This document shows positions 1 through 64,000 of a stretch of 64,000 nucleotides of DNA, piece after piece. Source of the stretch: Verrucomicrobiia bacterium. GTDB taxonomy: Bacteria > Verrucomicrobiota > Verrucomicrobiia > JADLBR01 > JAIBCM01. The notes beneath the pieces were generated by a model. The model made no database searches. It had not been told where the DNA came from and saw nothing but the letters and a program-made list of their open reading frames with translations. The stretch is from positions 22,143-86,142 of the forward strand of contig JAIBCM010000002.1 of NCBI GenBank assembly GCA_019694135.1. The letters are read 5' to 3'. Made by a program: the position numbers and the translations under genes. The first letter of the stretch is position 1; each line of letters begins with the position of its first letter.

Positions 1-7
1 GTAATCG

Positions 8-703
8 ATGGGAAGTATTGCTGATAATATTACGCGAGTTCAGGGACAGATTAAAGAGGCAAGCGCGCGTGCGGGTCGGGGTGCAGAAGAGGTTCATTTA
101 TTGGGCGCTTCAAAAACCAGGACGCCAGAAGAAATTTATGAGGCGGTGGAAGCCGGGCTCTTATTATTTGGCGAGAATCGGGTGCAAGAAGCTAAACAGA
201 AAATTCCGTTGTGTTCATCTCGTGCGGAATGGCATTTTATTGGACATTTGCAATCAAATAAAGTGCGTGATGCTGTGGCGCTTTTTTCCTGTATTCAGTC
301 GATCGATTCGGTTTCTTTAGCAGAAACGGTTTCCCAAGAGGCAGAAAAACAAGGGCGGACAATGGATATTTTGGTGGAAGTCAACGTGTCTGGGGAGAAA
401 AGCAAGTTTGGCATGAAACCTGAAGAATTATTATTTGCTTTGGAAAAGGTAAATGTCTTACCGCGTTTGCGAATTTGTGGTTTGATGACGTTGGCACCGT
501 GGGAAGAGAAACCTCAAGAGGCGAAGCCTTATTTTGCGAGGTTGCGTGAATGGCGGGATCGTGCGGAGAAGGAGCTTGGTATTAAACTTCCCGAATTGTC
601 GATGGGTATGAGTCATGATTTTTTGGAAGCTATTCAGGAAGGCAGCACACTGGTGCGCGTTGGCACGTCAATTTTTGGTCAAAGGAAAAAAAGTAAACCG
701 TAG
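8..703 (+). CDS. yggS: PLP-binding protein, YggS/PLPBP family (alanine-racemase-fold PLP homeostasis protein)
   Basis: The translation carries the motif LLGASKTRTPEEI...FGENRVQE, which is the YggS signature with the PLP-binding Lys. Length is ~230 aa. Confidence 0.8.
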   Translation: MGSIADNITRVQGQIKEASARAGRGAEEVHLLGASKTRTPEEIYEAVEAGLLLFGENRVQEAKQKIPLCSSRAEWHFIGHLQSNKVRDAVALFSCIQSIDSVSLAETVSQEAEKQGRTMDILVEVNVSGEKSKFGMKPEELLFALEKVNVLPRLRICGLMTLAPWEEKPQEAKPYFARLREWRDRAEKELGIKLPELSMGMSHDFLEAIQEGSTLVRVGTSIFGQRKKSKP

Positions 704-795
704 AAAAAACTTTTCACAGTAAGTCTAAAAACTGGATCCTCTGGGCAATCCGTCAGTTGACGGACGAGGATGGGGTTGGGCGTTTCTTACTTTTC

Positions 796-3700
796 TTATC
801 CTTTATCTTTTTTAAAAATTTCGCCAATTAAGGTTGCGGCATCGACTCCACCAGAAAGGGATTCTTCAAAACTTCCCTCGACCATTACGGCAAAGGCATA
901 GCGTGGGTTGTCAGCAGGCAAAAAGCCAGCAAACCAAGCGATTTGGCGCGGTTTGGCTTTGCTGCCCACTTGGGCAGTGCCTGTTTTTCCTGCCACTTGT
1001 ATGCCAGAAACTTGTGCTCTTCGGCCTGTTCCTTCTTCTGTTACTGACACCATGGCTTCTTTGACAAGATCGAATTGTTCAGGAGTAAAAGATAAGGTGT
1101 TAAGAATTTCAGGAGGAAACGTTTTTACGGTTTGGCCGTTTTGATCAAAAAATTCGCTAACGATTCTGGGACGATACAAAGTGCCATGGTTGGCAATGGC
1201 TGCAACGGCATTGGCTATTTGCAAAGGGGTTGTCAGGAGATCGCCCTGACCAATCGAAACGTTGGCGACATCACCAGCGCCCATAATGCGACCATATTTT
1301 TTTCGAATGTAGTCAGGTGTTGGCATGAGACCCGCCAATTCGCCGGGTAGGGGAACGCCCGTGATTTGGCCTATGCCAAGATTAGTAGCGACGTTGATCA
1401 AAGCGGTTCGTCCGGTTCGTAAACCTAAGTCGATAAAGTAAGTATTAATGGATTGAGCAAAAGCGTTGCGAAATGAGACGGGATAAGTTTCTCGTGGTAG
1501 ATTGAATCGCACATTGCCAATTTGGTAGTAACCTTTGCAATAAACGATGCGTTCAGGATCAAAAGTGCCTGCTTGTAAAGAAGCTAACGTAGTGATGATT
1601 TTAAAGACCGAACCAGGCGGATGAAATTGTCTGATGGCTCGATTTTGTAGTGGGTTATCTTCTGCCTGCAAAAAGCTTTGCCATTTTTCTGAAGATAGAG
1701 CGGGTAAAAAGTCGTTAGGATCAAAAGTGGGTTGGCTTGCCATAGCTACGATATCGCCATTGGTTACGTTCATAATAACAACAGCACCGGCGGCAATATT
1801 TGTTAAACTTTTTTCCACGGCTTTTTGTAGTTCGAGATCGAATGTAGTTCGAATATTTAAACCTGAAGTGGCTTGTTTTTCGATAGCGGTGCGCTGCGTA
1901 AAGCCTTCGGGTGTGGTGGCGATGACAAATTTTCCTGCTTGTCCATTAAGTTCCCTATCAAAAATTTTTTCTAACCCTTCCGCGCCTTGATATTGATCGT
2001 AAATGACTAAGTTAGCTTGATAAGGGCCAATGCGTGGTGTTTGAGCGCGTTGAAGATAGCCAAGAGTGTGGGCAAGCAGTTGGTTTTCGGGATAAACTCG
2101 TTTGGGATAAGTTTGGAGGACGAAACCTTCATCTCTCAATTTACTGTTGTTGAATTGAGAAACTTTTTCGGGTGTTAAATCGCTAATGACAACAGGTTGA
2201 AATCGTTGAAAGTTATAATGGTTAGTCAATGTTTCATTGGAAAAGGTGATGGATTTTTCTAGCCAATTTGAGGCAAGCTCTAATTTGGGTTTAATCCAAG
2301 TTAAGGCTTCTTCTGCTGAGTTTGCTGTTTCTAAGCTTGGCCAGGGCAGAACGAGGCTTTGGCCCGAGAGAGTTGTGGCTAAGGGTGAACCGTTTGCCGC
2401 GACGATATCTCCCCGCAGAGGTGGCATGATATATTCTGCTACGGGAGGAATAGAAGCATGATCGTTTTCCTCGGAAGGCGCTTGAGAAATGAGTTCGGAA
2501 GGATTAGAAAAAAGTGTTTGTAACCAACGAGACCAATCCTCATTTTCTGCAACGCGATTGATGCGTGAGACAGGCAGTGTATTCATAGAGTTGAGCTGGG
2601 ATTGTTTAAGATAAACAAAGGTATCACCTGGGCTGGGAGCAAAACCAGCGAGACCTTGAACGGTTCCAGTATTTTTTTCCACTTCGACTTTGATGAGACT
2701 AGATGGAATCGCAAAATTGGTGGGAGAAGAGGGGAGTCGGTTGACTATTTTTTCCCATAATGGAATGGCTGTTTTCGAGGCCAACGTTTTATTGCCAATG
2801 GAAATGGATGGATCATAACCCACCCACACTCCGGTGACCCAGCGCGGAGTGTAGCCTAGGAACCAAGCGTCTCGCTGATTTTCAGAAAAACTGCTAACAC
2901 CCGTAGCGGGTTGGGTTAAGTCTTGTCGCCATGCTTTGTCTCGGAGAGTTTGCTCTAAAGTTAAGGTCATTTGTTGAGCAGTGAGAGCTTCTAGTTGTGG
3001 CAAACCAGCGACATGAGGTCGGCGATAAAGCAATTTATTTTTTCCGTCGCGAATGGATCGAATAAAGAAAGCTTTTTTCTGGGTGCCTTGGTTAGCCAGA
3101 ATCTGGTAGAGCGAGGTGATCTCCCAAAGAGTTAAAGGTCTAAAATCGTGAAAGGTTTTTGGAAGAAAATTTTCGTCAAACCTAATACCAGTATTTTTTA
3201 GCCACTGCGCTAGATTAGCTAGTCCGATTTGGTGAGCGGTTCGAATGGCCGCGGTTTTATAATTTCCAGCCAAAGCATCTTGCAAAAGAAAAAAGCGTCT
3301 GTTGAGATTTTGTTCTGGATTGCCAAAAGTTATGGCTTGGGATGTTTTGATTTCGGGTTTGTCGATAAAGGAGCTGTCAATGAGAGAAGCTGGGTGCCAA
3401 CCTAGATTTTGCATGGCTAAAGCATATAAAAAAGGGTAGAGTGAAGCGCCATTGTCTCGTTGCGCCATGGTGATGCGATCAAATTGGCTTTGGGTAAAAT
3501 CTCTTCCTCCCACGTATGCTTGAACGGCGCCTTCAACAGCGTCCAAAATTAAAACGGCCGCTTGTAAAGGGCCTGGATTTTCAATAGTTTTGCGTAGGTT
3601 TTTTTCCTGGGTTAATTCCCATTCAACCTGGGTCAGAGTTTCTGAAACTGCCCGCTCTGCTGCTTGTTGTAAAGTTGTGTTGAGCGTAGTATACACCCGG

Positions 3701-4557
3701 AGGCCTTGAGGAAATTCATTTTCTTCGAGTTGTAAAACTTCCTGCAACTCTTGCATGATGAGAGGGGTGAAATATTTGTTTAATCCTACTGAAGTTTCTG
3801 GAACGAGACGAATTCGTTTTTGTCGCGCTTGCCAGGCTTGTTGTGATGTGATGAATTTTTCTTCCACCATGGTTTGTAAAACACGATCTCTTCCCTGAAG
3901 CGCTTTTTGATAGTCGCGTCTCGGTGAGGCGCTATTAGGAGAACGAATTAACCCGGCGAGCATGGCGCATTCCCCGAGGGTGAGTTGTTTAGCTGATTTA
4001 CCGAAATAGCCGCGCGCTGCGGCTTCTAAACCAAAATAGCCTTTGCCGAAATAGATTCGGTTGATGTAATAATCTAAGATCTCCTGTTTGGTAAAATGAT
4101 TTTCAATACGAAGCGCTAAAAAAGTTTCTATTAATTTACGATCCCAAGAGCGTTCAAACATGCCGATAGCATTTTTGGCGAGCTGCTGGGTAATGGTGCT
4201 TCCACCTTGAGTAAATTGGCCTGATTTTAAGTTAACTACGAGAGCCCGAACAATTCCGATGATATCAATGCCGTAATGCCAATAAAAACGACGATCTTCT
4301 GCGGCAATAATAGCTTGGCGCATGAGGTCTGGAATTTCATTATGTTTTAATACGATGCGATTTTCTAATGCAAGTCGTCCGATTTCCTTATCATTATCAT
4401 CATAAAAAATGCTCGTTTCATTGTATTTTGCGAGATCGTTCAGATCGTATTGTTGTGCAAGTTGATAGTGCGTTTTAACTTTGGGATAAAGCAGCCAAGT
4501 CGCTAATGTGATCAAGAGCAGAAAAAAAACTAAGCTTAACGTAAGAAATCGTTTCAT
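796..4557 (-). CDS. Multimodular penicillin-binding protein: GT51 transglycosylase, degenerate class-A transpeptidase, class-B (PBP2-like) dimerisation and transpeptidase module
   Basis: GT51 motifs EDRRFYWHYG and GGSTITQQ are present. The class-A TP region has ASLY in place of SxxK and lacks KTG. The C-terminal module has PBP2-like motifs QPTFDPN, PGSVFK and AGKTGTAQ. I place the start at MKRFLTLSL (ATG at 4555-4557), which overlaps the upstream stop by ATGA. A TM helix follows that start. Confidence 0.85.
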   Translation of the reverse strand: MKRFLTLSLVFFLLLITLATWLLYPKVKTHYQLAQQYDLNDLAKYNETSIFYDDNDKEIGRLALENRIVLKHNEIPDLMRQAIIAAEDRRFYWHYGIDIIGIVRALVVNLKSGQFTQGGSTITQQLAKNAIGMFERSWDRKLIETFLALRIENHFTKQEILDYYINRIYFGKGYFGLEAAARGYFGKSAKQLTLGECAMLAGLIRSPNSASPRRDYQKALQGRDRVLQTMVEEKFITSQQAWQARQKRIRLVPETSVGLNKYFTPLIMQELQEVLQLEENEFPQGLRVYTTLNTTLQQAAERAVSETLTQVEWELTQEKNLRKTIENPGPLQAAVLILDAVEGAVQAYVGGRDFTQSQFDRITMAQRDNGASLYPFLYALAMQNLGWHPASLIDSSFIDKPEIKTSQAITFGNPEQNLNRRFFLLQDALAGNYKTAAIRTAHQIGLANLAQWLKNTGIRFDENFLPKTFHDFRPLTLWEITSLYQILANQGTQKKAFFIRSIRDGKNKLLYRRPHVAGLPQLEALTAQQMTLTLEQTLRDKAWRQDLTQPATGVSSFSENQRDAWFLGYTPRWVTGVWVGYDPSISIGNKTLASKTAIPLWEKIVNRLPSSPTNFAIPSSLIKVEVEKNTGTVQGLAGFAPSPGDTFVYLKQSQLNSMNTLPVSRINRVAENEDWSRWLQTLFSNPSELISQAPSEENDHASIPPVAEYIMPPLRGDIVAANGSPLATTLSGQSLVLPWPSLETANSAEEALTWIKPKLELASNWLEKSITFSNETLTNHYNFQRFQPVVISDLTPEKVSQFNNSKLRDEGFVLQTYPKRVYPENQLLAHTLGYLQRAQTPRIGPYQANLVIYDQYQGAEGLEKIFDRELNGQAGKFVIATTPEGFTQRTAIEKQATSGLNIRTTFDLELQKAVEKSLTNIAAGAVVIMNVTNGDIVAMASQPTFDPNDFLPALSSEKWQSFLQAEDNPLQNRAIRQFHPPGSVFKIITTLASLQAGTFDPERIVYCKGYYQIGNVRFNLPRETYPVSFRNAFAQSINTYFIDLGLRTGRTALINVATNLGIGQITGVPLPGELAGLMPTPDYIRKKYGRIMGAGDVANVSIGQGDLLTTPLQIANAVAAIANHGTLYRPRIVSEFFDQNGQTVKTFPPEILNTLSFTPEQFDLVKEAMVSVTEEGTGRRAQVSGIQVAGKTGTAQVGSKAKPRQIAWFAGFLPADNPRYAFAVMVEGSFEESLSGGVDAATLIGEIFKKDKG

Positions 4558-6620
4558 TGCGTAGCTTCTTCCAATGTTCCCTCGGAAATTTCTTCTGTAG
4601 CCGGCAAAGGTTGTTCCTGTGGAGGTGAAGAAGATTCTTGAGAATAAATGGTGGCTTGAGGAATATAACCCAGTTGTTGGCTTAATGAACCCAACCAGTA
4701 GCATCGCCAAAATTGGCGCAAAGCTTCCATGCGGTCTTGGTCGTCAGGACTCATTTTTAGCACAGTGGCATATTCGTAGATCATGGCTAAAGGGGAGGTG
4801 TCGATATCGACATTTTGTGCTGCAGCCATTCCTTGACGTGCTGTGATTTCAGCGTTTTGTAACATTTTTTCTAGAGCGAGGCGGTTGCTTAAAGACCATT
4901 TTAAAGAATCTAATTTGAGTGAAGCGTTCCAATAAAAATATTTTTCCTTTAAAAGATCGGTTTCTAAAAAATAATTAATATCAAGAAAACATTGGGCGAC
5001 ATCATTGAAAGCAAATGAGGCGGCAGAAGTGGGCTGAGGTTGGGGTGGGCGATAGGCAGGGCCGGGAGTAAAACCGGCGTTCGCCAGAAGTGCACGTGGA
5101 ATTTGATGCGTTTCCCATTTTTTTTCCCAACTACGCTTGATGCGTTGTAGTAAGGTAGTTTGGCTTGCCAAACGAGTGTCCCAAATTAGTGAAGATTGCC
5201 ATTGGCTAGCGCGCTGTTTGATTTGGCCAGTAAAAGATTCACCTTTAGCTAGGAGCGCAGGTGTCAATTGATTGAGCCAATCGGTGGCGCGATGAGAAAA
5301 AGCGGAGGAGTCCGATTTTTTAAAGTTACGCTGGAAAACGGGAAAAATATCTCGGAGTTGGGTCTGATAGGTCACATAATAAAAACCGCTCATGAGCAAA
5401 ATAGCTGCTCGTTTTTTTTCATCTTCGGTTGCATCTGATTGCGAATGCCACGCTTGTCGGGCAATGGCAAGAGGACCCTCCAGTTTGGTTTGAAGAGTGA
5501 GCAACCAGTCATTGCGTTCTGACAAAAATAGACTGAGGCTCAAGTCGTTTTTATCCCATTCTTTATCTTGAGTTTTTTGAATGACGTCATCGAGTAGGCT
5601 TGAGGTTTGAGTGACAAAAGATTTTAATTGAGCTGAGTTTAAGTTAGTTTTGAAAGCTTGAGTGGCGGCGATTTCGCTTGAGGCGTCAATAAGGAGACGA
5701 TAAGCCGCGTAAACTTGGCCAGCTTGGTAAGCTTGCGAGCCTTGTTCAAAGAGCGACAAAGCGCGTTGCCAGATGGCTTGTTCCCAAGGAGAAAGTTGCT
5801 GTAGGGCTTGTGTAGAAGGCCAGAGATTTTTCGTGCGCAACAGTTCGTTAATTTGATTTTGGCAACGTTGCGCTAAAAAACTGAATGTGCTGTTGGAATA
5901 ACGACAGGGTGTGGTATTCCAAGTTGCTGAAGGCAGGCTGTGATCCAATGCTATTTCGGCAGCTTCAGCTAAGTTTTGGGCATAAAAAACTTTTAATTTT
6001 AATGTCTTGGCTTTCGCGGCGGTATCTAAAAGTTTATTGGGATGAGTGCGATCCAAGTGTTGATTGTCAGATAAAATTATTTTTTTTATACCGGTGTTGA
6101 CAGCCAGTTCCATGCGTGATTCAACATTTTGAACAGGACCGAGCGATTGATCGGGTAGTAGAGTAGCGAGAAGTAATGTGTCTTGAGGATAGTCGATGCC
6201 GCAAGCGGTAGCGAGTAAACCGAGCGATAGCGAAGCGCAGCTTTCTGAATCGATGGCACCGCTAAGTTCGCTCAAAACCCAATCAGCATTTTGCCAGGGT
6301 TGTTGCCACAATATTGCACTGGCCAGGGTGGCGGGCCAAAGTTGTTGGGATAACGATTGTGTGGTTTCAGGTGACATAGCACCGTCAAACCGAAAGTTAA
6401 TGGTTTCTGAAGTGGTTTCGATTTGGGGATTCCATTGAATATTAAGTTGGGAGAGTGTGATGTTTGAGTTTTTATCCAAAACGAAAAGAGGAATTTTTTG
6501 TTCAAATAATTCTTCTGTTTTTTTAAATAAAGGGAGCGATGCCCCGTGGGCAGGGAAAATAAAAACAAGAAATAGTCCTAACCATTGGCAGGTTCGTTGA
6601 TAAGAAAAATAATTACACAT
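4554..6620 (-). CDS. Secreted protein with N-terminal Lon-protease (S16)-like domain and long helical C-terminal region
   Basis: Signal-peptide-like N-terminus MCNYFSYQRTCQWLGLFLVFIFPAHGA. The segment DSESCASLSLGLLATACGI...LGPVQNVESRMELAVNTGIKKIIL aligns to the Lon block DGPSAGIAM...[24 protein letters not shown]. The catalytic Lys position reads as Glu. Confidence 0.6.
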   Translation of the reverse strand: MCNYFSYQRTCQWLGLFLVFIFPAHGASLPLFKKTEELFEQKIPLFVLDKNSNITLSQLNIQWNPQIETTSETINFRFDGAMSPETTQSLSQQLWPATLASAILWQQPWQNADWVLSELSGAIDSESCASLSLGLLATACGIDYPQDTLLLATLLPDQSLGPVQNVESRMELAVNTGIKKIILSDNQHLDRTHPNKLLDTAAKAKTLKLKVFYAQNLAEAAEIALDHSLPSATWNTTPCRYSNSTFSFLAQRCQNQINELLRTKNLWPSTQALQQLSPWEQAIWQRALSLFEQGSQAYQAGQVYAAYRLLIDASSEIAATQAFKTNLNSAQLKSFVTQTSSLLDDVIQKTQDKEWDKNDLSLSLFLSERNDWLLTLQTKLEGPLAIARQAWHSQSDATEDEKKRAAILLMSGFYYVTYQTQLRDIFPVFQRNFKKSDSSAFSHRATDWLNQLTPALLAKGESFTGQIKQRASQWQSSLIWDTRLASQTTLLQRIKRSWEKKWETHQIPRALLANAGFTPGPAYRPPQPQPTSAASFAFNDVAQCFLDINYFLETDLLKEKYFYWNASLKLDSLKWSLSNRLALEKMLQNAEITARQGMAAAQNVDIDTSPLAMIYEYATVLKMSPDDQDRMEALRQFWRCYWLGSLSQQLGYIPQATIYSQESSSPPQEQPLPATEEISEGTLEEATQ

Positions 6621-6691
6621 GGAATGATCATTCATTAAGCGATCTGGCGACAAAATCAATGAACAACCCTAATGGGGAGAGAATTAATGAG

Positions 6692-7789
6692 TTAATTCTC
6701 AGTTCTTGTCGTGAGTTTTTTGGCGTCAACGACTAGAAAACGGCCACGATTTTTTCTCGCTAATCCTTCTAAAAATTCTTTTTCATTGGGTTTTTCTGCC
6801 GCTGTGAGGAAATAGATGGCATGTAGTCGCACAGGTTCGGTCAAAGTTTTTTGTAAATCTGCTGTTTGTTTCCAAATTTCTTCAGCAGGAATTTTTCCGC
6901 CTTGAGTTTTATTAGCGTCTCCGTCGGAAATCAGATAAATAATGTCGGGTTGCATGGCGAAAGCTTGTTCAATAGCCAGATCGGTGCGTGTGCCGCCCAT
7001 GCCATCTTCTAAAAGATCCCCACCTATGACGCGCTGTTGTTTGCGGACGCTGGTTTGCGGATCTTCAGAGATGCCTTGAATCCATTTTTTGGCTTCCGCT
7101 TTATTTTGATCGGTAGAGGGAACCAGTTGCGATTTAAAGGCGAGGGAGCCTCCTTCCCAAATAATAAGGCCAAATTGTGTGTTAATACTTAGGCCATCTA
7201 TGAGTTTCATGGCTTCTTGTTTAATCATGTAGTAAGGCATTTTGATCATGTTTCCGTTAAGACTTCGTTCGAACATGGTGTTGGAAGCGTCAACAGCGAT
7301 AACAATTTTAGCGCCGGTGTCTTTGATGCCGAAAAAGCCGACCGAAGAACCATTCCCTACGCCTGTTAAGCCGGCTTTTCCGCCAAAGGAACTGGAACCG
7401 GATAAGGATAAAACGCCATCGGAGATAACGGCGGATGCATTGAGCGGTAAGGATTGGTCGAGAGGAAGTTTAGGCAATGGAGGTAATCCTTTATCCATCA
7501 TGCGTGTACTCGTAAGAGGACTGCTAAAGGCTGGAGTAGAAGCAGCTTCTTCAAAGGCAGCTAGAGCCATTTTTTGTTCACGTTCGGGGGAGGTAATTTT
7601 AAATTTTTTTGGTTCAGCAACAAAAGTAGCAGGCGGAGCGATGAGATATTTGGCCACAATGACGGCACCGGCGATGATACCTGCTAAAATATGAGCGCCC
7701 AGGCTAATCAAAAGGATAGTGATAAGCATTTTTCGGCGTTTATTTTTTTCGCCTACGCCTTCTTTAAGCTGATCTATGCTGATATCCAT
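6692..7789 (-). CDS. Membrane-anchored von Willebrand factor A (VWA, MIDAS) domain protein with TonB-like N-terminal TM helix and Pro-rich linker
   Basis: Start placed at MDISIDQLKEG to avoid overlap with exbD. One TM helix (LITILLISLGAHILAGIIAGAVIV) is followed by a Pro-rich spacer. The VWA domain carries the MIDAS motifs VDASNT, GGTRTDLAIEQA and IYLISDGDAN. Confidence 0.7.
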   Translation of the reverse strand: MDISIDQLKEGVGEKNKRRKMLITILLISLGAHILAGIIAGAVIVAKYLIAPPATFVAEPKKFKITSPEREQKMALAAFEEAASTPAFSSPLTSTRMMDKGLPPLPKLPLDQSLPLNASAVISDGVLSLSGSSSFGGKAGLTGVGNGSSVGFFGIKDTGAKIVIAVDASNTMFERSLNGNMIKMPYYMIKQEAMKLIDGLSINTQFGLIIWEGGSLAFKSQLVPSTDQNKAEAKKWIQGISEDPQTSVRKQQRVIGGDLLEDGMGGTRTDLAIEQAFAMQPDIIYLISDGDANKTQGGKIPAEEIWKQTADLQKTLTEPVRLHAIYFLTAAEKPNEKEFLEGLARKNRGRFLVVDAKKLTTRTEN

Positions 7790-7802
7790 AATTTCGTAAA
7801 GG

Positions 7803-8258
7803 TTATAGGTCAAAATCGTCTTCGGGATCGGAAGCAAATGTGACGCCTTTGATACCTGCCAGGGCACAAGTGTTCATAACATCGATGATGCGTTGATGCA
7901 CCACGCCATCTTCGGGAAAAAGAGTAACTAAAGCTTCGGCTTGGTTAGCATCGCTAGCTTCTTTATAGCGTTTTAAGGTTTCAAGCAATTGAGGCAATTG
8001 TGAGTCGGTGGGACTATCTAAAGTTTGTTCGTTGAGTACGACTTGGCCATTGGCGCGAATTTCGATGCGTTGTTCATCGGGCAGATCGACTGATTCTTCT
8101 TGTGACACGGAGCCGGGAAGTTTGGTGCTGACATCGGCTTCGGGTTTTACGGGTTTGGAAGTCAGAATGTAGAAGAAGAGTAGCAAGAAACATACGTCGA
8201 TCATGGGTGCGATTTGAAGTTCGACTTGAGGATGTTCAGTTTTTTTAGGGGTTGCCAT
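7803..8258 (-). CDS. exbD: ExbD/TolR family biopolymer transport protein
   Basis: N-terminal LQIAPMIDVCFLLLFFYI is the ExbD/TolR TM signature. Length is ~150 aa. Confidence 0.8.
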   Translation of the reverse strand: MATPKKTEHPQVELQIAPMIDVCFLLLFFYILTSKPVKPEADVSTKLPGSVSQEESVDLPDEQRIEIRANGQVVLNEQTLDSPTDSQLPQLLETLKRYKEASDANQAEALVTLFPEDGVVHQRIIDVMNTCALAGIKGVTFASDPEDDFDL

Positions 8259-8264
8259 AATCTT

Positions 8265-8693
8265 TTAATGTTGAGTAGTTCCAAAGATGACTTGAATGGC
8301 TCCGGCTTCTGCAGCGGCTTTCATGACATCTTTGATTTGTTTCGCAGGGGTTTTTGCGTCGGCTCGCACGTAAATGATAAGAGGTGGAACATCGGTAAGG
8401 CGTTGTTTCAGATAGGCTTTTAATTCGCGCATATCCATTTGGCGTTCGCTAGCGAAGTATTGGCCTTTTTCATCGATATTGACTACATCTCGTCCACTTA
8501 AATCTTCCGGCACGACTGAGGACTGGGCGCGAGGCAAGTTAATATTCATGAGTTTCTGGCTTTTAGTTAGTTTGCCAGAGAGCATGAAGAAAAAGAGCAA
8601 GAGCATGGTGACGTCGATCATGGGCGCAATTTGAAGCCCCACTTCTTCGTGAGTCACTTTTCGCGGACGTTTGCGCTGGATTTGCTCTGCCAT
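8265..8693 (-). CDS. exbD: ExbD/TolR family biopolymer transport protein (second copy)
   Basis: The motif LQIAPMIDVTMLLLFFFM is present. The gene is a paralogue of the adjacent exbD. Confidence 0.8.
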   Translation of the reverse strand: MAEQIQRKRPRKVTHEEVGLQIAPMIDVTMLLLFFFMLSGKLTKSQKLMNINLPRAQSSVVPEDLSGRDVVNIDEKGQYFASERQMDMRELKAYLKQRLTDVPPLIIYVRADAKTPAKQIKDVMKAAAEAGAIQVIFGTTQH

Positions 8694-8747
8694 AATTTAA
8701 TTTTATTAACTACTACTCTATTTAGACGTCATCAGGTTGTATTTCAT

Positions 8748-9557
8748 TTAAGATTGGAAATCAGGCCCTACGGGTAAGGTGCTGCCATCATTTTCTCCTG
8801 CTGCAACGGCCGCAGCGGCTAACCCTTCCATGGTGACTTCACCTGTGAATAGATCAAGCATGGTGGAAACGGCTTTATGCACGTCGACCATTAAGGCTTG
8901 AGCTTTGCCGCGGAAGAAGAAGTAAAGGAACATGGAGGGAATCGCGAGCATCAAACCGCCGGCGGTTGCTACGAGCGCTTCACCAATACCGCCCGCCAGA
9001 TCGGTGGCTTCGGCTTTACCGGCAGTCAACGCGCTAAAGGAGTTAATCATACCGCTTACCGTTCCTAACAACCCGATCATGGGCGCCATGACGGCGAGGG
9101 TGTTGAGGTAAGTGATGAGCACTTGCACTTTGGTTTCTTCATGGTAGACGGCATCAGCCACAGCGTTTTCCATGGCAGCTTTGTTAAACATATCTCTTTC
9201 AAAGTTTGCCTTGGTTAAAGCAGAGGTCAGCGTGTGGGCTAATGGCCCGGGATTTTCTTTGCAAATTTGAAAGGCGTTGGGGATGTTGCGTTGGCTCATG
9301 GTTAAGTTTAGTTGGTGGATAACGCTGTCTGGCAGGATTTTTTTTCTGCGTAATTGTAATCCTAAAAATCCGCCTAAAGCTACGCAACCGACTGAGCAAA
9401 GAGCGATGATGTGCATGATGGGACCTCCTTCATGGTAGAGGTCGAGCAAGCTTTTGCTGGATTCAACCTTAGGCGCGGCCCAGGTCGATTGCAAACCGAA
9501 TGTGAGCCATGTCACAAGGATAAGACCGATGTAGTAAAGAGGTTTTAATGTTTTCAT
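8748..9557 (-). CDS. exbB: MotA/TolQ/ExbB proton-channel family protein
   Basis: Signal-like N-terminus followed by three TM helices. The C-terminal block GLLGTVSGMINSF...AGGIGEALVATAGGLMLAIP is typical of ExbB/TolQ. Confidence 0.8.
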   Translation of the reverse strand: MKTLKPLYYIGLILVTWLTFGLQSTWAAPKVESSKSLLDLYHEGGPIMHIIALCSVGCVALGGFLGLQLRRKKILPDSVIHQLNLTMSQRNIPNAFQICKENPGPLAHTLTSALTKANFERDMFNKAAMENAVADAVYHEETKVQVLITYLNTLAVMAPMIGLLGTVSGMINSFSALTAGKAEATDLAGGIGEALVATAGGLMLAIPSMFLYFFFRGKAQALMVDVHKAVSTMLDLFTGEVTMEGLAAAAVAAGENDGSTLPVGPDFQS

Positions 9558-9562
9558 AGAGG

Positions 9563-10447
9563 TTATTGGGTTGTGGTTTCTTTTTCTTCGTTTTGTTCTT
9601 CTTCTTTCTCTTCAGTTTTTACTAAAGGTTTTAATTCTTTTAGCTTGGTTTGAGCACGTGCAAAGATGGAACTTTGCGGGTAATCGGCAATGATATCTTG
9701 CAACACTCTAACGGCTGCTGAAAGATTGGTTTCTGCCAGATAAACGCGCGATGCGCCCCATAAGCCGCGACCCACTTCTTCCTTGAGAGTTGGGTTGAAT
9801 ACGCGGTTATAGAGAAAATGATCCAAAGCAGCGGGATAATTTGTGCGTCCAAGCTCAACTTCGCCCAGTACTAATTGCACGAAGGCGACGATGGAAGAGT
9901 CTTTGGATTGCTCTTCCATTTGTTTGGCCATGACCATGGCTTCTTCGAAACGATTCAGGCCGGCCAAACATTTCACCTTTAATGGAGCGACAAGAAACTT
10001 TCTTTTTTGATTCCAGTCTTGAGCTTCGATTTGTTCCACAGCTTTGAGCGCTTCGTCGAATTGTTTTAGGTCGATCAGTGTTTCAGCGCGGGCAAATAAC
10101 ACCTCACCAGCAGGAGATTCTGGAATGGAAAGAAACGATTGCCAAAATTTCCAAAGCGGGTCGAGAGTTGTTAAGCGCGCGGCTGGATCAGTAGGCAGTT
10201 TGGATCGATCGAAAGTGGCTTCAAAAACGATTTTTTCGATTTGATCTAAATTGTAAGCGCTTTCGGCTTTGCCGCCTCGAAATTCAACTTGAATATAAAC
10301 TTTATTTTTTTCGGAGCGTAAAACTTTGCCTTCAATTTCATCTAAAGTTTTTAAAACTACGAGATCTTGTGCATGAATAGAGGTTAAACCCGCAATAGCC
10401 ATGAGGCCTAACACAAAACTGAGCTGAAAAAAATTCTGTGTTTTCAT
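9563..10447 (-). CDS. Secreted TPR-repeat protein
   Basis: Signal peptide followed by helical TPR-like repeats. The gene overlaps the upstream TPR gene by 4 nt. Confidence 0.6.
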   Translation of the reverse strand: MKTQNFFQLSFVLGLMAIAGLTSIHAQDLVVLKTLDEIEGKVLRSEKNKVYIQVEFRGGKAESAYNLDQIEKIVFEATFDRSKLPTDPAARLTTLDPLWKFWQSFLSIPESPAGEVLFARAETLIDLKQFDEALKAVEQIEAQDWNQKRKFLVAPLKVKCLAGLNRFEEAMVMAKQMEEQSKDSSIVAFVQLVLGEVELGRTNYPAALDHFLYNRVFNPTLKEEVGRGLWGASRVYLAETNLSAAVRVLQDIIADYPQSSIFARAQTKLKELKPLVKTEEKEEEQNEEKETTTQ

Positions 10448-13242
10448 GAGGAGGTTGGCTTGGGTTCCGAAGCCGGGTTGACATTGGCGCCTGGTTTTAA
10501 TTCGGCGAGTCTTTGTTGAGCAGCTTTATATTCTTCAAAACTTGCCAGATCTGCTTCTTTTAAGAAAGCTTCGTAAGTTTCAATCGCTTGAGGTTTTAAT
10601 TGTAAGGTTTCGAGCGCTTTGCCGCGGGCTAAATAAGCTTTTGATACCCAGTCGCGGTAGCGAGCATAGAGAATGTAAATGCGTTCGTAATAAGCGCAGG
10701 CTTCTTTCGTTTTACCCATTTGCTCGTTGAGTTGGCCCAGTTGATAAAGCGCTTGCACCCAGGGCTTGCCCTTGGCAGCAGGAGTTTCCAATATTTTTTC
10801 CAAGGTTGCAATAGCTTCTGGAATGCGTTTTTGGTTTTTGTAAATTTCTACTTTGGATTCTAAGATTTTTGGTAGAAGGATGGAGGAGCCGGATTCAGCT
10901 TCAAAGCGATCAAACATAGCAAGCGCTTTAGTTTCATCTCCTTTTGCTAAGGCAATGAGGCCTAAGCCCGCTAGAGCACGATCGGTGAAACGAGTTTTTT
11001 TAGGAGTGTTGGCCAAGATATTCAAATAAGTTTCAGCTTCGGCATAGCGCTTTTCAGTGACTAACAGTTCTCCCAAGTCAATGCAGAGCCGTTGGGAAAG
11101 TTGTTCCGGTTTGAAGCGATCAGGACGGGCTAATTCTAAAAGCGCAAGACGGGCTTGATCCGGGTTGGAGCGACGTTGGAGTTGAGCAAGAAGCCAGAGA
11201 TAACGCGCAGCTTGTATGGGTTTGCCAGCAGCAAGTAAGTTGTCCTTACCCTTTTCTAGCTCGCTGATCAGAGCTGCTTTATCGTCGACAGTGGGGAAAA
11301 GTTTGGCGTAGCCGATGAAAAGGTCTTCAACAAAATTGCTCTTCAGATCAGAGCCGTATTTTTCCAGGGCAAGTCGGTAAAAACGGCGCGCATCTTCAAT
11401 TTGATCGAGTTGGCGCAAACCCCAACCGGTCCAGTGATAGGCTTCGACAACGCGACCACTATTCGGGTTTTTGTCGATAAATTTTTTGAAATGATCGACC
11501 ATTTTTTCGTATTGTTCAGTAAGTCGAAGCGCTTTGCCAATTTGGAATTGTGCATATTCATAGAGTCGTTCGTTGGCTGGGCCGACTTCGCTAAACATTT
11601 TGATGCCTTCATCGGGATCGCCTTCAGCGAACCAAGCGTCACCAGCTAGGGCGCGCACTTCATCGGTGAGCGGGTTTTGAGGATAGGTTTTTACCCAGTC
11701 CACAAGTTTTTTGCGTGCTTCTTCATATTTTTTTTCGCCATAATCAGCGGCTGCCATGCGATAGATGGCTTCTTCTTTGAAGGTGCCTTGGGGATATTCT
11801 TTGAGATAAAGGTTGAATCGCGTGCGAATTTCAGGGTAGTTTTTTGCAAAAACGGCAGTCATGGCATTCCAATAGAGATTATTTTCTGCCAAGGGACTTT
11901 TAGGAAATTGTTGTCGGAAACGAGCAAAGGAATCGGTGGCTTCTTGATATTTTTCCAGAAAAAGCGCGCTGTAACCGGCCAAAAATAAAACGCGATCGGC
12001 TTGAGGAAATTGAGGATAAAGTTTGGTGTGTTTAGTAAAAACGTTATAGGCATCTTCAAAGCGGTTATTATTAAGATAAGCTTCGCCCTCGAGATAGGCG
12101 GCTTGAGGTGCGCGTGAGTCGTTGGGATAGCGTTTGATGAAAGAGGCGACGAGTTCTTGAACTTTGTCCCAACGTTGTAATTCCACAGCAGCTAGGATGG
12201 CGAGGTAATGACCGACTATGACCGGTTCGGTTCGGGGCTGGGTTTCGGCTACGGCTATAGCAGCGAGATAGCCTTCTCCAGGGCGTTCGCATTGCAGGGC
12301 GCATTGTGCGACACGTAAGTGACGGTTGAGATCGAAAGTTTCCATTTTGGTAAGATTTTCTTTCTCACGAATCAGGCCGTCTTTCATTTGTTGGAGTTGG
12401 AGCGCTTTAATGCTGAGCCCTTGAGCGTAACGGGTAAGTTGTTTTTCTACGTCAGTCAGTAGTTTTTCTTGTCTGTCCAAAATTTGAGCTTTGAGCGGGA
12501 TGAAAAGGTAGCAGCGATAGGCTTTGTTGTATTCTCCATCTTCATAAAAATCGTCGCCTAATTGCATGGCCTGCAGAGCAAGAAGAGCTTGCTGACGAAT
12601 GGGTTCGGGTTTGGCGCGCAAAATTTCTAGCACAGCCAGTGCGCCATCAAGATCACGGCTTTCGAGCAAGCTTTGCAAGCGCATGAGCATGGCGCGTTCA
12701 GCGGTTAAAGGGTCGCGCGTTTTACTGGCAATTTCAAAAAGTGCAGCAGCTTCTTTATATTTTTTTTCTTGGAATTGCGAGTTAGCCATTAACATTTGCG
12801 CTTCGGAAGTTTGCGGCGTGTTAGGATAGTTTTTTAAAAAAGTTTCAAAGGCGCTGATGGCTTCGCTGAATTTTCCTTGTTGATAGCGGGATAATCCTAG
12901 CCAGAAAGACATATCCGGCACGGCCTTGCCTTGTGGATATTCTTTAATATAGGTTTCAATGATGGGCTCGGCCGCTTCGGGTTTTTGTATTTGCAAATAA
13001 GACGCTGCGAGGAGAGGGTAAACTTCGGGTTTTACTTTTTGCGCTTCAGGACTGGAGCCATAGGAGGTTAAAAAATTTTCGTAAATTTTAGCCGCTTCTG
13101 GAAAATTTCCAGCATTAAAAGCGCTTGAGCCACGCTGTAAGAGATCATCCGCTGTGCCAGTGCCAGCTTGGTCTTGTGCGTTCGCCAGAGAGGAAATTAT
13201 CCCTAACGCTACCATCATTACGAAACGCCGAATGCACTTCAC
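10444..13242 (-). CDS. Large secreted tetratricopeptide-repeat protein (932 aa)
   Basis: Signal peptide MKCIRRFVMMVALGIISSLANAQ is followed by many W-LG-Y-A-F-P TPR-type repeats along the whole length. Confidence 0.7.
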   Translation of the reverse strand: MKCIRRFVMMVALGIISSLANAQDQAGTGTADDLLQRGSSAFNAGNFPEAAKIYENFLTSYGSSPEAQKVKPEVYPLLAASYLQIQKPEAAEPIIETYIKEYPQGKAVPDMSFWLGLSRYQQGKFSEAISAFETFLKNYPNTPQTSEAQMLMANSQFQEKKYKEAAALFEIASKTRDPLTAERAMLMRLQSLLESRDLDGALAVLEILRAKPEPIRQQALLALQAMQLGDDFYEDGEYNKAYRCYLFIPLKAQILDRQEKLLTDVEKQLTRYAQGLSIKALQLQQMKDGLIREKENLTKMETFDLNRHLRVAQCALQCERPGEGYLAAIAVAETQPRTEPVIVGHYLAILAAVELQRWDKVQELVASFIKRYPNDSRAPQAAYLEGEAYLNNNRFEDAYNVFTKHTKLYPQFPQADRVLFLAGYSALFLEKYQEATDSFARFRQQFPKSPLAENNLYWNAMTAVFAKNYPEIRTRFNLYLKEYPQGTFKEEAIYRMAAADYGEKKYEEARKKLVDWVKTYPQNPLTDEVRALAGDAWFAEGDPDEGIKMFSEVGPANERLYEYAQFQIGKALRLTEQYEKMVDHFKKFIDKNPNSGRVVEAYHWTGWGLRQLDQIEDARRFYRLALEKYGSDLKSNFVEDLFIGYAKLFPTVDDKAALISELEKGKDNLLAAGKPIQAARYLWLLAQLQRRSNPDQARLALLELARPDRFKPEQLSQRLCIDLGELLVTEKRYAEAETYLNILANTPKKTRFTDRALAGLGLIALAKGDETKALAMFDRFEAESGSSILLPKILESKVEIYKNQKRIPEAIATLEKILETPAAKGKPWVQALYQLGQLNEQMGKTKEACAYYERIYILYARYRDWVSKAYLARGKALETLQLKPQAIETYEAFLKEADLASFEEYKAAQQRLAELKPGANVNPASEPKPTSS

Positions 13243-13329
13243 TCTTTAAGTGTAATTTTGATAAGAAAAAAGACAAGGGAAATTCTATGAAAAAAATTAT
13301 TGTTAATTTCTTTTTGATGGCAATAATAG

Positions 13330-14202
13330 GTGAGTATGGGCGAGCCAACTGTTTCTAATCCAGAATTAACCCCAGAACAACAAAAAACGCGTGAAGCTTT
13401 TTTGGAAATTATCAAAGAGATTGATAATGGAGTTAAAAAGGTGATGGATCATCCCTTGGTTAAAGGTTTAACCTCTCCTGCTTCTACTGAAGGTTGTCGA
13501 ACTTCGGTTGAGCTTCAAAGTCATCAAGTGGCTTTGGGCTATGAGCATACTTCTGTGCGCGTTACACCAAAGGATGAAAAATATAAAGACGATCCTCGCT
13601 TTAGCCAGCTTGATGAAGATGGCAAGCGTTATGCTACGATAGGAGCTGGGCCTGTATATAATACTTTAGTTAGTGAATTGAACCGTCCTAAAGATGTGGG
13701 TCCTCATCCTGGGCGAATTCCTATGGGACCTAAGGATTGTAAAAAAGAGGCAGAAGTAATTGATACCGTTTTAGCTAAGGATGGAAATTATCAAGATGAC
13801 TTAGATTATGATTTATTTCCTGCGAGTACCAAGGCAGACCAAGCTTGGTATTGGGCGGATGATAGTTTTAATTCCAATTCTTATGTTTCTGGTTTAATTG
13901 ATGCTACTGGATTGCCTAAGCCGATTATTAATAGAGAAACGCATCCGGGATGGGATAAGCCGTTGCCAGCCGAAAATTTTAAGGATCGAACAGCTAAACC
14001 TATTTTATCTACTTTGAAAGAAGCTATTGCTGATAAAGTGCCTAAAGAACCTGCTTCACGATCAGAAAGAAATGAGCAGATGTGGAGGGATTTAGAACAA
14101 GGACCTAATCAATCCAACTATTCTGAAGAGCCCAACCAAAGCCTAATGCCGCCTGAAGAGGTCAATCAATCTCTACCTCAATCTCCAGGGTTAAGTATTT
14201 AA
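13330..14202 (+). CDS. Hypothetical acidic protein (GTG start; possible alternative N-terminus, see findings)
   Basis: 290-aa ORF with no motif I recognise. An upstream in-frame stop limits the N-terminus. Confidence 0.45.
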   Translation: MSMGEPTVSNPELTPEQQKTREAFLEIIKEIDNGVKKVMDHPLVKGLTSPASTEGCRTSVELQSHQVALGYEHTSVRVTPKDEKYKDDPRFSQLDEDGKRYATIGAGPVYNTLVSELNRPKDVGPHPGRIPMGPKDCKKEAEVIDTVLAKDGNYQDDLDYDLFPASTKADQAWYWADDSFNSNSYVSGLIDATGLPKPIINRETHPGWDKPLPAENFKDRTAKPILSTLKEAIADKVPKEPASRSERNEQMWRDLEQGPNQSNYSEEPNQSLMPPEEVNQSLPQSPGLSI

Positions 14203-14249
14203 TTTTTCTTTTCAGATATTAAAATTTTTGGAAAGGTTCTTGCCTTTAT

Positions 14250-15374
14250 ATGATATTAGAACTTTCCATTACCCTGGCAAAAATTGTTCTGCTGATTGGT
14301 GGGGTGTTAGGCATTGTGTCTTATACGGTTTTGGCAGAACGCAAAATTAGCGCGATGATTCAGGAGCGGGTGGGGCCCAATCGGGTTGGGCTGCCCTTCA
14401 TTGGTTTGGGAAAATCTTTGGGTTTGGGACAACCTATAGCTGACACGCTTAAATTGATGTTGAAGGAACAATTTGTGCCTGCTGGCGTGAACAAATTTTA
14501 TTATTGGCTTGCACCTGCGCTGGCCATGATGCCGGCGCTTATCACTATGGCGATGATTCCATTTGGTAGCGTGCTTGATTTTACTTTGCCGATTGCTGAT
14601 ATTGCGATTCGCACAAAAGGGGTGATAGCGGATATTAACATTGCTTTGTTACTTATTTTTGCGATTACATCACTTAGCGTTTATGGAATTACTTTGGCGG
14701 GTTGGGCTTCGAATTCTAAATATCCTTTTTTAGGAGGCATTCGTTCTAGTGCGCAGTTAATTTCTTACGAGTTAACGATGGGTTTATCTGTAGTGCCTAT
14801 TTTTTTAATAGTGGGAGAATTAAATCTGGGCGCCATTGTTGAATATCAAATGAAAAATGGCTGGCTTGTGCTACCTTTTTTTGCAGAGCATTTGAATTGG
14901 AAAAATTTTGTTTATTTTATTCCTTTGAGTCTTTCGTTTATTTTATTTGTAGTAGCTGCTTTTGCAGAAACGAATCGTTTGCCTTTTGATATGCCGGAAG
15001 CGGAAACAGAGTTGGTTGGAGGCTATCACACCGAGTATGCGGCCATGAAATTTTCTTTATTTTTTCTTGGTGAATATATGGCGATGATTGTTGCCGCTTC
15101 GTTAGTGGTCACTTTATTTTTGGGAGGTTGGAGTTTGCCAGGATTCGGATTTTCTTTTATTCCCACAGGAGAAAAGGGAATTCTCTATGGCTTACTTAAT
15201 ATTGGGACTTTTCTGGTAAAGATGATTCTATTTCTCGCATTTTTTATTTTTATTCGATGGACTTTACCTCGGTTTCGTTACGATCAATTAATGAAATTGG
15301 GCTGGAAAGTGTTTCTGCCTTTGGCTTTGGCTAACGTTGTGGTTACGGCATTTTTGGTGGCTTTCATTAAGTAA
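14250..15374 (+). CDS. nuoH: NADH-quinone oxidoreductase subunit H (NuoH/ND1 family), orphan
   Basis: The N-terminal motif ERKISAMIQERVGPNRVG is the NuoH signature. The protein is polytopic with about 8 TM helices. Confidence 0.75.
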   Translation: MILELSITLAKIVLLIGGVLGIVSYTVLAERKISAMIQERVGPNRVGLPFIGLGKSLGLGQPIADTLKLMLKEQFVPAGVNKFYYWLAPALAMMPALITMAMIPFGSVLDFTLPIADIAIRTKGVIADINIALLLIFAITSLSVYGITLAGWASNSKYPFLGGIRSSAQLISYELTMGLSVVPIFLIVGELNLGAIVEYQMKNGWLVLPFFAEHLNWKNFVYFIPLSLSFILFVVAAFAETNRLPFDMPEAETELVGGYHTEYAAMKFSLFFLGEYMAMIVAASLVVTLFLGGWSLPGFGFSFIPTGEKGILYGLLNIGTFLVKMILFLAFFIFIRWTLPRFRYDQLMKLGWKVFLPLALANVVVTAFLVAFIK

Positions 15375-15405
15375 GCGTTTTGCAATTTGCTACAGCAAGC
15401 GTAAT

Positions 15406-15939
15406 TTAAAGAACAATCATGGAATGAACATTGTAATCCATCAATTTCTCTCGACCTTTTAAAAAGCTAAGCTCGATTACAAAAGTGATTTCTTGCAAGT
15501 CAGCTCCTAAACTTTTGATGAGATTAGCTGCTGCAGCTGCCGTACCGCCCGTGGCGAGAACATCGTCGACAAGAGCCACTTTTTGACCTGGCGCGATAGC
15601 ATCTTCATGCACTGCTACTGTACTGGTACCGTATTCAAGTTGATATTCTTGTTCGATTGTTTTGTAAGGCAGTTTTCCTTTTTTTCGAATTGGCACAAAG
15701 CCAACCCCTAGTTGACATGCCACTGCTGCGCCAAAGATAAAACCTCGCGCATCAACACCGACGATAGTGTCGATTCTTTTTTTTGCGTAGCGCTCAACAA
15801 TTAAATTAATGGTTAATCGAAAGAGTTGGCCCGATTGAAGAATGGGTGTGATATCGACAAATTTCACTCCGGGCTGAGGAAAATCATCCACCGTGCGAAG
15901 TGAGCGAGCGAGTCGGTTAATAGCGCTATTCATTTCCAT
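15406..15939 (-). CDS. apt: Adenine phosphoribosyltransferase
   Basis: PRTase motif VALVDDVLATGGTAAA. Length is ~175 aa. Confidence 0.8.
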   Translation of the reverse strand: MEMNSAINRLARSLRTVDDFPQPGVKFVDITPILQSGQLFRLTINLIVERYAKKRIDTIVGVDARGFIFGAAVACQLGVGFVPIRKKGKLPYKTIEQEYQLEYGTSTVAVHEDAIAPGQKVALVDDVLATGGTAAAAANLIKSLGADLQEITFVIELSFLKGREKLMDYNVHSMIVL

Positions 15940-15956
15940 AACGCGAGAACTTTAAA

Positions 15957-18900
15957 CTAACTTTGATTGATAGAGCGAGACAAAACGGTTTGATGAGATG
16001 AAATTTGATTCATTAATGTTTCGACACGTTTTTGAGCGGCTTGCATTTTGGGGTAGCGTACGTCGCGATAACCCGAAACTTGTTCGGGTTGACGCAGTAT
16101 TTCTACCCAAGTTGAGTAGAAATTATCATCCGACTCTTGAGTGAAACGTTCTACTAACTGTAAATACCAATCGCGAAATTGTTTTTCTTGTTTATGCCAT
16201 TCGGGCAATAGCTTGCGAAGAAATTTAGCTTGCTTCATCAAATGCAACATCCAATCGCGGCTGCGCAGTTTAAATTTTATTTTTTGACCAGCGATGACGA
16301 ATTCAGGTCGGTTAAGATGGCTATAAACAATGCGATCACCGCGAGAAGGATCGACATGATAACGCTCGTAATCGAGTTGATATTTTTCTTCGCGAGTGAG
16401 TAAGTAAGCGACGTAAATTTCATCTTTAATGGCCATGACTTTAAATGCGTTCCAAATTATGGCTTTCGTGGCAGCGTAATCGTGTTTGGCAGTATCTTGT
16501 TGATAGGCGGCATGCACCGTTTGGATATAACGTTCCGCATAAGCAGCATTTTCATAAAGAAGCAGCTCATAAATACGCAAAGCAAATTGACGCAATATTT
16601 CTTCATCCAGATGTAAGGGCGTGATAGCTTGAGTCGTTAAACGCCATAGCGTGCGTGCGAGTTGCTGTCCTTTTTTACCTTGTTTTTGGAGTAAAGCCGA
16701 TTTTTCAGCAATGACATCATGATAGGTTTTGACAGGTTTCGCTTGTAATTCGGCTTGATGACAAACAACGTAACGCCCGAGATTAAATGCCTTCCAATTA
16801 TCCGTGCCCGCAGCGCCCATGGTTTCTTTGATGGCCCATTCCAAACTAGGCAAAGAGAGCGGAAGTTCACCGCGTTGAAAGGCCGCGCCAATCATGATGA
16901 TATTTGCGTAAAGTTTTGTGCCAAAATATTTCTCTGAAATTTCAGAAATATTGAAAGAAAAATAGCGATCCGGATGTGTGTATTGTCGAACGGTTTGTTC
17001 TATAGTCGAAATACAAAAATCGGCTTTGCCGAGCAGGGTGTAAATAGTGGGAGTTTTGTGCGTGTTAAGAATAGCTCCAGTGCGATGAGGGGATCCTACG
17101 CGTTGATTGATTTTAGGATCAAGTCCACGTGCGGCCTCCAAGGGATCAATGCCTAAAATGAGATCGGCTTTGCCATAAGGAATTAGCGCAGAAGTGTGAT
17201 TTTCTCCTTCTTTGAGATAAGTGATGTAGGCGTAAACACCGCCGTTTCGAATGGCTAACCCGTTTTTATCGCAAAAAATAACGCGATAACCTTCGCGATG
17301 ACCTGCCCGCACCAAAGTTGCCGTGCTGGTGGCAATGCCCATGCCTCCGACTCCGGCAAGGTAAGCACGCCAGGAATGAGAGAAAGAAGGGATTTTGGGA
17401 AGAGGCAAATCTTCCAAATGTAATGCTTCAAGTTTAGGGCTAGGTTTTTCGTGACGAATGATTGTGATTTCCTCGAAAGAAGGGCAGGCATAAATTTTCG
17501 TGCAAGCGGTATCAGCTACGCACCAGGAGAGATCAGTTTGAATTTTTCGACCGAGATTAGTTTCGGTAAAGGTTAAGCCCGGACAGCCGGTAGCCATTGT
17601 ACATTCCAGACAGTTTTCACAAACGTCGGCAGTTACATTAATAAATCGTTTCGTTCGTAAATAACCTTTTTGCCGAATTTCGCGTCGTTCCATTTGATTG
17701 TTGCGACGATGGTAAGTGATACCACACTCTTTATCGGCAATGATAATTTTAACTCCATCTTTCAGGATCGTTTCTTCCAAGAGAGTGCGGTATTGGTCTC
17801 GTGCTTCAGGATTAACACGAATGATTTCGATGTGAGTTTGTTCTGCGATGGCTTGAATGATTTTGTCGATGCTTTGTGTAAAAGTGTCATTGCCCAAAAT
17901 ATCTTTTTCTAAACCGGGCGTGGTTTGGTGTCCGGTCATAGCCGTGGTTTTGTTATCGAGAATAATGTAGGTGATATCTTGACCATTTTTTACAGAGTTG
18001 GAGATGGCAAGTTGGCCACTATGGAAAAAAGTGGAATCGCCCATGAAAACAACTTGTTTATTGCTGATAAAAGGATCAATGCCCAAACCTGTACCGCCTC
18101 CTAGCCCCATGCCACTGTAGTTGTGCATTAAATCCTTAGTGGGTTCGAACATCAACATGGTGTAACAACCGGTGTCACCATGAAAAACAAGGTCGATCGG
18201 ATTTTTGCGATGTTTTTGACGCATGTAATCAGCGTTTAAAAAATCACGTTTTACTTCTACCAGCACCGAAGCTGAATCGCGATGAGGACAGCCTGGACAA
18301 AAAGTCGGTGTGCGTGGCGTGAGATCGACATCGTAAGCGGCATTTTCGGCGAGCAAAGCTAATTCGACTTCAATTTGCTGTTGTTTTTTCTCGAAGATAG
18401 GATGATTAATTTTTTGAAATAAAGGCGCTAACTGTTCCAAAACCAGGGAGGGATTTAAACCGCGATGCTCGGGCATGCCTGGCAGTTGAAAAGGAAATTT
18501 TTTGCCATGAATTTTTAATGGTAACCCTTTCTGATTAGCAAGATTTGCTAGCTGTTCTTCAATAAAACCACGACGTTCTTCAACTACGACAACTTGATCA
18601 CTTAGAGTGGCCAATTTATCTAAATGTTCGGGATTGATAGGATAAGTAATTCCCAATTTGAGAATGGGCAACTCATCTTCTAGTCCCAATTCCGCTAAAG
18701 CATGTTGCAAGTAAGTATAAGCCATCGCGGATGAAACCAAAACCAAAGGAAACTTTGTAGTGGGGGATGGAGGGTTAGGGACGAACCATTGATCTACACC
18801 ATATTTTTCCGCGCTTTGCCACAAACGTTCATAGCGCGAAGGCAGATCCTGCTCCTTGCGCCAGGTGCGTGGTGGAAGAAGCACTTTATTTTCAAAATCG

Positions 18901-19559
18901 ACTTGAGCGGTTTCGAGATGAACTTGATTGTCTGTATTGATTCGCGGGAAATGATTTTTTTTCACTCGAACTGTTCCACCTCCATCGGCTAAATTGGTGG
19001 TGACAAGGTAGCTAATGTAAAGTTCTGACTCGCGCGAAAGTTTGAATCCAAGATCAATCCAATCTTTCATTTCTTGGGGTGTGCTGGGTTCTAGCACGGG
19101 CATGAAAAGATGTTTGCTAAGAAAACGGGAATCGGCAGGAACTTGGGTAGAATCGCTCCAGGGATCATCGCCCATGACAACCACTACGCCTCCTTCGGGA
19201 TGAGCACCGCCAAGATTCCCTAAGGCTAAAGCATCCGACGCAACATGTACGCCTACACTTTTCATGACGGTAATTGCGCGCAACCCTAACATTTGGGAGC
19301 CGTTAACCATCGCTGCAGAAAGCGCTTCGTTATGAGCCATAATGGCTTTAATCCCATAATGTTTGGGAATTTCTTGAATCGCTTCAATCGTGTCAAAGAA
19401 TCCGGCAACGGGTGATCCGGGGTAACCCGTCCATAAATGCGTGCCGCCTTCTGTTTCCAGAAGACCTTTTACCAGGAGTTCGTTACCCAAAAAAATTTCG
19501 AGACCTTCTTCCTTAAGGAAGCGGGAGTCGACCTTAGCGAGAGAGCTGCTTTTGGCCAT
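15957..19559 (-). CDS. Indolepyruvate/2-oxoacid:ferredoxin oxidoreductase, fused alpha-beta (IorA-IorB) type, 1200 aa
   Basis: TPP-binding and ferredoxin-like Cys clusters (CPGCPH and CxxCxxC) are present. The length matches fused Ior-family enzymes. Confidence 0.7.
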   Translation of the reverse strand: MAKSSSLAKVDSRFLKEEGLEIFLGNELLVKGLLETEGGTHLWTGYPGSPVAGFFDTIEAIQEIPKHYGIKAIMAHNEALSAAMVNGSQMLGLRAITVMKSVGVHVASDALALGNLGGAHPEGGVVVVMGDDPWSDSTQVPADSRFLSKHLFMPVLEPSTPQEMKDWIDLGFKLSRESELYISYLVTTNLADGGGTVRVKKNHFPRINTDNQVHLETAQVDFENKVLLPPRTWRKEQDLPSRYERLWQSAEKYGVDQWFVPNPPSPTTKFPLVLVSSAMAYTYLQHALAELGLEDELPILKLGITYPINPEHLDKLATLSDQVVVVEERRGFIEEQLANLANQKGLPLKIHGKKFPFQLPGMPEHRGLNPSLVLEQLAPLFQKINHPIFEKKQQQIEVELALLAENAAYDVDLTPRTPTFCPGCPHRDSASVLVEVKRDFLNADYMRQKHRKNPIDLVFHGDTGCYTMLMFEPTKDLMHNYSGMGLGGGTGLGIDPFISNKQVVFMGDSTFFHSGQLAISNSVKNGQDITYIILDNKTTAMTGHQTTPGLEKDILGNDTFTQSIDKIIQAIAEQTHIEIIRVNPEARDQYRTLLEETILKDGVKIIIADKECGITYHRRNNQMERREIRQKGYLRTKRFINVTADVCENCLECTMATGCPGLTFTETNLGRKIQTDLSWCVADTACTKIYACPSFEEITIIRHEKPSPKLEALHLEDLPLPKIPSFSHSWRAYLAGVGGMGIATSTATLVRAGHREGYRVIFCDKNGLAIRNGGVYAYITYLKEGENHTSALIPYGKADLILGIDPLEAARGLDPKINQRVGSPHRTGAILNTHKTPTIYTLLGKADFCISTIEQTVRQYTHPDRYFSFNISEISEKYFGTKLYANIIMIGAAFQRGELPLSLPSLEWAIKETMGAAGTDNWKAFNLGRYVVCHQAELQAKPVKTYHDVIAEKSALLQKQGKKGQQLARTLWRLTTQAITPLHLDEEILRQFALRIYELLLYENAAYAERYIQTVHAAYQQDTAKHDYAATKAIIWNAFKVMAIKDEIYVAYLLTREEKYQLDYERYHVDPSRGDRIVYSHLNRPEFVIAGQKIKFKLRSRDWMLHLMKQAKFLRKLLPEWHKQEKQFRDWYLQLVERFTQESDDNFYSTWVEILRQPEQVSGYRDVRYPKMQAAQKRVETLMNQISSHQTVLSRSINQS

Positions 19560-19678
19560 AAGCAGACTTTATGGCAATTTAGAGGAGTGGCAACTGATTT
19601 TTGCCTTTTTAGTTTGTAATTTGATGGGTTGAAGGCTTCGAGGTTGCCCTACGCGCTTTCTTGTGTAAAATTGATGAA

Positions 19679-20803
19679 ATGATTTCAGAACGTCGTGTCG
19701 TGGTCGGTATGAGTGGAGGTGTAGACTCCAGTGTTGCGGCTTATTTGTTGAAGGCGCAGGGTTACGACGTCATTGGGGTTACGATGAAAGTTTGGCCGCA
19801 GGATTGTATGTCGCGCGCTGAAGATAAATGTTGTGGGCCTCAAGCTGTGGCCGATGCGCGTGGAGTGGCGCATGCTTTGGGTATTCCGCATTATGTGGTA
19901 GATGAAGCGGAGGCATTTGAGAAGACGGTGATTGATTATTTTGCTAGCGAATATCAACAGGGGCGAACACCCAATCCGTGTGTGATGTGCAATGAAAAGT
20001 TGAAGTTTGGCAATTTGATGGAAAAGGCAACGCGTTTGGGAGCGAAGTATATTGCTACGGGTCATTACGCGCAGATTGTTGAGGAAAGTGGGCAATTTAT
20101 TTTGAAGCGGGGCGTGGATGCAAGAAAGGATCAATCTTATTTTCTTTTTAGTTTGCGTCAGGAACAGTTAGCGCGATCGCTGATGCCGATTGGCGATAAA
20201 ACGAAAACGGAAATTCGTGCTATTGCTGAAAAATTGGGTTTGAAGGTGTATGACAAAGAAGAGAGTCAGGAAATTTGTTTTGTTCCAGGGAATGATTATA
20301 CCGATTTTTTGCGGAGCCATGTAGGGGCCGAAAATTTTCGTAAGGGAGGAATTTACGACTTGCAGGGCAACTATCTTGGGGAGCATGAGGGGATTGAGTT
20401 TTATACGATCGGTCAGCGCAAAGGATTAGGTGGGGGCAGTCAAGGTCCGCGTTATGTGGTGGATATTGATGCCAAGCAGCATCGTGTGATTGTGGGTGGT
20501 GCGAATGATTTATTACGAGATTCTTTTACGATTGGGCGTTGTCTGTGGCATTTTAAAGGATCGGTGCCAGATGCTTTTGACGTGGAAGTAAAAGTTCGTC
20601 ATCAGCATGCGAGTTGTTCTGCAACAGTTTTTCCTCAAGCCAATCAAGCGGCTTTGGTAAAATTAAAGGAACCGCAACGAGCGATAACTCCAGGGCAAGC
20701 GGCGGTGTGTTATCTCGGTGATCGAGTCATGGGGGGAGGATGGATTGAAAGAGAAGTTGCTCTTTTAGCAAAAGAAACTGCTGTTGCCACGATAGGAAAA
20801 TGA
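19679..20803 (+). CDS. mnmA: tRNA-specific 2-thiouridylase MnmA
   Basis: PP-loop motif VVGMSGGVDSSVAA plus CCG and NPCVMCN motifs. Confidence 0.85.
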   Translation: MISERRVVVGMSGGVDSSVAAYLLKAQGYDVIGVTMKVWPQDCMSRAEDKCCGPQAVADARGVAHALGIPHYVVDEAEAFEKTVIDYFASEYQQGRTPNPCVMCNEKLKFGNLMEKATRLGAKYIATGHYAQIVEESGQFILKRGVDARKDQSYFLFSLRQEQLARSLMPIGDKTKTEIRAIAEKLGLKVYDKEESQEICFVPGNDYTDFLRSHVGAENFRKGGIYDLQGNYLGEHEGIEFYTIGQRKGLGGGSQGPRYVVDIDAKQHRVIVGGANDLLRDSFTIGRCLWHFKGSVPDAFDVEVKVRHQHASCSATVFPQANQAALVKLKEPQRAITPGQAAVCYLGDRVMGGGWIEREVALLAKETAVATIGK

Positions 20804-21129
20804 GCGAGTCCATTTGCGAAGTTTGGACAACGGTGCCGAATGCGGAGGTGGGGCATCGACTGATGCAAGGAGTTTTGGAAAAAAAATTAGCTGCCTGTGT
20901 TAGTTTTTTGCCCGCTTTAGAAAGTGCTTATTGGTGGGAAGGAAAAATAGAACATGCTCAGGAAGGTTTGTTGATGATTAAGACAACGGTTGAGCACGTA
21001 AAAGCCGTTGAAGAATGGATTGCTGCCAATCATCCTTATGATTGTCCTGCTATCGTTACCCTGCCCATATTGGCAGGGTATCAAGATTATGTTTCCTGGA
21101 TTAGAGAAACAGTTTCTAAGCGGTCATAG
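20800..21129 (+). CDS. cutA: Divalent-cation tolerance protein CutA
   Basis: 109-aa CutA1-like sequence. It overlaps mnmA by 4 nt. Confidence 0.7.
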   Translation: MSESICEVWTTVPNAEVGHRLMQGVLEKKLAACVSFLPALESAYWWEGKIEHAQEGLLMIKTTVEHVKAVEEWIAANHPYDCPAIVTLPILAGYQDYVSWIRETVSKRS

Positions 21130-22075
21130 CGGTTAAGGAAACTTTTTCTGTCATGGCAAGCTCCAGTTTCTTTAGGCTCATGTTTTGGAGTTGGCGAATG
21201 CGCTCGCGAGTGACTTTAAATTTTTCTCCCACCTCTTCCAGGGTCATGGCTTTTTTACCATCGAGTCCATAACGCATGCGAAGGATGATTTGTTCGCGAG
21301 GATCTAGCATTTGAATAAGTTTCAGCATTTGCTTAGTTAGTTCTTGATTGGAAATTAAGTCATCAGGCCTACGCGTATTTTCGTCACCGATGATTTCGCC
21401 TAGCTCCGAGATGCCTTCTTCGCCAATTTTTGTGTTGAGAGAAGCAGTTTGCATGCCGGCGGTTCGAAGCCTGGCAACCTTTGTTGTTGTGGTGTGCATT
21501 TCTTCGGCTAACTCTTCGTCGGTAGGCTCGCGTCCAAATTCTTCATTTAATTGAGCGGTGATACGACGCATTTTAGCAATTTTATCAGACAAATGAACTG
21601 GCAAACGGATGGTTTTACCTTGATCTGATAAGGCGCGTCTCACAGCTTGTTTAATCCACCATGCGCCATAAGTGCTGAGTTTAGCGCCTTTTTTGGGATC
21701 AAACCGTTCAATGGCTTTAATGAGGCCTAAGTTGCCCTCAGAAATAAGGTCCAAAAGCGGAACTCCGTAATGGGCATATTCCTGAGCGATTTTGACGACC
21801 AGGCGAAGGTTGGCGCTAATCATTTTTTTGCGCGCTTCATCTCCCGAACGTATTTGTTTTTTTAGCCGAATGATGAACGTCTTATCTCTTTTAATTTTTA
21901 CGGCTTGTTTTAACTGTTTTTCAGCTTTTAACCCTTTATGAATTAATTTCGCTAATTCGATTTCTTCTTCAGCGGTTAAAAGCTCGACTTCTCCGATCTC
22001 CCGTAAATATTGTTGGAGTGGAGTGCTAAGTTCACTGCTTGATGTAGTTATTAAGCTCATTTCATCTAGCATCAT
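21116..22075 (-). CDS. RNA polymerase sigma factor, sigma-70 family group 1/2 (RpoD/RpoS-like)
   Basis: Region 2 reads DLISEGNLGLIKAIERFDPKKGAKLSTYGAWWIKQA. Region 4.2 reads TLEEVGEKFKVTRERIRQL. Confidence 0.8.
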   Translation of the reverse strand: MMLDEMSLITTSSSELSTPLQQYLREIGEVELLTAEEEIELAKLIHKGLKAEKQLKQAVKIKRDKTFIIRLKKQIRSGDEARKKMISANLRLVVKIAQEYAHYGVPLLDLISEGNLGLIKAIERFDPKKGAKLSTYGAWWIKQAVRRALSDQGKTIRLPVHLSDKIAKMRRITAQLNEEFGREPTDEELAEEMHTTTTKVARLRTAGMQTASLNTKIGEEGISELGEIIGDENTRRPDDLISNQELTKQMLKLIQMLDPREQIILRMRYGLDGKKAMTLEEVGEKFKVTRERIRQLQNMSLKKLELAMTEKVSLTAMTA

Positions 22076-22135
22076 AACACGAAATCTGAAGTTGTCTAGA
22101 AAAAACCGACCAACCGGTATTTTTTGTAAGTTTTT

Positions 22136-23074
22136 CTAATATATCGATGCTTTTTCTTTACAGGCTGACTTATAACTTAAAATAGAGGCATTTTCGAAGG
22201 GGAAATAGTATTCAAATTTTAAACCGGTTGGTCGGTTTAAATAGAGCCTAACTATTAAGTGAATGAATTTAGTTTTTTCTTCGAAATTTTCTTTTAAATA
22301 CCCATAAGCCCCTAATGGGAACTGGCATCCTCCTCCAAAACCTGCTAAAAATTGACGTTCAGTTTCTACGCAACAGCGTGTGATGGGATCATCTAAGGAT
22401 TGTGCCAAGGCTTGGCTTTGGGAGTCATGAGTGCGAGTTTGTATAGCGAGTGCTCCTTGTCCTGGAGAGGGTAGTAAAATGTCGTAACTGAGCGGAATGA
22501 TTTTGAGGTTCGAAGTTTCCGGCGATAATCTTTCTAATCCTGCTGCGGCTAAAACTAGGCCATGCCAATCGGAATTTTGTTCCAATTTTTTAAGGCGCGT
22601 GTCGATGTTGCCGCGAATTGCACTAAATTGTAAATCAGGTCGCAATCGCAGCAATTCTTGTTGTCGTCGAGGACTACCTGTTGCTAAGTGCGCATTCTTT
22701 GGCAAATCTTCAAATCGGGTTTCATATCGGGTGATTAGCACATCGTGAGCACTCGCTCGTTGTGGAATGGCAGCAATGGTAAGTTCAGGTGTTAGCTCCG
22801 TGGGTAAATCTTTTAAACTGTGCACAGCAAAATCAATTTCTTTTGTGAGTAGTGCGTTCTCCAATTCTTTCGTGAATAAACCTTTGCTTAAGGGCGTAGT
22901 CGAAGAAGTGATTGCAGATTCATTTTGTTTTTGTAGTTGATCACCTTGAGTTTTGATAAGTCGAAGTTCAAAAGTTTGACTGGGAAAGTTTTTCTGTAGT
23001 TGATCTTTTACCCAAGTGGTTTGAGCCAATGCCAAGGCGCTGCCTCGTGTCCCAATAATAAAAGGTTTCATCAA
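22136..23074 (-). CDS. hemC: Porphobilinogen deaminase (hydroxymethylbilane synthase)
   Basis: N-terminal motif IGTRGSALALAQT. Length is 312 aa. Confidence 0.85.
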   Translation of the reverse strand: MMKPFIIGTRGSALALAQTTWVKDQLQKNFPSQTFELRLIKTQGDQLQKQNESAITSSTTPLSKGLFTKELENALLTKEIDFAVHSLKDLPTELTPELTIAAIPQRASAHDVLITRYETRFEDLPKNAHLATGSPRRQQELLRLRPDLQFSAIRGNIDTRLKKLEQNSDWHGLVLAAAGLERLSPETSNLKIIPLSYDILLPSPGQGALAIQTRTHDSQSQALAQSLDDPITRCCVETERQFLAGFGGGCQFPLGAYGYLKENFEEKTKFIHLIVRLYLNRPTGLKFEYYFPFENASILSYKSACKEKASIY

Positions 23075-23079
23075 GCAGT

Positions 23080-24144
23080 TTAAGGAACCTTAGAGAATTG
23101 AGGTAAGGAAGGGCTATCAGAAGGAAAGGCCAGTTGACACCAGTTCATAAAATGTTCTACTTGTTCTTGAATAATTTTTTCCCCTTGTTGAATCGCAGCT
23201 TGACGTTCGGCGAGATTTTTATCGGCAATGGAACGGAGATCATCAATATTATAAAGATAAACGTCATCTTTTTGTGCGAGAATAGGGTCGATGTCGCGAG
23301 GGACAGCGAGATCGATTAAAAATAGCGAGCGCGCTTTTCGTTTTTCTAAAATAGGCAAACATTTTTCAGCAGTCATCACGTAATGAGGGGCGGATGTGGA
23401 ACTGATCACAATATCAGCTTCTAATAATTCTTGATCCCAATTTTCAAAAGGAACCGCTTTACCGCCTAGTTCCGTAGCAAGTTCTTGGGCGTGGTCGAAA
23501 GTGCGATTGGCTACAATTACAGCCTGAATCCCACGTGCAACTAGGGCTCGTGCAGTTTTTTCGCTGGTTTCTCCAGCGCCAAGTAATACGACTTTGCGAT
23601 GCGATAAATCGCCAAAAATCTGTGCAGCAAGTTCCACGGCTGTTGATCCCACCGAAATGCTACCGCGAGTGATGTCGGTTTGATTGCGGACTTTTTTTCC
23701 CGTTTGAAAAGCAGTTTGAAATAATCGGTGCAACGTTTTGTTGACTAACTTTAAATCATGCGCTTGGGCGTAGGCTTGTTTGAGTTGACCCAAGATTTCG
23801 GTTTCGCCCAAGACCATGGATTCCAAACCCGAAGCGACGCGGAATAGATGTTGAACAGCACGAACGCCTTTGCGAGTCCAAAATTGATCTAATCCATTTT
23901 CGCAATTTTCGTTAAGCAAAGCAAATAAACCGTGCAAATAAGTAAAGGGATTGGAATGAGTCGTCATCACACTGTAAAATTCGATGCGGTTACAAGTAGA
24001 AAGAGTCACCCAACCCTGAATGCCTTCTTGTTTTTTTAGCCAGGTGCTGATTTCAATCTGTTGCGAAGCGTTTAAAGCCAATCGTTCACGCACTTCTACG
24101 GGCGCTTCGCGATGACTCAAACCTAGACAAATAATTTCTTCCAT
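23080..24144 (-). CDS. hemA: Glutamyl-tRNA reductase
   Basis: The motif LGLSHREAPVEVRE...LSTCNRIEFY carries the HemA active-site Cys. An NADP Rossmann fold is present. Confidence 0.85.
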   Translation of the reverse strand: MEEIICLGLSHREAPVEVRERLALNASQQIEISTWLKKQEGIQGWVTLSTCNRIEFYSVMTTHSNPFTYLHGLFALLNENCENGLDQFWTRKGVRAVQHLFRVASGLESMVLGETEILGQLKQAYAQAHDLKLVNKTLHRLFQTAFQTGKKVRNQTDITRGSISVGSTAVELAAQIFGDLSHRKVVLLGAGETSEKTARALVARGIQAVIVANRTFDHAQELATELGGKAVPFENWDQELLEADIVISSTSAPHYVMTAEKCLPILEKRKARSLFLIDLAVPRDIDPILAQKDDVYLYNIDDLRSIADKNLAERQAAIQQGEKIIQEQVEHFMNWCQLAFPSDSPSLPQFSKVP

Positions 24145-24159
24145 AGCTATTTAAAAACT

Positions 24160-24942
24160 TTATGAATAGGGAATGTGTTTCGTATTCCAAAATGTTGACA
24201 ATAGTATAACATAAATCAGCAAGGAAAACAGAGCCGTTTTCTTGTTGCTCAAGCGTTGTAGCGAACTTAAGACGAGCAAGCCCAGATACAAAACCCAAAC
24301 GCTGGCCGCCCAAATTAAGATGAGCCAGTTGCGTGTTCCCCAAATAAATAATCCTGCCGTGATTCCCAAAGTTAATAATGTTAACCCGTAGGCAAGTAAA
24401 TGGCGTTGCACGCGTGCCAATTCATGAAGCGAAGGCCAACGAGCAAGCCAGCCAGTAAATTGTTTGCGTTTCAGCCAGTTTTCTTGAAGTAAGAAAACGG
24501 CGCCTGTTAATCCTGCTAAGCCTAAAGCGCCATAGGCTAAGATATTTAGGGCTGCGTGCAGTTCCAGGGCAGGATTTTTAGGAAAGCTGAGAGCCACTTT
24601 ATCAGGAATGAATAGTTGAGTTGATAGTAAAATTAAGCAAATAGCAGGTGCTGTCAAAGCTCCTAGCAAGGTCATTCGATAGAGAGGGCCAACGATCAGA
24701 TAAGCTAAACCTAAAGACCAAGCCACAAAGACCAGGATTTCAAATAAAGTTGAAACAGGGCAATGCTGAATGACATGACCCCGTTGAATCAAAAAAGTGG
24801 TATGAAACCCCATGGCCATTACGAAACAACTGAATAAAAGAGGCGTAGGCTTAAAAAGACGACTTGGCACTCGGTAAAAACTTCCGATAAAAGCTAACCC
24901 ATACCCTAACGTTGCTAAAGCAAGCCAAAACCGATCTGACAT
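24160..24942 (-). CDS. Cytochrome c assembly family membrane protein (CcsA-like/HemX-like)
   Basis: Polytopic membrane protein placed directly upstream of hemA, as in hemAXCD-type clusters. Confidence 0.55.
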   Translation of the reverse strand: MSDRFWLALATLGYGLAFIGSFYRVPSRLFKPTPLLFSCFVMAMGFHTTFLIQRGHVIQHCPVSTLFEILVFVAWSLGLAYLIVGPLYRMTLLGALTAPAICLILLSTQLFIPDKVALSFPKNPALELHAALNILAYGALGLAGLTGAVFLLQENWLKRKQFTGWLARWPSLHELARVQRHLLAYGLTLLTLGITAGLFIWGTRNWLILIWAASVWVLYLGLLVLSSLQRLSNKKTALFSLLIYVILLSTFWNTKHIPYS

Positions 24943-25020
24943 AGGATTTAATCTAGCGAAAAAAACTAATAACTAAAAGCTGAAAGCTAATGGTTGAAAA
25001 AAGTTACCCTCCGCAAGGAG

Positions 25021-25091
25021 TTGCCCGACATGGACTCGAACCATGAATAACGCCTCCAAAGGGCGCTGTGTTACCATTACACCATCGGGCA
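25021..25091 (-). tRNA. tRNA-Gln (anticodon TTG)
   Basis: I hand-folded a cloverleaf. The acceptor is UGCCCGA/UCGGGCA with the U1-A72 pair typical of Gln. The anticodon loop CUUUGGA gives UUG, the T-loop is UUCGAGU, and CCA is not encoded. Confidence 0.85.
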
Positions 25092-25096
25092 CTGTT

Positions 25097-25939
25097 TTAA
25101 CCGAGATTGACTTCGGTAATGAAAGCAGCATTGCCGAATTTCTTTTGAAATTCAAGTTTGAGTTTTAAAAAATCGCAATTTTTTTCTAGTAACCCAAACA
25201 TCGTGGCGCCGCTGCCGCTCATCATGGCAGCAAAAATGCCAGGTTGAGATTTGAGCCAGATTTTAATTTCTGGCAAAAGAAAATATTTGGAGAAAACGGC
25301 GGGTTCCAGATCGTTGCGCATTTCGCCCCATGGAAACTTTCCTTCCGCATCTCCTTTTTTTGCAGAGTGGGTGTGATAAGTTTGATAAGCCCATGCAGTG
25401 GGGACACCAAAACCGGGATTAATTAAAACTGCGCGTCTTGGTAAGTCTTCCAAATGAGAAAGAGGCGAAAGCTTCTCACCGCGTCCTTGGCAACGCGCAA
25501 CCGGTTCGCCTAGGAAGAAAGAAACATCGCTTCCTAATTGGGTGGCTAAAGCGAGGAGTTTTTCTAGAGAAAGTGGGCTTTGAAATAGTTCATTAAGCCC
25601 TTTCAAGGTATAAGCAGCATCGCTACTACCACCACCCAGTCCACCGCCACTAGGGATTTTTTTTTCTAAAACAATTTTTATGCTATCCGCAATACCAGTA
25701 TGTTCACGAAATAAATTTGCAGCTTTTACGACCAAATTATCAGCATTGATAGGCAGATTCGGGTCAGAACAAAGAAATTCCAAGTCGTGACTGGTGGAAG
25801 TTGTTTCAATAAGAAGGCGATCTTTTAGGGTGGTGCAAATCATGAGCGTGTCAATTTCATGAAAGCCGTCGGAACGTTTGCCCAGTAAATATAAAAATAA
25901 ATTGATTTTTGCAGGGGGAAAAAGCTCGAGCTTAGACAT
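25097..25939 (-). CDS. ispE: 4-diphosphocytidyl-2-C-methyl-D-erythritol kinase (MEP pathway)
   Basis: N-terminal PAKINLFLYLLGKRSDGFHEI and the GHMP-kinase Gly-rich motif. Confidence 0.85.
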   Translation of the reverse strand: MSKLELFPPAKINLFLYLLGKRSDGFHEIDTLMICTTLKDRLLIETTSTSHDLEFLCSDPNLPINADNLVVKAANLFREHTGIADSIKIVLEKKIPSGGGLGGGSSDAAYTLKGLNELFQSPLSLEKLLALATQLGSDVSFFLGEPVARCQGRGEKLSPLSHLEDLPRRAVLINPGFGVPTAWAYQTYHTHSAKKGDAEGKFPWGEMRNDLEPAVFSKYFLLPEIKIWLKSQPGIFAAMMSGSGATMFGLLEKNCDFLKLKLEFQKKFGNAAFITEVNLG

Positions 25940-25971
25940 GAGAAGACTGTTCTAGAAAAATGGGTTCAGAG

Positions 25972-26004
25972 CAATAAAAAAGCGTCCCGCCTAAGCGGGA
26001 CGCT
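25972..26004 (-). terminator. Rho-independent terminator for the 26032-27159 gene
   Basis: Perfect 10-bp stem agcgtcccgc/gcgggacgct with a 4-nt loop. On the minus strand it is followed by TTTTTTATT. Confidence 0.75.
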
Positions 26005-26031
26005 TGATCTCGTGAATGATTCGAGAAAGTA

Positions 26032-27159
26032 TTATTTACGTTCTAAAGTAAAAACGTTAGAAGTCACTGCAGTTAATTGATCTGCACTTTCGCCTCGAAC
26101 TAAAACAGTGATTTGGCCAGCAGGCAAATCAGAACCGACTTTTTTCGCTTTGAAAAAGCCGCGAGTGTTCTTTTTGTTAAGCTTGAATTTAGTCACCTCT
26201 GTGAAAGCTGCAGGGGTGTTGTTGGAAGAACCGCTAGAGATTAATGCAATTTTAACGGAGGTTAATACGTTGCTAGAGGTACTAGTGATTTTTCCCTTAA
26301 CAGTGAAAGGCTTTCCTGTCTTTCTCTTTAATGTTTTGCTAGCCTTGGGTTTGATTTTTTCAAAAGTGTAACCTTGTAATAAATCAATAGCTTGTGGTTC
26401 GCCATAAACAAAGTCGTCCATGACCACTAAGTCGTTTTGTGCGTCATCTTCGATACCCGTGCCGATTGGTCGAGTGCCACTAGTTACACGAACTCGGGCA
26501 ATTTTTTCCTTGTTAGCAGTTGTGCTAACACCGAGAAATGAAAGACCGTTGTTAGCGGGTGTGGCATTGAAGATGCCTAAAGAACCTCCCGAAGCATCAA
26601 AACATTCAATGTGTGCACTTTGTGCTTGATCAACATCTGTGAAGACGATTCCAAAACCATTAACCGCTGCAGGAGTTGTTGTCCCCGGTAAAAAGAAGGT
26701 AACATCAAACGCATTGCTGCCTATAGGGGCGAATAATCGTGTGGGTGAAAAGGTTTGGAAAATGCTAAGATAATTACTGTTGATAACGGAGAATTTTTCT
26801 CCTGGATCATTGCCTAAGATACTTACAATAAAAGGAGCGCTGGCGCTTCCGAGTACCGCACCACGAGCGCTTGTGGTATTAAAAAAATCAGGGGGTAGTG
26901 GGGCGGAAATAGGATCTGTAAAATTGACTCCATCCCAGTTAATGCGACGAAATCCGTTAGTGAAGGTGCCAGTAGCGGCGCCATTATTGGTTCCTCCCAA
27001 TGCAACGGTATTGGTAAATTGATCAAAACTGGCTTGGATAGCTGCAGCATCCGCGCCGGCACTGGTAACGACATTTAGAGCAGCCGAACTTTTGTTAAAG
27101 TGAGCAGCCGCTATGGCAAGGGTTAAAGCAAAAGCTTTAGTAAAACGAAATGTTTTCAT
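26032..27159 (-). CDS. Secreted hypothetical protein (375 aa), Thr/Gly/Ser-rich with Lys-rich C-terminal domain
   Basis: Signal peptide MKTFRFTKAFALTLAIAAA. No recognisable catalytic motif. Confidence 0.5.
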   Translation of the reverse strand: MKTFRFTKAFALTLAIAAAHFNKSSAALNVVTSAGADAAAIQASFDQFTNTVALGGTNNGAATGTFTNGFRRINWDGVNFTDPISAPLPPDFFNTTSARGAVLGSASAPFIVSILGNDPGEKFSVINSNYLSIFQTFSPTRLFAPIGSNAFDVTFFLPGTTTPAAVNGFGIVFTDVDQAQSAHIECFDASGGSLGIFNATPANNGLSFLGVSTTANKEKIARVRVTSGTRPIGTGIEDDAQNDLVVMDDFVYGEPQAIDLLQGYTFEKIKPKASKTLKRKTGKPFTVKGKITSTSSNVLTSVKIALISSGSSNNTPAAFTEVTKFKLNKKNTRGFFKAKKVGSDLPAGQITVLVRGESADQLTAVTSNVFTLERK

Positions 27160-27297
27160 AATTTATCTCCTAGGTTAAAAATTAAGTTATATCCATTTAA
27201 GGAAATATTTATTTTTGTCAAGCAACATTGGAAAGTATTGAAAAAGTCGAGAATTGCTTGCGCTTGACCCAATGTTTTCGCTAAGAGAAAGGTAGCT

Positions 27298-28317
27298 ATG
27301 ATTGTTGTATTAAAACCAAATGTTTCTAAAGACGCTGTGCGACGTGTGATCGCTGAAGTGGAAAAACTGGGGTATAAAGCGCATCCTGTGATCGGTGAGC
27401 TGCAAACCATTATCGCTGCGATTGGCGATGAGACGGCGCATCACACTTTGGAAACTTTAACGGCGTGGCCCGAAGTGGAATCCGTATTGCGAGTGCAAAA
27501 ACGTTATAAGTTAGTGACACGTGAGGGAGATCGCAAGGACACGCATATTAAAATTCAAGATCAGTGGATTGGCGCTGGCAAAAAGTTATCGCTCATGGCG
27601 GGTCCCTGTTCAGTAGAAAGTGAAAAGCAGACAATTGAAACGGCTATTGCGGTGAAGGAAGCAGGCGCTACGATTTTGCGTGGTGGGGCTTTTAAGCCAC
27701 GCACGTCGCCTTATGAATTCCAGGGATTGGGTAAAGAAGGTTTGAAAATTTTGGCCAAAGCAAAAAAAGAAACAGGTTTGGCTATTATTACAGAACTACT
27801 TTCCGAAAGTGATGCGGAATTAGTGGCGGAGTATGCCGATATTTTACAGATCGGCGCGCGAAATGCTCAGAATTTTCAACTTTTGATTCGTGCAGCGAAA
27901 ACAGGTCGACCCATTTTGTTGAAACGCGGTTTGAGTGAGCGGATTGAAGAATGGATGTTGGCAGCGGAATATATTTTGGCCAATGGTAATCCCAATGTTT
28001 TTCTTTGTGAACGTGGGATTCGCACTTTTGAAACTTTTACACGAAACACTCTAGACCTAAGCGCTGTGGCTATTGCTAAAAAGGAAACACATTTACCTGT
28101 AATTGTTGATCCGAGTCAAGGCTGTGGTCGTGCTGATTTAGTGATTGAAATGTGTAAAGCAGCTATCGCCATTGGGACTGATGGACTTTTGATTGAGGTT
28201 CACCCTAATCCTGCGGAAGCTTGGAGTGACGGTCAGCAACAGCTTGATATTAATACTTTCAAACGATTAGTAAAAGAGTTGGAGCCTTTTATTCAGGCAG
28301 TGGGACGGCCACAATAA
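27298..28317 (+). CDS. aroF: 3-deoxy-7-phosphoheptulonate (DAHP) synthase, class I-beta with N-terminal ferredoxin-like regulatory domain
   Basis: The LMAGPCSVESEKQ core matches the KDO8P/DAHP synthase family. The N-terminal ~70 aa look like the Thermotoga-type regulatory extension. Confidence 0.8.
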   Translation: MIVVLKPNVSKDAVRRVIAEVEKLGYKAHPVIGELQTIIAAIGDETAHHTLETLTAWPEVESVLRVQKRYKLVTREGDRKDTHIKIQDQWIGAGKKLSLMAGPCSVESEKQTIETAIAVKEAGATILRGGAFKPRTSPYEFQGLGKEGLKILAKAKKETGLAIITELLSESDAELVAEYADILQIGARNAQNFQLLIRAAKTGRPILLKRGLSERIEEWMLAAEYILANGNPNVFLCERGIRTFETFTRNTLDLSAVAIAKKETHLPVIVDPSQGCGRADLVIEMCKAAIAIGTDGLLIEVHPNPAEAWSDGQQQLDINTFKRLVKELEPFIQAVGRPQ

Positions 28318-28344
28318 AATTTTGCATCCTTTGCGCGCACTTTC

Positions 28345-29763
28345 ATGGAACGCGTGTTATTGTTACAAGCCTCAGAAGACACTCAGCAGTTGCTTGATTC
28401 TTTATTTCAAAAAGATGCGGTGCAATGGATTATTCAGGCACAGGCCAATTTAGCGACGCTGGAAAGACAGCGGCCAGATTTAGTTTTATTAGAGTTGGGC
28501 TCTGATTCTTTATCTGGATTGAAACAACTTCAGTTGTTGCGTAAAGCTCGTATTCAATTGCCTGTCATTATTATTTCATCCGATCGCAGCCCTGAGTTAA
28601 CCATGGAGGTGATGAAGTATGGCGCTTATGATATTTTGCATACGCCATTGGATCGGGATCAGGCTAATTTTTTAATCCGTGACGCGCTCAATACGGTGCG
28701 CAATATTAAATCATTAAAAACAGGTGCAGAAACTGGCACGTCTTTTTTTTCTGAGGATATGGTTGGAGCGACGCCGGAAATGCAGGCGATTTTTAAATTG
28801 ATCGGACAAATTGCTCCGAGCCATGCCACGGTGCTGATTACGGGTGAAAGTGGTGTAGGCAAAGAGTTAATTGCGCGTGCAATCTATCGTCACAGTTTGA
28901 GAAAAGGGCAGCCTTATATGGCTGTGAATTGTGCGGCGATTCCTGATACTTTGTTGGAGAGCGAGTTGTTTGGGCATGAAAAAGGGGCTTTTACGGGAGC
29001 TACACAAACGCGGCAGGGTAAGTTTGAATATTGTGATGAAGGCACTTTGTTTTTGGACGAAGTAGGTGATCTTTCTGCTAATACCCAAGCTAAACTTTTG
29101 CGGGTGCTGCAGAATGGGGAAATTACTCGCATTGGCAGCAATGTGCCGATTCATGTGAATGTTCGCATGATCGCTGCGACTAATCGTAATTTGGAGAAGG
29201 AAGTAGCAGAAAAACGGTTTCGCGAAGATCTTTTTTATCGGTTGAATGTGGTGCGTTTGGAGGTGCCGCCTTTGCGGGAAAGGAAAAAAGATATTGCTGC
29301 AATCAGTTTGGCGATTCTCAAGAAAATTGCCGCGCGCGAAAATATGATGCCGCCTTCGATTTCTGAAGAGGCGATGCAGTTATTGGAAAATTATTCGTGG
29401 CCGGGCAATATTCGGGAGTTGGAAAATAGTTTGCATCGGGCGGCGGTGTTATCTTCAGGGGAAACCATCTTTCCGCATCATTTGCCCAAGACAATTTTGG
29501 GAGCGGAATTGTTTTTGAAATCCGAACGAACGACTATGAGAAAAGCTCAAGATTCTGAGAAAGATCAACTTTTTCAAGAATTGATTGCGGAAGCTCAGCA
29601 GCAAGCGCCCTCCGATATTTTGGGTTGGATTGAGCGAGAGATGATTCGCCGCATTTTTCAAAAAACCGGTGAAAACCAGTTGCAAACGGCCAAGCAATTA
29701 GGTATTTCGCGCATTACTTTGCGAAAACGTTTGGTGGATTTAGGATTGATTCAAGGGGCTTAG
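28345..29763 (+). CDS. Sigma-54-dependent transcriptional activator (NtrC family) with atypical receiver domain
   Basis: The AAA+ module has GESGVGKE, ESELFGHEKGAFTGA and RELEN motifs, and there is a C-terminal Fis-type HTH. The receiver has Glu at the phospho-Asp position (LVLLELG). Confidence 0.85.
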   Translation: MERVLLLQASEDTQQLLDSLFQKDAVQWIIQAQANLATLERQRPDLVLLELGSDSLSGLKQLQLLRKARIQLPVIIISSDRSPELTMEVMKYGAYDILHTPLDRDQANFLIRDALNTVRNIKSLKTGAETGTSFFSEDMVGATPEMQAIFKLIGQIAPSHATVLITGESGVGKELIARAIYRHSLRKGQPYMAVNCAAIPDTLLESELFGHEKGAFTGATQTRQGKFEYCDEGTLFLDEVGDLSANTQAKLLRVLQNGEITRIGSNVPIHVNVRMIAATNRNLEKEVAEKRFREDLFYRLNVVRLEVPPLRERKKDIAAISLAILKKIAARENMMPPSISEEAMQLLENYSWPGNIRELENSLHRAAVLSSGETIFPHHLPKTILGAELFLKSERTTMRKAQDSEKDQLFQELIAEAQQQAPSDILGWIEREMIRRIFQKTGENQLQTAKQLGISRITLRKRLVDLGLIQGA

Positions 29764-29847
29764 TCTGATTAGCGCGGCTTATTAATGAAATGTGCTAAAA
29801 GGCGGATTCTATTTTTTAAGACGATTACAGAAATGATAATCAGGAAA

Positions 29848-29919
29848 AGCCGGAGAGGAGGATTGAACTCCCGACCCACGGTTTACGAAACCGTTGCTCT
29901 ACCACTGAGCTACTCCGGC
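29848..29919 (-). tRNA. tRNA-Thr (anticodon CGT)
   Basis: Acceptor GCCGGAG/CUCCGGC with U73. Anticodon loop UUCGUAA. T-arm GGGAGUUCAAUCCUCC. Confidence 0.85.
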
Positions 29920-30038
29920 AGGGAAAGGAAGAATATGGAACGGGGCGGGATGAGTTTCAAGTTTTTTGCCAGATAGTTTTTTAAGTGGTTTCATAAAACA
30001 GGATTGTCAAAAGCCGGGACTTCTGCATTCTTTGCGCG

Positions 30039-30329
30039 ATGGCTGATGCAGTAGAAGTTACCGCGATTGTGAAGGAGGTGTTGCCTGCGACGATGTTTCG
30101 AGTTCAACTCGAAAATGGGAACGTGTTGTTGGCGCATCTTTCCGGTCGCATGCGAAAAAATTTTATTAAGATTATGTCAGGAGATAAAGTGACAGTTGAA
30201 ATCAGTCCTTACGATTTGACCAAAGCGCGCATTACTTATCGTCATCCCACGGTAAGCAGCGCGGCGAGTGGCGCTGTTTCCACAGTCATGAAGCAGGGCA
30301 AGATTCAGAGAAGACAAGGCAAACGATAG
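30039..30329 (+). CDS. infA: Translation initiation factor IF-1 with ~24-aa basic C-terminal extension
   Basis: The core [48 protein letters not shown] is close to E. coli IF-1. Confidence 0.85.
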
Positions 30330-30336
30330 GACAGCC

Positions 30337-31353
30337 ATGGGAAGTTACTGGATTAAAGGCAACGATGGCAAAGAATATCGGGCGGAAGATGAGAGAATTG
30401 TCATCGAATGGATTCAGGAGAATCGTATTGCAGCCTTTACTCAAATCAAAAAAGAAGGGGAGAATGAGTTCCGAGCGGCGAAGTTGCATTCGGAGTTTGC
30501 TTCTTATTTTCCAACATCTAGTTCTTCCGAAGTTGTTACAGAAATTTCACCGCCTATCTTAAAGGAGGGCTCTCCTCAAGTGGCAGAAGGGGCGCATCTT
30601 CAAGTGGGCCTAGCCTTTCGTGAGGGATGGCAGCTTTTTCGTGAAAATATTTTGTTGAGTTATGGCGGGCTCATTTTTTGGATAGTCATTAATTTAACAA
30701 TTGGTTTTTTGCCAGCTTTAGCTCATTTTGTGTTGCGACCTGTTGTGGGCGATTCTCCCGTTTTGTTAGTGGGAATGCAGGGGATTAGTTATTTGTTGCA
30801 GTTAATTTTAGCTGGGCCGCTTTTGGTAGGTTTTTATAAATTTTGGCTTAATATGGTAGATAGGCGGGATCCGCACTTGCAGGATTTTTTGAATGGGTTT
30901 GAGATTTGGTTGCCAGCGATGTTAACGCAATGGCTCAAGGGATTGATTTTTATGGGGATTATTGCGCTTTCGGTTCCTTTTTTTGTCTCTTCATTTTTTT
31001 TCAAATTTCAGGATTGGATGTCAGGCAAAATTCCTCCCATTGAGGAGTGGGGATGGGTGTTAGTAGGTTTATTTGTTTTGGCGTTTGTCATTGTGGTGGT
31101 GATGACGTTATTTTGGTTTGTTGAGTTTTTATTGGCGGATCGTATTAGTTTAAAAGTGTTTCGATGTTTTAAGTTGAGCGCGCAGTTGGCTTTGAGAAAT
31201 ATTCCTGGCTTGGCTTTGCTTTTTACGTTAGTTACACTTTTTTTCATTGTAGCTTGTTTTACTATCGTTGGTGTTTTAATCATTTTACCTTGGCTTATCT
31301 TGTCAGTGGTTCATGGCTATCGACAGTTGGTGCCACGAAATAAGGAGTCTTAA
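30337..31353 (+). CDS. Membrane protein with N-terminal GYF-like (DUF4339-type) domain and polytopic C-terminal domain
   Basis: The N-terminal motif YWIKGNDGKEY...IVIEWIQENRIAAFTQI is followed by 5-6 TM helices. Confidence 0.55.
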   Translation: MGSYWIKGNDGKEYRAEDERIVIEWIQENRIAAFTQIKKEGENEFRAAKLHSEFASYFPTSSSSEVVTEISPPILKEGSPQVAEGAHLQVGLAFREGWQLFRENILLSYGGLIFWIVINLTIGFLPALAHFVLRPVVGDSPVLLVGMQGISYLLQLILAGPLLVGFYKFWLNMVDRRDPHLQDFLNGFEIWLPAMLTQWLKGLIFMGIIALSVPFFVSSFFFKFQDWMSGKIPPIEEWGWVLVGLFVLAFVIVVVMTLFWFVEFLLADRISLKVFRCFKLSAQLALRNIPGLALLFTLVTLFFIVACFTIVGVLIILPWLILSVVHGYRQLVPRNKES

Positions 31354-31426
31354 ACGGCGGGTCCTTCGCCGGGAATAAGAGATGAGAATTAGTAAGGGCC
31401 ACTAATTCGAAAAAGGGAAAAAAACT

Positions 31427-33379
31427 ATGGCAGCGGGTAATATTGAATCAAAGCTGGTGGAAAAGCGTGTATTTAAACCCTCAAAGGCGTTTGCGGAACA
31501 GGCGCGGGTTCGTAGTTTTAAGGAGTATCAAAAGATTTATCGTCAGTCGATTCAAGCGCCTGACAAATTTTGGGCAAAAGCTGCTACGGAAAATTTAACT
31601 TGGTTTAAAAAGTGGAATAAAGTTTGCCAATGGAAAGAGCCTTTTGCGAAATGGTTTGTGGGTGGCAAGTTGAATGTAAGTTATAACTGTTTGGATCGAC
31701 ATTTGGAAGGTGGACGTCGTAATAAAGCGGCGATTATTTTTGAGGGGGAACCGGGCGATTCTCAGACTTTGACTTATCAACAATTGCATCGCGAGGTGTG
31801 TCGTTTTGCGAATGTATTGAAGAAACATGGTATTAAAACGGGCGATCGAGTAGTTATTTATTTACCGCAAGTACCTGAGGCGGCGATTGCGATGTTGGCT
31901 TGCACGCGAATTGGCGCGGTCCACAGCGTGGTGTTTGGTGGATTTAGTGCTACGGCTTTGCGCGATCGTATTAATGATAGTAAGGCAAAACTGGTTATTA
32001 CTTCGGATGGAGGATTTCGTCGGGGGTCGGCACATGCTTTAAAGCCGGCGGTGGATGAGGCATTAAAGCAGACGCAGTCGGTGAAAAGTGTGATTGTTTT
32101 GCGTCGCACCAAGATGGAAGCGCACATGGCGGTGGGACGCGACCATTGGTGGCATGAAGAAGTGGAAAAGGTTTCGGATGTTTGTGAGCCGGTAAAATTG
32201 GACAGTGAGCATCCGCTTTTTATTCTTTATACCAGTGGCAGTACGGGTAAGCCCAAGGGCATTTTGCATACGACAGGTGGGTATTTGTTGGGCGCTCATT
32301 TAACAACGAAGTATGTTTTTGATATTCGAGAGGATGATATTTTTTGGTGCACAGCGGATGTGGGCTGGATTACGGGCCACACTTATACGGTGTATGGAGC
32401 GTTATCGAATGGTGCGACGACTTTGATGTATGAAGGTGTGCCGAATTATCCGCAACCAGATCGGTTTTGGTCGATTATTAATAAGTATAAGGTGAATATT
32501 TTTTATACCGCGCCTACAGCGATTCGTTCCTTTATCAAAGCAGGTGATGAATGGCCAAAGAAACATGATTTATCGAGTTTGAGGTTGTTGGGTTCAGTAG
32601 GTGAGCCGATTAATCCTGAAGCTTGGATGTGGTATTATAATAAAATTGGATATAAACGTTGTCCGATTGTGGACACGTGGTGGCAGACGGAGACGGGAGC
32701 GCATATGATTACGCCGTTGCCAGGAGCTACGCCTTTGAAACCGGGCACAGCGACTTTACCATTTTTTGGGATTGATGCTGCAGTGGTGGATGATCGGGGT
32801 AAGGAGGTTCCTTTTAATTCGGGTGGTAAATTGGTGATTCGCAAACCGTGGCCTTGGATGTTGCGCACGATTTATGGCGATGAAGCGCGTTATCGTCAGA
32901 CGTATTGGAGCGAGGTGAAAGGGTGTTATTTCACGGGAGATGGTGCGCGTCGCGATAAGGATGGTTATTTCTGGATCGTGGGTCGTATTGATGACGTGCT
33001 CAATGTTTCTGGCCATCGTTTAGGGACGGCAGAAATTGAAAGCGCTTTGGTAAGTCATCCGAAGATTGCGGAAGCGGCGGTTGTTGGACGCAATGACGCG
33101 TTGAAGGGCCAGGCGGTTGTAGTTTTTGTTACAGTGAAAAGTGGCGTGTCGACGGGTAATGGGTTGAAGGAAGAATTGCGTGCCCATGTTGCTAAGGAGA
33201 TTGGACCGATTGCAAAACCGGACGATTTGCATTTTACGGAAGCACTTCCTAAGACGCGAAGTGGTAAAATTATGCGACGATTGCTCAAGGAAGTGGCAGC
33301 GGGCAATGAAATTAAGGGTGACACGACGACGTTGGAAGATTTTGGCGTGATTTCCAAATTGCGTGCGATTGAAGATTAA
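31427..33379 (+). CDS. acs: Acetyl-CoA synthetase (AMP-forming)
   Basis: 650 aa with the AMP-binding motif [11 protein letters not shown] and a conserved Acs N-terminus. Confidence 0.9.
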
Positions 33380-33396
33380 TAAAATTGGGCTAGTTT

Positions 33397-35370
33397 ATGC
33401 CAGCATCACTCACATCGGTTTCAGGGAAAAGTTCTAGTAGAATTGAGACGGTGAATTTTGATTTGGAATCGCGAGTCAATGCGGCGATTCATGCGTCTCA
33501 AAATCATCTGCTTTCTTTACAACATCCTGATGGTTATTGGGTGGGAGAGTTAACCGTCGACACCACTTTGATTTCGGATCTGGTGCTTTTTATGCATTGG
33601 CGGGGTAAGGTGGATTTTGCGAAGCAAGCGAAATGCGTGAAGCATTTGTTAGATCGTCAGTTGCCAGATGGTGGTTGGAATATTTATGTGAATGGCCCCA
33701 GTGAGGTTAATGCCAGTGTTAAAGCTTACTTTGCTTTAAAATTAGCCGGTTTATCGCCTCAAGAGCCTGCGATGAAAAAAGCGCATGCCAATATTTTGCG
33801 TTTGGGAGGAATTCCTAAAATGAACACTTACGCGAAATTAAATTTAGCGTTGGTGGGACAATTTTCTTGGAAATATCTTCCGATTATTCCTGTTGAGATT
33901 ATTTTGCTTCCCAAATGGTTATATTTTAATATTTACGAAATGTCTTCTTGGAGTCGGGCTATGCTTTGTCCGCTCGCTATTATTAACCATTTTCGACCCA
34001 CACGTCCACTTCCGCCGGAAAAACAGTTGCATGAACTCTTTCCTTACGGAACGGAGCATAACGATTTTTCGTTAAAGTATGATTCAAAGTTTTTTACTTG
34101 GCGCAATTTTTTCCTGCGTTGGAACGATTTTTTAAATTTTGTGGATGGTTTGCCTTATAAACCTTTTCGTTCTGTAGCATTGAAGAAAGCTGAACAATGG
34201 TTGTTGGCGCGAATTAGTGAAGGCAGCGATGGGTTGGGGGCGATTTATCCTGGTATTTTTAATGCCATTGTTGCTTTGGAATGTCTCGGTTACTCCGATG
34301 AACACCCCATCATGCAAAAGCAGTTAAAACATTTTGAAGAATTGGAAGTTGACGATATTGTAAATAACGATTTTCGTGTGCAGCCCTGCTTATCTCCTGT
34401 ATGGGACACCGCTATTACTTCAGTGGCATTGGCTGAATCGGAAGTGCCCGCTGATCATCCTGCACTGCAAAAAGCGGCCGATTGGTTGTTGAGCAAAGAA
34501 GTGCATTTTCGAGGTGATTGGCAATACAAAAATCCTTACCCTGTTGCTTCGGGATGGGCATTTGAGTTTAATAATGAATATTATCCCGATGTGGATGATA
34601 CTTTGAAAGTGCTTTTGGCGCTTCGCTTAGTACAAACTTCGAACGAATCTAGTAAACAAGAAGTCATAGAGCGGGCTTTAGGTTGGGTATTAAGTTTTCA
34701 ATGTAAAGATGGGGGTTGGGCAGCTTTTGACAAGGATGTGACGAAACATTGGCTGGAAGATGTGCCTTTTGCGGATCATAATGCTATTTTGGATCCTACT
34801 TGTAGCGATATCACAGCGCGCTGTTTGGAGTTGCTCGGCAAGTTGGGTTATCGCAATAACACGCGTTTTATTAAACGCGCTCTTGCCATGCTTCAAAAGA
34901 CTCAGGAATCGGACGGTTCCTGGTTTGGTCGCTGGGGCGTGAATTATATTTATGGAACGTGGCAAGTGTTGCGAGGGGTAAGTGCTTTAAACGAAAATAT
35001 GAATGAAGATTGGATTGTGCGTGGCCGCGACTGGTTAGAATCGTGTCAAAATTACGATGGAGGTTGGGGCGAAACGTGCGCGTCTTATGATGATTCCGCT
35101 TTAAAAGGAAAAGGTCCCAGCACAGCTTCTCAAACAGCTTGGGCGCTAATGGGTATCATTGCTTGCGGCGATCCTCATCGAATTAGCATTCAAAAAGGGG
35201 TGGATTATTTATTGCGCACACAAAATTCCAATGGGAGCTGGACAGAAGAAGAGACCACGGGAACGGGTTTTCCTAAGGTGTTTTATTTGCGTTATGATAT
35301 GTATCGCAATAACTGGCCTTTACTTGCTTTAGCGGAGTATAAGAAGTTGCGTGCCCAATTTCCTGCATAA
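33397..35370 (+). CDS. shc: Squalene-hopene cyclase
   Basis: The DVDDT active-site motif (YYPDVDDTLKVL) and multiple QW repeats (G/W-rich) are present. Length is 657 aa. Confidence 0.9.
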   Translation: MPASLTSVSGKSSSRIETVNFDLESRVNAAIHASQNHLLSLQHPDGYWVGELTVDTTLISDLVLFMHWRGKVDFAKQAKCVKHLLDRQLPDGGWNIYVNGPSEVNASVKAYFALKLAGLSPQEPAMKKAHANILRLGGIPKMNTYAKLNLALVGQFSWKYLPIIPVEIILLPKWLYFNIYEMSSWSRAMLCPLAIINHFRPTRPLPPEKQLHELFPYGTEHNDFSLKYDSKFFTWRNFFLRWNDFLNFVDGLPYKPFRSVALKKAEQWLLARISEGSDGLGAIYPGIFNAIVALECLGYSDEHPIMQKQLKHFEELEVDDIVNNDFRVQPCLSPVWDTAITSVALAESEVPADHPALQKAADWLLSKEVHFRGDWQYKNPYPVASGWAFEFNNEYYPDVDDTLKVLLALRLVQTSNESSKQEVIERALGWVLSFQCKDGGWAAFDKDVTKHWLEDVPFADHNAILDPTCSDITARCLELLGKLGYRNNTRFIKRALAMLQKTQESDGSWFGRWGVNYIYGTWQVLRGVSALNENMNEDWIVRGRDWLESCQNYDGGWGETCASYDDSALKGKGPSTASQTAWALMGIIACGDPHRISIQKGVDYLLRTQNSNGSWTEEETTGTGFPKVFYLRYDMYRNNWPLLALAEYKKLRAQFPA

Positions 35371-36063
35371 ATGGCGACACCTGTCTCTTTAGCTGTTTTT
35401 TTTGCTGTGCCTCATGAAGCTGCGTTATTGAAAAAAAAACTGAAATTTCGATGGCAAAAAAAAGGCGTTGGCTTGTTTTTTGCTGAAACTCGGGTGAGGG
35501 ATAAAACCATTCTTTTCGCTTGTTTAGGAATGGGCAAAGAAGCAGTGAAGAAAAATTTAACATTTCTTTTAGATTATTTTACTTTTTCTCAAGCGATTTT
35601 AGCGGGTTACGCTGGAGCGCTCGATCCCAAACTCGAAAAAGGAGATATTGTCATTTCTGATAAGCGATACTTGGATTTATTGCCTGATTTAAAATTAGGA
35701 AAAATTATTTCTGTTGATACAGTAGCAGCTACTGCCGAAGAAAAATATGCGCTATTTCAAAAAACTGGCGCTTCTGTTTGCGATATGGAGTATGAAGCAG
35801 CTTTGGTGATTTGTCAGAAACACAACCTTACTTTGTATTCGATTCGAGCTGTGAGCGACACGGCTCACGAGAATTTACCTTCAGGCGCGCTAGCAAGCGC
35901 TTTTGATTTAAAAAGGCAACGATCAACTCCTTTAAAGATTTTTTGCTATGGGATAAGACATCCTCGGAATATGATTTCTTTTTTTAAATTTGTTCATGGA
36001 CTGGCAAAATCTCAAAGAGCTTTAACACAAATCTTGATTCAAATATTAAAAAATCAATCTTAG
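35371..36063 (+). CDS. hpnG: Hopanoid-associated nucleoside phosphorylase (PNP/MTAN family, HpnG-like)
   Basis: The protein has the PNP_UDP_1 fold with GMGKEA and CDMEYEAA...IRAVSD motifs. The gene sits immediately 3' of shc. Confidence 0.6.
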   Translation: MATPVSLAVFFAVPHEAALLKKKLKFRWQKKGVGLFFAETRVRDKTILFACLGMGKEAVKKNLTFLLDYFTFSQAILAGYAGALDPKLEKGDIVISDKRYLDLLPDLKLGKIISVDTVAATAEEKYALFQKTGASVCDMEYEAALVICQKHNLTLYSIRAVSDTAHENLPSGALASAFDLKRQRSTPLKIFCYGIRHPRNMISFFKFVHGLAKSQRALTQILIQILKNQS

Positions 36064-38258
36064 TTTTGGATAATCATTGAAGCCACTCTTTTTCCGCTCC
36101 AAATGGCGCCCTCAATAGTTGCTGGCAAACCCGTGTTAGTCCAATCACCTGCTAAGTAAAAATTTTTCCACTGTGTTTGGCAATCAGGGCGATAGGGTAA
36201 TGTTTCAGGTCGCGTTTGAAACGTGGCATCGCGAGCGCGATAGATAAAATGGTGTAAGAGTTTAGCTGTCTTACTTTTTGGCAAAAAGCGATAACATTCT
36301 TGTAGTGCTAGTTGTAATAATTCTTCTTGAGAGGTTTTTTCAAACTCGTAAGCGGCGCTAATCACTAAGGCAACACTGGGATAAGCTGTTTTTTCCAGGT
36401 CAGAAATTTTGGTTTTGTTAAAGAGCCAGTGGATGGGTGAATCGAGAAATCCGAGAAAAGGCTCTTCGCAAATTTCTTGATCGAACCAGAGATGGATTCC
36501 GATAATAGGGGAGCCGTGCAAGTGGGAAATTTGTTGTGCAAGCGAACTGTTTTCGGGTAGTAGTTTTCGGATTGCGTGCCAAGGCATGGCAGAAATAATG
36601 GTATCAGCTTCTAAAATAGTGCCATTTTGGAGTTCTACTTTTGCTGCTAAAGCATTTTCAAAATGAATTTTTTGAATGGCTTGACCGCAAAGAATTTTAC
36701 CGCCTGCTGCTTGAATGATATTAGCAGCAGGCTGAACGAGTAATTGGCTAAGCCCTACTCGACTAAAAAGAATAGTGGAATCTTCTCTGGAACCAAGAAA
36801 GGCACGACGGATAACTTCGCCAAACAGAGAGGCTGATGCGGTAGAGATGGTTTCGTTGAGCGCAGCAATACAAAAGGGTTCCCAAAGACTGCGAATGGTA
36901 TTGGGTGTCTGTCCACACGCTTGCAACCATTCTTCAGCGGTGGAGGAGCGCCATTTTTCTCCTTTCGAATCGAGTTTGGCAGAAATGCCAACTTCCATAG
37001 CGCGAAATTTTTCAGAAAGAGAAAGTTCCTGAAAACCGAAAATAGCGCTTGCGAGATGAAAAGGGGCGGGCAAAGCAGCAGCTTGTAATCGAGTGATATG
37101 TTTGGCTTCGCTGACATAAGGCACATTGAGTTTGGTTTCAGGTCGTAGAAGATGTTGCGAGCCGATACGATTAAGAAGTTCTAAAGTCGCGTGATAGCAA
37201 CCCATTAATATGTGTTGTCCGTTATCAATGTTGTCACCCGTTTTGGGATCGCGAAAAGAATGGGAGCGTCCTCCTAATGTTTGACGAGCTTCGACAAGGG
37301 TGATTTCGTGGCCGCTACGGGTAAGATGCACGGCCGTACTTAAACCTGCGACACCACCGCCAAGAATTAAGATTTTTTTTGTTGGAACGAGGGTATATTT
37401 TTTATTTTTTACCTTTTTTCTTTCCTGACGAATGGCGCGTTGCATGAGCCAGGCTTTTTTCATTTTTGAAAAAGCAATAGGTTTGTGCCAAATATCGTAA
37501 TCTTGATTGCGCGCTTTTTGAAGCATTTCAAAATAAATGCTGCACATGATTTGGGCGGCCAGCATTTTGGGTTTGTCTTCAGGTGGAAGGGCTCGTTCGG
37601 CGGCAGCGTAGAGATGGTAGGCGCGTTCGCCCATCAAACGGAAAAGATTTAGAGCGCGCTCATTAATGTGAGTTTTTTTTAATTCTTCGCGAGAATAGTT
37701 TGCGCGTTGAAAATCTTCTTCTGGTAGATAAATGCGCTGATTGGTCAGATCGGTTTTTACATCGCGAAGAATGTTTGTGGTTTGAAATGCGAGACCTAAA
37801 AGTTCTGCGTAATGTTTTGTTTGAGGATTGGTGTAGCCGAAAATTTCGATGCTAACCAATCCCACGCAGGAAGCGACGCGATAACAGTATTGGCGAAGTT
37901 GTTCCCAGCTTTCATAAACTACTGGTTCGAGATCCATTGCGACGCCGTTTATAATTTCTTGCAGATAAATTTCGGGAATAGAATAGTGTTGAATGACTTG
38001 GGCGAGTTCGCGCGCTAGAGGTAAAGTTAAACTGTTTTGATTTTGATAACAGAGCTCAATTTCTTTTCGCCATTGATCCAATTGTTTTTGTTTTTCGGTA
38101 AGAGATAGAGTGGTGGAATCCGCGATATCGTCTACTACGCGGCAAAAAGCGTAAAAGATCGACATGGCATTTCTTTTTTCAGCGCTAAGAAAAGAAAAAG
38201 AAAGCGCCAGATTGGAACCGCTTTTTTTTGTTATGCTAGTTGCGCTGGAAGTGCTCAC
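36060..38258 (-). CDS. Fusion protein: presqualene-diphosphate synthase (HpnD-like SQS/PSY domain) + FAD-dependent hydroxysqualene dehydroxylase (HpnE, amine-oxidase fold)
   Basis: The N-terminal ~290 aa carry the Asp-rich motifs FCRVVDDIAD and LRDVKTD. The C-terminal ~440 aa begin with the FAD Rossmann motif ILILGGGVAGLSTA. Confidence 0.8.
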   Translation of the reverse strand: MSTSSATSITKKSGSNLALSFSFLSAEKRNAMSIFYAFCRVVDDIADSTTLSLTEKQKQLDQWRKEIELCYQNQNSLTLPLARELAQVIQHYSIPEIYLQEIINGVAMDLEPVVYESWEQLRQYCYRVASCVGLVSIEIFGYTNPQTKHYAELLGLAFQTTNILRDVKTDLTNQRIYLPEEDFQRANYSREELKKTHINERALNLFRLMGERAYHLYAAAERALPPEDKPKMLAAQIMCSIYFEMLQKARNQDYDIWHKPIAFSKMKKAWLMQRAIRQERKKVKNKKYTLVPTKKILILGGGVAGLSTAVHLTRSGHEITLVEARQTLGGRSHSFRDPKTGDNIDNGQHILMGCYHATLELLNRIGSQHLLRPETKLNVPYVSEAKHITRLQAAALPAPFHLASAIFGFQELSLSEKFRAMEVGISAKLDSKGEKWRSSTAEEWLQACGQTPNTIRSLWEPFCIAALNETISTASASLFGEVIRRAFLGSREDSTILFSRVGLSQLLVQPAANIIQAAGGKILCGQAIQKIHFENALAAKVELQNGTILEADTIISAMPWHAIRKLLPENSSLAQQISHLHGSPIIGIHLWFDQEICEEPFLGFLDSPIHWLFNKTKISDLEKTAYPSVALVISAAYEFEKTSQEELLQLALQECYRFLPKSKTAKLLHHFIYRARDATFQTRPETLPYRPDCQTQWKNFYLAGDWTNTGLPATIEGAIWSGKRVASMIIQN

Positions 38259-38272
38259 GGAGATTTAAAAAT

Positions 38273-39124
38273 TTAAAGTTTAAAGCAGGCTTTGGGTAAG
38301 AGTCGCAGAATGTCCCATTTTGAAAGTGTGGGACGTTGATGGAGTGTGTAATAATTAATTTTTTCTATTTTTCGTAAAATCTCGGTTCCGCCTAGCCAGG
38401 TGAGTCGAATTTCGAATCTTAGCCCGCGAGTGAGATATTCCGGTAAACGTTTGCCTTCGTTAAAAATTTGCCAGGTGCGATCGACTTGGAATTTCAACAA
38501 GTTCCGAAATTGAGGAGTGTCGGCATTATTTTTTAACTGCGTTTCATCGATTTGAAAAGTGTCCATATCATTTTTCGGAAGGTAAATGCGATCTTTCAAA
38601 AGATCAACGCTCACGTCTTGCCAGAAATTGGCAAGTTGCAAGCCAGTGCAAATTTTATCGCTCAGTTGATGAAGTGTTTCGTCGCGATAATTAAAAACAT
38701 GAAGAACCAAACGTCCGACTGGATTGGCGCTACGACGACAGTAGTCTAAAACCTCATCAAAGTTAGTATAACGAGTTTTGACTATGTCTTGTTTGAAAGC
38801 AGAAATAAGATCGCGAAATAGTTGAATGGGAAGCTGACATTTTTCAATGGCTTCGCGCAATGCGATAAAAATCGATTCTTGATTTTTGCCTTCTAGAGCT
38901 AGATCTAAATGATTTTCCCAACGTTCTAGAAGTTCAATTCTTTCGGGAACAGTAAGGGTTTGAACGGTTTCATCGGCAAAGTCATCCGCGGTGCGAGCAA
39001 AAGCGTAGACCGCGTGAATATATTTACGTTGAGGTTGAGGCAAAAGCCGCGAGCCTACAGGAAAATTTTCGTAATGGTCTTGCGCCTGGCGAGAGCATTG
39101 GAGGTAGGCTTCTTCGAGAGTCAT
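38273..39124 (-). CDS. hpnC: Squalene synthase family protein HpnC (hydroxysqualene synthase-like)
   Basis: HYENFPVGSRLLP and ARTADDFADE motifs. Length is 283 aa. Confidence 0.75.
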   Translation of the reverse strand: MTLEEAYLQCSRQAQDHYENFPVGSRLLPQPQRKYIHAVYAFARTADDFADETVQTLTVPERIELLERWENHLDLALEGKNQESIFIALREAIEKCQLPIQLFRDLISAFKQDIVKTRYTNFDEVLDYCRRSANPVGRLVLHVFNYRDETLHQLSDKICTGLQLANFWQDVSVDLLKDRIYLPKNDMDTFQIDETQLKNNADTPQFRNLLKFQVDRTWQIFNEGKRLPEYLTRGLRFEIRLTWLGGTEILRKIEKINYYTLHQRPTLSKWDILRLLPKACFKL

Positions 39125-39128
39125 GGAT

Positions 39129-39482
39129 TTAGTGAGTTGAAATTTCCTGGTGAGTTAAGCCATTTCTAACTAAAGCGTGAGGTTGCAAAAGCCAAACATT
39201 TTGTTGTTTGTAAACTCGATCTCCCGCGCTTTGATGTTCCAGGCCTTCGATTTCATTTCCTTTTTTAATTCCTATAAAATAGATGTCGTAATCGGTTTGG
39301 TCAGGGTGAGAATAAATTTCGGCGGTGACATCGTTGTTTGTGTCGATTTCCAAATCAATTCGGGAATAGTCATTGTCTTTTTGATAAAGAAATTGTCTTT
39401 TCCCACTGGTATTAAGTTGGGTGGTGGTTTGACAGGCGGATAAAAGACAGACGGCCAAGAAAAAGATGCTAAAATGTTTCAT
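39129..39482 (-). CDS. Small lipoprotein (117 aa), first gene of the hpnC-hpnDE operon
   Basis: Signal peptide with lipobox LLSAC. The gene lies 4 nt upstream of hpnC on the same strand. Confidence 0.55.
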   Translation of the reverse strand: MKHFSIFFLAVCLLSACQTTTQLNTSGKRQFLYQKDNDYSRIDLEIDTNNDVTAEIYSHPDQTDYDIYFIGIKKGNEIEGLEHQSAGDRVYKQQNVWLLQPHALVRNGLTHQEISTH

Positions 39483-39558
39483 AAAGGCTTTTTAACTGAA
39501 CTTAGAAAAGTGAAAATAATTTTATTTCTTCTTTTTCATCTTTTTTTATTGTGGCGAA

Positions 39559-40638
39559 ATGAACCAGTCGGAAAATGAGACGCCTACAAGGTTAGGTTAC
39601 CGAATGCCTGCGGAATGGGAACCGCATGAGGCTACGTGGTTGAGTTGGCCGCGTCGTGATGGGATTTCGTTCCCAGGACGATTTGATTCCATTCCTTCCT
39701 ATTGGGTGCGAATGGCGGAACTTTTGTCTGAGGGGGAGTTGGTCAGGATTAACGTGTTTGACGAGGCGCATGAAGCGGAGGTTAAAGAACATTTGGTGAA
39801 AGGGGGATTAGAAAAAAAATTAAATCAACGGATTTTTTTACATCGTTTTCCGGCGTATGAACCGTGGTGTCGAGATCATGGTCCGATTTTTGTTGTGAAA
39901 GAAGAAGCTCCTGAATTGGCGATTGTGGATTGGGGTTATAATGCGTGGGGAGGTAAATATCCCCCTTATGATTGGGATGATGTGGTGCCGACGCACATCG
40001 CTAATTTTTTAAAAGTTCCTTGTTTCCAACCCAAAATGATTTTGGAAGGAGGCTCGATTGATGTGAATGGTTGCGGCTCACTTTTAACGACAACCTCTTG
40101 TTTGTTAAACCCGAATCGCAATCCGGATTTGAGTCAGGAAACTATTGAGAATTATTTGAAAGATTATTTAGGGGTAACGAACATTTTATGGCTTGGAGAG
40201 GGGATTATTGGGGATGACACCGATGGTCATGTGGATGATATCACGCGTTTTGTTTCGCCCACCACTATAGTTACTGGCATTACTGACGATCCGCAGGATC
40301 CTAATTTTGAGCCGCTCATGGAAAATTATCGTCGTTTATTGGAGATGAAAAATGAGGAAGGAAAGCCTTTCCATGTTTGTTCGCTGCCTATGCCGACTCC
40401 GCAGAGTTATGAGGGGCAGCCCTTACCAGCGAGCTATGCCAATTTTTATATTGGAAATAAAGTGGTGTTGGTGCCCATTTATGATTGTGATAATGATGGA
40501 GAGGTTTTGGTAACTTTGCGGGAATTATTTCCCAAACGAAAAGTGCATGGGATTGATTGTCGGGATTTGATTTGGGGATTGGGCGCGTTTCATTGTGTTA
40601 CGCAACAACAGCCTGCCATTAAAAAAGTGAAGCAATAG
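39559..40638 (+). CDS. aguA: Agmatine deiminase (porphyromonas-type peptidyl-arginine deiminase family)
   Basis: The motif MPAEWEPHEATWLSWP and the conserved C-terminal Cys region GAFHCVTQQ are present. Confidence 0.8.
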   Translation: MNQSENETPTRLGYRMPAEWEPHEATWLSWPRRDGISFPGRFDSIPSYWVRMAELLSEGELVRINVFDEAHEAEVKEHLVKGGLEKKLNQRIFLHRFPAYEPWCRDHGPIFVVKEEAPELAIVDWGYNAWGGKYPPYDWDDVVPTHIANFLKVPCFQPKMILEGGSIDVNGCGSLLTTTSCLLNPNRNPDLSQETIENYLKDYLGVTNILWLGEGIIGDDTDGHVDDITRFVSPTTIVTGITDDPQDPNFEPLMENYRRLLEMKNEEGKPFHVCSLPMPTPQSYEGQPLPASYANFYIGNKVVLVPIYDCDNDGEVLVTLRELFPKRKVHGIDCRDLIWGLGAFHCVTQQQPAIKKVKQ

Positions 40639-40662
40639 AAAAAGCCCGCGTCTAATGATAAT

Positions 40663-41163
40663 ATGAAAAAATCCCTAGTTTCCCAATGGAGTATGGTCAC
40701 GGCGATGGTTGCCGGTTTAGTAGTTGTTTGTAATCATTCTGTTCAAGCGGAAGAGCTTTCACCTGAACAAGGAAGCCAAAAAATGATTAAGCGTTTTGAC
40801 ACCAATCATGACGGAAAATTGGATTCCAAAGAGCTGGAAGTGATGAAGGCTAAGATGGCTGAGATGCGAAAAGAGCATCAAGAAAGAATGCTGGAAAAAT
40901 TTGATAAAAATAAAGATGGACAGTTGGATGACCAAGAAAGAGCTGAGATGCAAAAAGCTAGGCAAGCCTGGCAGGAGCAGCGCGCGGAAAATAGAGAAAA
41001 AGTTTTTGAAAAATTAGATTTAAATAAAGATGGAAAGTTGGACGAAACCGAATTGAAAAAGGCTCAGGAAAAACGATTGGATAAAGCAATGTCTTTAGAC
41101 ACGAACAAAGATGGGAAAATAGATAAAAAAGAGTGGGAAGCTCGGAAGCCGCAGAAAGAATAA
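40663..41163 (+). CDS. Secreted EF-hand calcium-binding repeat protein
   Basis: A signal peptide is followed by four DxNxDGKxD loops: DTNHDGKLD, DKNKDGQLD, DLNKDGKLD and DTNKDGKID. Confidence 0.75.
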   Translation: MKKSLVSQWSMVTAMVAGLVVVCNHSVQAEELSPEQGSQKMIKRFDTNHDGKLDSKELEVMKAKMAEMRKEHQERMLEKFDKNKDGQLDDQERAEMQKARQAWQEQRAENREKVFEKLDLNKDGKLDETELKKAQEKRLDKAMSLDTNKDGKIDKKEWEARKPQKE

Positions 41164-41263
41164 ATTGACCTACAGATTAGCACGGCTTTGTGTGAAGTCT
41201 TATTAATAAATGATCCATGTGAATTGGTAAAATTTATGAATAGATAGCTATTTTGCCAATTCC

Positions 41264-41959
41264 TTATTCATCTTTTTTAGTAATTTCTAGACGAAGGGTA
41301 TTGGTGGCGATACCGGCACGATTTTCTACGATGAGTTTGATAGGAAAAGTGCCAACAGGGATGCGACGTTTGGTTTCGCGATAGTAAAAATCGATTTCAC
41401 CGCGGTTTTTGTTGAATTCGGGCCAATCCTCAGGCCAAGCGATATCACTATTGGTAGCGTTGCCAGATTTTCCTACTGGGAAAACGACGCTAAAATTGGT
41501 AGGAGCGGGCACGGCGGTGATGCGATAGCGTCCATCAATTTTGTGGATGGCATGGTAAGGATCCCATTTGATTTCGATGGATTTAAAGAGGCGACTGGTG
41601 ATTCTGGGTTTAGGGTAGCGACGTTTTATGGTGAGGGTGTAAATTTGTGAATTGGTGGCATTGAGTTGGGCATTGGTGGGATTGATTTGTATGGCAGTGA
41701 TGGTAATGGAGAGGTTGGTGGTTTTATGAAGGGGAGTGCCTGAGATAATGCCTTCAGTTGTATTAAGGTTTAAGTTGGTGGGTAAGTCGGTTGCGCTGAA
41801 TTGGGTGGGAACGTTGGTGGGAGAATATTGGATTTGAAAGGATAGAGATTGTTTCACGCGCCCCCGAATTTCGTAGGGAGGGTCTAAGGTTAAAGCATGG
41901 CTATGCAGGGCGATTAGGAATATCGTACTTGCTAAATTGCCCCAGATTAATTGTTTCAT
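41264..41959 (-). CDS. Secreted protein with two He_PIG/cadherin-like (putative Ig) domains
   Basis: Signal peptide present. The motif LPTNLNLNTTEGIISGTP matches the dystroglycan-type cadherin-like domain signature. Confidence 0.55.
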   Translation of the reverse strand: MKQLIWGNLASTIFLIALHSHALTLDPPYEIRGRVKQSLSFQIQYSPTNVPTQFSATDLPTNLNLNTTEGIISGTPLHKTTNLSITITAIQINPTNAQLNATNSQIYTLTIKRRYPKPRITSRLFKSIEIKWDPYHAIHKIDGRYRITAVPAPTNFSVVFPVGKSGNATNSDIAWPEDWPEFNKNRGEIDFYYRETKRRIPVGTFPIKLIVENRAGIATNTLRLEITKKDE

Positions 41960-42336
41960 GATCTTAATAGTTAAGTTAAACAAGATTTTTAAAAATGGAA
42001 GGCTCTTTCTGAGATGCGGGATAGGTGGTTTTTATGAGCTGGTATTAAAATTGAGCCTTAAAATAGGTTTTTTAGGTGAGCGGGGTGGCATACGCCATTT
42101 GGCGTATTGAGGGAGTGGGAAAATCGTGGAATACTGTCCTAGCAATGAAAAAGTTAGGTTCAATTCAATTAAAGGTTCAGACGAGGACTACGGGAGATTG
42201 GAATCGTCTGTTTCTCAGAATGACCAACTTAGGCTGCAGGTACGGGAGAGCCTGCGGTATTTGGTGGGGGGGATGGCCAAGCATCTCCCCCCACTTTGGG
42301 TAAGGAATTCGCTTTCAAGGCGAAGAATGAAACGCA

Positions 42337-42371
42337 AAGCCGGGATTAAAATCCCGGCTTTTCTGTTTTTA
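42337..42371 (+). terminator. Rho-independent terminator inside the mreB upstream region
   Basis: Stem aagccggga/tcccggctt with a 6-nt loop, followed by ttctgttttta. Confidence 0.65.
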
Positions 42372-42483
42372 TGGGTGATGAAAAGCTGATTGCTTTCATA
42401 ATTTCTAATTTATAATTCTTAATTTATTATATAGTGAAATGCCTTGACCATTTTGTGCTTCGAGGTAAGGATGAGAAGATATT

Positions 42484-43521
42484 ATGTTAAGAAAGTTGCT
42501 TGGATTTTTTTCCAGCGATATTGGTATTGATTTAGGAACAGCCAATACGCTGGTTTTTGTTAAGGATCGCGGTGTTGTGTTGCGAGAACCTTCGGTTGTG
42601 GCCGTGCAATCTGGCACGCGCAAGGTAGTAGCAGTGGGCGATGAAGCGAAGCGCATGTTGGGCAGAACGCCTGGAAATATTACTGCGGTGCGGCCTTTGA
42701 AAGATGGGGTGATTGCGGATTTTGATATTACGGAAGCGATGTTGCGTCATTTTATTAAGAAGGTGCATCATGGTAGTAAGTTGGTGAGTCCGATGGTTGT
42801 GATTGCAATTCCTTCAGGCATTACGGAAGTTGAAAAGCGTGCGGTTCGCGAGTCGGCTTTGCATGCGGGTGCGCGGGAGGTTTATTTGATTGAGGAGCCG
42901 ATGGCGGCGGCGTTGGGTGTGGGATTGCCGGTGCAAGAAGCGGCGGGAAATATGATTGTGGATATTGGTGGTGGGACGACGGAAATTGCGATTATTTCTT
43001 TAGGTGGCATTGTTTATTGTCGCAGTGTACGAGTGGCAGGCGATGAGTTGGATGAGAGTATTAGCATTTATTTAAAGCGTGCGTATAATTTAATGATTGG
43101 TGAAAGAACTGCGGAAGATATTAAAATAAAAATCGGTTCGGTGCATGTGATGGATAAAGAGATGACGATGGAAGTGAAGGGACGCGATTTGGTGGCGGGT
43201 TTGCCGAAGACGTTGACGATCACTTCTCAAGAAGTGCGGGAGGCATTGTTGGGGCCGGTGCAAACGATTTTAGAAGCGATTCGTATTACGTTGGAACGTT
43301 GTCCTCCAGAGTTATCGGCAGATTTGATTGATCGTGGTATTGTTTTGGCGGGTGGCGGTGCGCTGTTGCGAGGTATGGATCGTTTGATTTCTGAAGAGAC
43401 AGCATTGCCTGTGTATGTAGCGGAGGATCCCTTGAGTGCGGTGGTGGAAGGCACAGGTAAAGTGTTGCAAGAATTTAAATTTTTAAAGAAAGTGGCTTCT
43501 TACGAAGGGAAAGCCAGTTAA
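42484..43521 (+). CDS. mreB: Rod shape-determining protein MreB
   Basis: Actin-fold motifs DLGTANTLV and GGGTTEIA. Confidence 0.9.
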
Positions 43522-43623
43522 TAAAGCGGTGAGGCGAAAGAATAAAAAATATATTTTTACTCTAAAATTGGCTGAATGGCTGCGGAAGACAGCGCGTTTT
43601 TAATAGGAAGGCGTTGTGCGATC

Positions 43624-44442
43624 ATGAAAAAAGTTTATTGGTTAATTTTGATCATTATCCTTTCCCTTATTAGTGCTCTTTTTTTGATTCCTAAAGATGT
43701 GGCACAGGATTGGAAGTTGAAAGTTTTGGAGATAACATCTCCTTTTTTTAAGGGTATTGCGAGAGTGAAGTGGCAGGTGACGGTATTAGGCAATGATTTG
43801 AAGTCGATTAATCAAATAAAAAAAGAAAATTTAGAGTTGTTAGCGATTAATGCGCAGTTGCGTGCGGAGAACGAGACGTTTCGCAATTTGGAAAAAGAAA
43901 ATCAGGAATTAAAAAAGGCATTGCGATTTCAGCAAACCAGTTCTTTTCAATTGTTAATTGCCCGAGTGATTGCGCGAGAACCTTCGACGTGGTGGCAATA
44001 TATTACTATTGATCGTGGGGAGGAAGATGGTTTGGAGGTGGATCAAGCAGTGGTTTCTCCACAAGGATTAATTGGAAAAGTGTCGGCGGTGACGCCGGGA
44101 ACGGCTAAGGTGGTTTTATTGGGTGATGAAAATTGTCGTGTTTCAGCGACGTTGGAAGGCAGTAATGAGCAAGGGATTGTAGTGGGTCAGTTAACGGAGG
44201 TAGGAGGTGTGCAATGTCGGATGACATTTATTTCTCGAACTGCTGCGATTGATATTGGTCAGAAAGTTTATACTTCGGGGTTGGGTGGAGTTTTTCCGCA
44301 GGGATTGTTAGTGGGTGAGGTCGCGGAATTGGTTTCGGCCAATGAGAGCGGTGGTTTTGGATTGTACCGTGAAGTGTTAATTATGCCTTCGGCTGAATTA
44401 TCAAATTTAGGCGATGTTTTTGTGGTCATTCGAAAAAAATAG
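43624..44442 (+). CDS. mreC: Rod shape-determining protein MreC
   Basis: TM anchor, coiled coil, and the beta-domain motif SPQGLIGKV...SGLGGVFPQGLLVGEV. Confidence 0.8.
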   Translation: MKKVYWLILIIILSLISALFLIPKDVAQDWKLKVLEITSPFFKGIARVKWQVTVLGNDLKSINQIKKENLELLAINAQLRAENETFRNLEKENQELKKALRFQQTSSFQLLIARVIAREPSTWWQYITIDRGEEDGLEVDQAVVSPQGLIGKVSAVTPGTAKVVLLGDENCRVSATLEGSNEQGIVVGQLTEVGGVQCRMTFISRTAAIDIGQKVYTSGLGGVFPQGLLVGEVAELVSANESGGFGLYREVLIMPSAELSNLGDVFVVIRKK

Positions 44443-44445
44443 ATT

Positions 44446-44970
44446 ATGGCACTGACGCTTTTAAGTTTGGTAGGTGTGATTGTTTTGGCGATCCAGAAAT
44501 GTTTTCAGGCGCCAGCTTGGATGCAAGGCGCTAATTGGGTTTTTGTTCCCTTGTTAGTGATCTATGGGACATTATTTTTATTGCCTTACCAAGCTTGGAT
44601 TTTGGCGTTGGTGTTGGGAGTGTTAACAGATTTTCTATCCGAAGCGCGATTGGGCAGCAATGCGGTGTGTTTATTGATTTTATCGGGGTTGCTGCAGACT
44701 CAATATTTGGAGCGTTGGCGTAAAAAAATTTATGCGCAAATTTTTTTGGCTTTAGTGGGGACGATGTTTTTTTTAATTGTGGATTATCTTTCGTTTTCAT
44801 TGCAGCGCGGCCATTTTTTTTATAGTGACGGTATTTTATTTAAGATGACGGTGGCTTCTTTGTTGAATGCTTTTATGGCGCCGTTTGTTTTTAGTGGGTT
44901 AAATTGGGGCTTGAAAAGGTTGGGCGCGCAACTGCCTTCTGATTCTATCTATGAGGAGGAAGGGGTATGA
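44446..44970 (+). CDS. mreD: Rod shape-determining protein MreD
   Basis: Small polytopic membrane protein placed between mreC and mrdA. Confidence 0.7.
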   Translation: MALTLLSLVGVIVLAIQKCFQAPAWMQGANWVFVPLLVIYGTLFLLPYQAWILALVLGVLTDFLSEARLGSNAVCLLILSGLLQTQYLERWRKKIYAQIFLALVGTMFFLIVDYLSFSLQRGHFFYSDGILFKMTVASLLNAFMAPFVFSGLNWGLKRLGAQLPSDSIYEEEGV

Positions 44971-46958
44971 TTTTAGATGCAGTAGGGCGTCATTCGGCAC
45001 GAGTGAAGGTTTTGGGATTGATGATTTTGCTTGGTTTGGGGATTTTGGTACTGAAGCTTTATCAGTTGCAAGTGGGAGAAGGGCAAGCTTCTGTAGAGCG
45101 AGCGCGGCAGCAAAGTGTGCGCACGATTTTGCTTTCTCCGGCGCGTGGGCTTGTGGCAGATCGATGGGGGGTTCCTTTAGCGGAGTTGCGTCCCAGCGTG
45201 GATATTGATTTGTACTTGCTTGAGATTAAAAGTTATTATCGAAAAAAATATCGTCATTTGCCTTATATCAAAGTGCAAGTGCGTCGCGGAGGAGTCACTA
45301 AGGCAGAGGATGAAGTGGATATTGTCAAGGTGGTTGAAGATAGTATTGCTCCATTGCGAGCGATTTTGGGGGACAAGTTGAATTATGATCCTGAGGCGCT
45401 GCGTTTGCATCAACGTATTCGGGAGAATGTGCCTTTTCAGTTGAAGAGCGATTTGTCATTTGGAGAGTTATCAAAAATTGTGGAACGCAATCCGGTTGTA
45501 CCTGGGGTTAATATTGCGCCGCGTCCGGTGCGCCGTTACGCGTATGGAGCAACGGGATGCCATTTGTTGGGTTATGTGGGGAAACCTCAAGAGGCTAAGC
45601 TTTTGGTTCGTGAAGGTAGAAAAATGGAGGTGGAAACGATTGGGAAAGCAGGTGTGGAATTTGCTTTGGATGATTATTTGCAAGGCGATCCGGGTTATCG
45701 AAATATTGAGGTGGATAGCTTGGGAAGTGTGCAACGCATTTTGGATCAGCAGCAGCCGACTTTGGGAAGTACAGTGTATTTGACGATTGATTTGCGTGTG
45801 CAACAAATTGTGGAGAAGGCGATGGCAGGTGTGGGGCGTGGCGCGTGTGTGGTGATGGATGTGCATAATGGTGATATTTTAGCGATGGTGTCGGTGCCCA
45901 ATTATGATCCCAATACGATTGTGACAAAGACGGGGTGGCAGGATGCGGCGTTAAATGAAGCGAAGCCTTTGATGAATCGGGCGTTGTCAGCTTATGCGCC
46001 AGGGTCCATTTTTAAACCGATTGTGGCTTTGGCTGCGCTGAAATATGACACGGTAACGCCTTCTTTTACTACGACGTGTTATGGCGGGATGCAAGTGGGG
46101 GATCGTTATCGAAAATGTTGGAGTTTTGATAAGGGAGGCTGTGGAACTTTATCTATGTTAGGGGCGATTCGGCGTTCGTGTAATGTTTACTTTTATACGG
46201 TGGGGATTCGAACTGGAATTGAAAAAGTATATGATATTGCGGATCGATTGGGTTTAGGGAAAAAATCAGGCTTACCATTGCGGGGTGAGGATCCGGGAAC
46301 GATCCCCTCATTGGATTGGATGAAGCGAACTTACCCGAAAGATCGATGGAGTAATGGGCACATGGCGAATATGGCAATTGGGCAAGGTTTTGTGCGTGTG
46401 TCTCCTTTGCAGATGGCGGGTGTGGTATCGGCCATTGCGAATGGAGGGACGGCTTATTATCCTCGCTTGATTGCTAAAGTAATGAATGCTGCGGGTGAGG
46501 TAGTGCGAGAAGATCCTATTCGAGTGAAGGGGCAGTTGGATATGCCTGCGGAAAAAATAGAAATTGTTCGGCAAGGTATGCGAGCTGTTGTGAATGAGGG
46601 AGGTGGAACGGGTTCGCGAGCGGCGGTAGAAAATTATGTGATTGCTGGAAAAACTGGCACGGCGCAATTTCCCACTCGCATTCATGGTCGTCAGGTCAAG
46701 GATCAGCGCACATGGTTTATGGCTTTTGGACCCTATGACGAGCCGCGTTATGCAATTTGTTTGATGGTAGAGGGAGGCGCTTCGGGGGGGGCAACGTGCG
46801 CGCCGATTGTGGGAGAGATTTATAAAGAAATTTTTGCTTTGGAAAGTTCCACCCAAGGTTATCAATTGACTTATTTAAAACCGTATCGTGGTCATTTTGA
46901 AGGTGTACAAGAAGTGACACCGGAACAAGATCAAAATCCTGCACCACCTCCGGAGTAA
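44967..46958 (+). CDS. mrdA: Penicillin-binding protein 2 (class B transpeptidase)
   Basis: Motifs SVPNYDPN, PGSIFKP (SxxK), SNG and KTGTAQ. Confidence 0.9.
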   Translation: MILDAVGRHSARVKVLGLMILLGLGILVLKLYQLQVGEGQASVERARQQSVRTILLSPARGLVADRWGVPLAELRPSVDIDLYLLEIKSYYRKKYRHLPYIKVQVRRGGVTKAEDEVDIVKVVEDSIAPLRAILGDKLNYDPEALRLHQRIRENVPFQLKSDLSFGELSKIVERNPVVPGVNIAPRPVRRYAYGATGCHLLGYVGKPQEAKLLVREGRKMEVETIGKAGVEFALDDYLQGDPGYRNIEVDSLGSVQRILDQQQPTLGSTVYLTIDLRVQQIVEKAMAGVGRGACVVMDVHNGDILAMVSVPNYDPNTIVTKTGWQDAALNEAKPLMNRALSAYAPGSIFKPIVALAALKYDTVTPSFTTTCYGGMQVGDRYRKCWSFDKGGCGTLSMLGAIRRSCNVYFYTVGIRTGIEKVYDIADRLGLGKKSGLPLRGEDPGTIPSLDWMKRTYPKDRWSNGHMANMAIGQGFVRVSPLQMAGVVSAIANGGTAYYPRLIAKVMNAAGEVVREDPIRVKGQLDMPAEKIEIVRQGMRAVVNEGGGTGSRAAVENYVIAGKTGTAQFPTRIHGRQVKDQRTWFMAFGPYDEPRYAICLMVEGGASGGATCAPIVGEIYKEIFALESSTQGYQLTYLKPYRGHFEGVQEVTPEQDQNPAPPPE

Positions 46959-46962
46959 TGTT

Positions 46963-48078
46963 ATGAAGCGATTAACTTTACGCCAAAAATTGGAAAATTT
47001 AGATTGGGTATTGCTTTTTGTTGTTGTGTTATGCGCGGTGGCTGGGATTGCGTGTATTTATAGCGCGACGTGGATTAGCGAGAGACCGGAATTGCGCGTT
47101 GCCTATCAGCGTCAAGCGTTTTGGGCTGCGATCGGGTTGGTGGCGTGTTTCATTGTTTCGTTAATCGATTACCAATTATTTTTAAAGTGGGTATGGATAT
47201 TTTTTGGTGGCGCCATTGCTGTGTTGCTTTTGGTTTTGTTAGTGGGTCGCGAAGTTCATGGTGCGAAAAGTTGGTTGGCAATTGGTTCCTTGAGCGTGCA
47301 ACCGGCTGAGTTTACCAAGGTTTGTTTTATTATTTTTTTAGCATGGTTTTTAACTAAGCAAGGTAAGAATGTGCGATCTTTAAGTACTTTTTTAATTAGT
47401 TGTGCGGTGATGGGTGTGTTTATGATTCTCATTCTCAAACAGCCCGATTTGGGTTCTGCTGCAGTTTTTATTCCGATCGCTTTTGCCATGATGTTTGTAG
47501 GAGGGGTGGCAAAGCGATGGCTGGCATTGGGAGGAGTGCTGGGAGTAGTCGGTGCAGTTTTAGCTTTTTTCTTTAAATTGAAGCCTTATCAAAAAGCGCG
47601 TCTTGCCACTTTTTTAAATCCAAGTTTGGATGTGAGTGGAGCGGGTTATCATTTGAATCAAAGTAAGATTGCGATTGGTTCAGGTGGATTGAGCGGAAAA
47701 GGATTTATGGAAGGGACACAGAATATGTTAGGATTTTTACCTCGCGATGTGTCGTTTAGCGATTTTATTTTTTCTGTGATTGGAGAGGAGTTTGGATTTA
47801 TTGGCGGGGTGGCTTTGATTTTAGCGTTTACTTTTATTTTGTTCAGTGCGTTACGCATTTCTATGCGATCTCGGGATTTGGAAGGATCGCTTGTCGCGAC
47901 GGGGGTGGTTATGTTATTTTTTGCACATATTTTTGAGAATATTGGTATGACCATTGGCGTAACACCGATTACGGGAATTCCGCTGCCATTTATTAGTTAT
48001 GGCGGTTCTTTTGTGTTGAGTTGTTTTATTGCGATTGGTTTATTGCAAAGTGTGCATATTCATCGAAGAGTTTATTAA
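46963..48078 (+). CDS. rodA: Peptidoglycan glycosyltransferase RodA (SEDS family)
   Basis: FtsW/RodA/SpoVE family motifs KPDLGSA and GIPLPFISYGGS. Confidence 0.9.
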   Translation: MKRLTLRQKLENLDWVLLFVVVLCAVAGIACIYSATWISERPELRVAYQRQAFWAAIGLVACFIVSLIDYQLFLKWVWIFFGGAIAVLLLVLLVGREVHGAKSWLAIGSLSVQPAEFTKVCFIIFLAWFLTKQGKNVRSLSTFLISCAVMGVFMILILKQPDLGSAAVFIPIAFAMMFVGGVAKRWLALGGVLGVVGAVLAFFFKLKPYQKARLATFLNPSLDVSGAGYHLNQSKIAIGSGGLSGKGFMEGTQNMLGFLPRDVSFSDFIFSVIGEEFGFIGGVALILAFTFILFSALRISMRSRDLEGSLVATGVVMLFFAHIFENIGMTIGVTPITGIPLPFISYGGSFVLSCFIAIGLLQSVHIHRRVY

Positions 48079-48090
48079 AGGATAAGAATT

Positions 48091-49659
48091 ATGATTTTGG
48101 AAAAGATTAAGGGAGTTTTGGGATTAGCACCCAAAAAACCTATTGTGGAAATGCTGATTAGCGTGGAAAAAATTGAAAAACGCGTGGCGCTTTTGGAAAA
48201 TGGGCGTTTGGAAGAGTTTCATATTGAGCGAAGGCGCGATATGACTTTGCCCGGTAGCATTTTTAAAGGGCGCGTGAAAAATATTGAACCAGGTTTGAAG
48301 GCGATGTTTGTTGATATTGGCGCTGAAAAAAATGCTTTTTTGCATTATTGGGATGCGATGCCTGCAGCTTTGGACGAAGTGGAAACGGTGGATCGCGGGC
48401 GAAAAAAAAGTGCGCGTAAACGAATTCAAGTTTCTGATATTCCCAAACTTTATCCTGAGGGTTCTGACGTCATTGTTCAGGTGACGAAGGGGCCAATAGG
48501 AACGAAGGGAGCTCGGCTGACTACGAATATTAGTATTCCTGGAAGGTTTTTGGTGTTAACGCCTTTTTCCGATCAGTTTGGAATCTCTCGAAAGATTGAA
48601 GCGCCGCAAGAACGTGCGCGCTTAAGAAAAATTTTGTCTCAACTGGAAGTGCCGGATGGTATTGGCGTAATTATTCGCACAGTGGGTGAGGGTCAGAAAG
48701 CTCGATTTTTTGTGCGCGATTTGGCGATTTTGTTGGAAAAATGGCGCGAAATTGAAATCGGGTTAGAGAAAAAATCGGCTCCGGTAGTTTTATTGCAGGA
48801 GTCGGATGTGGTAGAGCGAGCGGTGCGCGATTTTTTAACGGATGATGTGGATAGAATTATTGTGGATCAGGAGGAGGCTTACGAAAGGGTGCGTAAGACA
48901 GTGGAACAGATTTCGCGTCGTTCACTTAAGAAGGTGAAGTTGTATCAAGAAATGGTTCCTCTTTTTGAAAAGTTTGGCATTGAGCGGCAATTGGAAAATT
49001 CTTTTCAAAGAAAAGTGATGTTGAAGAGTGGCGCTTCGATTGTGGTTGATGAAACGGAAGCTTTAGTGGCGATTGATGTGAATACGGGTCGAACCAAGGT
49101 AGACGGCGCTAAAGAAAATACTATTTTAGCAACGAATTTAGAGGCAGCAGATGAAATTGCTCGCCAAATTCGGTTGCGCAATATGGGTGGGTTATTGATT
49201 TTGGATTTTATTGATATGAAATCGCGTCGCGATCAGCAGGCGGTTTATCAGCGTTTGCGACAAGCTTTATCGCGTGATAAGGCTAAGACGCATGTGTTGC
49301 CGATTTCGCCTTTGGGTTTAATTGAGATGACGCGACAACGCACGGAAGAGAGTGTGGCGCAGTCGCATTATCAGGATTGTCCACAGTGTGGGGGACGTGG
49401 CGTGATTAAAACGGCAGAAACGATGAGTGTAGAGGTGCAACGTGGTATTTCGCGTATTATGCGGCAGCATCCTGATGTTCATGAGTTACGTGTTTTTGTG
49501 AATCCGGTTTTATTAGATCGCTTGCGCAAAGAGGACGAAGAAGCATTAGTGGAGTTGGAGCGACGGTATGGGGGAAGATTGGCATTTCGTGCGGATCCTA
49601 AGTTGCATGCGGAAGAGTTTGTTGTTGTTAATGCTTTGACTGAAGAGGAGTTGAAGTAA
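48091..49659 (+). CDS. rng: Ribonuclease G (RNase E/G family)
   Basis: S1 domain, DNase-I-like catalytic region and a CPxCxGRG zinc link. At 522 aa, with no C-terminal scaffold, it matches RNase G rather than RNase E. Confidence 0.8.
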   Translation: MILEKIKGVLGLAPKKPIVEMLISVEKIEKRVALLENGRLEEFHIERRRDMTLPGSIFKGRVKNIEPGLKAMFVDIGAEKNAFLHYWDAMPAALDEVETVDRGRKKSARKRIQVSDIPKLYPEGSDVIVQVTKGPIGTKGARLTTNISIPGRFLVLTPFSDQFGISRKIEAPQERARLRKILSQLEVPDGIGVIIRTVGEGQKARFFVRDLAILLEKWREIEIGLEKKSAPVVLLQESDVVERAVRDFLTDDVDRIIVDQEEAYERVRKTVEQISRRSLKKVKLYQEMVPLFEKFGIERQLENSFQRKVMLKSGASIVVDETEALVAIDVNTGRTKVDGAKENTILATNLEAADEIARQIRLRNMGGLLILDFIDMKSRRDQQAVYQRLRQALSRDKAKTHVLPISPLGLIEMTRQRTEESVAQSHYQDCPQCGGRGVIKTAETMSVEVQRGISRIMRQHPDVHELRVFVNPVLLDRLRKEDEEALVELERRYGGRLAFRADPKLHAEEFVVVNALTEEELK

Positions 49660-49733
49660 ATTGTGTTGGGTTGATATTTTGGATTCACAAGCAAAGGGTT
49701 TTCGGTCAATCTACCAAATCTTTCTTGGATTTT

Positions 49734-49807
49734 CGGGCCGTGGCGTAGCTTGGTAGCGCGCTTCCTTGGGGTGGAAGAGGTCCCGGGTTCAAATCCCGGC
49801 GGCCCGA
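49734..49807 (+). tRNA. tRNA-Pro (anticodon GGG)
   Basis: Acceptor CGGGCCG/CGGCCCG with A73. Anticodon stem-loop CUUCC-UUGGGGU-GGAAG. T-arm CCGGGUUCAAAUCCCGG. Confidence 0.85.
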
Positions 49808-49886
49808 TTTAAATTATTAGGGGTTGATAGGGCTGTTTTTAAGACTTGGAAATCGAAGAAAATAGTTTTAGCTTTAGTGTATTGTT

Positions 49887-51008
49887 TTGAATTCGCCAAA
49901 TCCCCAACAACAAAAATTGTGGTATTACGCTCTGAGTGGGCTCAGCATTGCGGTTTTGGGTTTGTTGATTTATGGGTTGGGTTATCTTTTTGTTAAGACA
50001 GCGCTTTTTTTAAAATCGATTTTACTCCCGCTAGCGATTGCGGCTGTGGTGGCTTATTTAATGGAGCCAGTGGTTTGTCAGATGGGAAAATGGAAAATTA
50101 AACGACCGTGGGCAGTTTTGATTTTGTTTGGGGTAGTTATTTTAGTGCTGGTTGGGTTGGGATTATGGGTGGTGCCGTTAATCATTAATGAGATTAATAG
50201 TTTGATCGAAAATTTTGATACTTATTGGGATAAGTTGGTGGAGACGGTAACAGGTTGGGGACAGCAGATAGGTGCACAGTTTCAAATGCATCCTCAGTGG
50301 GCAGATCAAATTAAAAAATGGGGATCGACTTATGGTGTGCAGAGTGTTTCTACGATGGGGAAATGGTTGTTAAAAGGAGCGCAGCAAATTTCTACAGTGG
50401 TTGCGATGTCGATTGGTTTGACGATGGTGCCGCTTTTTGTTTTTTATTTTTTACAGGAAAGGCCAAAAATTGAAGCGAATTGGAAGCGTTATGTGCCATT
50501 GCGCCGAACTTGGTTTAAGGAAGAGGTCACGCATGTTTTGGAAAAAATTAATGAATATCTCATTGTTTTTTTTCGAGGCCAGGTTGTGGTGGCAGCTTGT
50601 ATTGGGTTGTTGAATAGTGTGGGTCTTGTTTTGATTGGGTTAGATTTTGGTTTGCTTATTGGAATTGTCAGTGGTGTGTTGAGCATTATTCCTTATTTGG
50701 GAATTATTTTAAGCATTACGCCGGCTTTGACGATTGCTTATTTGCAGTCGCAGGGGTTTTTGTTGCCAGGGTTGGTCGTGGTGGTGTTTGTGGTGACGCA
50801 AATGATCGAAGGATTTTTTATTACTCCCAAGATTATGGGAGATCGTGTGGGGTTGCATCCGTTGACAGTTATTATTGCGATTTTGTTTTGGAGCCAGGTT
50901 TTAGGAGGTATTTTGGGCGCTTTACTAGCGATTCCGTTGACGGCAACGGTGCGTGTTTTGTTTGTTCGTTATATTTTAAATCCTGATCGAGTGGAGGTAA
51001 AAGCATGA
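49887..51008 (+). CDS. AI-2E family transporter (PerM/UPF0118)
   Basis: Polytopic membrane protein about 370 aa long with the family's characteristic C-terminal region. Confidence 0.7.
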   Translation: MNSPNPQQQKLWYYALSGLSIAVLGLLIYGLGYLFVKTALFLKSILLPLAIAAVVAYLMEPVVCQMGKWKIKRPWAVLILFGVVILVLVGLGLWVVPLIINEINSLIENFDTYWDKLVETVTGWGQQIGAQFQMHPQWADQIKKWGSTYGVQSVSTMGKWLLKGAQQISTVVAMSIGLTMVPLFVFYFLQERPKIEANWKRYVPLRRTWFKEEVTHVLEKINEYLIVFFRGQVVVAACIGLLNSVGLVLIGLDFGLLIGIVSGVLSIIPYLGIILSITPALTIAYLQSQGFLLPGLVVVVFVVTQMIEGFFITPKIMGDRVGLHPLTVIIAILFWSQVLGGILGALLAIPLTATVRVLFVRYILNPDRVEVKA

Positions 51009-51688
51009 AATGGTTTAACGGTTTTATCATGAGTTTTTGTCTTTTAGCGCTTGCCGCTTGTGTGAATACTCATATGGGAGGGGGTAAGACGGAAGGACGT
51101 TTGAATGCATCTTGGTATGGCGAACAATTTCATGGGCGACAAACGGCATCGGGCGAGGTTTATAATATGTATGATAAAACGGCTGCGCATCGTTCTTTAC
51201 CGTTTGGAACTTTGCTACGGGTAAGAAATTTGGCTAATCAAAGGGTGACAACGGTAAAGGTGAATGATCGCGGTCCTTTTGTTCGAGGGCGAGATTTGGA
51301 TCTTTCTTATGCGGCGGCCAAGGATTTGGATATGATATCGCAAGGGGTAGCGGAGGTTTATGTTGAAAATTTAGGTCGTGCAGGAGGTTATCAAAAAACG
51401 GTGCAGGTGGCAGCGCCCGTGGCGCAAGCCGAATCGATTCCGCGAGCGGAGCCGGTGGGGCAGGCGTTGCCTGTTACGATTCAGGTGGGTTCTTTTCGAG
51501 AAAAGGAAAATGCGGAACATGTCAGAGAAGGGTTGGCTTTGAATTATTCGTCTGTTTTTATCGAAGAGGCAAAGGATCAAGGGGTCTATCGGGTCCGAGT
51601 GGGACATTTTGCGAGTCGTGAAGAGGCGGATCCTACGGCGCAACAATTGGCTCAAGAGGGTTATTCGGCTTGGATCGTTGCGGATTAA
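51005..51688 (+). CDS. rlpA: Septal ring lytic transglycosylase RlpA (DPBB domain + SPOR domain lipoprotein)
   Basis: Lipobox LLALAAC. The DPBB motif is ASWYGEQFHGRQTASGEVYNMYDKTAAHRSLPFGT. The C-terminus is a SPOR domain. Confidence 0.85.
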   Translation: MKWFNGFIMSFCLLALAACVNTHMGGGKTEGRLNASWYGEQFHGRQTASGEVYNMYDKTAAHRSLPFGTLLRVRNLANQRVTTVKVNDRGPFVRGRDLDLSYAAAKDLDMISQGVAEVYVENLGRAGGYQKTVQVAAPVAQAESIPRAEPVGQALPVTIQVGSFREKENAEHVREGLALNYSSVFIEEAKDQGVYRVRVGHFASREEADPTAQQLAQEGYSAWIVAD

Positions 51689-51718
51689 GCAAATGCGTTT
51701 TAAAGAATAAATTTTTAT

Positions 51719-52156
51719 TTATTTTTCTTGGTTTCGAAATTGGGAACGATACGTCCAGTAAAGGCCACTTCCCATAGCTCCGATTAAATAAGCGAAGATA
51801 TCTTTAGTGTCGGCAGTTCCTTTTTTCCAGAATAGGGGAAAAAGCCATTCCATCAAAAATGACCAGAGCAGCGTGTGATAGAAAATTTCTTGCCACGTAG
51901 GAAAAGCCTTTTCCGGTCGCAAATGAAAGCGCGCATGAATCCATAACACAAGTGGTAAAACGCAGGGGATGAATAAGAGATCATTAAAATAGTTTTTAAA
52001 AAAGGGAGCAACCCAATGACTGGGCTTAATTAAAAATCGATTAATTCCATACAAGGAGCTGCTGTATAGACAAAGTGGGTCCCGATAATAGTGGAAGCGA
52101 GATGCTTTGTTATTTTTAACAAAGCGCATACACCGACATTGCAGTAGCAATCGCAA
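51719..52156 (-). CDS. Hypothetical small membrane protein
   Basis: 145-aa ORF with 3-4 hydrophobic helices. I recognise no family. Confidence 0.35.
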   Translation of the reverse strand: MRLLLQCRCMRFVKNNKASRFHYYRDPLCLYSSSLYGINRFLIKPSHWVAPFFKNYFNDLLFIPCVLPLVLWIHARFHLRPEKAFPTWQEIFYHTLLWSFLMEWLFPLFWKKGTADTKDIFAYLIGAMGSGLYWTYRSQFRNQEK

Positions 52157-52239
52157 TCAATAATTTGGCTATTACCATCATTTCTTTACTATAAAATAAA
52201 TTTTTAAAAAAACCTAACGTTATCTTTAAAAAATGAAAA

Positions 52240-52311
52240 AGGCGAGGGTCGGAATCGAACCGACGCATAAGGCTTTTGCAGAGCCCTGCCTTACCACTTG
52301 GCTACCCCGCC
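52240..52311 (-). tRNA. tRNA-Cys (anticodon GCA)
   Basis: Acceptor GGCGGGG/CCUCGCC with the U73 discriminator typical of Cys. Anticodon loop CUGCAAA. T-arm GUCGGUUCGAUUCCGAC. Confidence 0.85.
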
Positions 52312-52396
52312 GCTTAATATTTCAAATTTGTCCCGCCTTGGCGGGATTAGATTTCAAACTGTAGATCTCAAATTTGAAATTTCAAATCTCAAATTT

Positions 52397-54205
52397 TTAC
52401 AAGCCACTGCCCGCTTTTAATTTTTCCGCTTTGCGAAATGGGCCGCTACCATCTTTTTCTGTGATGATGTCGCGATAAGTGTGTCCCGATGGAATCATGG
52501 GCAACACATGTTCGGTGTAAGGTACGATGACATCAAGAACGTAAGGTTCCCGACTTTCGAGCATGCGTTTCAATGCACCATCCAGGTCTTTTTTATGCGT
52601 GACTCGTTCACAAGGAACACCGAAACTTTCGCACATTTTCACGTAATCCGGGTAGATTCGTTTCGGATCGCGTGGATCACCCAAGAAAGTGTGGCCCCGA
52701 TTGCTTTGATAAAAACGATCTTCCCATTGCACCACCATGCCGAGATGTTGATTGTTTAAAATCAAAGCTTTCGCTGCGATGCGTTCGATATGGGCGGTGG
52801 CCAATTCTTGAATGTTCATGACAAAACTGCCGTCGCCATCGATGTCGACGACTTCTTTGTCAGGTCGTGCAAGTTTAGCACCGATAGCCGCAGGATAACC
52901 AAAGCCCATAGCGCCCAAGCCGGCTGAGGTGATAAAACTGCGAGGTTCGTTGTAATCGTAATATTGGGCTGCCCACATCTGGTGCTGGCCTACACCTGTG
53001 GTAATGATAGCGTCGCCTTTAGCCATTTCATAAAGTCGACGAATCGCATATTGCGGTTGAACCGTGTCAGGCGTGTCATTGAAATGGAAAGGATAATTGC
53101 GTCGCCATTCCGCAATTTTTTCGCGCCATTTTTTAAATTGGTTTTTATCGATAGGATTTTTATCCAATAAACGATTTAATAATCGCAATGCATCGCGAAT
53201 ATCGCATTGGATGGGTAGTTGCACGATTTTATTTTTGTTGATTTCAGAATTGTCGATGTCGATATGGACAATGGTGCCATGTTCGGCAAATTTTTCGACT
53301 TTGCCCGTCACGCGATCATCAAATCGCACGCCAAATGCCAACAAAAGATCGGCTTCGTTCACAGCGTTATTGGCATACACCGTGCCATGCATACCAAGCC
53401 ATTTCATGGAAAGCGGATGTTTTTCCGGGAAAGCGCTAATGCCCATAATCGTGGTAGCAACGGGAATACCCGTTTTTTCAGCGAACTCTTTGAGTTCCTT
53501 GTGAGCGTTGGAAGAAATAATGCCACCACCAACGTAAAGTGTGGGGCGTTCTGATTTGCTAATTAAACCGATCACCTCATTCAGAGCTGTTAAGTCAGGT
53601 TCTTGAGGAGTTTGATAGCCACGCAGATTAATTTTATCAGGGAAAACGGGTTGCGTTTTACTTTGTTGAATATTTTTAGGAATATCAATCAGCACAGGGC
53701 CCGGACGACCGGATTGAGCAATATAAAAAGCTTCTTTCACAGTGCGCGGGATATCGTTAACATCCGTTACTAGATAACTGTGTTTCACGATAGGCACTGT
53801 TACGCCAAACACGTCAGTTTCCTGAAAAGCGCCTTTGCCAATCATAAAAGTGGGCACTTGTCCCGTGATAGCGACTAAGGGAATGCTATCAAGATAAGCA
53901 TCGGCAATGCCTGTGACTAGATTCGTTGCACCCGGACCCGAAGTAGCCAAGCAAACACCTGCCTTACCCGTAGCGCGTGCGTAACCTTCCGCGCCAAAAA
54001 CACCGCCTTGTTCATGGCGTGGGAGCACTGTGCGAATTTTGCGCGAACGCGTTAATGACTGGTGCATTTCCATACTGGCGCCCCCTGGATAAGCAAAGAG
54101 AGCCTCAACACCTTCGCGTTCCAAGCATTGCACTAAAAGGTCTGCGCCTTTAGTCGGTTCGCCGATGCGGGTTTTGGACGTAATTTTAGCTGAACGACTT
54201 TTCAT
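52397..54205 (-). CDS. ilvB: Acetolactate synthase large subunit (TPP enzyme)
   Basis: 602 aa with the TPP-binding motif GDGSF...N and FAD-binding region. No ilvN small-subunit gene lies adjacent. Confidence 0.8.
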   Translation of the reverse strand: MKSRSAKITSKTRIGEPTKGADLLVQCLEREGVEALFAYPGGASMEMHQSLTRSRKIRTVLPRHEQGGVFGAEGYARATGKAGVCLATSGPGATNLVTGIADAYLDSIPLVAITGQVPTFMIGKGAFQETDVFGVTVPIVKHSYLVTDVNDIPRTVKEAFYIAQSGRPGPVLIDIPKNIQQSKTQPVFPDKINLRGYQTPQEPDLTALNEVIGLISKSERPTLYVGGGIISSNAHKELKEFAEKTGIPVATTIMGISAFPEKHPLSMKWLGMHGTVYANNAVNEADLLLAFGVRFDDRVTGKVEKFAEHGTIVHIDIDNSEINKNKIVQLPIQCDIRDALRLLNRLLDKNPIDKNQFKKWREKIAEWRRNYPFHFNDTPDTVQPQYAIRRLYEMAKGDAIITTGVGQHQMWAAQYYDYNEPRSFITSAGLGAMGFGYPAAIGAKLARPDKEVVDIDGDGSFVMNIQELATAHIERIAAKALILNNQHLGMVVQWEDRFYQSNRGHTFLGDPRDPKRIYPDYVKMCESFGVPCERVTHKKDLDGALKRMLESREPYVLDVIVPYTEHVLPMIPSGHTYRDIITEKDGSGPFRKAEKLKAGSGL

Positions 54206-54305
54206 AACGAAACGAACCCTAGCGATAATGAAGGGAGGTTACAAGCCATCATTAAAAACCCATTGACGATTTTGAGAAGGATGCTAGGTTGCCAAGCTTA
54301 TTGAC

Positions 54306-54737
54306 ATGAAAACGTATAGTGCAAAAGTTTCGGAAATAACGCCTAAGTGGTATATTATTGATGCGACTGACCAGGTTTTGGGCAAGGTGGCAGAGCGTGC
54401 AGCAGTGGTGCTGCGAGGTAAACATAAGGCGACTTTTACTTCTCACATTGATACAGGGGATTATGTGATTGTGATTAATGCCGAAAAAGTGCGGGTAACA
54501 GGCAAAAAGGAAACGCAAAAAGAATATATGAGTTTTTCCGGTTATGTGGGAGGCCATAAATCAGAAACTTTTGCCGCGCGACGTCAGCGTCGTCCTGAGC
54601 TATTGATTGAAAAAGCAGTTAGTGGCATGATTCCGCATAATCGTTTGGGTAGGCAAATTATTAAAAAATTAAAAGTTTATCGCGGTGCGGAACATCCGCA
54701 TGAAGCGCAGTCACCGGTAAAAATGGCGCTTCGCTAG
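54306..54737 (+). CDS. rplM: 50S ribosomal protein L13
   Basis: Conserved N-terminus KTYSAK...KWYIIDA. Confidence 0.9.
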   Translation: MKTYSAKVSEITPKWYIIDATDQVLGKVAERAAVVLRGKHKATFTSHIDTGDYVIVINAEKVRVTGKKETQKEYMSFSGYVGGHKSETFAARRQRRPELLIEKAVSGMIPHNRLGRQIIKKLKVYRGAEHPHEAQSPVKMALR

Positions 54738-54758
54738 TGATTTAATTGAAGTAAAATT

Positions 54759-55148
54759 ATGAGTGAAAAAATTCAAGCAACAGGTCGACGCAAAACTGCT
54801 GTAGCCAGCGTGACTTTAAGTGAAGGTAAAGGAGAAATCCAAGTAAACGGCCGAGATTTTGAAGATTATTTTTGCACCTCCTCAATGCGAGAGCAGGTTT
54901 TAGCTTCGTTAACAGCAGTCGAAGCGCATAAAGCGTTTGATGTGGCGATTAAAGCAACAGGTGGAGGGCTTTCAGGCCAAGCCGTTGCCGCTCGACACGC
55001 TCTAGCGCGCGCTTTAATCAAGGTTAATCCCGATTATCGTGCCAAGTTAAAAGATCTGGGTTACTTAAAACGGGATCCCCGCATGCGCGAACGCAAAAAG
55101 CCGGGTCAACCTGGGGCTCGCAAGCGCTTTCAATTTTCTAAGCGATAA
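54759..55148 (+). CDS. rpsI: 30S ribosomal protein S9
   Basis: C-terminal motif GGGLSGQAVAARHALARAL...RDPRMRERKKPG..KARK. Confidence 0.9.
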   Translation: MSEKIQATGRRKTAVASVTLSEGKGEIQVNGRDFEDYFCTSSMREQVLASLTAVEAHKAFDVAIKATGGGLSGQAVAARHALARALIKVNPDYRAKLKDLGYLKRDPRMRERKKPGQPGARKRFQFSKR

Positions 55149-55315
55149 TTTTGATATTCTCGATAGCATAGGTTGCATGTTGGCATCCTGTAGATTCTCT
55201 AAAACTTTTTCCTAAAGTTTTATAAGGGTTTTCTTTCTTTTTTTACGAAAATTTTTTTGAGTTTGCTATATTTTGCTACCAGAGCAGCTGCTCTAAAGAA
55301 TTTAAGGCAATAAAA

Positions 55316-55343
55316 AAGCCGCTCAGCAGGTGCTGGACGGCTT
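55316..55343. terminator. Bidirectional rho-independent terminator between rpsI and the SWIB gene
   Basis: Stem aagccg...cggctt with an inner cagca/tgctg pair. An A-run lies 5' and a T-run 3' of the stem. Confidence 0.6.
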
Positions 55344-55365
55344 GAAATTTTTTAACAGATTAAAC

Positions 55366-55644
55366 TTATTTTAAATGTTTGTTAACGAGTTTGGTCATTT
55401 CAAACATGCTAACAGAATTTTTTCCGCCAAAAACTGTTTTTAAAGCGGCATCTGCATTGATTTGGGTGCGCACTTTTTTATCTTGCAGGTCATGTTTACG
55501 AATATAAGCCCACAGTTTTTTGGTAAGCTCAGTTCGGGGAAGAGGTTTTTCACCTACTACAGCTGATAAAGCAGCGTCGGGTTGCACTGGTTTCATAAAA
55601 GCTGCATTAGGTTTACGAGTAGATTTCTTTTTAGTTGTTGCCAT
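55366..55644 (-). CDS. SWIB/MDM2-domain protein (92 aa)
   Basis: The motif LSAVVGEKPLPRTELTKKLWAYIRKHDLQD...MFEMTKLVNKHL matches the SWIB domain. Confidence 0.75.
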   Translation of the reverse strand: MATTKKKSTRKPNAAFMKPVQPDAALSAVVGEKPLPRTELTKKLWAYIRKHDLQDKKVRTQINADAALKTVFGGKNSVSMFEMTKLVNKHLK

Positions 55645-55785
55645 AGTTTTTTATTTTTTGTTTAAGGTTTAAAATTTGGGAGTCATCTCCTTTTTCTGCC
55701 TCTAGGAATTAGAGGGTAGAAGGCGAGTTTGCAATAGAAATATTTGTTTTTTTCTTTGATGTGTTTCCCAAAATTTATGGAGTGT

Positions 55786-57621
55786 TTAAGGAAGTGGCGG
55801 TTGCCATTGTTGAGGCGCACGCATGAGTCTTCCAATCAAAGCTTCTCTTTCAGCGAGCAGTTCTTGAGGTAAACGGTCGTAAAGTTTGAAGAAAAATTCT
55901 TCGTGAAGCAGTGTTTCTTTTTTCCAAATTTCGGTGTCGATGGACATGAGTTGGGAAAATTTTTCTGGTGGCATTTCTAGTCCTTTCCATTCGATGTCTT
56001 GATAACGTGGCACCCAACCGAGCGGACTTTCGATGGAGCGAACGCGACCGTGAACGCGGTCGATGATCCATTTTAGGACGCGCATGTTGTCGCCAAAGCC
56101 CGGCCATAGGAAGTTGCCGTTTTCATCTTTTCGAAACCAGTTGACGTGAAAAATTCTTGGCGGGTTATGTAAGTGTGCGCCGATATTGAGCCAATGACGA
56201 AAATAGTCGGCCATGTGATAACCGCAAAATGGGAGCATGGCCATGGGGTCGCGCCGAATTTCGCCGATTTTACCGGCAGCAGCAGCAGTGGTTTCGGAGC
56301 CCATGGTGGCTGCGAGGTAGACGCCGTGTTGCCATTGAAAGGCTTGAAAAACGAGCGGCACCTGCGAGGATCGGCGTCCACCAAAAATGAAAGCGCTAAT
56401 GGGTAGGCCCATCGGATTTTCCCAGTCCGGATCGATAGAAGGGCATTGTTGGGCGGGGGCGGTGAAGCGCGCATTAGGATGAGCTGCTTTGCGGCCACAG
56501 TCGGGTGTCCAGGGTTGACCTTGCCAGTCAGTGAGTTGAGGTGGGGGGACATCGGTTAAACCTTCCCACCAGACATCTTTATCGGGAGTTAAGGCGACAT
56601 TGGTAAAGATCGTGTTTTTTTCGATGGTTTTGATGGCGTTGGGATTGGATTTTTGGGAGGTGCCAGGGGCTACTCCGAAGTAGCCGGCTTCCGGATTGAT
56701 CGCATAGAGACGGCCGTCTGGTCCAGGCTTGATCCAGGCGATATCATCACCTGCGGTCCAAATTTTCCAACCATGAAAGGCTGTTTGTGGTGGGATGAGC
56801 ATGGCAAAATTGGTTTTGCCGCAAGCGCTAGGGAAGGCTGCTGCCACATAAGTTTTTTCGCCATTGGGCGATTCGACACCCAGGATGAGCATATGTTCGG
56901 CCATCCAACCTTCTTCTTGGGCCATGCAAGAGGCGATTCTTAAAGCAAAGCATTTTTTGCCAAGAAGTGCGTTGCCACCATAGCCGCTTCCGTAAGACCA
57001 AATGGATCGTTCTTCGGGAAAATGGACAATATATTTATGTTCTTTGTTACAAGGCCAAGGGATATCTTTTTGGCCGGGTTTTAAAGGCATGCCGACGGAA
57101 TGGAGGCAGGGCACGAAGTCGCCTTCTTCTCCTAGCAAATCGAGCACTTTTTTACCCATTCGCGTCATGATGCGCATGTGGCAGACGACGTAGGGCGAGT
57201 CGGTGATTTCAACGCCGATGTGAGAAATGTGTGATCCTAGTGGGCCCATGCTAAAGGGAACGACGTAAAGGATGCGTCCTTTCATGCAACCTCGAAACAA
57301 GTTGTTAAGAATCGCTTTCATTTCGCGAGGTGGCATCCAATTATTAGTGGGGCCAGCATCTTCGCGACGTAAACTGCAGATAAAGGTGCGATCTTCGACT
57401 CGAGCGACATCGGAAGGGTCGGATAAAGCCAAAAAACTATTGGGACGCTTTTCTGGATTAAGTCGTTGGAAGGTGCCGGTCTGGAGCATTTTTTCGCAGA
57501 GTGCATCGTATTCTGCTTGAGAACCGTCGCACCAATGGATGTCATCGGGTTGGTAAAGTTCTGCCATTTCTTTGACCCAGGCAATTAGTTTTTGATTTTT
57601 TGTAGGAGGAGAAAATTTCAT
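55786..57621 (-). CDS. pckG: Phosphoenolpyruvate carboxykinase (GTP)
   Basis: 611 aa with the GTP-PEPCK kinase-1a motif [10 protein letters not shown] and the conserved FGGRR region. Confidence 0.9.
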
Positions 57622-57748
57622 ATTGTTAGGTTTTTCTTAACAGCTTTTGATGAGAGTGCAAGCTCACGCCATTTAATGTTTGGGGACTAACTATCGACAA
57701 ATTTTCAGGGCTTGCGCTGTTGAAATCTGTCCCTTAAAGAAAGAGGCG

Positions 57749-58300
57749 ATGACTTATCATATTTCATTAAAAGTCGTAGCGATTGTTTTAGGAATTTTAA
57801 TCGGTGGTGGCGGGCTCTTGGGCCTTCTATTTTCAGAAAAAATACGATTGGGCGCTAAGCATTTTCCGAGAAATTATTTTTGGGGTGTAGTGCTAATGGT
57901 GATTGCTATGGCTTGGACAGCTTGGTTGATTTCATTTGTGGATTTGGGGGAATACAGTGGTATTCGGCATTGGATGATTTTAGCGGTGATGTTGTTGGGT
58001 TTTGCTACGATTATTTTTTTGCCCGATTTTTTAACAGCACGAGCATTAGGGGTATTATTATTGTTAGGCGCTGAGGTTTTGTTAAGTGCAGCTTTCCCGT
58101 TGGAAAAGTCGAGTCGTTACGTGATTACGATTTTGGCTTATGTGTGGGTGATAGCAGGTATGATTTTTGTCGCTTTGCCTTATCGTTTACGCGATTTATT
58201 GTTTTGGGTTTGTGAGTCTTCAATCCGTTTTCGTGTTGGAGCTTGGATTCGGCTTATTTTGGGTCTGATTTTGGTGGGGTTGGGCGTTTTTGCTTACTAG
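57749..58300 (+). CDS. Hypothetical polytopic membrane protein
   Basis: Five or six predicted TM helices. I place the start at MTYHISLKV. Confidence 0.4.
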   Translation: MTYHISLKVVAIVLGILIGGGGLLGLLFSEKIRLGAKHFPRNYFWGVVLMVIAMAWTAWLISFVDLGEYSGIRHWMILAVMLLGFATIIFLPDFLTARALGVLLLLGAEVLLSAAFPLEKSSRYVITILAYVWVIAGMIFVALPYRLRDLLFWVCESSIRFRVGAWIRLILGLILVGLGVFAY

Positions 58301-58515
58301 TAATTAGTATTCAGTTTTTTCAGTATTCAGAATTAGTAATTAAAAATAATGCTTTGATTTCAAATAGTTTATATCTTTTCAGGCTGCTTTAAACTTGTCG
58401 CTGTCTTTCATTTTGGGTATATCTAAAGCGAGGGACGGTGATTTCTCTTGGCAGTCAAGCTGGTCAAGTCGCTCCCTTTTTCAAAAATAAATTTCAAGAG
58501 TTACAGGAGTGTTTT

Positions 58516-59742
58516 ATGGCGAATGCGTTAGTGATTGGGATGGGCGGAGTTGGTTCAGTAATTAGTAAAAAGTTGCACAGTTATGATTGTTTTGAGCGAA
58601 TTTATTTAGCAGATGTCGATACGATTTTTGCATTGGCTTTGCATGAGAAAACTAAAAAAAGTCGTTTTCATGTGACACAACTCAATGCCATGGACACAGC
58701 GAAGTTGGCGCAGTTCATGAAGGACAATAAGATTGATGTGACATGTAATGCCTCTCTTTGCACGACGAATCATTCGGTGTTGGAAGCCTGTGCTCAAGCG
58801 GGCTCGCATTATACGGATATGGCAGCGGATATTTATTCTCCGCCCGGGGTAAAGCGGCCTGGTAAAAATTCTTACGAAGCGGAAATTGAAAAGTTTAATG
58901 ATCGTTTTGTGGAAAAGGGCATTACAGGTGTGTTGTGTATGGGAATGGATCCGGGTGCGGTGAATGTGTTTGCGCGTTGGGCGGTCGATCGCCTGGACAC
59001 GGCGAGCAGTATTCGTGTGTTGGACGCGGATAATGCGGAAGTGAAAGGTTATCGTTTTGCTGTGTTGTTTTCGCCGGAGACGTTATTTGAGGAGTTGGCA
59101 GCGATTCCTTATTATGTAAAAGAAGGACGCGTAACATCCGGCAAGCCTTTGGAGACTGAAGTGGAATGGATTCGGTTTCCGGAACCGATTGGGATGATGA
59201 AAACCTATGCAGTGGCGCACGAAGAAGGTGTGAGTTTAGGAATTTATCCTCCTTTTGTTGCTAAGGGTGTGAAGTATTCGGTTTTTAAATATACCTTATC
59301 GGATAAGGTGGTGAATTTATCGAAAGCTTTATCTCTTTTAGATGTGGATACTTGGAAAAAGGTAAAAGTGGATGGCGTAGAAGTGGCGCCCATTCGGGTG
59401 GCGACGGCGAATCTGCCCAAACCTGCCCAATTAGGACCGACGGTGGAAGGTTACTCATGTGTGGGCACGGAAGTTCGGGGAATGAAAGATAAAAAAAATG
59501 TGGAATATTTTATTTATACGATGGACGATCATCGAAAAACTTACGAAAAATATGGGTATTCTTTGACCGTGGTGCAGACAGGCATTCCGCCAGCGATGAC
59601 AGCGAAATATTTGGTGACGGGCCAAATTAAAGAAAAAGGGGTTTTGATGCCGGAAGCTTTGAAACCGGATGTGTTCATGGAAGATTTTTCCAAAGAAGGG
59701 TTACCTATTTTTATTGAAAAACGTGAAGTGGAAAGGCTTTAA
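58516..59742 (+). CDS. Saccharopine dehydrogenase family NAD(P)-binding protein (possible carboxy(nor)spermidine/saccharopine dehydrogenase)
   Basis: N-terminal Rossmann motif ALVIGMGGVGSV. Length is ~410 aa from MANAL. Confidence 0.6.
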   Translation: MANALVIGMGGVGSVISKKLHSYDCFERIYLADVDTIFALALHEKTKKSRFHVTQLNAMDTAKLAQFMKDNKIDVTCNASLCTTNHSVLEACAQAGSHYTDMAADIYSPPGVKRPGKNSYEAEIEKFNDRFVEKGITGVLCMGMDPGAVNVFARWAVDRLDTASSIRVLDADNAEVKGYRFAVLFSPETLFEELAAIPYYVKEGRVTSGKPLETEVEWIRFPEPIGMMKTYAVAHEEGVSLGIYPPFVAKGVKYSVFKYTLSDKVVNLSKALSLLDVDTWKKVKVDGVEVAPIRVATANLPKPAQLGPTVEGYSCVGTEVRGMKDKKNVEYFIYTMDDHRKTYEKYGYSLTVVQTGIPPAMTAKYLVTGQIKEKGVLMPEALKPDVFMEDFSKEGLPIFIEKREVERL

Positions 59743-59761
59743 TTTTATTTTTTAAAAATTT

Positions 59762-61192
59762 ATGGCTATCGCAGTAAAAGGTTTGTTAATAGGGAAGGAG
59801 TGGGTTTCTTCTCCCAATTCTTATTCTCTTCGAAATCCGTATTCTGGTGAAGAAATTACAAAAATTCCTACCGCAACAGAGGAGTTATTGGAGCACGGCA
59901 TTCAAAAAGCGCATGAGACGTTTGACATAGTTCGCAAACAATCTGCAGCGGAACGTTCCGATTTGTTACGTTCGATTGCAGCGGAGTTGGAAAAACGACG
60001 TAATGATTTCATCGAAGCGTTGATTGTGGAAGCTGGCAAACCGGTTACCTTTGCCGAAGTGGAAGCATCGCGTGCGGTGATGACGTTTACTATTGCAGCG
60101 GAAGAGGCGCGTCATCAAGAGGGGCATCTTTTGGATATCGATGCTTTGCCTCCTGGGAAAGACCATTTTGGGTTAATCAAACGTTTTCCCATTGGCGTGA
60201 TTGCGGGCATTACTCCGTTTAACTTTCCTTTGAATTTAGTCGCTCATAAAGTGGCGCCCTGTTTGGCTACGGGTAATACGATGCTGCTTAAGCCGGCAGC
60301 CAAAACGCCTTTGTGTTCTTTATTGTTGGGTGAAGTGTTATTAAAAGCGGGTATGACGCCTGGGCAGGTCAATATTATGCCTTGTTCCAATGAATTAGCT
60401 GGTAAATTAATTTCAGACGAGCGAATTAAAAAAATTTCTTTCACGGGCAGTCCTGAAGTGGGGTGGCGGTTGAAAGCGGGTTGCGGTCGAAAAAAAATTA
60501 CTTTGGAACTAGGCGGTAATGCGGGAGTGATTGTTCATGACGATGCGAATTGGGAGTCGGCGATTCCCTTAATTGCCACGGGCGGATTTTCTTATGCGGG
60601 GCAATCTTGCATTAGTGTGCAACGCATTTTGGTGCAGGAATCGATTTTCGAAAGTTTTAAAGAAAAATTTGTCAATCAGGTGAAAAACAAAATCAAAACC
60701 GGTGATCCGAGACAACGCGATGTGACGGTTGGGCCGATGATTGATGAAGGCTCTTTAAAACGCATTGATAATTGGGTGCAAGAAGCGGTGAAAGAAGGCG
60801 CTAAGGTGCTCGTGGGCGGAAAAGTGAATGGCAACTGTTTTGAAGCGACCGTTTTGGATGGGGTCAAAGCGAGTATGAAGGTTTGTGCGCAGGAAGTTTT
60901 TGCGCCAGTGGTGACTTTGCAATCGTATGGAACGTATGATGAGGCGTTGCAGATCGTGAATGATTCTCGTTACGGTTTGCAAGCAGGTGTTTTCACCAAT
61001 GATATCAAGCGTGCAATGCAAGCTTTTGCCGAACTGGAAGTGGGCGGCGTTTTGATTAATCAAGTGCCTACGTTTCGCGTGGAAAATATGCCTTACGGCG
61101 GAGTTAAAGACAGTGGATTTGGTCGCGAAGGATTGCGTTATGCGATGGAAGAAATGACAGAAATGAAAGCTTTGATTTTTAATTTGAAATAA
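59762..61192 (+). CDS. NAD(P)-dependent aldehyde dehydrogenase (SSADH/GapN-like)
   Basis: ALDH motifs ELGGNAG and FSYAGQSC, which carries the catalytic Cys, plus EVFAPV. Confidence 0.8.
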   Translation: MAIAVKGLLIGKEWVSSPNSYSLRNPYSGEEITKIPTATEELLEHGIQKAHETFDIVRKQSAAERSDLLRSIAAELEKRRNDFIEALIVEAGKPVTFAEVEASRAVMTFTIAAEEARHQEGHLLDIDALPPGKDHFGLIKRFPIGVIAGITPFNFPLNLVAHKVAPCLATGNTMLLKPAAKTPLCSLLLGEVLLKAGMTPGQVNIMPCSNELAGKLISDERIKKISFTGSPEVGWRLKAGCGRKKITLELGGNAGVIVHDDANWESAIPLIATGGFSYAGQSCISVQRILVQESIFESFKEKFVNQVKNKIKTGDPRQRDVTVGPMIDEGSLKRIDNWVQEAVKEGAKVLVGGKVNGNCFEATVLDGVKASMKVCAQEVFAPVVTLQSYGTYDEALQIVNDSRYGLQAGVFTNDIKRAMQAFAELEVGGVLINQVPTFRVENMPYGGVKDSGFGREGLRYAMEEMTEMKALIFNLK

Positions 61193-61212
61193 GAAAGCGG
61201 AAAGGAACAGTC

Positions 61213-62691
61213 ATGAGCTTAGGAAAAATGTATATTGATGGGAAATGGGTGGTGGCTGCTGAAGGGGGCACGCGTGATATTTTGAATCCTGCGACTAATG
61301 AGGTTGTTGCGACAGTGGCAGAAGGCTCAGCGAAAGATGCGGAGCGCGCAGTTTTGGCAGCGCGGAAAGCTTTTGATGAAGGACCCTGGCCACAAAAATT
61401 AGCAATAGAACGAGCGGCGCTTTTATTTAAGTTAGCAGATAAAATTGAGGCGCATGCCGATGAGTTTGCAGAACTGGACACGCGCAATATGGGTAAGCCG
61501 TTGCGCGAAGCCAAATTTGATGTGGCAGACACGGTAAACTGTTTTCGCTATTATGCTGGGCTCATTACCAAATCATTGGGACAAACCTATGAAGTGCCGG
61601 ATCCCAATATTACCTCGATGGTAGTTCGCGAACCGATCGGGGTGTGTGCGCAAATTATTCCTTGGAATTATCCACTTTTAATGGCGGCTTGGAAATTGGC
61701 CCCGGGTTTGGCTGCGGGCAATTGTTGCATTTTAAAACCGGCAGAAACGACACCTCTTTCTGCTATTCGATTATTTGAATTGATAGATGAATTAGGATTT
61801 CCACCTGGTAGTGCGCAATTGGTGTTGGGGGCGGGACCCGCTGTGGGAATGCCTTTAGCGGAGAGTCATCAGGTTGATAAAGTAGCCTTTACCGGCGGAA
61901 CCGTAACCGGACGTAAAATCATGCAGGCTGCTGTGGGTAATTTGAAAAAAGTGACGCTCGAATTGGGCGGAAAAAGTCCCAATATTATTTTTGCTGACAC
62001 GGATCCCGAGGTAGCTTTGGAATTTGCGATGTTTGGGATTTTGGCGAACCAGGGTGAAGTTTGCAGCGCAGGTTCACGATTGCTTTTGGAAAAATCGATG
62101 GCGGACAAATTTTTGCCACGGTTAGCTTCTGCTTTTCAAAAAGTAAAAGTGGGCGATGGCATGGAGCCGGAAACAGAAATGGGGCCATTGATTACCCAAC
62201 CGCATATGGAAAAAGTTTTGAATTATATCGAGGTTGGAAAGAAAGAGGGCGCAGAATTGCTTTGTGGCGGAAATCGTTTGACCCAAGGCAACTTGGCTAA
62301 AGGTAATTTCGTAGCGCCTACTTTATTTGTTAAAACCGATCCTAACATGCGAGTTGTTAAAGAAGAAATTTTTGGTCCTGTTTTGGTGGTGCAGCTTTTT
62401 TCGGGTGAAGCAGAAGCGGTGCGTATGGCGAATGACACGATTTATGGATTGGCGGGAGGCGTCTTTACTAAAGATGAAGCGAAAGGTCTGCGCATTTTAA
62501 GAAAATTGCGAGCGGGCATTACTTGGCTCAACACTTATCATCCTACTTTTAATGAAGCACCTTGGGGCGGTTATAAACAGTCAGGCATGGGGCGCGAGTT
62601 GGGAACTTATGGATTAGACGCTTATTTGGAGACGAAGCAGATTAATATTAATCTCGCACCGCAACGGGTAAATTGGTTTAGTCAACTTTAA
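61213..62691 (+). CDS. Aldehyde dehydrogenase (betaine/aminobutyraldehyde dehydrogenase-like)
   Basis: Motifs ELGGKSP, GEVCSAGSR with the catalytic Cys, and EEIFGPV. Confidence 0.8.
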   Translation: MSLGKMYIDGKWVVAAEGGTRDILNPATNEVVATVAEGSAKDAERAVLAARKAFDEGPWPQKLAIERAALLFKLADKIEAHADEFAELDTRNMGKPLREAKFDVADTVNCFRYYAGLITKSLGQTYEVPDPNITSMVVREPIGVCAQIIPWNYPLLMAAWKLAPGLAAGNCCILKPAETTPLSAIRLFELIDELGFPPGSAQLVLGAGPAVGMPLAESHQVDKVAFTGGTVTGRKIMQAAVGNLKKVTLELGGKSPNIIFADTDPEVALEFAMFGILANQGEVCSAGSRLLLEKSMADKFLPRLASAFQKVKVGDGMEPETEMGPLITQPHMEKVLNYIEVGKKEGAELLCGGNRLTQGNLAKGNFVAPTLFVKTDPNMRVVKEEIFGPVLVVQLFSGEAEAVRMANDTIYGLAGGVFTKDEAKGLRILRKLRAGITWLNTYHPTFNEAPWGGYKQSGMGRELGTYGLDAYLETKQININLAPQRVNWFSQL

Positions 62692-62769
62692 AAAATATTC
62701 TTAATGTTAATAATATTAAAAAACTCTTGCAGTCTTTCTTTGAAAGCGCGATAAAGCCTCTGCTCCCCT

Positions 62770-63852
62770 ATGGAATACATGGTAGAACTTTTAGGAATCG
62801 TGAAGCGATTTGGTTCTTTCACCGCGATTAGCGATGTTACGCTTCAAATTAAACCGGGTGAATTCATGACGTTTTTAGGCCCTTCGGGCTGCGGTAAAAC
62901 GACATTGTTGCGAATGATTTCGGGTTTTGACACGCCTACTGAAGGTCGCGTGCTTTTGGCTGGTGAAGATGTAACGTTTGTGCCCCCGCATAAACGTAAT
63001 GTGAATCAAGTTTTTCAAAGTTATGCGCTTTTTCCGCATTTAACCGTTCGTGAGAACATTGAGTTTGGTTTGAAGATGCAAAAAGTGCCTAAATCGGAAA
63101 TAACTGAGCGGGTAAACTCTGCGGTTGAGATTGTGGCTTTGACGGGTTTTGAAGAGAGAAAACCGAGTCAACTTTCCGGTGGTCAACGTCAACGTGTAGC
63201 TTTAGCGCGAGCGATTGTCTGTCGACCTAAGGTTTTGTTGTTGGATGAACCTTTGTCAGCTTTGGATGCGAAATTGCGTCATTCCATGCAAATTGAATTA
63301 AAACGTTTGCAAAAAAAATTGGGCATTACTTTTGTTTTTGTAACACACGATCAAGAAGAAGCGCTTACGATGTCGGATCGCATTGCGATTATTCATAAAG
63401 GCAAAATTGAGCAGTTAGGCGATGCGACAGAAATTTATCATTATCCCAAAACTAATTTTGTGGCGAATTTCATTGGGCAAGCCAACATTTTGAAAGCGCG
63501 AGTTTTAGATCGTGAGGGCGCTCAAGGTCGCGTTAAATTGGACGAAGGAACGGTGCTCACGGTAAATATGGCAAATCTCGCTTCGAATGTGGAAGAAGCG
63601 CTAGTTTCCATTCGTCCTGAAAAAATTCATCTTCAAAAAAATAAGCCCCAGGGTGAAAATATCATGGAGGTTCAAATTCAGGAAGAAATTTTCAAAGGAG
63701 CCATTGATCAAATGCAGTTGGTGACTAATTCTGGTTTAGAACTAACTGCAGTGGTTGCCAATGAAAGCATGTTGGATGAATCGTTTCACAAAGGCGAAAA
63801 GCTTTTTTGTCAATTTCATCCCAATGATATTGTTGTGGTGCAAGACGATTAA
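62770..63852 (+). CDS. potA: ABC transporter ATP-binding protein, spermidine/putrescine importer PotA-like
   Basis: Walker A GPSGCGKTT, signature LSGGQRQR and Walker B LLLDEP. The C-terminal TOBE-like domain is also present. Confidence 0.8.
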   Translation: MEYMVELLGIVKRFGSFTAISDVTLQIKPGEFMTFLGPSGCGKTTLLRMISGFDTPTEGRVLLAGEDVTFVPPHKRNVNQVFQSYALFPHLTVRENIEFGLKMQKVPKSEITERVNSAVEIVALTGFEERKPSQLSGGQRQRVALARAIVCRPKVLLLDEPLSALDAKLRHSMQIELKRLQKKLGITFVFVTHDQEEALTMSDRIAIIHKGKIEQLGDATEIYHYPKTNFVANFIGQANILKARVLDREGAQGRVKLDEGTVLTVNMANLASNVEEALVSIRPEKIHLQKNKPQGENIMEVQIQEEIFKGAIDQMQLVTNSGLELTAVVANESMLDESFHKGEKLFCQFHPNDIVVVQDD

Positions 63853-63896
63853 ACGTTTGTTTATTCTTAATTTCGCATTAAGCTCACTTTGTGAAA

Positions 63897-64000
63897 ATGA
63901 TTGAAAGCAGCGCTCGCACTCAAGCACTTCTCAAGCTTCGAGCTGAACAGGTAGCGCGTGGCCCTTTTAATGTAGCGCCTTATTTTGCTGCCAGAGCAAA
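63897..64000 (+). CDS. Class-III (GABA/putrescine-type) aminotransferase, 5' partial (runs off window)
   Basis: The ATG at 63897 opens an ORF reading MIESSARTQALLKLRAEQVARGPFNVAPYFAARA. This matches GabT/SpuC-type N-termini (R..A.PRGV....P.F..RA). It is too short to appear in the ORF track. Confidence 0.4.
   Translation, partial: MIESSARTQALLKLRAEQVARGPFNVAPYFAARA

Follow-up and report, generated by a model that had tools for sequence, protein, structure and literature searches.

A conserved verrucomicrobial module of a motor and a predicted VWA transducer next to a predicted Lon-fold pseudo-protease and a three-part penicillin-binding protein

Results

The eight-gene cluster

Eight co-directional and tightly spaced genes occupy positions 796-13242 on the minus strand of a 64-kb window (the whole stretch of DNA that was analysed) from a Verrucomicrobiae MAG (Table 1). 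A preliminary description had reported this arrangement together with the domains of the encoded proteins, an overlap of genes 1 and 2 (10444/10447) and an ATGA overlap at the junction of genes 7 and 8, and all of these were confirmed. The VWA domain and the Lon fold required family profiles or a structure model for verification, as genes 6 and 7 gave no single-sequence Pfam/NCBIfam match, even at E<=10. Housekeeping genes surround the cluster.

Table 1. Positions of genes, domains and other features in the 64-kb window
Feature	Position	Strand	Basis
Gene 1 (module A): secreted 932-aa TPR protein, about eight YbgF/CpoB/BamD-like TPR units	10444-13242	-	Pfam TPR families and YfiO
Gene 2 (module A): secreted 294-aa protein, weak TPR signal, 4-nt overlap with gene 1	9563-10447	-	TPR_19, 7.3e-8
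Gene 3 (module A): ExbB/TolQ/MotA-family proton channel subunit	8748-9557	-	PF01618, 1e-26
Gene 4 (module A): ExbD/TolR-like subunit 1, membrane-helix Asp27 (PMIDV)	8265-8693	-	PF02472, 3.3e-21
Gene 5 (module A): ExbD/TolR-like subunit 2, heterologous paralogue, membrane-helix Asp21 (PMIDV)	7803-8258	-	PF02472, 7.5e-19
Gene 6 (module A): membrane-anchored VWA protein, predicted 'force transducer'	6692-7789	-	Sequence, family alignment, profiles
Gene 6, N-terminal membrane helix	~7652-7729	-	
Gene 6, S29-x3-H33	7691-7705	-	
Gene 6, VWA domain	~6731-7318	-	
Gene 7 (module B): secreted 693-aa protein	4554-6635	-	Family profiles and structure model
Gene 7, Lon-protease-fold domain	~5931-6509	-	Profile and predicted structure
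Gene 7, all-helical domain, ~410 aa	~4668-5894	-	Predicted structure
Gene 7, Glu in place of catalytic Ser	6231-6251	-	
Gene 7, Arg in place of catalytic Lys	6105-6125	-	
Gene 8 (module B): 1253-aa three-part PBP	796-4557	-	Pfam/NCBIfam and motifs
Gene 8, GT51 domain	3868-4386	-	PF00912, 1.1e-61
Gene 8, degenerate class-A transpeptidase	~2737-3570	-	
Gene 8, PBP2-like pedestal	1903-2424	-	PF03717, 8e-22
Gene 8, C-terminal transpeptidase, active-looking	847-1788	-	PF00905, 2.4e-71
PBP2 beside rodA	44967-46958		
AT-rich 9-bp hairpin spanning the gene 6 stop codon, module A/module B junction	6679-6700	-	-20.5 kcal/mol, z = -2.3
Best sigma-70-like site 5' of gene 1, candidate promoter (TTGCCA-16-AATAAT)	13296-13323	-	Consensus scan

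The repeats of gene 1 scored 202.5 bits with TIGR02795 (cut-off 90.1), spread over eight stretches, and the protein reached 126.6 bits with the BamD model TIGR03302 and 88 against 383 with the full-length CpoB model NF008068. The motor subunits encoded by genes 3 to 5 scored below the cut-offs of the more specific models: gene 3 reached 70.8 versus 221 for TolQ (TIGR02796) and 54.9 versus 206 for ExbB (TIGR02797), both equivalog cut-offs, genes 4 and 5 reached 50.2 and 41.6 with the TolR model TIGR02801 (cut-off 127.3), and every score of these two with the ExbD models was under the respective cut-off.

The slot of TolA or TonB had been proposed to be filled by a VWA protein, and this proposal was upheld, as gene 6 directly follows one ExbB-like and two ExbD-like genes in a conserved order and encodes a membrane helix with S-x3-H, a linker of about 110 aa, Pro-rich or disordered, and a VWA domain with MIDAS-type residues (DASNT, GGTR and SDGD). 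When the gene 6 family profile was compared with the PDB, it matched the VWA domain of ITIH4 (8.4e-9) and BatB (0.01). PF00092 was matched by 11 of 20 family members, and in the family alignment D166, S168 and D288 show little or no variation. A His in the membrane helix was found in 55 of the 57 motor-linked VWA proteins versus 7 of the 19 unlinked ones (Fisher p = 1.2e-7), and the complete Ser-x3-His in just 27 of the 57 motor-linked homologues. Compared with SHLS, the gene 6 helix has the S-x3-H part, with the Leu and the second Ser off the TonB spacing. The absence of a TonB_C domain, a TolB propeller and a Pal OmpA domain, also claimed previously, agrees with the negative Pfam search of the eight proteins; PF03544, PF06519, PF07676 and PF00691 matched neither these nor the scanned ORFs of at least 150 aa in the window.

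The Lon-fold protein and the fused PBP

The suggestion that gene 7 is Lon-like was likewise borne out, with the Lon fold supported by family profiles and by an AF2 model, which had a pLDDT of 85.8 when built with a 35-sequence alignment (a 4-sequence alignment gave an unusable model with a pLDDT of 42). A word-indexed search had returned 4 relatives, as if gene 7 were an orphan; this was ruled out by an exhaustive HMMER search, which gave 192. No specific structural match was obtained for the helical domain that makes up the remainder of the model, and gene 7 showed no match to an AAA+ module, no PDZ domain and no lipoprotein signal. In the alignment of 37 family sequences, the column of the catalytic Ser is variable (G15, S7, E5, D4, A4) and that of the catalytic Lys is Arg in 32 sequences, while distant relatives of the same length retain the dyad (DGPSAG...K). 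On these grounds, gene 7 is predicted to derive from a family of secreted Lon-like peptidases and to have lost catalysis. Genes of about 700 aa located 3' of the VWA gene in four other loci (L029, L031, L074 and L055) were considered as remote homologues of gene 7 and rejected, as none matched the gene 7 profile.

Gene 8 begins with a GT51 domain in which EDRRF and GGSTITQQ are intact, and the protein exceeds the cut-off of the PBP1A-family model TIGR02074 (515.8 versus 508.75). The class-A transpeptidase that follows is degenerate, with GASLYP in place of SxxK and ATG (ATGVS) in place of KTG. Behind it lie a PBP2-like pedestal and a second transpeptidase with SVFK, SIN and KTGTA, and this C-terminal half scored 444.4 with the MrdA model TIGR03423, just under the cut-off of 455. 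The fused architecture was found in at least 120 clusters, and all 13 homologues examined had lost the class-A motifs as gene 8 has, with GA(L/S)xQ/Y-P replacing the first SxxK, and had an intact second transpeptidase. As the same window carries a canonical mreB-mreC-(mreD)-PBP2-rodA operon, the class-B half of gene 8 is an extra paralogue.

The junction between the two modules

Genes 6 and 7 are separated by a spacer of 56 nt without a canonical terminator. The hairpin that spans the gene 6 stop codon has no U-run and is not kept in relatives, as judged from a junction alignment of four lineages. Two of these relatives, L005 and L094, carry short hairpins 3' of the gene 6 stop, two of them followed by T-runs (alignment read by eye), which hint at partial termination between modules A and B. 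In the consensus scans of the region for promoters and terminators, the site counts were not above shuffle expectation.

Conservation of the motor-VWA module

Among the 70 verrucomicrobial loci with enough upstream sequence, 52 harbor the TPR gene, the ExbB gene and both ExbD genes upstream of the VWA gene in the same order, and gene 2 was detectable in 48 of these 52. The order was found in Chthoniobacterales, Terrimicrobiaceae, Verrucomicrobiales and Methylacidiphilales, and also in the isolate Luteolibacter pohnpeiensis KCTC 22041 (L074), a cultured carrier that would allow module A to be tested. Thus, genes 1-6 form a strongly conserved module. A candidate identity of module A is the MUL1 locus of Akkermansia, in which mul1A (Amuc_0544) encodes a TPR protein.

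The preliminary description regarded the whole machine as undescribed. For the motor-VWA part this does not hold, as predicted 'vWA force transducer' motors of the PVC group, including the Tichowtungia family, are described in section 8 and Fig. 4a,b of a paper entitled 'Origin and Evolution of Bacterial Periplasmic Force Transducers' (Mol Biol Evol 2025; PMC12204202). That section, the only description found and a computational one, reports no phenotype, function or partner for the vWA system, and it notes that TonB and TolA are missing from some of the PVC species bearing it. Judged by its sequence features, module A is a member of this published family.

Independent occurrence of the pseudo-Lon and fused-PBP pair

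Conservation of the gene order in relatives holds for the motor-VWA core and fails for its link to the PBP. Downstream sequence of 3 kb or more was available for 43 motor-bearing loci, of which only one, a close relative, contains genes 7 and 8; the genes downstream of the others vary in size and strand, and none matches the gene 7 profile. The claim that the motor is wired to a peptidoglycan synthase is thus not supported as a property of the system. Conversely, the pair is found without a motor in three distant lineages. In these (L089 of Methylacidiphilales, L090 and L092), gene 7 homologues with 30-32% identity (E 4e-96 to 4e-112) lie directly 5' of a fused PBP, no motor or VWA gene is located beside the pair, and the upstream neighbors are a PG_binding_1 gene, a Na/H exchanger and an ShlB-type gene. 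This pairing outside the clade comprises three verified loci and one unverified locus, from individual contig look-ups. In L091, where the fused PBP is of the longer type, gene 7 is not among its neighbors.

The order of genes 6, 7 and 8 was seen only in the window and in L009, L005 and L094/L095, with VWA identities of 88-96%. Since genes 7 and 8 are nearly absent from other motor loci and occur elsewhere without a motor, the PBP 'wiring' is best regarded as a juxtaposition specific to this clade of four lineages. Within the clade, gene 7 has diverged to 55% identity, yet the module junction has persisted; together with the short spacer lacking a canonical terminator, this makes co-transcription and some functional link within the clade possible. 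Taken together, the eight genes probably represent two independent and separately conserved modules, which are neighbors and probably co-transcribed in one narrow verrucomicrobial clade.

Discussion

Proposed functions of the two modules

From the domains, motifs and synteny statistics we infer the following model, in which complex formation, partners, the direction of regulation and all physiological roles are put conditionally. In module A, a pentamer of the ExbB-like protein would hold a heterodimer of ExbD1 and ExbD2, and proton flow would be converted into movement. Gene 6 would dock on this motor through Ser29 and His33 of its membrane helix in the manner of TonB and TolA, and its linker of about 110 residues would cross the periplasm. 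The VWA/MIDAS head would then grip a partner, for which the likeliest candidates are the two secreted TPR proteins conserved along with it or a component of the outer membrane to which these bind. The output that we favor, tentatively, as the most likely one is Tol-like envelope maintenance or outer-membrane tethering; adhesion or gliding seems very unlikely. In module B, the GT51 domain of gene 8 would polymerise glycan and the appended PBP2-like transpeptidase would cross-link it, the class-A transpeptidase serving as a dead scaffold. Gene 7 may bind gene 8 and regulate or position it, a mode of control that wall enzymes experience from other pseudo-enzymes and from Lpo-type factors. It appears somewhat more probable than not that the three-part PBP has in the pseudo-Lon protein a dedicated partner or regulator of a new kind.

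Several other readings have to be weighed against this model. All eight genes might constitute a single envelope machine driven by the PMF, an analogue of Tol-CpoB-PBP1B whose VWA transducer would control the PBP via the Lon-fold protein, either mechanically or by allostery. The common strand and tight spacing, the ATGA overlap of genes 7 and 8, the intergenic spacer between genes 6 and 7 without a canonical terminator and the preservation of the arrangement in four lineages of the clade are consistent with such a machine. In addition, E. coli CpoB couples Tol to PBP1B, and the CpoB/YbgF-type units that make up gene 1 therefore render a link to peptidoglycan synthesis not implausible in principle. 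However, the PBP link is missing in 42 of the 43 motor loci with downstream sequence, genes 7 and 8 occur without a motor in L089, L090 and L092, and the hairpins after gene 6 in L005 and L094, two with T-runs, hint at partial termination, so that a single machine is improbable. We also hold it unlikely that, in the present clade, the PMF motor and VWA transducer captured the pseudo-Lon/fused-PBP pair into one operon and that proton-driven force, passed on by the VWA head either directly or by way of the CpoB-like TPR proteins, gates the synthase, which would be an analogue of Tol-CpoB-PBP1B coupling that evolved independently. Such a coupling of a motor to a PBP would be important if true, and the comparative evidence argues against it as a general property of the system.

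For module A alone, the ExbB/ExbD-family motor and the TonB-like S-x3-H helix are also compatible with a Ton-like role in energising uptake across the outer membrane, such as the selfish import of polysaccharides, in which the VWA head would engage an outer-membrane transporter or a plug-like partner. The lack of TonB and TolA in some PVC species bearing the system, as stated in the vWA section of PMC12204202, and the accumulation of glycans in the periplasm by Verrucomicrobiota (PMC13174399) point in the same direction. On the other hand, no gene for a TonB-dependent transporter or outer-membrane channel was noted beside the cluster, either in the window or in the loci with listed genes, the co-conserved partners are BamD/CpoB-type TPR proteins, and the cluster lies among housekeeping genes; we consider an uptake function less likely than envelope maintenance or tethering, though not negligible. 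As for module B, gene 7 might instead be proteolytically active in the periplasm and process the PBP or proteins associated with the wall. This would agree with the clear fold of the Lon proteolytic domain, with the Ser-Lys dyad retained by distant relatives of the same architecture and with one pairwise alignment that places a Ser of gene 7 two residues off the expected position. Nevertheless, the Ser column contains Ser in only 7 of 37 sequences and Glu in gene 7, Arg occupies the Lys column in 32 of 37, and gene 7 has no AAA+ or PDZ module to feed substrate, which makes proteolysis highly improbable.

With regard to novelty, our analyses add to the published vWA family a quantified synteny in Verrucomicrobiota, show that the helix His co-varies with linkage to a motor, and provide a carrier that is in culture. 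The newer lead, compared with the motor-VWA module, is the pseudo-Lon/fused-PBP pair. Both the fused PBP with a dead class-A transpeptidase and a PBP2-like module, widespread in Verrucomicrobia, and the secreted Lon-fold pseudo-protease as its conserved neighbor may be new, no relevant description of either having been found in the literature searched. To our knowledge, Lpo-type activators have not been reported in the phylum Verrucomicrobiota; if gene 7 indeed regulates the synthase, it would represent a new class of PBP accessory factor.

Comparison with known systems

The closest counterparts of module A are the vWA force-transducer clusters of Verrucomicrobia as described in the vWA section of PMC12204202, in which the transducer gene comes after a TPR gene, a single tolQ/exbB-like gene and two tolR/exbD-like genes that differ from each other. 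By its description there, the published transducer (Tichowtungia protein) resembles gene 6 in having an N-terminal membrane helix, a linker that is disordered or Pro-rich and a vWA domain at the C-terminus; its helix His lies in SHLS, of which gene 6 has the S-x3-H part. The present locus differs from the clusters described in that section in having two TPR genes, one of which encodes an array of 932 aa, and in the pseudo-Lon and fused-PBP genes appended downstream, which occur at this position in the present clade only and are not mentioned in that section.

With Tol-Pal, module A has in common the 5:2-type PMF motor family and a predicted transducer that is anchored in the inner membrane, spans the periplasm and carries a helix His. 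Gene 1 recalls the TPR partner of Tol-Pal in its CpoB/YbgF-type units, which are repeated eight times and score under the cut-off of the full-length CpoB model. In contrast to Tol-Pal, the locus contains no TolA/TonB C-terminal domain, TolB propeller or Pal OmpA domain, it carries two ExbD paralogues instead of one TolR, and its TolQ and TolR scores are far under the equivalog cut-offs. The motor family and the S-x3-H helix logic are also those of ExbB-ExbD-TonB, from which the present system is distinguished by its VWA/MIDAS head, the lack of TonB_C and the absence of a noted transporter beside the cluster.

Gene 7 shares its fold with Lon protease (MEROPS S16) and lacks the Ser-Lys dyad and the AAA+ module of that enzyme. 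Compared with the Lon S16 domain and its non-catalytic derivatives (the C-terminal domains of RadA/Sms, ComM and BrxL), it is distinct in being periplasmic, in lacking AAA+, in continuing into a helical domain of some 410 aa and in being encoded next to a PBP. Gene 8 resembles the class-A PBPs that have activators (PBP1A/LpoA and PBP1B/LpoB/CpoB) in its intact GT51 domain, its above-cut-off TIGR02074 score and its adjacent cognate accessory gene, but this accessory gene, unlike the Lpo-type activators, encodes a Lon-fold pseudo-enzyme without a lipoprotein signal. A further difference from class-A PBPs is that gene 8 carries, fused behind a degenerate class-A transpeptidase, a complete class-B module, and it is in this C-terminal half, with 444 bits on the MrdA model (just under the cut-off), that gene 8 resembles the class-B PBP2.

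Gene layout and transcription signals

The eight minus-strand genes, numbered from their 5' end, fall into module A (genes 1-6: TPR, TPR, ExbB, ExbD, ExbD and VWA) and module B (genes 7 and 8: a Lon-fold protein and a fused PBP). The source is a Verrucomicrobiae MAG, and the gene 7 protein matches NCBI K1X66_02595 at 100% identity. The coordinates bear out the tight, same-strand arrangement claimed in the preliminary description: genes 1 and 2 overlap by 4 nt, genes 7 and 8 share an ATGA overlap (4557-4554), and the remaining spacers measure 5 (2/3), 54 (3/4), 6 (4/5), 13 (5/6) and 56 nt (6/7). Unrelated genes on the opposite strand flank the cluster, namely a YggS-like Ala_racemase_N gene downstream and a hypothetical gene and NADH dehydrogenase subunit H upstream.

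A consensus scan placed the strongest sigma-70-like site on the minus strand directly upstream of gene 1, and consensus promoter sites in the region were not enriched relative to shuffled sequence. In the 6/7 spacer, an AT-rich hairpin (z = -2.3) covers the gene 6 stop; no U-run follows it, and the junction alignment showed no conservation in relatives. At the same junction, the related loci L005 and L094 instead carry short hairpins followed by T-runs (judged by eye), which may point to partial termination between the two modules. Judging from the sequence, co-transcription of genes 1-8 across both modules is possible.

Features of the window, by position
Feature	Position	Strand	Size or content
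Gene 1	10444-13242	-	932 aa
Gene 2	9563-10447	-	294 aa
Gene 3	8748-9557	-	269 aa
Gene 4	8265-8693	-	142 aa
Gene 5	7803-8258	-	151 aa
Gene 6	6692-7789	-	365 aa
Gene 7	4554-6635	-	693 aa
Gene 8	796-4557	-	1253 aa
Sigma-70-like site	13323-13296	-	
Gene 6 stop-codon hairpin	6679-6700	-	9 bp
Heme/cytochrome c assembly genes	22136-24942	-	hemC, hemA, CcsA-like
Hopanoid-type cluster	33397-39124		squalene-hopene cyclase, PNP_UDP_1 (HpnG-like), SQS_PSY + amine-oxidase fusion (732 aa), second SQS_PSY
Deiminase region	39559-41163	+	Porphyromonas-type peptidyl-arginine/agmatine deiminase, then small EF-hand/dockerin-like repeat protein
Rod operon with 3' genes	42484-51688	+	mreB, mreC, 174-aa ORF, PBP2, rodA (to 48078); then RNase G, tRNA-Pro, AI-2E family transporter
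RlpA-like protein	51005-51688	+	DPBB + SPOR

GC skew across the window (1-64000) was positive in all 2-kb bins except 52-54 kb (-0.006), reaching 0.3-0.39 between 40 and 52 kb irrespective of gene strand.

A conserved motor module with a VWA protein

Gene 1 encodes a signal peptide and TPR units, on which the 119-residue YbgF/CpoB model finds eight matches (202 bits); the BamD model matches as well. The secreted gene 2 product gives a weak TPR match. Gene 3 belongs to the MotA/ExbB/TolQ family (Pfam), and genes 4 and 5 are two distinct ExbD/TolR-family members whose membrane helices both carry the Asp within PMIDV. The scores of these three proteins fall far short of the NCBIfam equivalog cut-offs for TolQ, TolR, ExbB and ExbD. 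In gene 6, an N-terminal helix (LITILLISLGAHILAGIIAGAVIVA) is joined to a VWA domain containing DASNT, GGTR and SDGD by about 110 residues of Pro-rich or low-complexity linker. As a single sequence it had no Pfam match; PF00092 was matched by 11 of 20 homologues, and the family profile matches the VWA domain of ITIH4 (8.4e-9) and also BatB (0.01). TonB_C, TolB and OmpA domains were absent, as first proposed, from the eight proteins and the other scanned window ORFs of at least 150 aa. These domain calls, the gene layout and this absence together confirm the original observation.

Scanning one genome per GTDB species for the gene 6 family yielded 80 verrucomicrobial loci, and synteny was counted across 88 loci in all by tblastn with the eight window proteins. 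Where at least 5.6 kb of sequence precedes the VWA gene (70 loci), genes 1, 3, 4 and 5 lie directly upstream of it in the same order in 52 cases, and gene 2 is detectable in 48 of these. The 52 loci span Chthoniobacterales, Terrimicrobiaceae, Verrucomicrobiales, Methylacidiphilales and the isolate Luteolibacter pohnpeiensis. The placing of a VWA protein in the TolA/TonB slot is upheld. The His of the VWA membrane helix co-varies with this gene order: it is present in 55/57 motor-linked proteins, but in only 7/19 unlinked ones (Fisher p = 1.2e-7). Opitutales/Puniceicoccaceae paralogues outside the linkage have Gln at this position.

Several loci depart from this arrangement. Membrane-anchored VWA proteins of one paralogous group, found chiefly in Opitutales and Puniceicoccaceae (L001, L062, L066, L071, L078-L083 and L087), have Gln replacing the helix His, and ExbB, ExbD and TPR genes were undetected upstream. 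In some Chthoniobacterales loci (L003/L004/L017, L058), TPR(935), TPR(326) and VWA genes are adjacent with no ExbB/ExbD between them and the helix His is kept; their motor genes may be located elsewhere in the genome. Heme-biosynthesis and cytochrome c assembly genes lie about 9 kb from module A in the window and directly adjoin it in a distant relative (L008, 1495-4309), which may be the remnant of an older shared neighbourhood.

A pseudo-protease paired with a three-part PBP

An exhaustive HMMER search recovered 192 representatives of the gene 7 family at E<=1e-3 (41 at <=1e-30). At the Lon catalytic Ser column gene 7 has Glu, and the 37-sequence family alignment has G15, S7, E5, D4 and A4; the catalytic Lys column is Arg in 32/37. 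The family (relatives P0207-P0274) consists of secreted proteins of about 650-700 aa, and its distant members of similar length keep DGPSAG...K and match Lon_C. Gene 7 therefore belongs to a secreted Lon-like family, in a branch of pseudo-proteases, and by these alignments the PBP-linked branch has lost the Lon active site (Ser variable, Lys to Arg).

Gene 8 combines a GT51 domain (residues 58-230; EDRRF and GGSTITQQ intact) and a PBP1A-family region through residue 607 (TIGR02074, 515.8 bits) with a C-terminal PBP_dimer (712-885) and Transpeptidase (924-1237) half (MrdA model, 444 bits). Its class-A transpeptidase reads GASLYP at the SxxK position (GSNIKP in E. coli PBP1A) and ATGVS at the KTG position, and the same motif loss (GALLQP and similar) occurred in 13/13 homologues read. 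The appended class-B part is complete, with a PBP2-like pedestal and a transpeptidase that retains SVFK, SIN and KTGTA and looks active. With at least 120 clusters of 1240-1540 aa matching over the full length at 42-50% identity, this architecture is widespread in Verrucomicrobiota; no published description of it was found in the literature searched. Since the window also holds a canonical Rod operon, in which a 174-aa ORF without a Pfam match between mreC and PBP2 is probably mreD, gene 8 carries in its class-B half an extra paralogue, distinct from the PBP2 of the Rod complex.

Linkage of the two modules

Among motor-bearing loci whose sequence continues for at least 3 kb past the VWA gene, genes 7 and 8 were present in only 1 of 43 (the close relative L005); elsewhere the downstream genes vary in size and strand, and none matched the gene 7 profile. 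A gene 7 homologue directly precedes the fused PBP in a Methylacidiphilales MAG (L089; 32% identity, E = 4e-112) and a freshwater contig (L090; 30%, E = 4e-96), where a PG_binding_1 gene and a Na/H exchanger, and no motor genes, lie upstream. In L092 a gene 7 relative is preceded by a ShlB-type gene and followed by a GT51 PBP, and a fourth, more distant relative has an Amidase_2/LysM gene on one side and a truncated gene of 868 aa on the other; L091, a long-type fused PBP, has no neighbouring gene 7. The 6-7-8 order was seen in one clade only: the window, L009 (VWA 96% identical), L005 (92%) and L094/L095 (VWA 88%, gene 7 55%). The next relative (L007/L010, VWA 53%) gave no gene 7 signal within the 450-700 nt available downstream.

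Gene-order conservation therefore holds for module A but does not extend to genes 7 and 8 beyond this clade, and the proposal that the motor is wired to the PBP was not supported as a general property of the system. On this comparative evidence, module B is a conserved pair distinct from module A, their linkage is a clade-specific juxtaposition, and nothing requires the two to interact. The original interpretation is supported for the VWA transducer core, but not for PBP linkage as a general feature.

Proposed mechanism and relation to known systems

In module A, proton flow through an ExbB5-ExbD1/ExbD2 stator would pull on, or rotate against, gene 6, which would dock via its helix His and reach across the periplasm, its MIDAS head gripping either the TPR proteins conserved alongside it or a partner in the outer membrane. 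In module B, GT51 would make glycan, the borrowed class-B transpeptidase would cross-link it, and gene 7 could bind gene 8 as a regulator or scaffold. For module A we favour a Tol-like envelope role, because CpoB/BamD-type units make up the partner, the gene tables inspected yielded no note of a transporter gene beside the cluster, and the cluster is located among housekeeping genes; a Ton-like uptake system is a serious alternative.

A vWA force-transducer system is described in Mol Biol Evol 2025 (PMC12204202, section 8, Fig. 4), where AF3 predicts docking of vWA proteins on the motor and, in that section, no phenotype is known. Module A corresponds to this system as presented there, so that the VWA-in-slot idea was right but not new, and the claim of an undescribed system fails for the motor-VWA core. 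In a Coraliomargaritaceae locus (L084, 5099-12219), the order is rearranged to TPR-ExbB-VWA-ExbD-ExbD and the predicted VWA helix lacks His; it may represent the second published class, whose vWA protein inserts into the pentamer. The pseudo-Lon/fused-PBP pair is a more original lead than the motor-VWA core, which adds a new member to a published family of predicted motors.

Follow-up and report, generated by a model that had tools for sequence, protein, structure and literature searches.

The window analysed here is a 64,000-nucleotide stretch of a contig from a Verrucomicrobiia bacterium. On its minus strand lies a gene for a penicillin-binding protein (PBP) that joins a class-A body to a class-B module, directly preceded by a gene for a secreted protein. 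The features of the two genes are:

796..4557, minus strand: trimodular PBP gene, an open reading frame of 1253 aa with its ATG at 4557 and its stop codon at 796-798
4489..4545, minus strand: N-terminal membrane anchor, aa 5-23, LTLSLVFFLLLITLATWLL, from a Kyte-Doolittle scan
3868..4386, minus strand: GT51 glycosyltransferase domain, aa 58-230 (Pfam Transgly, 1.1e-61)
4270-4299, 4183-4206 and 4126-4140, minus strand: GT51 motifs EDRRFYWHYG, GGSTITQQ and RKLIE, respectively, verified in the sequence
3586..3837, minus strand: class-A linker domain between glycosyltransferase (GT) and transpeptidase (TP), aa 241-324, placed by the TIGR02074 match (67-607) that contains it and by PBP1a alignments, and folded in the AF2 model
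2698..3585, minus strand: catalytically dead class-A TP fold, aa 325-620, from alignment to the PBP1a structures 4oon, 5u2g and 3udf
3436-3447, 3256-3264 and 2890-2898, minus strand: its former motif sites, SxxK now ASLY, SxN now NYK and KTG now VSS
2575..2697, minus strand: conserved, beta-rich extension at the C-terminal end of the class-A part, aa 621-661 (mean pairwise identity 0.62; in the model, residues 568-598 form beta strands with high pLDDT)
2458..2574, minus strand: flexible tether between class-A body and class-B module, aa 662-700 (model residues 609-647)
1843..2439, minus strand: class-B pedestal or PBP_dimer domain, aa 707-905 (Pfam PBP_dimer, 8e-22, 712-885)
811..1842, minus strand: live class-B (PBP2-type) TP domain, aa 906-1249 (Pfam Transpeptidase, 224 bits)
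1600-1611, 1444-1452 and 979-987, minus strand: live-TP motifs SVFK, SIN and KTG
4554..6659, minus strand: partner gene for a 701-aa secreted protein, upstream of the fusion PBP gene, with an ATGA stop/start overlap

The fusion PBP thus runs from a transmembrane anchor through GT51, a dead class-A TP fold and a tether of about 40 residues to a pedestal of the PBP2 type, followed by a live class-B TP. An identical 1253-aa protein, with the same start called, is public as MBX7157263.1 (NCBI) under a generic name only. The Kyte-Doolittle scan found no second segment above 1.6 outside aa 1-27, indicating a single transmembrane segment. NCBIfam matches comprise PBP_1a_fam (TIGR02074) at residues 67-607 and pbp2_mrdA (TIGR03423) at residues 707-1249, and the whole protein scores 515.8 bits against TIGR02074, above the curated cutoff of 508.75. 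The AF2 model has a mean pLDDT of 86.4, and its sole disordered stretch is the junction. The N-terminal part begins in the manner of a class-A PBP, with an anchor followed by a GT51 domain that carries the catalytic Glu residues (EDxxFxxHxG, GxSTxxQQ, RKxxE). Consistent with the intact GT51 domain proposed in the first-pass annotation, E87, D88 and E144 are kept in all 120 sequences on which our family-wide motif counts are based.

In a class-A PBP, a TP with SxxK, SxN and KTG comes right after the GT and linker; here the fold is present and the motifs are lost. Against the solved PBP1a structures, the middle domain reads ASLY for SSFK, NYK for SRN and VSS for KTG. Pfam Transpeptidase matches two stretches of the fusion PBP, the best at 924-1237; scored alone, the middle domain reaches just 22.6 bits (cutoff 22.1) compared to 224 bits for the C-terminal TP, and the motifs are live only in the latter, as expected by the first-pass annotation when it suggested this comparison. 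That annotation had called the middle domain dead, naming as possible refutation a catalytic Ser-Lys pair misregistered by eye. Proper alignment instead upheld the three losses: the catalytic Lys of the SxxK and KTG positions occurs in 0 of 120 family members, and only 14 of 120 have Ser where the nucleophile would be. All the motifs it had quoted are present at verified coordinates, with a one-residue register slip at SxN, where the position holds N-Y-K and not G-N-Y. The residues that replace the catalytic ones are themselves conserved (A in 103/120, Q in 108/120 and M in 114/120), and the family shows the conserved strings GALLQP, GNK and GMPGYSEG at the former motifs. Furthermore, the dead TP is confidently folded in the AF2 model, and its mean pairwise identity of 0.55 compares with 0.59 for the live TP and a second live-domain figure of 0.54. 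With conservation on a par with that of the live domains, the middle domain is a maintained pseudoenzyme under purifying selection.

The tether that follows is the only segment of the AF2 model with pLDDT below 50 and the least conserved region (identity 0.44), and the region around it is 50 to 64 residues long across the family. Beyond it, the protein has the pedestal (PBP_dimer) and the TP with SxxK, SxN and KTG that are characteristic of PBP2, and S983, K986, S1036 and K1191 are kept in 120 of 120 family members. Foldseek returned whole PBP2 ectodomains as top matches (8yjx, 6g9f, 6tii; target TM ~0.8), and the TIGR03423 score of 444.4 bits is just under the curated equivalog cutoff of 455. 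The appended live class-B module of the first-pass annotation is therefore real, and three of its details were revised. The module had been given a start near nt 2130 and a length of about 450 aa; its actual start is near aa 707 (nt ~2439) and, with the whole pedestal, it measures about 547 aa. SIGQGD is not its SxN motif, which is S1036-I-N1038 in AQSINTY. Finally, the supposed close similarity to the MrdA of the same window amounts to 34% identity, marking the module as a diverged paralogue. The pedestal is not preceded by the N-terminal transmembrane helix of a PBP2 (MrdA), as the match to TIGR03423 begins at position 42 of the profile and there is no hydrophobic segment beyond aa 1-27. Neither does a rodA gene adjoin the module to give the rodA/mreBCD pairing of a true mrdA. 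The rodA-linked true mrdA is a separate gene at 44967-46958 in the mreBCD-mrdA-rodA cluster of the window, which makes the fused module an additional paralogue. From these motif states, S983 is predicted to be the single beta-lactam target in a 1253-aa 'double-TP' protein.

The partner protein contains, at about aa 100-240, a degenerate domain that resembles Lon protease; it also has a long helical region and a tail rich in Pro. The ATGA overlap translationally couples its gene to that of the fusion PBP. The A2 profile of the partner matches the Lon P-domain of A. fulgidus (1z0b) with E=1.2e-4, and Pfam Lon_C or ChlI matches were found in 8 of 12 members of the partner family. A Lon P-domain fold is thus likely by profile similarity, in a protein whose structure prediction has a pLDDT of 37. 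The Ser-Lys dyad of the Lon P-domain is absent from the partner, its positions aligning to Glu or variable residues and to Arg, His or Cys. Homologues of the partner lie directly upstream of the fusion PBP at 10 loci, two of which are the near-identical LW23 loci, and this linkage is absent from two derived clades. Synteny by itself makes the partner a candidate accessory or regulatory factor of the fusion PBP.

A search for relatives with the same fusion, as the first-pass annotation had recommended, recovered at least 120 full-length homologues with 42-81% identity and 97-100% query coverage on independent contigs. These are cluster representatives from NCBI, JGI, ENA and Logan, and derive from independent projects and assemblers; those that carry an organism name all come from Verrucomicrobiota. 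The 32 genome loci found belong to Verrucomicrobiota except for two bins labelled Bacteroidetes and Betaproteobacteria and one unclassified bin, and they include the cultured isolate LW23. We also compared dead-domain and live class-A PBPs by searching 1.84 billion representatives exhaustively with a profile. Dead-domain matches were all at least 1282 aa long or fragments, while class-A PBPs of 650-900 aa were all live; among the best 150 representatives, there was no live class-A PBP of ordinary length with dead motifs. As read from these motifs, death of the middle domain and fusion occur together. On the sequence evidence, the putative trimodular peptidoglycan synthase is a genuine, conserved and Verrucomicrobiota-specific family. 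The architecture had been flagged as unfamiliar, in agreement with our literature search for a class-A/class-B fusion of this kind, which found no description; the sequences themselves were already public under generic names. Pipeline labels for them vary between 'PBP2', 'PBP1A' and 'transglycosylase domain-containing protein'.

Building on the observed architecture, motif states, conservation, distribution and synteny, we infer a division of labour between the modules and roles for the dead domain and the partner. The best explanation of the whole, with a probability of roughly 80%, is a trimodular peptidoglycan synthase in which GT51 polymerises, a tethered class-B TP cross-links and the dead domain serves as scaffold. 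The single N-terminal helix would hold the protein in the cytoplasmic membrane, where the GT51 domain would turn lipid II into glycan strands. The dead class-A TP would most likely have a structural role, as scaffold or spacer, and might in addition offer a surface for docking or regulation. The disordered tether would bear the complete PBP2-type ectodomain, which itself lacks a membrane helix, and the class-B TP would form 4-3 cross-links on strands from the GT51 domain. The conserved motifs denote potential activity, and both live domains are presumed to act on the same strand; because the model, with its pTM of 0.54 and a disordered tether, does not predict the relative position of GT51 and live TP, the geometric feasibility of this step is assumed. 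That transpeptidation is outsourced to the fused class-B domain, as the first reading had it, is the best functional inference, since the class-A TP site is lost throughout the family, strictly in step with fusion, and this is explained most simply if the appended TP took over. Most likely, an mrdA paralogue minus its transmembrane helix was fused to a PBP1A-type gene at its 3' end, after which the redundant class-A active site would have decayed. The pseudo-Lon/helical partner, coupled in the subfamily of the window, would be a candidate regulator.

The source assembly is a metagenome-assembled genome (MAG), and a misjoining of separate class-A and class-B PBP genes was the other refutation named at the outset. 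Assembly errors do happen in this family, as the fusion gene is split into several ORFs at two long-read MAG loci (L009 and L032). However, a chimera has a negligible probability given the same full-length arrangement in at least 120 independently assembled representatives down to 42% identity, the unbroken ORFs of 1274-1426 aa at more than 20 genome loci, a cultured isolate included, and the even GC and skew along the gene. Moreover, with 34% identity to the resident mrdA, the C-terminal module is not a misjoined copy of that gene. It is also very improbable that the module is a DD-carboxypeptidase, an endopeptidase or a sensor, so that the protein would in function be a monofunctional glycosyltransferase carrying an appendage for trimming or regulation. 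The motifs SxxK, SxN and KTG alone do not fix the reaction, as they are common to transpeptidases and DD-peptidases (PMC4632607). However, the module is of the high-molecular-weight class-B type with pedestal (444 bits to TIGR03423, TM ~0.8 to PBP2) and has no match to low-molecular-weight DD-peptidase families. High-molecular-weight class-B PBPs with a pedestal are transpeptidases.

Another reading is that the class-B module mainly serves a SEDS polymerase (RodA or FtsW) or some other synthase, such that the fusion couples the class-A and SEDS machineries or only localises the module. As a PBP2-type module it has a full pedestal, the part that contacts SEDS proteins or MreC in canonical systems, the long flexible tether could reach a neighbouring complex, and an mreBCD-mrdA-rodA cluster is present in the same genome. 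Nevertheless, we consider this reading improbable: class-B PBPs pair with their SEDS partner via a transmembrane helix, as in the RodA-PBP2 and FtsW-FtsI structures, which the module lacks, RodA already has an adjacent MrdA, and the strict correlation of class-A TP loss with fusion is simplest as a takeover. The alternative with the most weight, although still doubtful, is that the middle domain is not inert and was retained for ligand binding or non-canonical catalysis, with stem peptides or a regulator, for example, in the old cleft. Its conserved replacement residues, its rate of evolution, as slow as that of the live TP, and a co-translated, conserved secreted partner that could dock there all fit this possibility. 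On the other hand, the lack of a conserved nucleophile excludes acyl-enzyme chemistry, and many of the residues it conserves are structural ones found generally in class-A TP folds, so that the conservation may reflect only folding or packing against the GT51/linker module. A more far-reaching and rather unlikely model would make the fusion PBP and the pseudo-Lon partner a self-contained, SEDS-independent peptidoglycan machine. Its two pseudoenzyme modules, the dead TP cleft and the dead Lon-like domain, would sense substrate or envelope and serve as switches that gate GT51 and the class-B TP. If true, class-A PBPs would here be regulated by a logic with no relation to the Lpo/CpoB systems of Proteobacteria.

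Class-A and class-B PBPs are normally separate proteins, and whether and how they cooperate is debated, as for PBP1A-PBP2 and PBP1B-PBP3 of E. coli and PBP2-PBP2a of MRSA. The family described here is a natural and ancient covalent class-A/class-B fusion in which evolution removed the class-A cross-linking site and retained its fold. With a tethered class-B TP doing the cross-linking, it would be genetic evidence that a GT51 polymerase can depend wholly on a PBP2-type TP. It would also offer a ready single-chain system for studying GT-TP coupling in vitro, tether-length dependence and pseudo-TP function. Wall synthesis in Verrucomicrobiota is poorly studied, and the secreted partner family is flagged here as a candidate PBP regulator in this phylum. 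GT51 genes have been reported as sporadic in Verrucomicrobiota (PMC3541169). The inconsistent naming of fusion PBPs by pipelines is a warning for annotation.

The fusion PBP shares its order of anchor, GT51, linker and TP fold with class-A PBPs of the PBP1A family (TIGR02074; PBP1a of P. aeruginosa, H. influenzae and A. baumannii; PDB 4oon, 5u2g, 3udf), but differs from them in the family-wide loss of the three TP catalytic motifs and in the C-terminal addition of about 590 aa of tether and class-B module. The C-terminal 547 aa correspond to the complete pedestal and TP ectodomain of PBP2/MrdA (TIGR03423; PDB 6g9f, 8yjx, 6tii, 5lp5), although without transmembrane helix or adjacent rodA, and joined to a class-A PBP. 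Class-A PBPs of the PBP1C/PbpC type likewise carry an unusual TP on their scaffold and an added C-terminal domain, and the fusion PBP has partial matches to NF051885 and TIGR02073. However, these score far below the cutoffs (405.7 vs 900 and 298.6 vs 494.2, respectively), and the appendage is a full class-B PBP and not the PbpC C-terminal domain. With the SEDS-bPBP synthases (RodA-PBP2, FtsW-FtsI), the fusion PBP shares the logic of a glycan polymerase paired with a class-B pedestal and TP, but its polymerase is GT51 and the pairing is by covalent tether, whereas SEDS proteins pair by contacts of transmembrane helix and pedestal. In MRSA under beta-lactams, a TP-inactive class-A PBP2 provides the glycosyltransferase and the class-B PBP2a the transpeptidation (PMC7617827); there the two proteins are separate and the inactivation is chemical and reversible, whereas in the fusion PBP it is genetic, ancient and family-wide. 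In the E. coli PBP1A-PBP2 complex, the PBP2 TP uses nascent strands made by the PBP1A GT, with their pentapeptides serving for attachment, and PBP2 stimulates the PBP1A GT about fivefold (PMC4632607). That complex consists of two anchored proteins with a live PBP1A TP, whereas the fusion PBP is one polypeptide with one anchor and a dead class-A TP. The fusion reads as a 'Rosetta-stone' version of the E. coli pair, and would represent a covalent form of the class-A/class-B cooperation that separate proteins achieve there and between the PBP2 GT and PBP2a TP of MRSA.

The region holds one minus-strand open reading frame (ORF), whose longest form covers 796-4710 with a TTG start. The ATG at 4557, giving a penicillin-binding protein (PBP) of 1253 aa, is the biologically sensible start, and the same ATG is used in the NCBI record of the identical protein, MBX7157263.1, which sits on a 480-kb contig and is labelled 'transglycosylase domain-containing protein [Verrucomicrobiae bacterium]'. 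Pfam placed Transgly at aa 58-230 (1.1e-61), PBP_dimer at aa 712-885 (8e-22) and Transpeptidase in two stretches, the best at aa 924-1237; scored separately, the middle region reached 22.6 bits (cutoff 22.1) and the C-terminal region 224 bits. Among NCBIfam models, a PBP1A-family match at aa 67-607 exceeded its cutoff (515.8 bits against 508.75), and a pbp2_mrdA match at aa 707-1249 fell slightly under its own (444.4 bits against 455). The latter begins at profile position 42, showing that the class-B module lacks the transmembrane (TM) helix, and a hydropathy scan found the sole TM segment at the N-terminus of the protein. The module begins at about aa 707 (nt ~2439) rather than near nt 2130, where the first-pass annotation had put it. 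The catalytic motifs, and the sequences that stand in their place in the middle domain, lie as follows.

4270-4299, 4183-4206 and 4126-4140, minus strand: GT51 motifs
3436-3447, minus strand: ASLY, dead middle domain
3256-3264, minus strand: NYK, dead middle domain
2890-2898, minus strand: VSS, dead middle domain
1600-1611, minus strand: SVFK, live class-B domain
1444-1452, minus strand: SIN, live class-B domain
979-987, minus strand: KTG, live class-B domain

We aligned aa 1-686 to the solved PBP1a structures 4oon, 5u2g and 3udf. In this alignment G-A-S-L-Y stands opposite G-S-S-F-K (SxxK), N-Y-K opposite S-R-N (SxN) and V-S-S opposite K-T-G. The earlier claim that the class-A transpeptidase (TP) has lost all three catalytic motifs is thus borne out, with its SxN register shifted by one residue to N-Y-K; likewise, the class-B SxN, previously quoted as 'SIGQGD', is S1036-I-N1038. 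Motif states were then read from a MAFFT alignment of the query and 119 full-length homologues (n=120). GT51 residues E87, D88 and E144 were kept in 120/120 sequences, as were class-B residues S983, K986, S1036 and K1191, and N1038 was kept in 119/120. In the middle domain, the catalytic Ser position was Ala in 103/120 and Ser in 14/120, the SxxK Lys position was Gln in 108/120 and Lys in 0/120, and the KTG Lys position was Met in 114/120 and again Lys in none of the 120. A live middle domain was found in 0/120 family members, and none appeared among the fused matches listed from a search of 1.84 billion representatives. Mean pairwise identity was 0.55 for the dead domain, 0.54 for the PBP_dimer pedestal and 0.59 for the live TP, with the lowest conservation (0.44) in the segment between the two halves of the protein. 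Furthermore, the replacement motifs GALLQP, GNK and GMPGYSEG are conserved in the middle domain across the family. With identity matching that of the live domains and conserved replacement motifs, the dead domain is free of decay and bears the mark of a maintained pseudoenzyme.

The loss of TP motifs was tied to the fusion itself. We ran the dead-domain profile (A1) against all 1.84 billion 50%-identity representatives and read the motif columns in the 150 matches listed. About 12 family representatives scored 248-486 bits, and ordinary class-A PBPs formed a plateau below them at ~180-220 bits. Among the 150 matches listed, the dead motifs occurred only in proteins of at least 1282 aa or in fragments, and SxxK, SxN and KTG were present in every class-A PBP of 650-900 aa. 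The divergent members P0132, P0136, P0140 and P0128 have the full fused architecture. No dead domain outside a fusion was found among the matches listed, and neither were intermediates, that is, a live class-A TP with the module or a dead TP lacking it. Two proteins of ~930 aa, P0125 and P0127, were examined as candidate non-fused dead-domain proteins and rejected, since their sequences break off within PBP_dimer, which marks them as truncated. Thus, TP death and fusion strictly co-occur. Separately, five non-fused class-A PBPs of ordinary length (P0137, P0146, P0205, P0217 and P0244) read G(S/T)AFTPF at SxxK, with Lys changed to Thr and sometimes Ser to Thr, and KTGT(A/H/S)Y at the KTG box; judged from these motifs, they may be a second, independent type of altered class-A TP site.

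The same fusion recurs in other assemblies. In a search of 5.8 billion proteins, at least 120 cluster representatives were recovered, 1243-1538 aa in length, with 97-100% query coverage and 42-81% identity, from NCBI, JGI, ENA and Logan assemblies; each has Transgly, PBP_dimer and Transpeptidase, as the first-pass annotation had proposed looking for in relatives, and all named representatives are Verrucomicrobiota (Verrucomicrobiia, Methylacidiphilales). A genome-collection scan with profile A1 returned 32 fusion loci. Their hosts are MAGs of Verrucomicrobiota plus one cultured isolate, 'Verrucomicrobia bacterium LW23', with three exceptions: one unclassified bin and two 'BOG_genome_mining' bins with Bacteroidetes/Betaproteobacteria labels, the latter two probably mis-binned. 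The scan used just two narrow peptide patterns, so this taxonomic range is a lower bound. Carriers of the fusion include OY969777.1, LW23 (QAZA01) and the K1X66 MAG. One entry in the gene table of PMC4803751 may also be a family member. V. spinosum VspiD_010100020475 ('PBP 2-class A') and the Akkermansia GT51 protein are candidate members. More than 20 loci carry an unbroken ORF of 1274-1426 aa. In two long-read 'MFD' MAGs (L009 4819-9037 and L032 4738-8745) the gene is broken into 2-4 overlapping ORFs, probably reflecting indel errors rather than true pseudogenes. Paralogous pairs of fusion genes occur in several Verrucomicrobiota genomes (L004/L019, L005/L020 and L007/L022). In LW23, two contigs carry loci L027 and L028, which do not differ in ORF layout or match statistics; this suggests a large duplication or assembly redundancy.

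An assembly chimera was considered as an alternative. GC skew and base composition stay uniform from one end of the gene to the other, and no break shows where the modules join; the class-B module and the MrdA encoded in the window share only 34% identity. Together with the at least 120 homologues and more than 20 intact loci, this rules out a chimera, and the 34% identity also rules out a recent duplicate of the window's mrdA.

We modelled aa 54-1253 with AlphaFold2 from an 85-sequence alignment (mean pLDDT 86.4, pTM 0.54). pLDDT fell below 50 only at model residues 609-647, corresponding to protein residues 662-700, which indicates confident folding of both the class-B module and the class-A body with its dead TP fold. 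A flexible tether of ~40 residues is predicted to join the two, with their mutual orientation left undefined by the model. The best Foldseek PDB matches were entire PBP2 ectodomains, namely 8yjx from C. jejuni, 6g9f from E. coli, 6tii from Y. pestis and 5lp5 from H. pylori, the last complexed with MreC; target TM was ~0.8 across ~560 columns.

The gene directly upstream, 4554-6659 on the minus strand, encodes a secreted partner protein of 701 aa with a signal sequence, the same as 'hypothetical protein K1X66_02595'. Its stop overlaps the start of the fusion gene (caATGAaac), indicating translational coupling. Homologues 27-33% identical lie directly upstream of the fusion gene at L010, L018, L019, L020, L022, L023, L024, L025 and L027/L028; at the other loci they are absent from this position. 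Where a genome has two fusion genes, one copy is partner-linked and the other unlinked. In a midpoint-rooted neighbour-joining tree, partner-linked copies sit on deep branches and unlinked copies form two derived clades, which loosely suggests that the linkage is ancestral. Queried alone, the partner had no Pfam match. A 12-homologue profile, however, matched the archaeal Lon proteolytic domain (1z0b, E=1.2e-4; 1xhk, 1e-3) and also BrxL, and 8/12 homologues matched Pfam ChlI or Lon_C. The positions opposite the Lon Ser-Lys dyad hold Glu or variable residues and Arg, His or Cys, so this domain, too, looks like a pseudoenzyme domain. After the degenerate Lon-like domain (~aa 100-240) come a long helical region, within which an RQFWRC-type motif is invariant, and a Pro-rich tail that varies. 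When proteins were searched with the partner profile (A2), nothing came up beyond four close proteins; a structure model from a 4-sequence alignment gave pLDDT 37 and pTM 0.24. The partner is conserved directly upstream of one fusion-PBP subfamily, as a family still without a name, and by synteny it may regulate the fusion PBP. Other genes in the window are as follows.

6692-13242, minus strand: same-strand, tightly packed gene string upstream of the partner, including TPR proteins of 932 aa and 294 aa and a 391-aa protein with no Pfam match and, by eye, a vWA/MIDAS-like DxSxT motif
8748-9557, minus strand: ExbB/TolQ
8265-8693 and 7803-8258, minus strand: two ExbD/TolR
33397-35370, plus strand: squalene-hopene cyclase, a hopanoid-type gene
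36060-38258, minus strand: 732-aa squalene/phytoene synthase-flavin amine oxidase fusion, also hopanoid-type
42484-48078, plus strand: canonical mreB-mreC-mreD-mrdA-rodA cluster, then an RNase E/G gene to 49659

The TPR-TPR-ExbB-ExbD-ExbD-391 aa linkage to the fusion gene is not conserved in related loci, and we therefore leave this string out of the fusion PBP system. Scanning 600-7000 for promoters and terminators revealed no informative site, and the counts did not exceed those from shuffled sequence. No PBP-type genes other than mrdA and the fusion gene were found within the window.

We propose that the GT51 domain would polymerise lipid II and that the tethered class-B TP would cross-link the nascent strands, the dead domain being kept as a scaffold or spacer, with a possible further role as a surface for docking or regulation. 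Such a division of labour is made plausible by two precedents. In E. coli, where PBP1A and PBP2 form a complex, the TP of PBP2 uses pentapeptides of strands from the GT domain of PBP1A, and PBP2 stimulates PBP1A GT activity ~fivefold (PMC4632607); in MRSA, when the TP of PBP2 is inactive, PBP2a relies on PBP2 transglycosylase activity (PMC7617827). We also considered, as an unlikely alternative, that the class-B module serves RodA or FtsW: the mreB-mreC-mreD-mrdA-rodA cluster means that a normal Rod system exists beside the fusion PBP in this genome, with an mrdA of its own, and the module lacks the TM helix by which class-B PBPs pair with SEDS partners. It is still less likely that the module is a DD-peptidase; TPs and DD-peptidases have these motifs in common, but its closest folds are those of PBP2. 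Finally, the cleft of the dead domain might, with lower probability, still bind a ligand; the conserved replacement motifs favour this reading, and the lack of a conserved nucleophile and of both catalytic lysines excludes acyl-enzyme chemistry.

Cross-linking by the class-B TP of strands made by its own GT51 domain would make the fusion PBP readable as a Rosetta-stone, hard-wired form of the PBP1A-PBP2 and PBP2-PBP2a partnerships. Its logic parallels that of SEDS-bPBP pairs, with GT51 instead of SEDS as the polymerase. The protein scores above the PBP1A-family cutoff but fails the TP-motif test that defines bifunctional class-A PBPs, and its C-terminal half shares fold and motifs with class-B MrdA but has no TM helix, no rodA pairing and a score below the equivalog cutoff; it therefore belongs fully to neither class. 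Public records of the family are named inconsistently ('penicillin-binding protein 2', 'penicillin-binding protein 1A', 'transglycosylase domain-containing protein'), and a full-text literature search found no published description of the fused architecture. According to an older survey, GT51 is rare among members of the PVC superphylum (PMC3541169). The fusion PBP brings no new chemistry; what is new is an ancient, lineage-wide, undescribed domain architecture with a clear, testable functional implication.

Follow-up and report, generated by a model that had tools for sequence, protein, structure and literature searches.

An exported Lon-fold protein with a broken catalytic dyad is linked to a fused penicillin-binding protein in Verrucomicrobiota

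We analysed a 64,000-nucleotide stretch of a Verrucomicrobiia genome (the window) and show that one of its genes, here called X, encodes an exported protein with the fold of the Lon protease and a broken catalytic dyad, a state that is stable across its family of homologues. X lies immediately ahead of the gene for a fused penicillin-binding protein (PBP), and the linkage between the two is real and old. For the reading that X is a non-catalytic accessory of this PBP, descended from a secreted S16 protease, we see about an even chance.

The open reading frame of X is intact on the minus strand (4554..6620, 688 aa, stop codon 4554-4556), as taken from the ORF list and its translation. An alternative ATG at 6634 gives a 693-aa form, which is the form of the NCBI protein, and the product is 100% identical to the hypothetical protein K1X66_02595 of a Verrucomicrobiae MAG. 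A Sec signal peptide is predicted for residues 1-26 (6543..6620, minus strand; …LGLFLVFIFPAHG, followed by AS), with the h-region LGLFLVFIF and then A-H-G before the A at the predicted cleavage point. This Sec-like reading was made heuristically, by eye, and agrees with the signal peptide of the original prediction; hydrophobic N-terminal leaders are common to most X homologues, and helix 5-19 of the leader has low pLDDT in the AF2 model.

Behind the leader, Foldseek, the family profile and hhalign delimit a catalytically degenerate Lon S16-fold domain at residues about 35-235 (5916..6518, minus strand). It is followed by an all-alpha C-terminal domain at residues 243-651 (4668..5894, minus strand), defined on AF2 models of the full-length protein (pLDDT 85.8) and of the separate domain (pLDDT 89.5), and by an acidic, Pro-rich tail at residues 655-688 (4557..4658, minus strand) that is predicted to be disordered (pLDDT below 50). 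DSSP on the AF2 model shows that X is helical outside the Lon domain, as had been proposed from the sequence. The best-conserved motifs of the helical domain are GFxPGxAY and LEALRQ(F/Y)WRC; the domain has no Pfam match, and its best Foldseek match in the PDB has an E-value of 0.66, with none meaningful. The tails vary within the family; those of other lineages and of the paralogue are far longer.

The Lon homology of X is established because of the family profile and the homologues, and not by the window sequence alone. Taken by itself, X matched A. fulgidus Lon at a non-significant E of 0.3-0.6 in single-sequence and 4-sequence PDB searches, and no entry of Pfam or NCBIfam at E <= 0.1. A word-indexed homologue search returned 4 close relatives, and an exhaustive HMMER search revealed a wider family, from which a profile of 35 sequences was built. 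This profile matched the Lon domains of M. jannaschii (1xhk, E 3.4e-11), A. fulgidus (1z0c, E 1.4e-10) and E. coli (1rr9, E 1e-6). Pfam Lon_C is matched by 10 of the 35 members and Pfam ChlI (PF13541) by 17, with a best E of 3.7e-6, the window protein not being among the latter. In the structural comparison that had been suggested as a check, Foldseek aligned the AF2 model of X with the E. coli Lon domain 3wu6 over ~197 columns (E 3.3e-7, TM 0.72), and the best 50 matches were all Lon-type: Lon proteases and the Lon-like domains of RadA, whose protease-like domain 5lkq is among them, and of BrxL. The similarity is thus far beyond chance once homologues are included, and the Lon S16 domain first proposed for X stands. 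No AAA-type ATPase module was matched in X by Pfam, the remainder of the protein being signal peptide and helical domain, and no cytoplasmic ATPase or helicase core was found in it.

The catalytic site, on the other hand, is degenerate. In gapless profile alignments, backed by a codon check, Glu126 (6243..6245, minus strand) occupies the position of the catalytic Ser of Lon, with Ser125 and Ser127 on either side, and Arg169 (6114..6116, minus strand) occupies that of the catalytic Lys. Counting columns against the dyad-bearing member P0036 likewise puts Glu126 at the nucleophile column. On sequence alone, a register shifted by one residue may bring Ser127 into the nucleophile site. The closest homologue (P0004, 53% identical) has Ala in place of Ser127, the column is variable, and none of the columns 125-127 is conserved across the family. 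Among the 35 members the catalytic Ser column holds Gly in 14, Ser in 6, Glu in 5, Asp in 4, Ala in 4 and Pro in 2, while the catalytic Lys column is Arg in 30, His in 2, Lys in 2 and Cys in 1, the Cys belonging to a PBP-linked clade. Ser and Lys occur together in two members and are missing as a pair from the other 33, and the framework motifs PDG/GxKR(V/I)I(I/L)P are kept. The original prediction was therefore right that the dyad of X is broken and mistaken on how: it had the Ser retained, at a position where Glu126 aligns and the family is variable, and the Lys replaced by Glu, where Arg169 aligns. It had also suggested looking for homologues that keep Ser and lose Lys; the loss of Lys was confirmed and the conservation of Ser was not.

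Relatives with an intact site exist among secreted S16 proteins (alignment A3). These are 600-750 aa long, carry the C-terminal helical domain as well and are without exception annotated as 'hypothetical'. Compared by hhalign, the X family and these dyad-bearing relatives align with 100% probability (E 1.4e-54) over 581 columns spanning both domains. The two groups have the same architecture, length and N-terminal leaders and differ in that the A3 proteins mostly keep Ser and Lys; 62 of the 65 dyad-bearing relatives retain DGPSAG…K and are matched by Pfam Lon_C. When the A3 profile was used to look for relatives with a name, canonical LonA and proteins labelled 'hypothetical' were all that it found. 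Weak matches to NCBIfam SepM_fam_S16 (E 1e-9 to 2e-3) occur among the relatives. P0036 (alignment A2) and P0132, the only dyad-bearing relatives whose gene contexts were inspected, do not adjoin a PBP.

These features set X apart from known Lon-fold proteins. It shares its fold with Lon itself (MEROPS S16, Pfam Lon_C PF05362; 1xhk, 1z0c, 1rr9, 3wu6) and keeps the Lon framework in the helix after the nucleophile loop, PDG…G-P-V and GxK+VIIP. Unlike Lon, it is exported rather than cytoplasmic, has no AAA+ module, carries an unrelated 420-aa helical domain and has Glu126 and Arg169 in place of the dyad. YlbL and SepM (PDZ plus Lon_C) are active extracytoplasmic S16 proteases that carry a membrane anchor in addition to the PDZ domain. 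They resemble X in placing a Lon domain outside the cytoplasm with no AAA+ motor, whereas X has a helical domain instead of the PDZ domain and lacks the dyad. The Lon-like domains of RadA/Sms, ComM and ChlI (PF13541) sit in ring-forming DNA or Mg-chelatase motors. As in X, they reuse a dyad-less Lon fold as a non-proteolytic module, but they are cytoplasmic and mounted on ATPase motors, while X leaves the cytoplasm, carries no ATPase and is tied by its gene position to a cell-wall synthase. Lon protease-like domains have been described in RadA and ComM (PMC11612176).

The likeness of X to LpoA, LpoB, LpoP and CpoB, and to the degenerate-LytM proteins EnvC and NlpD, is conceptual: X would be a periplasmic, non-enzymatic, partly helical and fast-evolving protein with a peptidoglycan enzyme as its proposed target. 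No relationship to any of them was found in sequence or fold, with no Pfam, NCBIfam or PDB sequence match of X to LpoA or LpoB, and a heuristic reading of the leader, which ends in …FPAHG before AS, shows no lipobox and no Cys at +1. In E. coli, the genes for the Lpo proteins lie away from those of the PBPs they serve. A literature search returned nothing on the X family or on a PBP-linked pseudo-Lon.

The gene that follows X on the minus strand encodes the fused PBP (796..4557, 1253 aa), which we characterized by Pfam, NCBIfam, alignment to P. aeruginosa PBP1a (4oon) and a motif scan. Its domains run from a TM anchor through GT51 (EDRRF at 4285-4299), a class-A transpeptidase and a PBP2 pedestal to a second transpeptidase. 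The class-A transpeptidase has dead motifs (GASLYP at 3433-3450; VSS replacing KTG, 2878-2901), and live motifs lie in the second transpeptidase (SVFK at 1600-1611, SIN at 1444-1452, KTG at 973-987). The same pattern of dead class-A and live PBP2 motifs recurs in 119 fused homologues. Judged by its motifs, the PBP thus joins GT51 to a dead class-A transpeptidase and to a live module of the PBP2 type.

The stop codon of X (TGA, 4556-4554) and the start codon of the PBP (ATG, 4557-4555) share an ATGA overlap (4554..4557, minus strand), which the codon check confirms as originally described. The further claim that the two proteins are made stoichiometrically over-reads this overlap, given gaps of 13 to about 380 nt in other lineages. 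The stop codon of X overlaps or nearly overlaps the start codon of the PBP in 3 of at least 7 lineages, with TAATG in L003 and ATGA in L041 elsewhere than in the window. The order X, then fused PBP, is present at L001-L007, L012, L013, L015/L032, L018, L027, L031, L035+L037 and L041, and linked lineages sit on all deep branches of the X family in a rough NJ tree. In the at least 7 separate lineages, whose flanks are otherwise unrelated, the pair is maintained while identity falls from 72% to about 22%, and this persistence, together with the overlaps, is hard to obtain without selection on the pair.

Pairing in other genomes, which had been put forward as a check, was thus found, although obligate pairing was not. 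In a GTDB scan that used two peptide patterns and sampled part of the X family, 14 loci with an X paralogue or orthologue had no PBP within flanks of up to 8 kb. One paralogous clade is never PBP-adjacent, nor is a large 'DGTGIDAAL' clade of Methylacidiphilales, whose neighbours vary; no conserved neighbour was found for the unlinked paralogue. Linked and unlinked copies occur together in 3 genomes. Unlinked copies are equally 'dead' at the catalytic site, and the catalytic loss is therefore not tied to PBP adjacency itself. From the PBP side, no X was found within +/-6 kb of the fused PBPs P0174, P0204 and P0259 (3 of 3 informative loci, chosen by PBP), and tblastn for X at L038, L039 and the uninformative L040 returned none. 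Large clades can therefore do without adjacency. X is also the fastest-evolving gene of the operon in L001, where it is 72% identical and its neighbours 78-92%, and stands at 55% against 88% and 69% in L003, a pattern more in keeping with a protein that binds or regulates than with an enzyme.

Upstream of X, genes in the same direction span 6692..13242 (minus strand throughout; Pfam, NCBIfam and synteny in L001). They encode a 932-aa TPR protein with eight YbgF/CpoB-like stretches (10444-13242, E 2.3e-60), a 294-aa TPR protein (9563-10447), ExbB/TolQ (8748-9557), two ExbD/TolR proteins (8265-8693 and 7803-8258) and a 366-aa TM protein (6692-7792). A vWA-like reading of the latter is weakly supported, with no Pfam match and vWA-type PDB matches at E 0.012-0.03.

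Based on these observations, we propose that the Lon domain of X would derive from a secreted, ATPase-less Lon/S16 serine protease that already carried the ~420-residue helical domain. The dyad would have been lost in one Verrucomicrobiota lineage, leaving a variable Ser position (Glu126 here) and Arg169 for Lys, and the gene would have become fixed directly upstream of the fused peptidoglycan synthase. X would then have lost the ability to cut peptides in the manner of Lon; its Lon-fold groove, its helical domain or both would attach to the synthase or to the peptide on which the synthase acts, and this binding could modulate, scaffold or position peptidoglycan synthesis. From the gene context, X and the PBP may interact, physically or in a regulatory manner. 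More tentatively, as a proposal we would sooner doubt than adopt, X, with a helical domain not described before, could be a subunit dedicated to regulating or scaffolding an 'all-in-one' peptidoglycan synthase specific to Verrucomicrobia, and thus a new class of PBP cofactor derived from a periplasmic protease. In that case X might use the old substrate groove to recognise stem peptides or the dead transpeptidase domain.

A possible competing explanation, which we hold to be rather less probable than the accessory reading, is that X is a periplasmic pseudo-protease with a general envelope role, for example as a substrate-trapping chaperone or holdase or as a decoy or regulator of active secreted S16 proteases, its position beside the PBP reflecting no more than a shared, envelope-related expression. 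The two never-adjacent clades with their variable neighbours, the three fused-PBP loci without X and the three genomes with both kinds of copy speak for such a role, whereas the long persistence of the pair between unrelated flanks and the unlinked contexts of the dyad-bearing P0036 and P0132 speak against it. In the window clade, X could also belong to an ExbB/ExbD (Tol-like) machine that couples a motor and CpoB/YbgF-like TPR proteins to peptidoglycan synthesis, by analogy with E. coli, where Tol-Pal/CpoB controls PBP1B. Consistent with this, the eight co-directional genes (TPR932, TPR294, ExbB, ExbD x2, TM protein, X, PBP) lie -4 to about 70 nt from one another with no convincing terminator found between them, the full order is kept in L001, and the part from the TM protein through X to the PBP is kept in L002-L004. 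We nevertheless regard this as improbable: the promoter/terminator scan did no better than on shuffled sequences, and the ExbBD/TPR genes accompany X in the window clade only, being absent at all other X-PBP pairs, and therefore cannot define the ancestral function of X; those other loci already hint that X works normally where the cluster is missing.

Least probable, and in our judgement very unlikely, is that X remains an active peptidase with a non-canonical site (Ser125 or Ser127 with Arg169, or Glu126) that processes the PBP or another envelope protein. In its favour, the nucleophile position of the window clade is flanked by two Ser residues, the Lys position holds a basic residue (Arg or His), and the Lon fold and framework motifs are kept. 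Against this stand the lack of conservation in columns 125-127, the Ala of P0004, the prevalence of Gly in the nucleophile column and the Cys at the Lys position of a PBP-linked clade, and no S16 peptidase known to us functions when Arg replaces the general-base Lys.

Regulators of peptidoglycan synthases have been detailed for few model phyla and, to our knowledge, for none of the Verrucomicrobiota. The X family is absent from Pfam and NCBIfam, and it combines a clear origin from secreted Lon-type proteases and a clear catalytic loss with a lasting association, in the genome, with the gene for an unusual fused PBP. Since a cultured organism, Verrucomicrobia bacterium LW23 (L015), carries X, the idea of an X-PBP partnership is open to experiment. 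Should the tie have no function, X would simply be a divergent pseudo-protease without an assigned role. If it is functional, X would be the first Lon-derived pseudo-enzyme to act on periplasmic cell-wall synthesis, and a further case, like EnvC and NlpD, of dead enzymes recruited as regulators.

Gene X is predicted to encode an exported Lon-fold protein whose catalytic Ser-Lys dyad has been destroyed, and it overlaps the gene of a fused PBP in what looks like an ancient gene pair. Its reading frame is intact on the minus strand, from an ATG at window position 6620 to 4554, and translates to 688 aa in the ORF list; a second possible start, the ATG at 6634, gives 693 aa, and this longer form is 100% identical to K1X66_02595, an NCBI 'hypothetical protein' of a Verrucomicrobiae MAG. 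Read by eye, as a heuristic, the N-terminus …QRTCQWLGLFLVFIFPAHG/ASLP… resembles a Sec signal peptide and has no lipobox cysteine. A comparable leader is present in most homologues, in agreement with the signal peptide of the original prediction.

The Lon fold that the same prediction placed behind this leader emerges clearly from the relatives of X. X alone has no Pfam or NCBIfam match, and its top hits among PDB sequences, the A. fulgidus Lon domains, are not significant (E 0.3–0.6). A word-indexed search yielded only four close homologues (100, 89, 73 and 55% identity), and their profile, used in an exhaustive HMMER search (cut-off E <= 1e-3), collected 192 proteins. These include about 35 full-length relatives at 17–31% identity (alignment A2) and at least 65 more distant secreted proteins of 600–750 aa (alignment A3) with the consensus DGPSAG…MTGTIxPDGTIGPVGGIxxKxxAA. 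Pfam Lon_C is matched by 62 of the 65 A3 members (best E 1.5e-16) and by 10 of the 35 A2 members; 17 of the same 35 match the inactive-Lon-like ChlI model. The A2 profile matches the solved Lon domains of M. jannaschii (1xhk, E 3.4e-11), A. fulgidus (1.4e-10) and E. coli (1e-6). Alignment of A2 to A3 with hhalign (100% probability, E 1.4e-54) spans 581 columns, so that the two groups share the C-terminal domain as well as the Lon domain. An AlphaFold2 (AF2) model of X built on A2 is confident (pLDDT 85.8, pTM 0.86), and its top 50 Foldseek matches are exclusively Lon-type proteolytic domains, the best being E. coli 3wu6 (E 3.3e-7, target-normalised TM 0.72, about 197 columns). The Lon homology of X, covering about residues 35–235, is therefore unambiguous once its relatives are included.

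The catalytic residues differ from those first proposed, namely a retained nucleophile Ser and a Lys replaced by Glu. In every gapless alignment obtained (phmmer and hmmsearch against Lon structures, hhalign, and MAFFT against the dyad-bearing P0036), the nucleophile column falls on Glu126, which sits between Ser125 and Ser127, and the Lys column on Arg169. The nucleophile loop may be shifted in register by one residue; dyad loss is unaffected by such a shift because of the column counts in the 35 A2 members. Column 125 holds S14, P8, A6, T4 and 3 others, column 126 (nucleophile) G14, S6, E5, D4, A4 and P2, and column 127 S7, V6, N5, A4, L4, T3, I3 and 3 others, Ser127 itself being Ala in P0004 (53% identical). 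Column 169 (Lys) holds R30, H2, K2 and C1. Of the expectation that homologues keep Ser and lose Lys, only the loss of Lys stands, the Ser column being variable. Both residues are retained by P0036 and P0063 only among the 35, and by 62 of the 65 A3 members. Together, these column counts and the A3 retention indicate that, in all probability, the X family is a stable lineage of pseudo-proteases whose ancestors were secreted S16 proteases with the dyad and, presumably, with activity. Within A3 itself, P0061 (source assembly labelled Kamptonema cortianum), P0107 and P0144 have independently lost Ser and Lys (G/F, A/Q and G/F), which argues that pseudo-protease derivatives of the secreted S16 family arose more than once.

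As originally described, the remainder of X is helical: residues 243–651 are all-alpha in the AF2 model. Modelled separately, this domain is again confident (pLDDT 89.5); it matches no PDB fold better than E 0.66, and no Pfam family spans it. Its best-conserved motifs are GFxPGxAY and LEALRQ(F/Y)WRC, and the latter survives as …ALxxYW… in the dyad-bearing relatives. Since motif and domain are present there, the helical domain is older than the catalytic loss. The tail of X (residues 655–688) is acidic and disordered in the model, and X proteins of the window clade (L001–L004) have only such a short acidic tail. Other disordered tails reach about 250 aa, with repeated NIPVAPIAK(P/V/A)EDY and (P/R)RA(I/L/M/E)PV motifs, seen in the C-termini of X paralogues at L014, L016, L019–L023, L025, L026, L028–L030 and L033, and also at L012, L018, L027 and L031; these repeats are possible short linear binding motifs. 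In the clade of L012, L018 and L031, the protein ends in …FFRR.

The partner gene (796–4557, minus strand) encodes a 1253-aa protein in which a class A PBP is fused to a PBP2, with the Pfam order Transgly, Transpeptidase, PBP_dimer, Transpeptidase and NCBIfam matches to PBP_1a_fam (E 1.5e-154) and pbp2_mrdA (E 6.3e-133). Compared with P. aeruginosa PBP1a (4oon), its class-A transpeptidase has GASLYP for GSSFKP (3433–3450, minus strand), so that the SxxK Ser and Lys are gone, and GVSS for GKTG (VSS for KTG in the motif scan, 2878–2901, minus strand). SVFK, SIN and KTG are preserved in the C-terminal PBP2 module, as is EDRRF in GT51. The same pattern is present in 119 fused homologues (41–81% identity), with GALLQP and MPG in the first transpeptidase and the second transpeptidase and GT51 intact. 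Judged by these motifs, the class-A transpeptidase is predicted to be catalytically dead, and class-B transpeptidation would take over from class-A inside one polypeptide as a family-wide design. A Cache_3-Cache_2/PAS sensor gene lies directly downstream of the fused PBP at three independent loci, whether or not X precedes the PBP (L007, 13437–14435; L040, 4317–6095; the P0174 locus), and is absent from the window.

The codon coordinates verify the ATGA overlap, with the X stop (TGA) at 4556–4554 and the PBP start (ATG) at 4557–4555, and the two genes are predicted to share a transcript. X followed by the fused PBP recurs in the window clade (L001–L004, TAATG or near-overlap), in the Methylacidiphilales/LW23 clade (L005, L006, L013, L015, L032), in L007 (13-nt gap), in a Verrucomicrobiia clade (L012, L018, L031), in L027, in L035 and L037, where it is divided between contig ends, and in the deepest clade, L041, with about 22% identity to X and again an ATGA overlap. 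The remaining flanking genes vary among these loci. All deep branches of a rough NJ tree hold PBP-linked lineages, which suggests that the common ancestor of the pseudo-protease family already had the pairing. At the deep-branching member P0052, a LysM + Amidase_2 (peptidoglycan amidase) gene precedes X, and a gene of >868 aa, which runs off the contig and is possibly the fused PBP, follows it. L015 and L032 (QAZA01000010 and QAZA01000009) have identical X and PBP match statistics, which points to a duplicated region or to redundancy in the assembly; their source, Verrucomicrobia bacterium LW23, is a cultured isolate and a possible experimental host.

As gene adjacency, the expected co-occurrence is found in many lineages and missing in others. 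In a GTDB scan with two peptide patterns, whose sampling is incomplete, 14 loci with an X homologue lack a PBP across flanks fetched out to at most 8 kb and have no conserved neighbour; their X homologues are usually longer (810–950 aa, Pro-rich tails), and three genomes hold linked and unlinked copies together. X is absent from the 6 kb on either side of the fused PBPs P0174, P0204 and P0259, tblastn agrees on its absence at the fused-PBP loci L038 and L039, and no PBP adjoins the dyad-bearing P0036 and P0132, the two contexts inspected. The unlinked paralogues favour an envelope role of X independent of the PBP, which we regard as rather unlikely beside a pairing found on all deep branches. 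Residual, non-canonical protease activity in a family with these dyad columns would be very surprising.

Membership in an ExbBD/TPR machine is a further candidate role. X and the PBP belong to an eight-gene co-directional block whose upstream genes (6692–13242, minus strand) encode a TPR protein of 932 aa, in which eight stretches resemble CpoB/YbgF (E 2.3e-60), a second TPR protein of 294 aa, ExbB/TolQ, two ExbD/TolR proteins and, at the place expected for TonB or TolA, a 366-aa TM protein. The latter has no Pfam match and is possibly vWA-like, given weak PDB similarity to ITIH4 (E 0.012) and BatA-like 4jdu (E 0.03). The whole block is kept in L001 and its TM-protein end in L002–L004; it is missing from every X-PBP locus outside the window clade, and hence the conserved core is X and the PBP. 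Such membership, which could hold for the window clade only, seems improbable. Over the window (1–64000), nearly all 2-kb bins have a positive GC skew (maximum 0.39 at 40–52 kb) and the cumulative curve climbs almost monotonically, so that the window seems to lie inside one replichore, with unusually strong skew at 40–52 kb.

YlbL and SepM are ATPase-less extracytoplasmic S16 proteases. Inactive Lon-like domains are already known from RadA, ComM and ChlI (PMC11612176), which are cytoplasmic, whereas X is predicted to be exported. Homology to Lpo was considered and rejected, as X lacks a lipobox and resembles neither LpoA nor LpoB in sequence or fold. Pfam, NCBIfam and the literature searched describe no dead Lon domain that is exported, carries this helical domain and is linked to a PBP. 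No other gene of the operon evolves as fast as X. Going by genome context alone, we consider it an evenly balanced proposition that X would act non-catalytically on or with the fused PBP, whether by regulating the synthase, by scaffolding it or as an adaptor that binds peptides.
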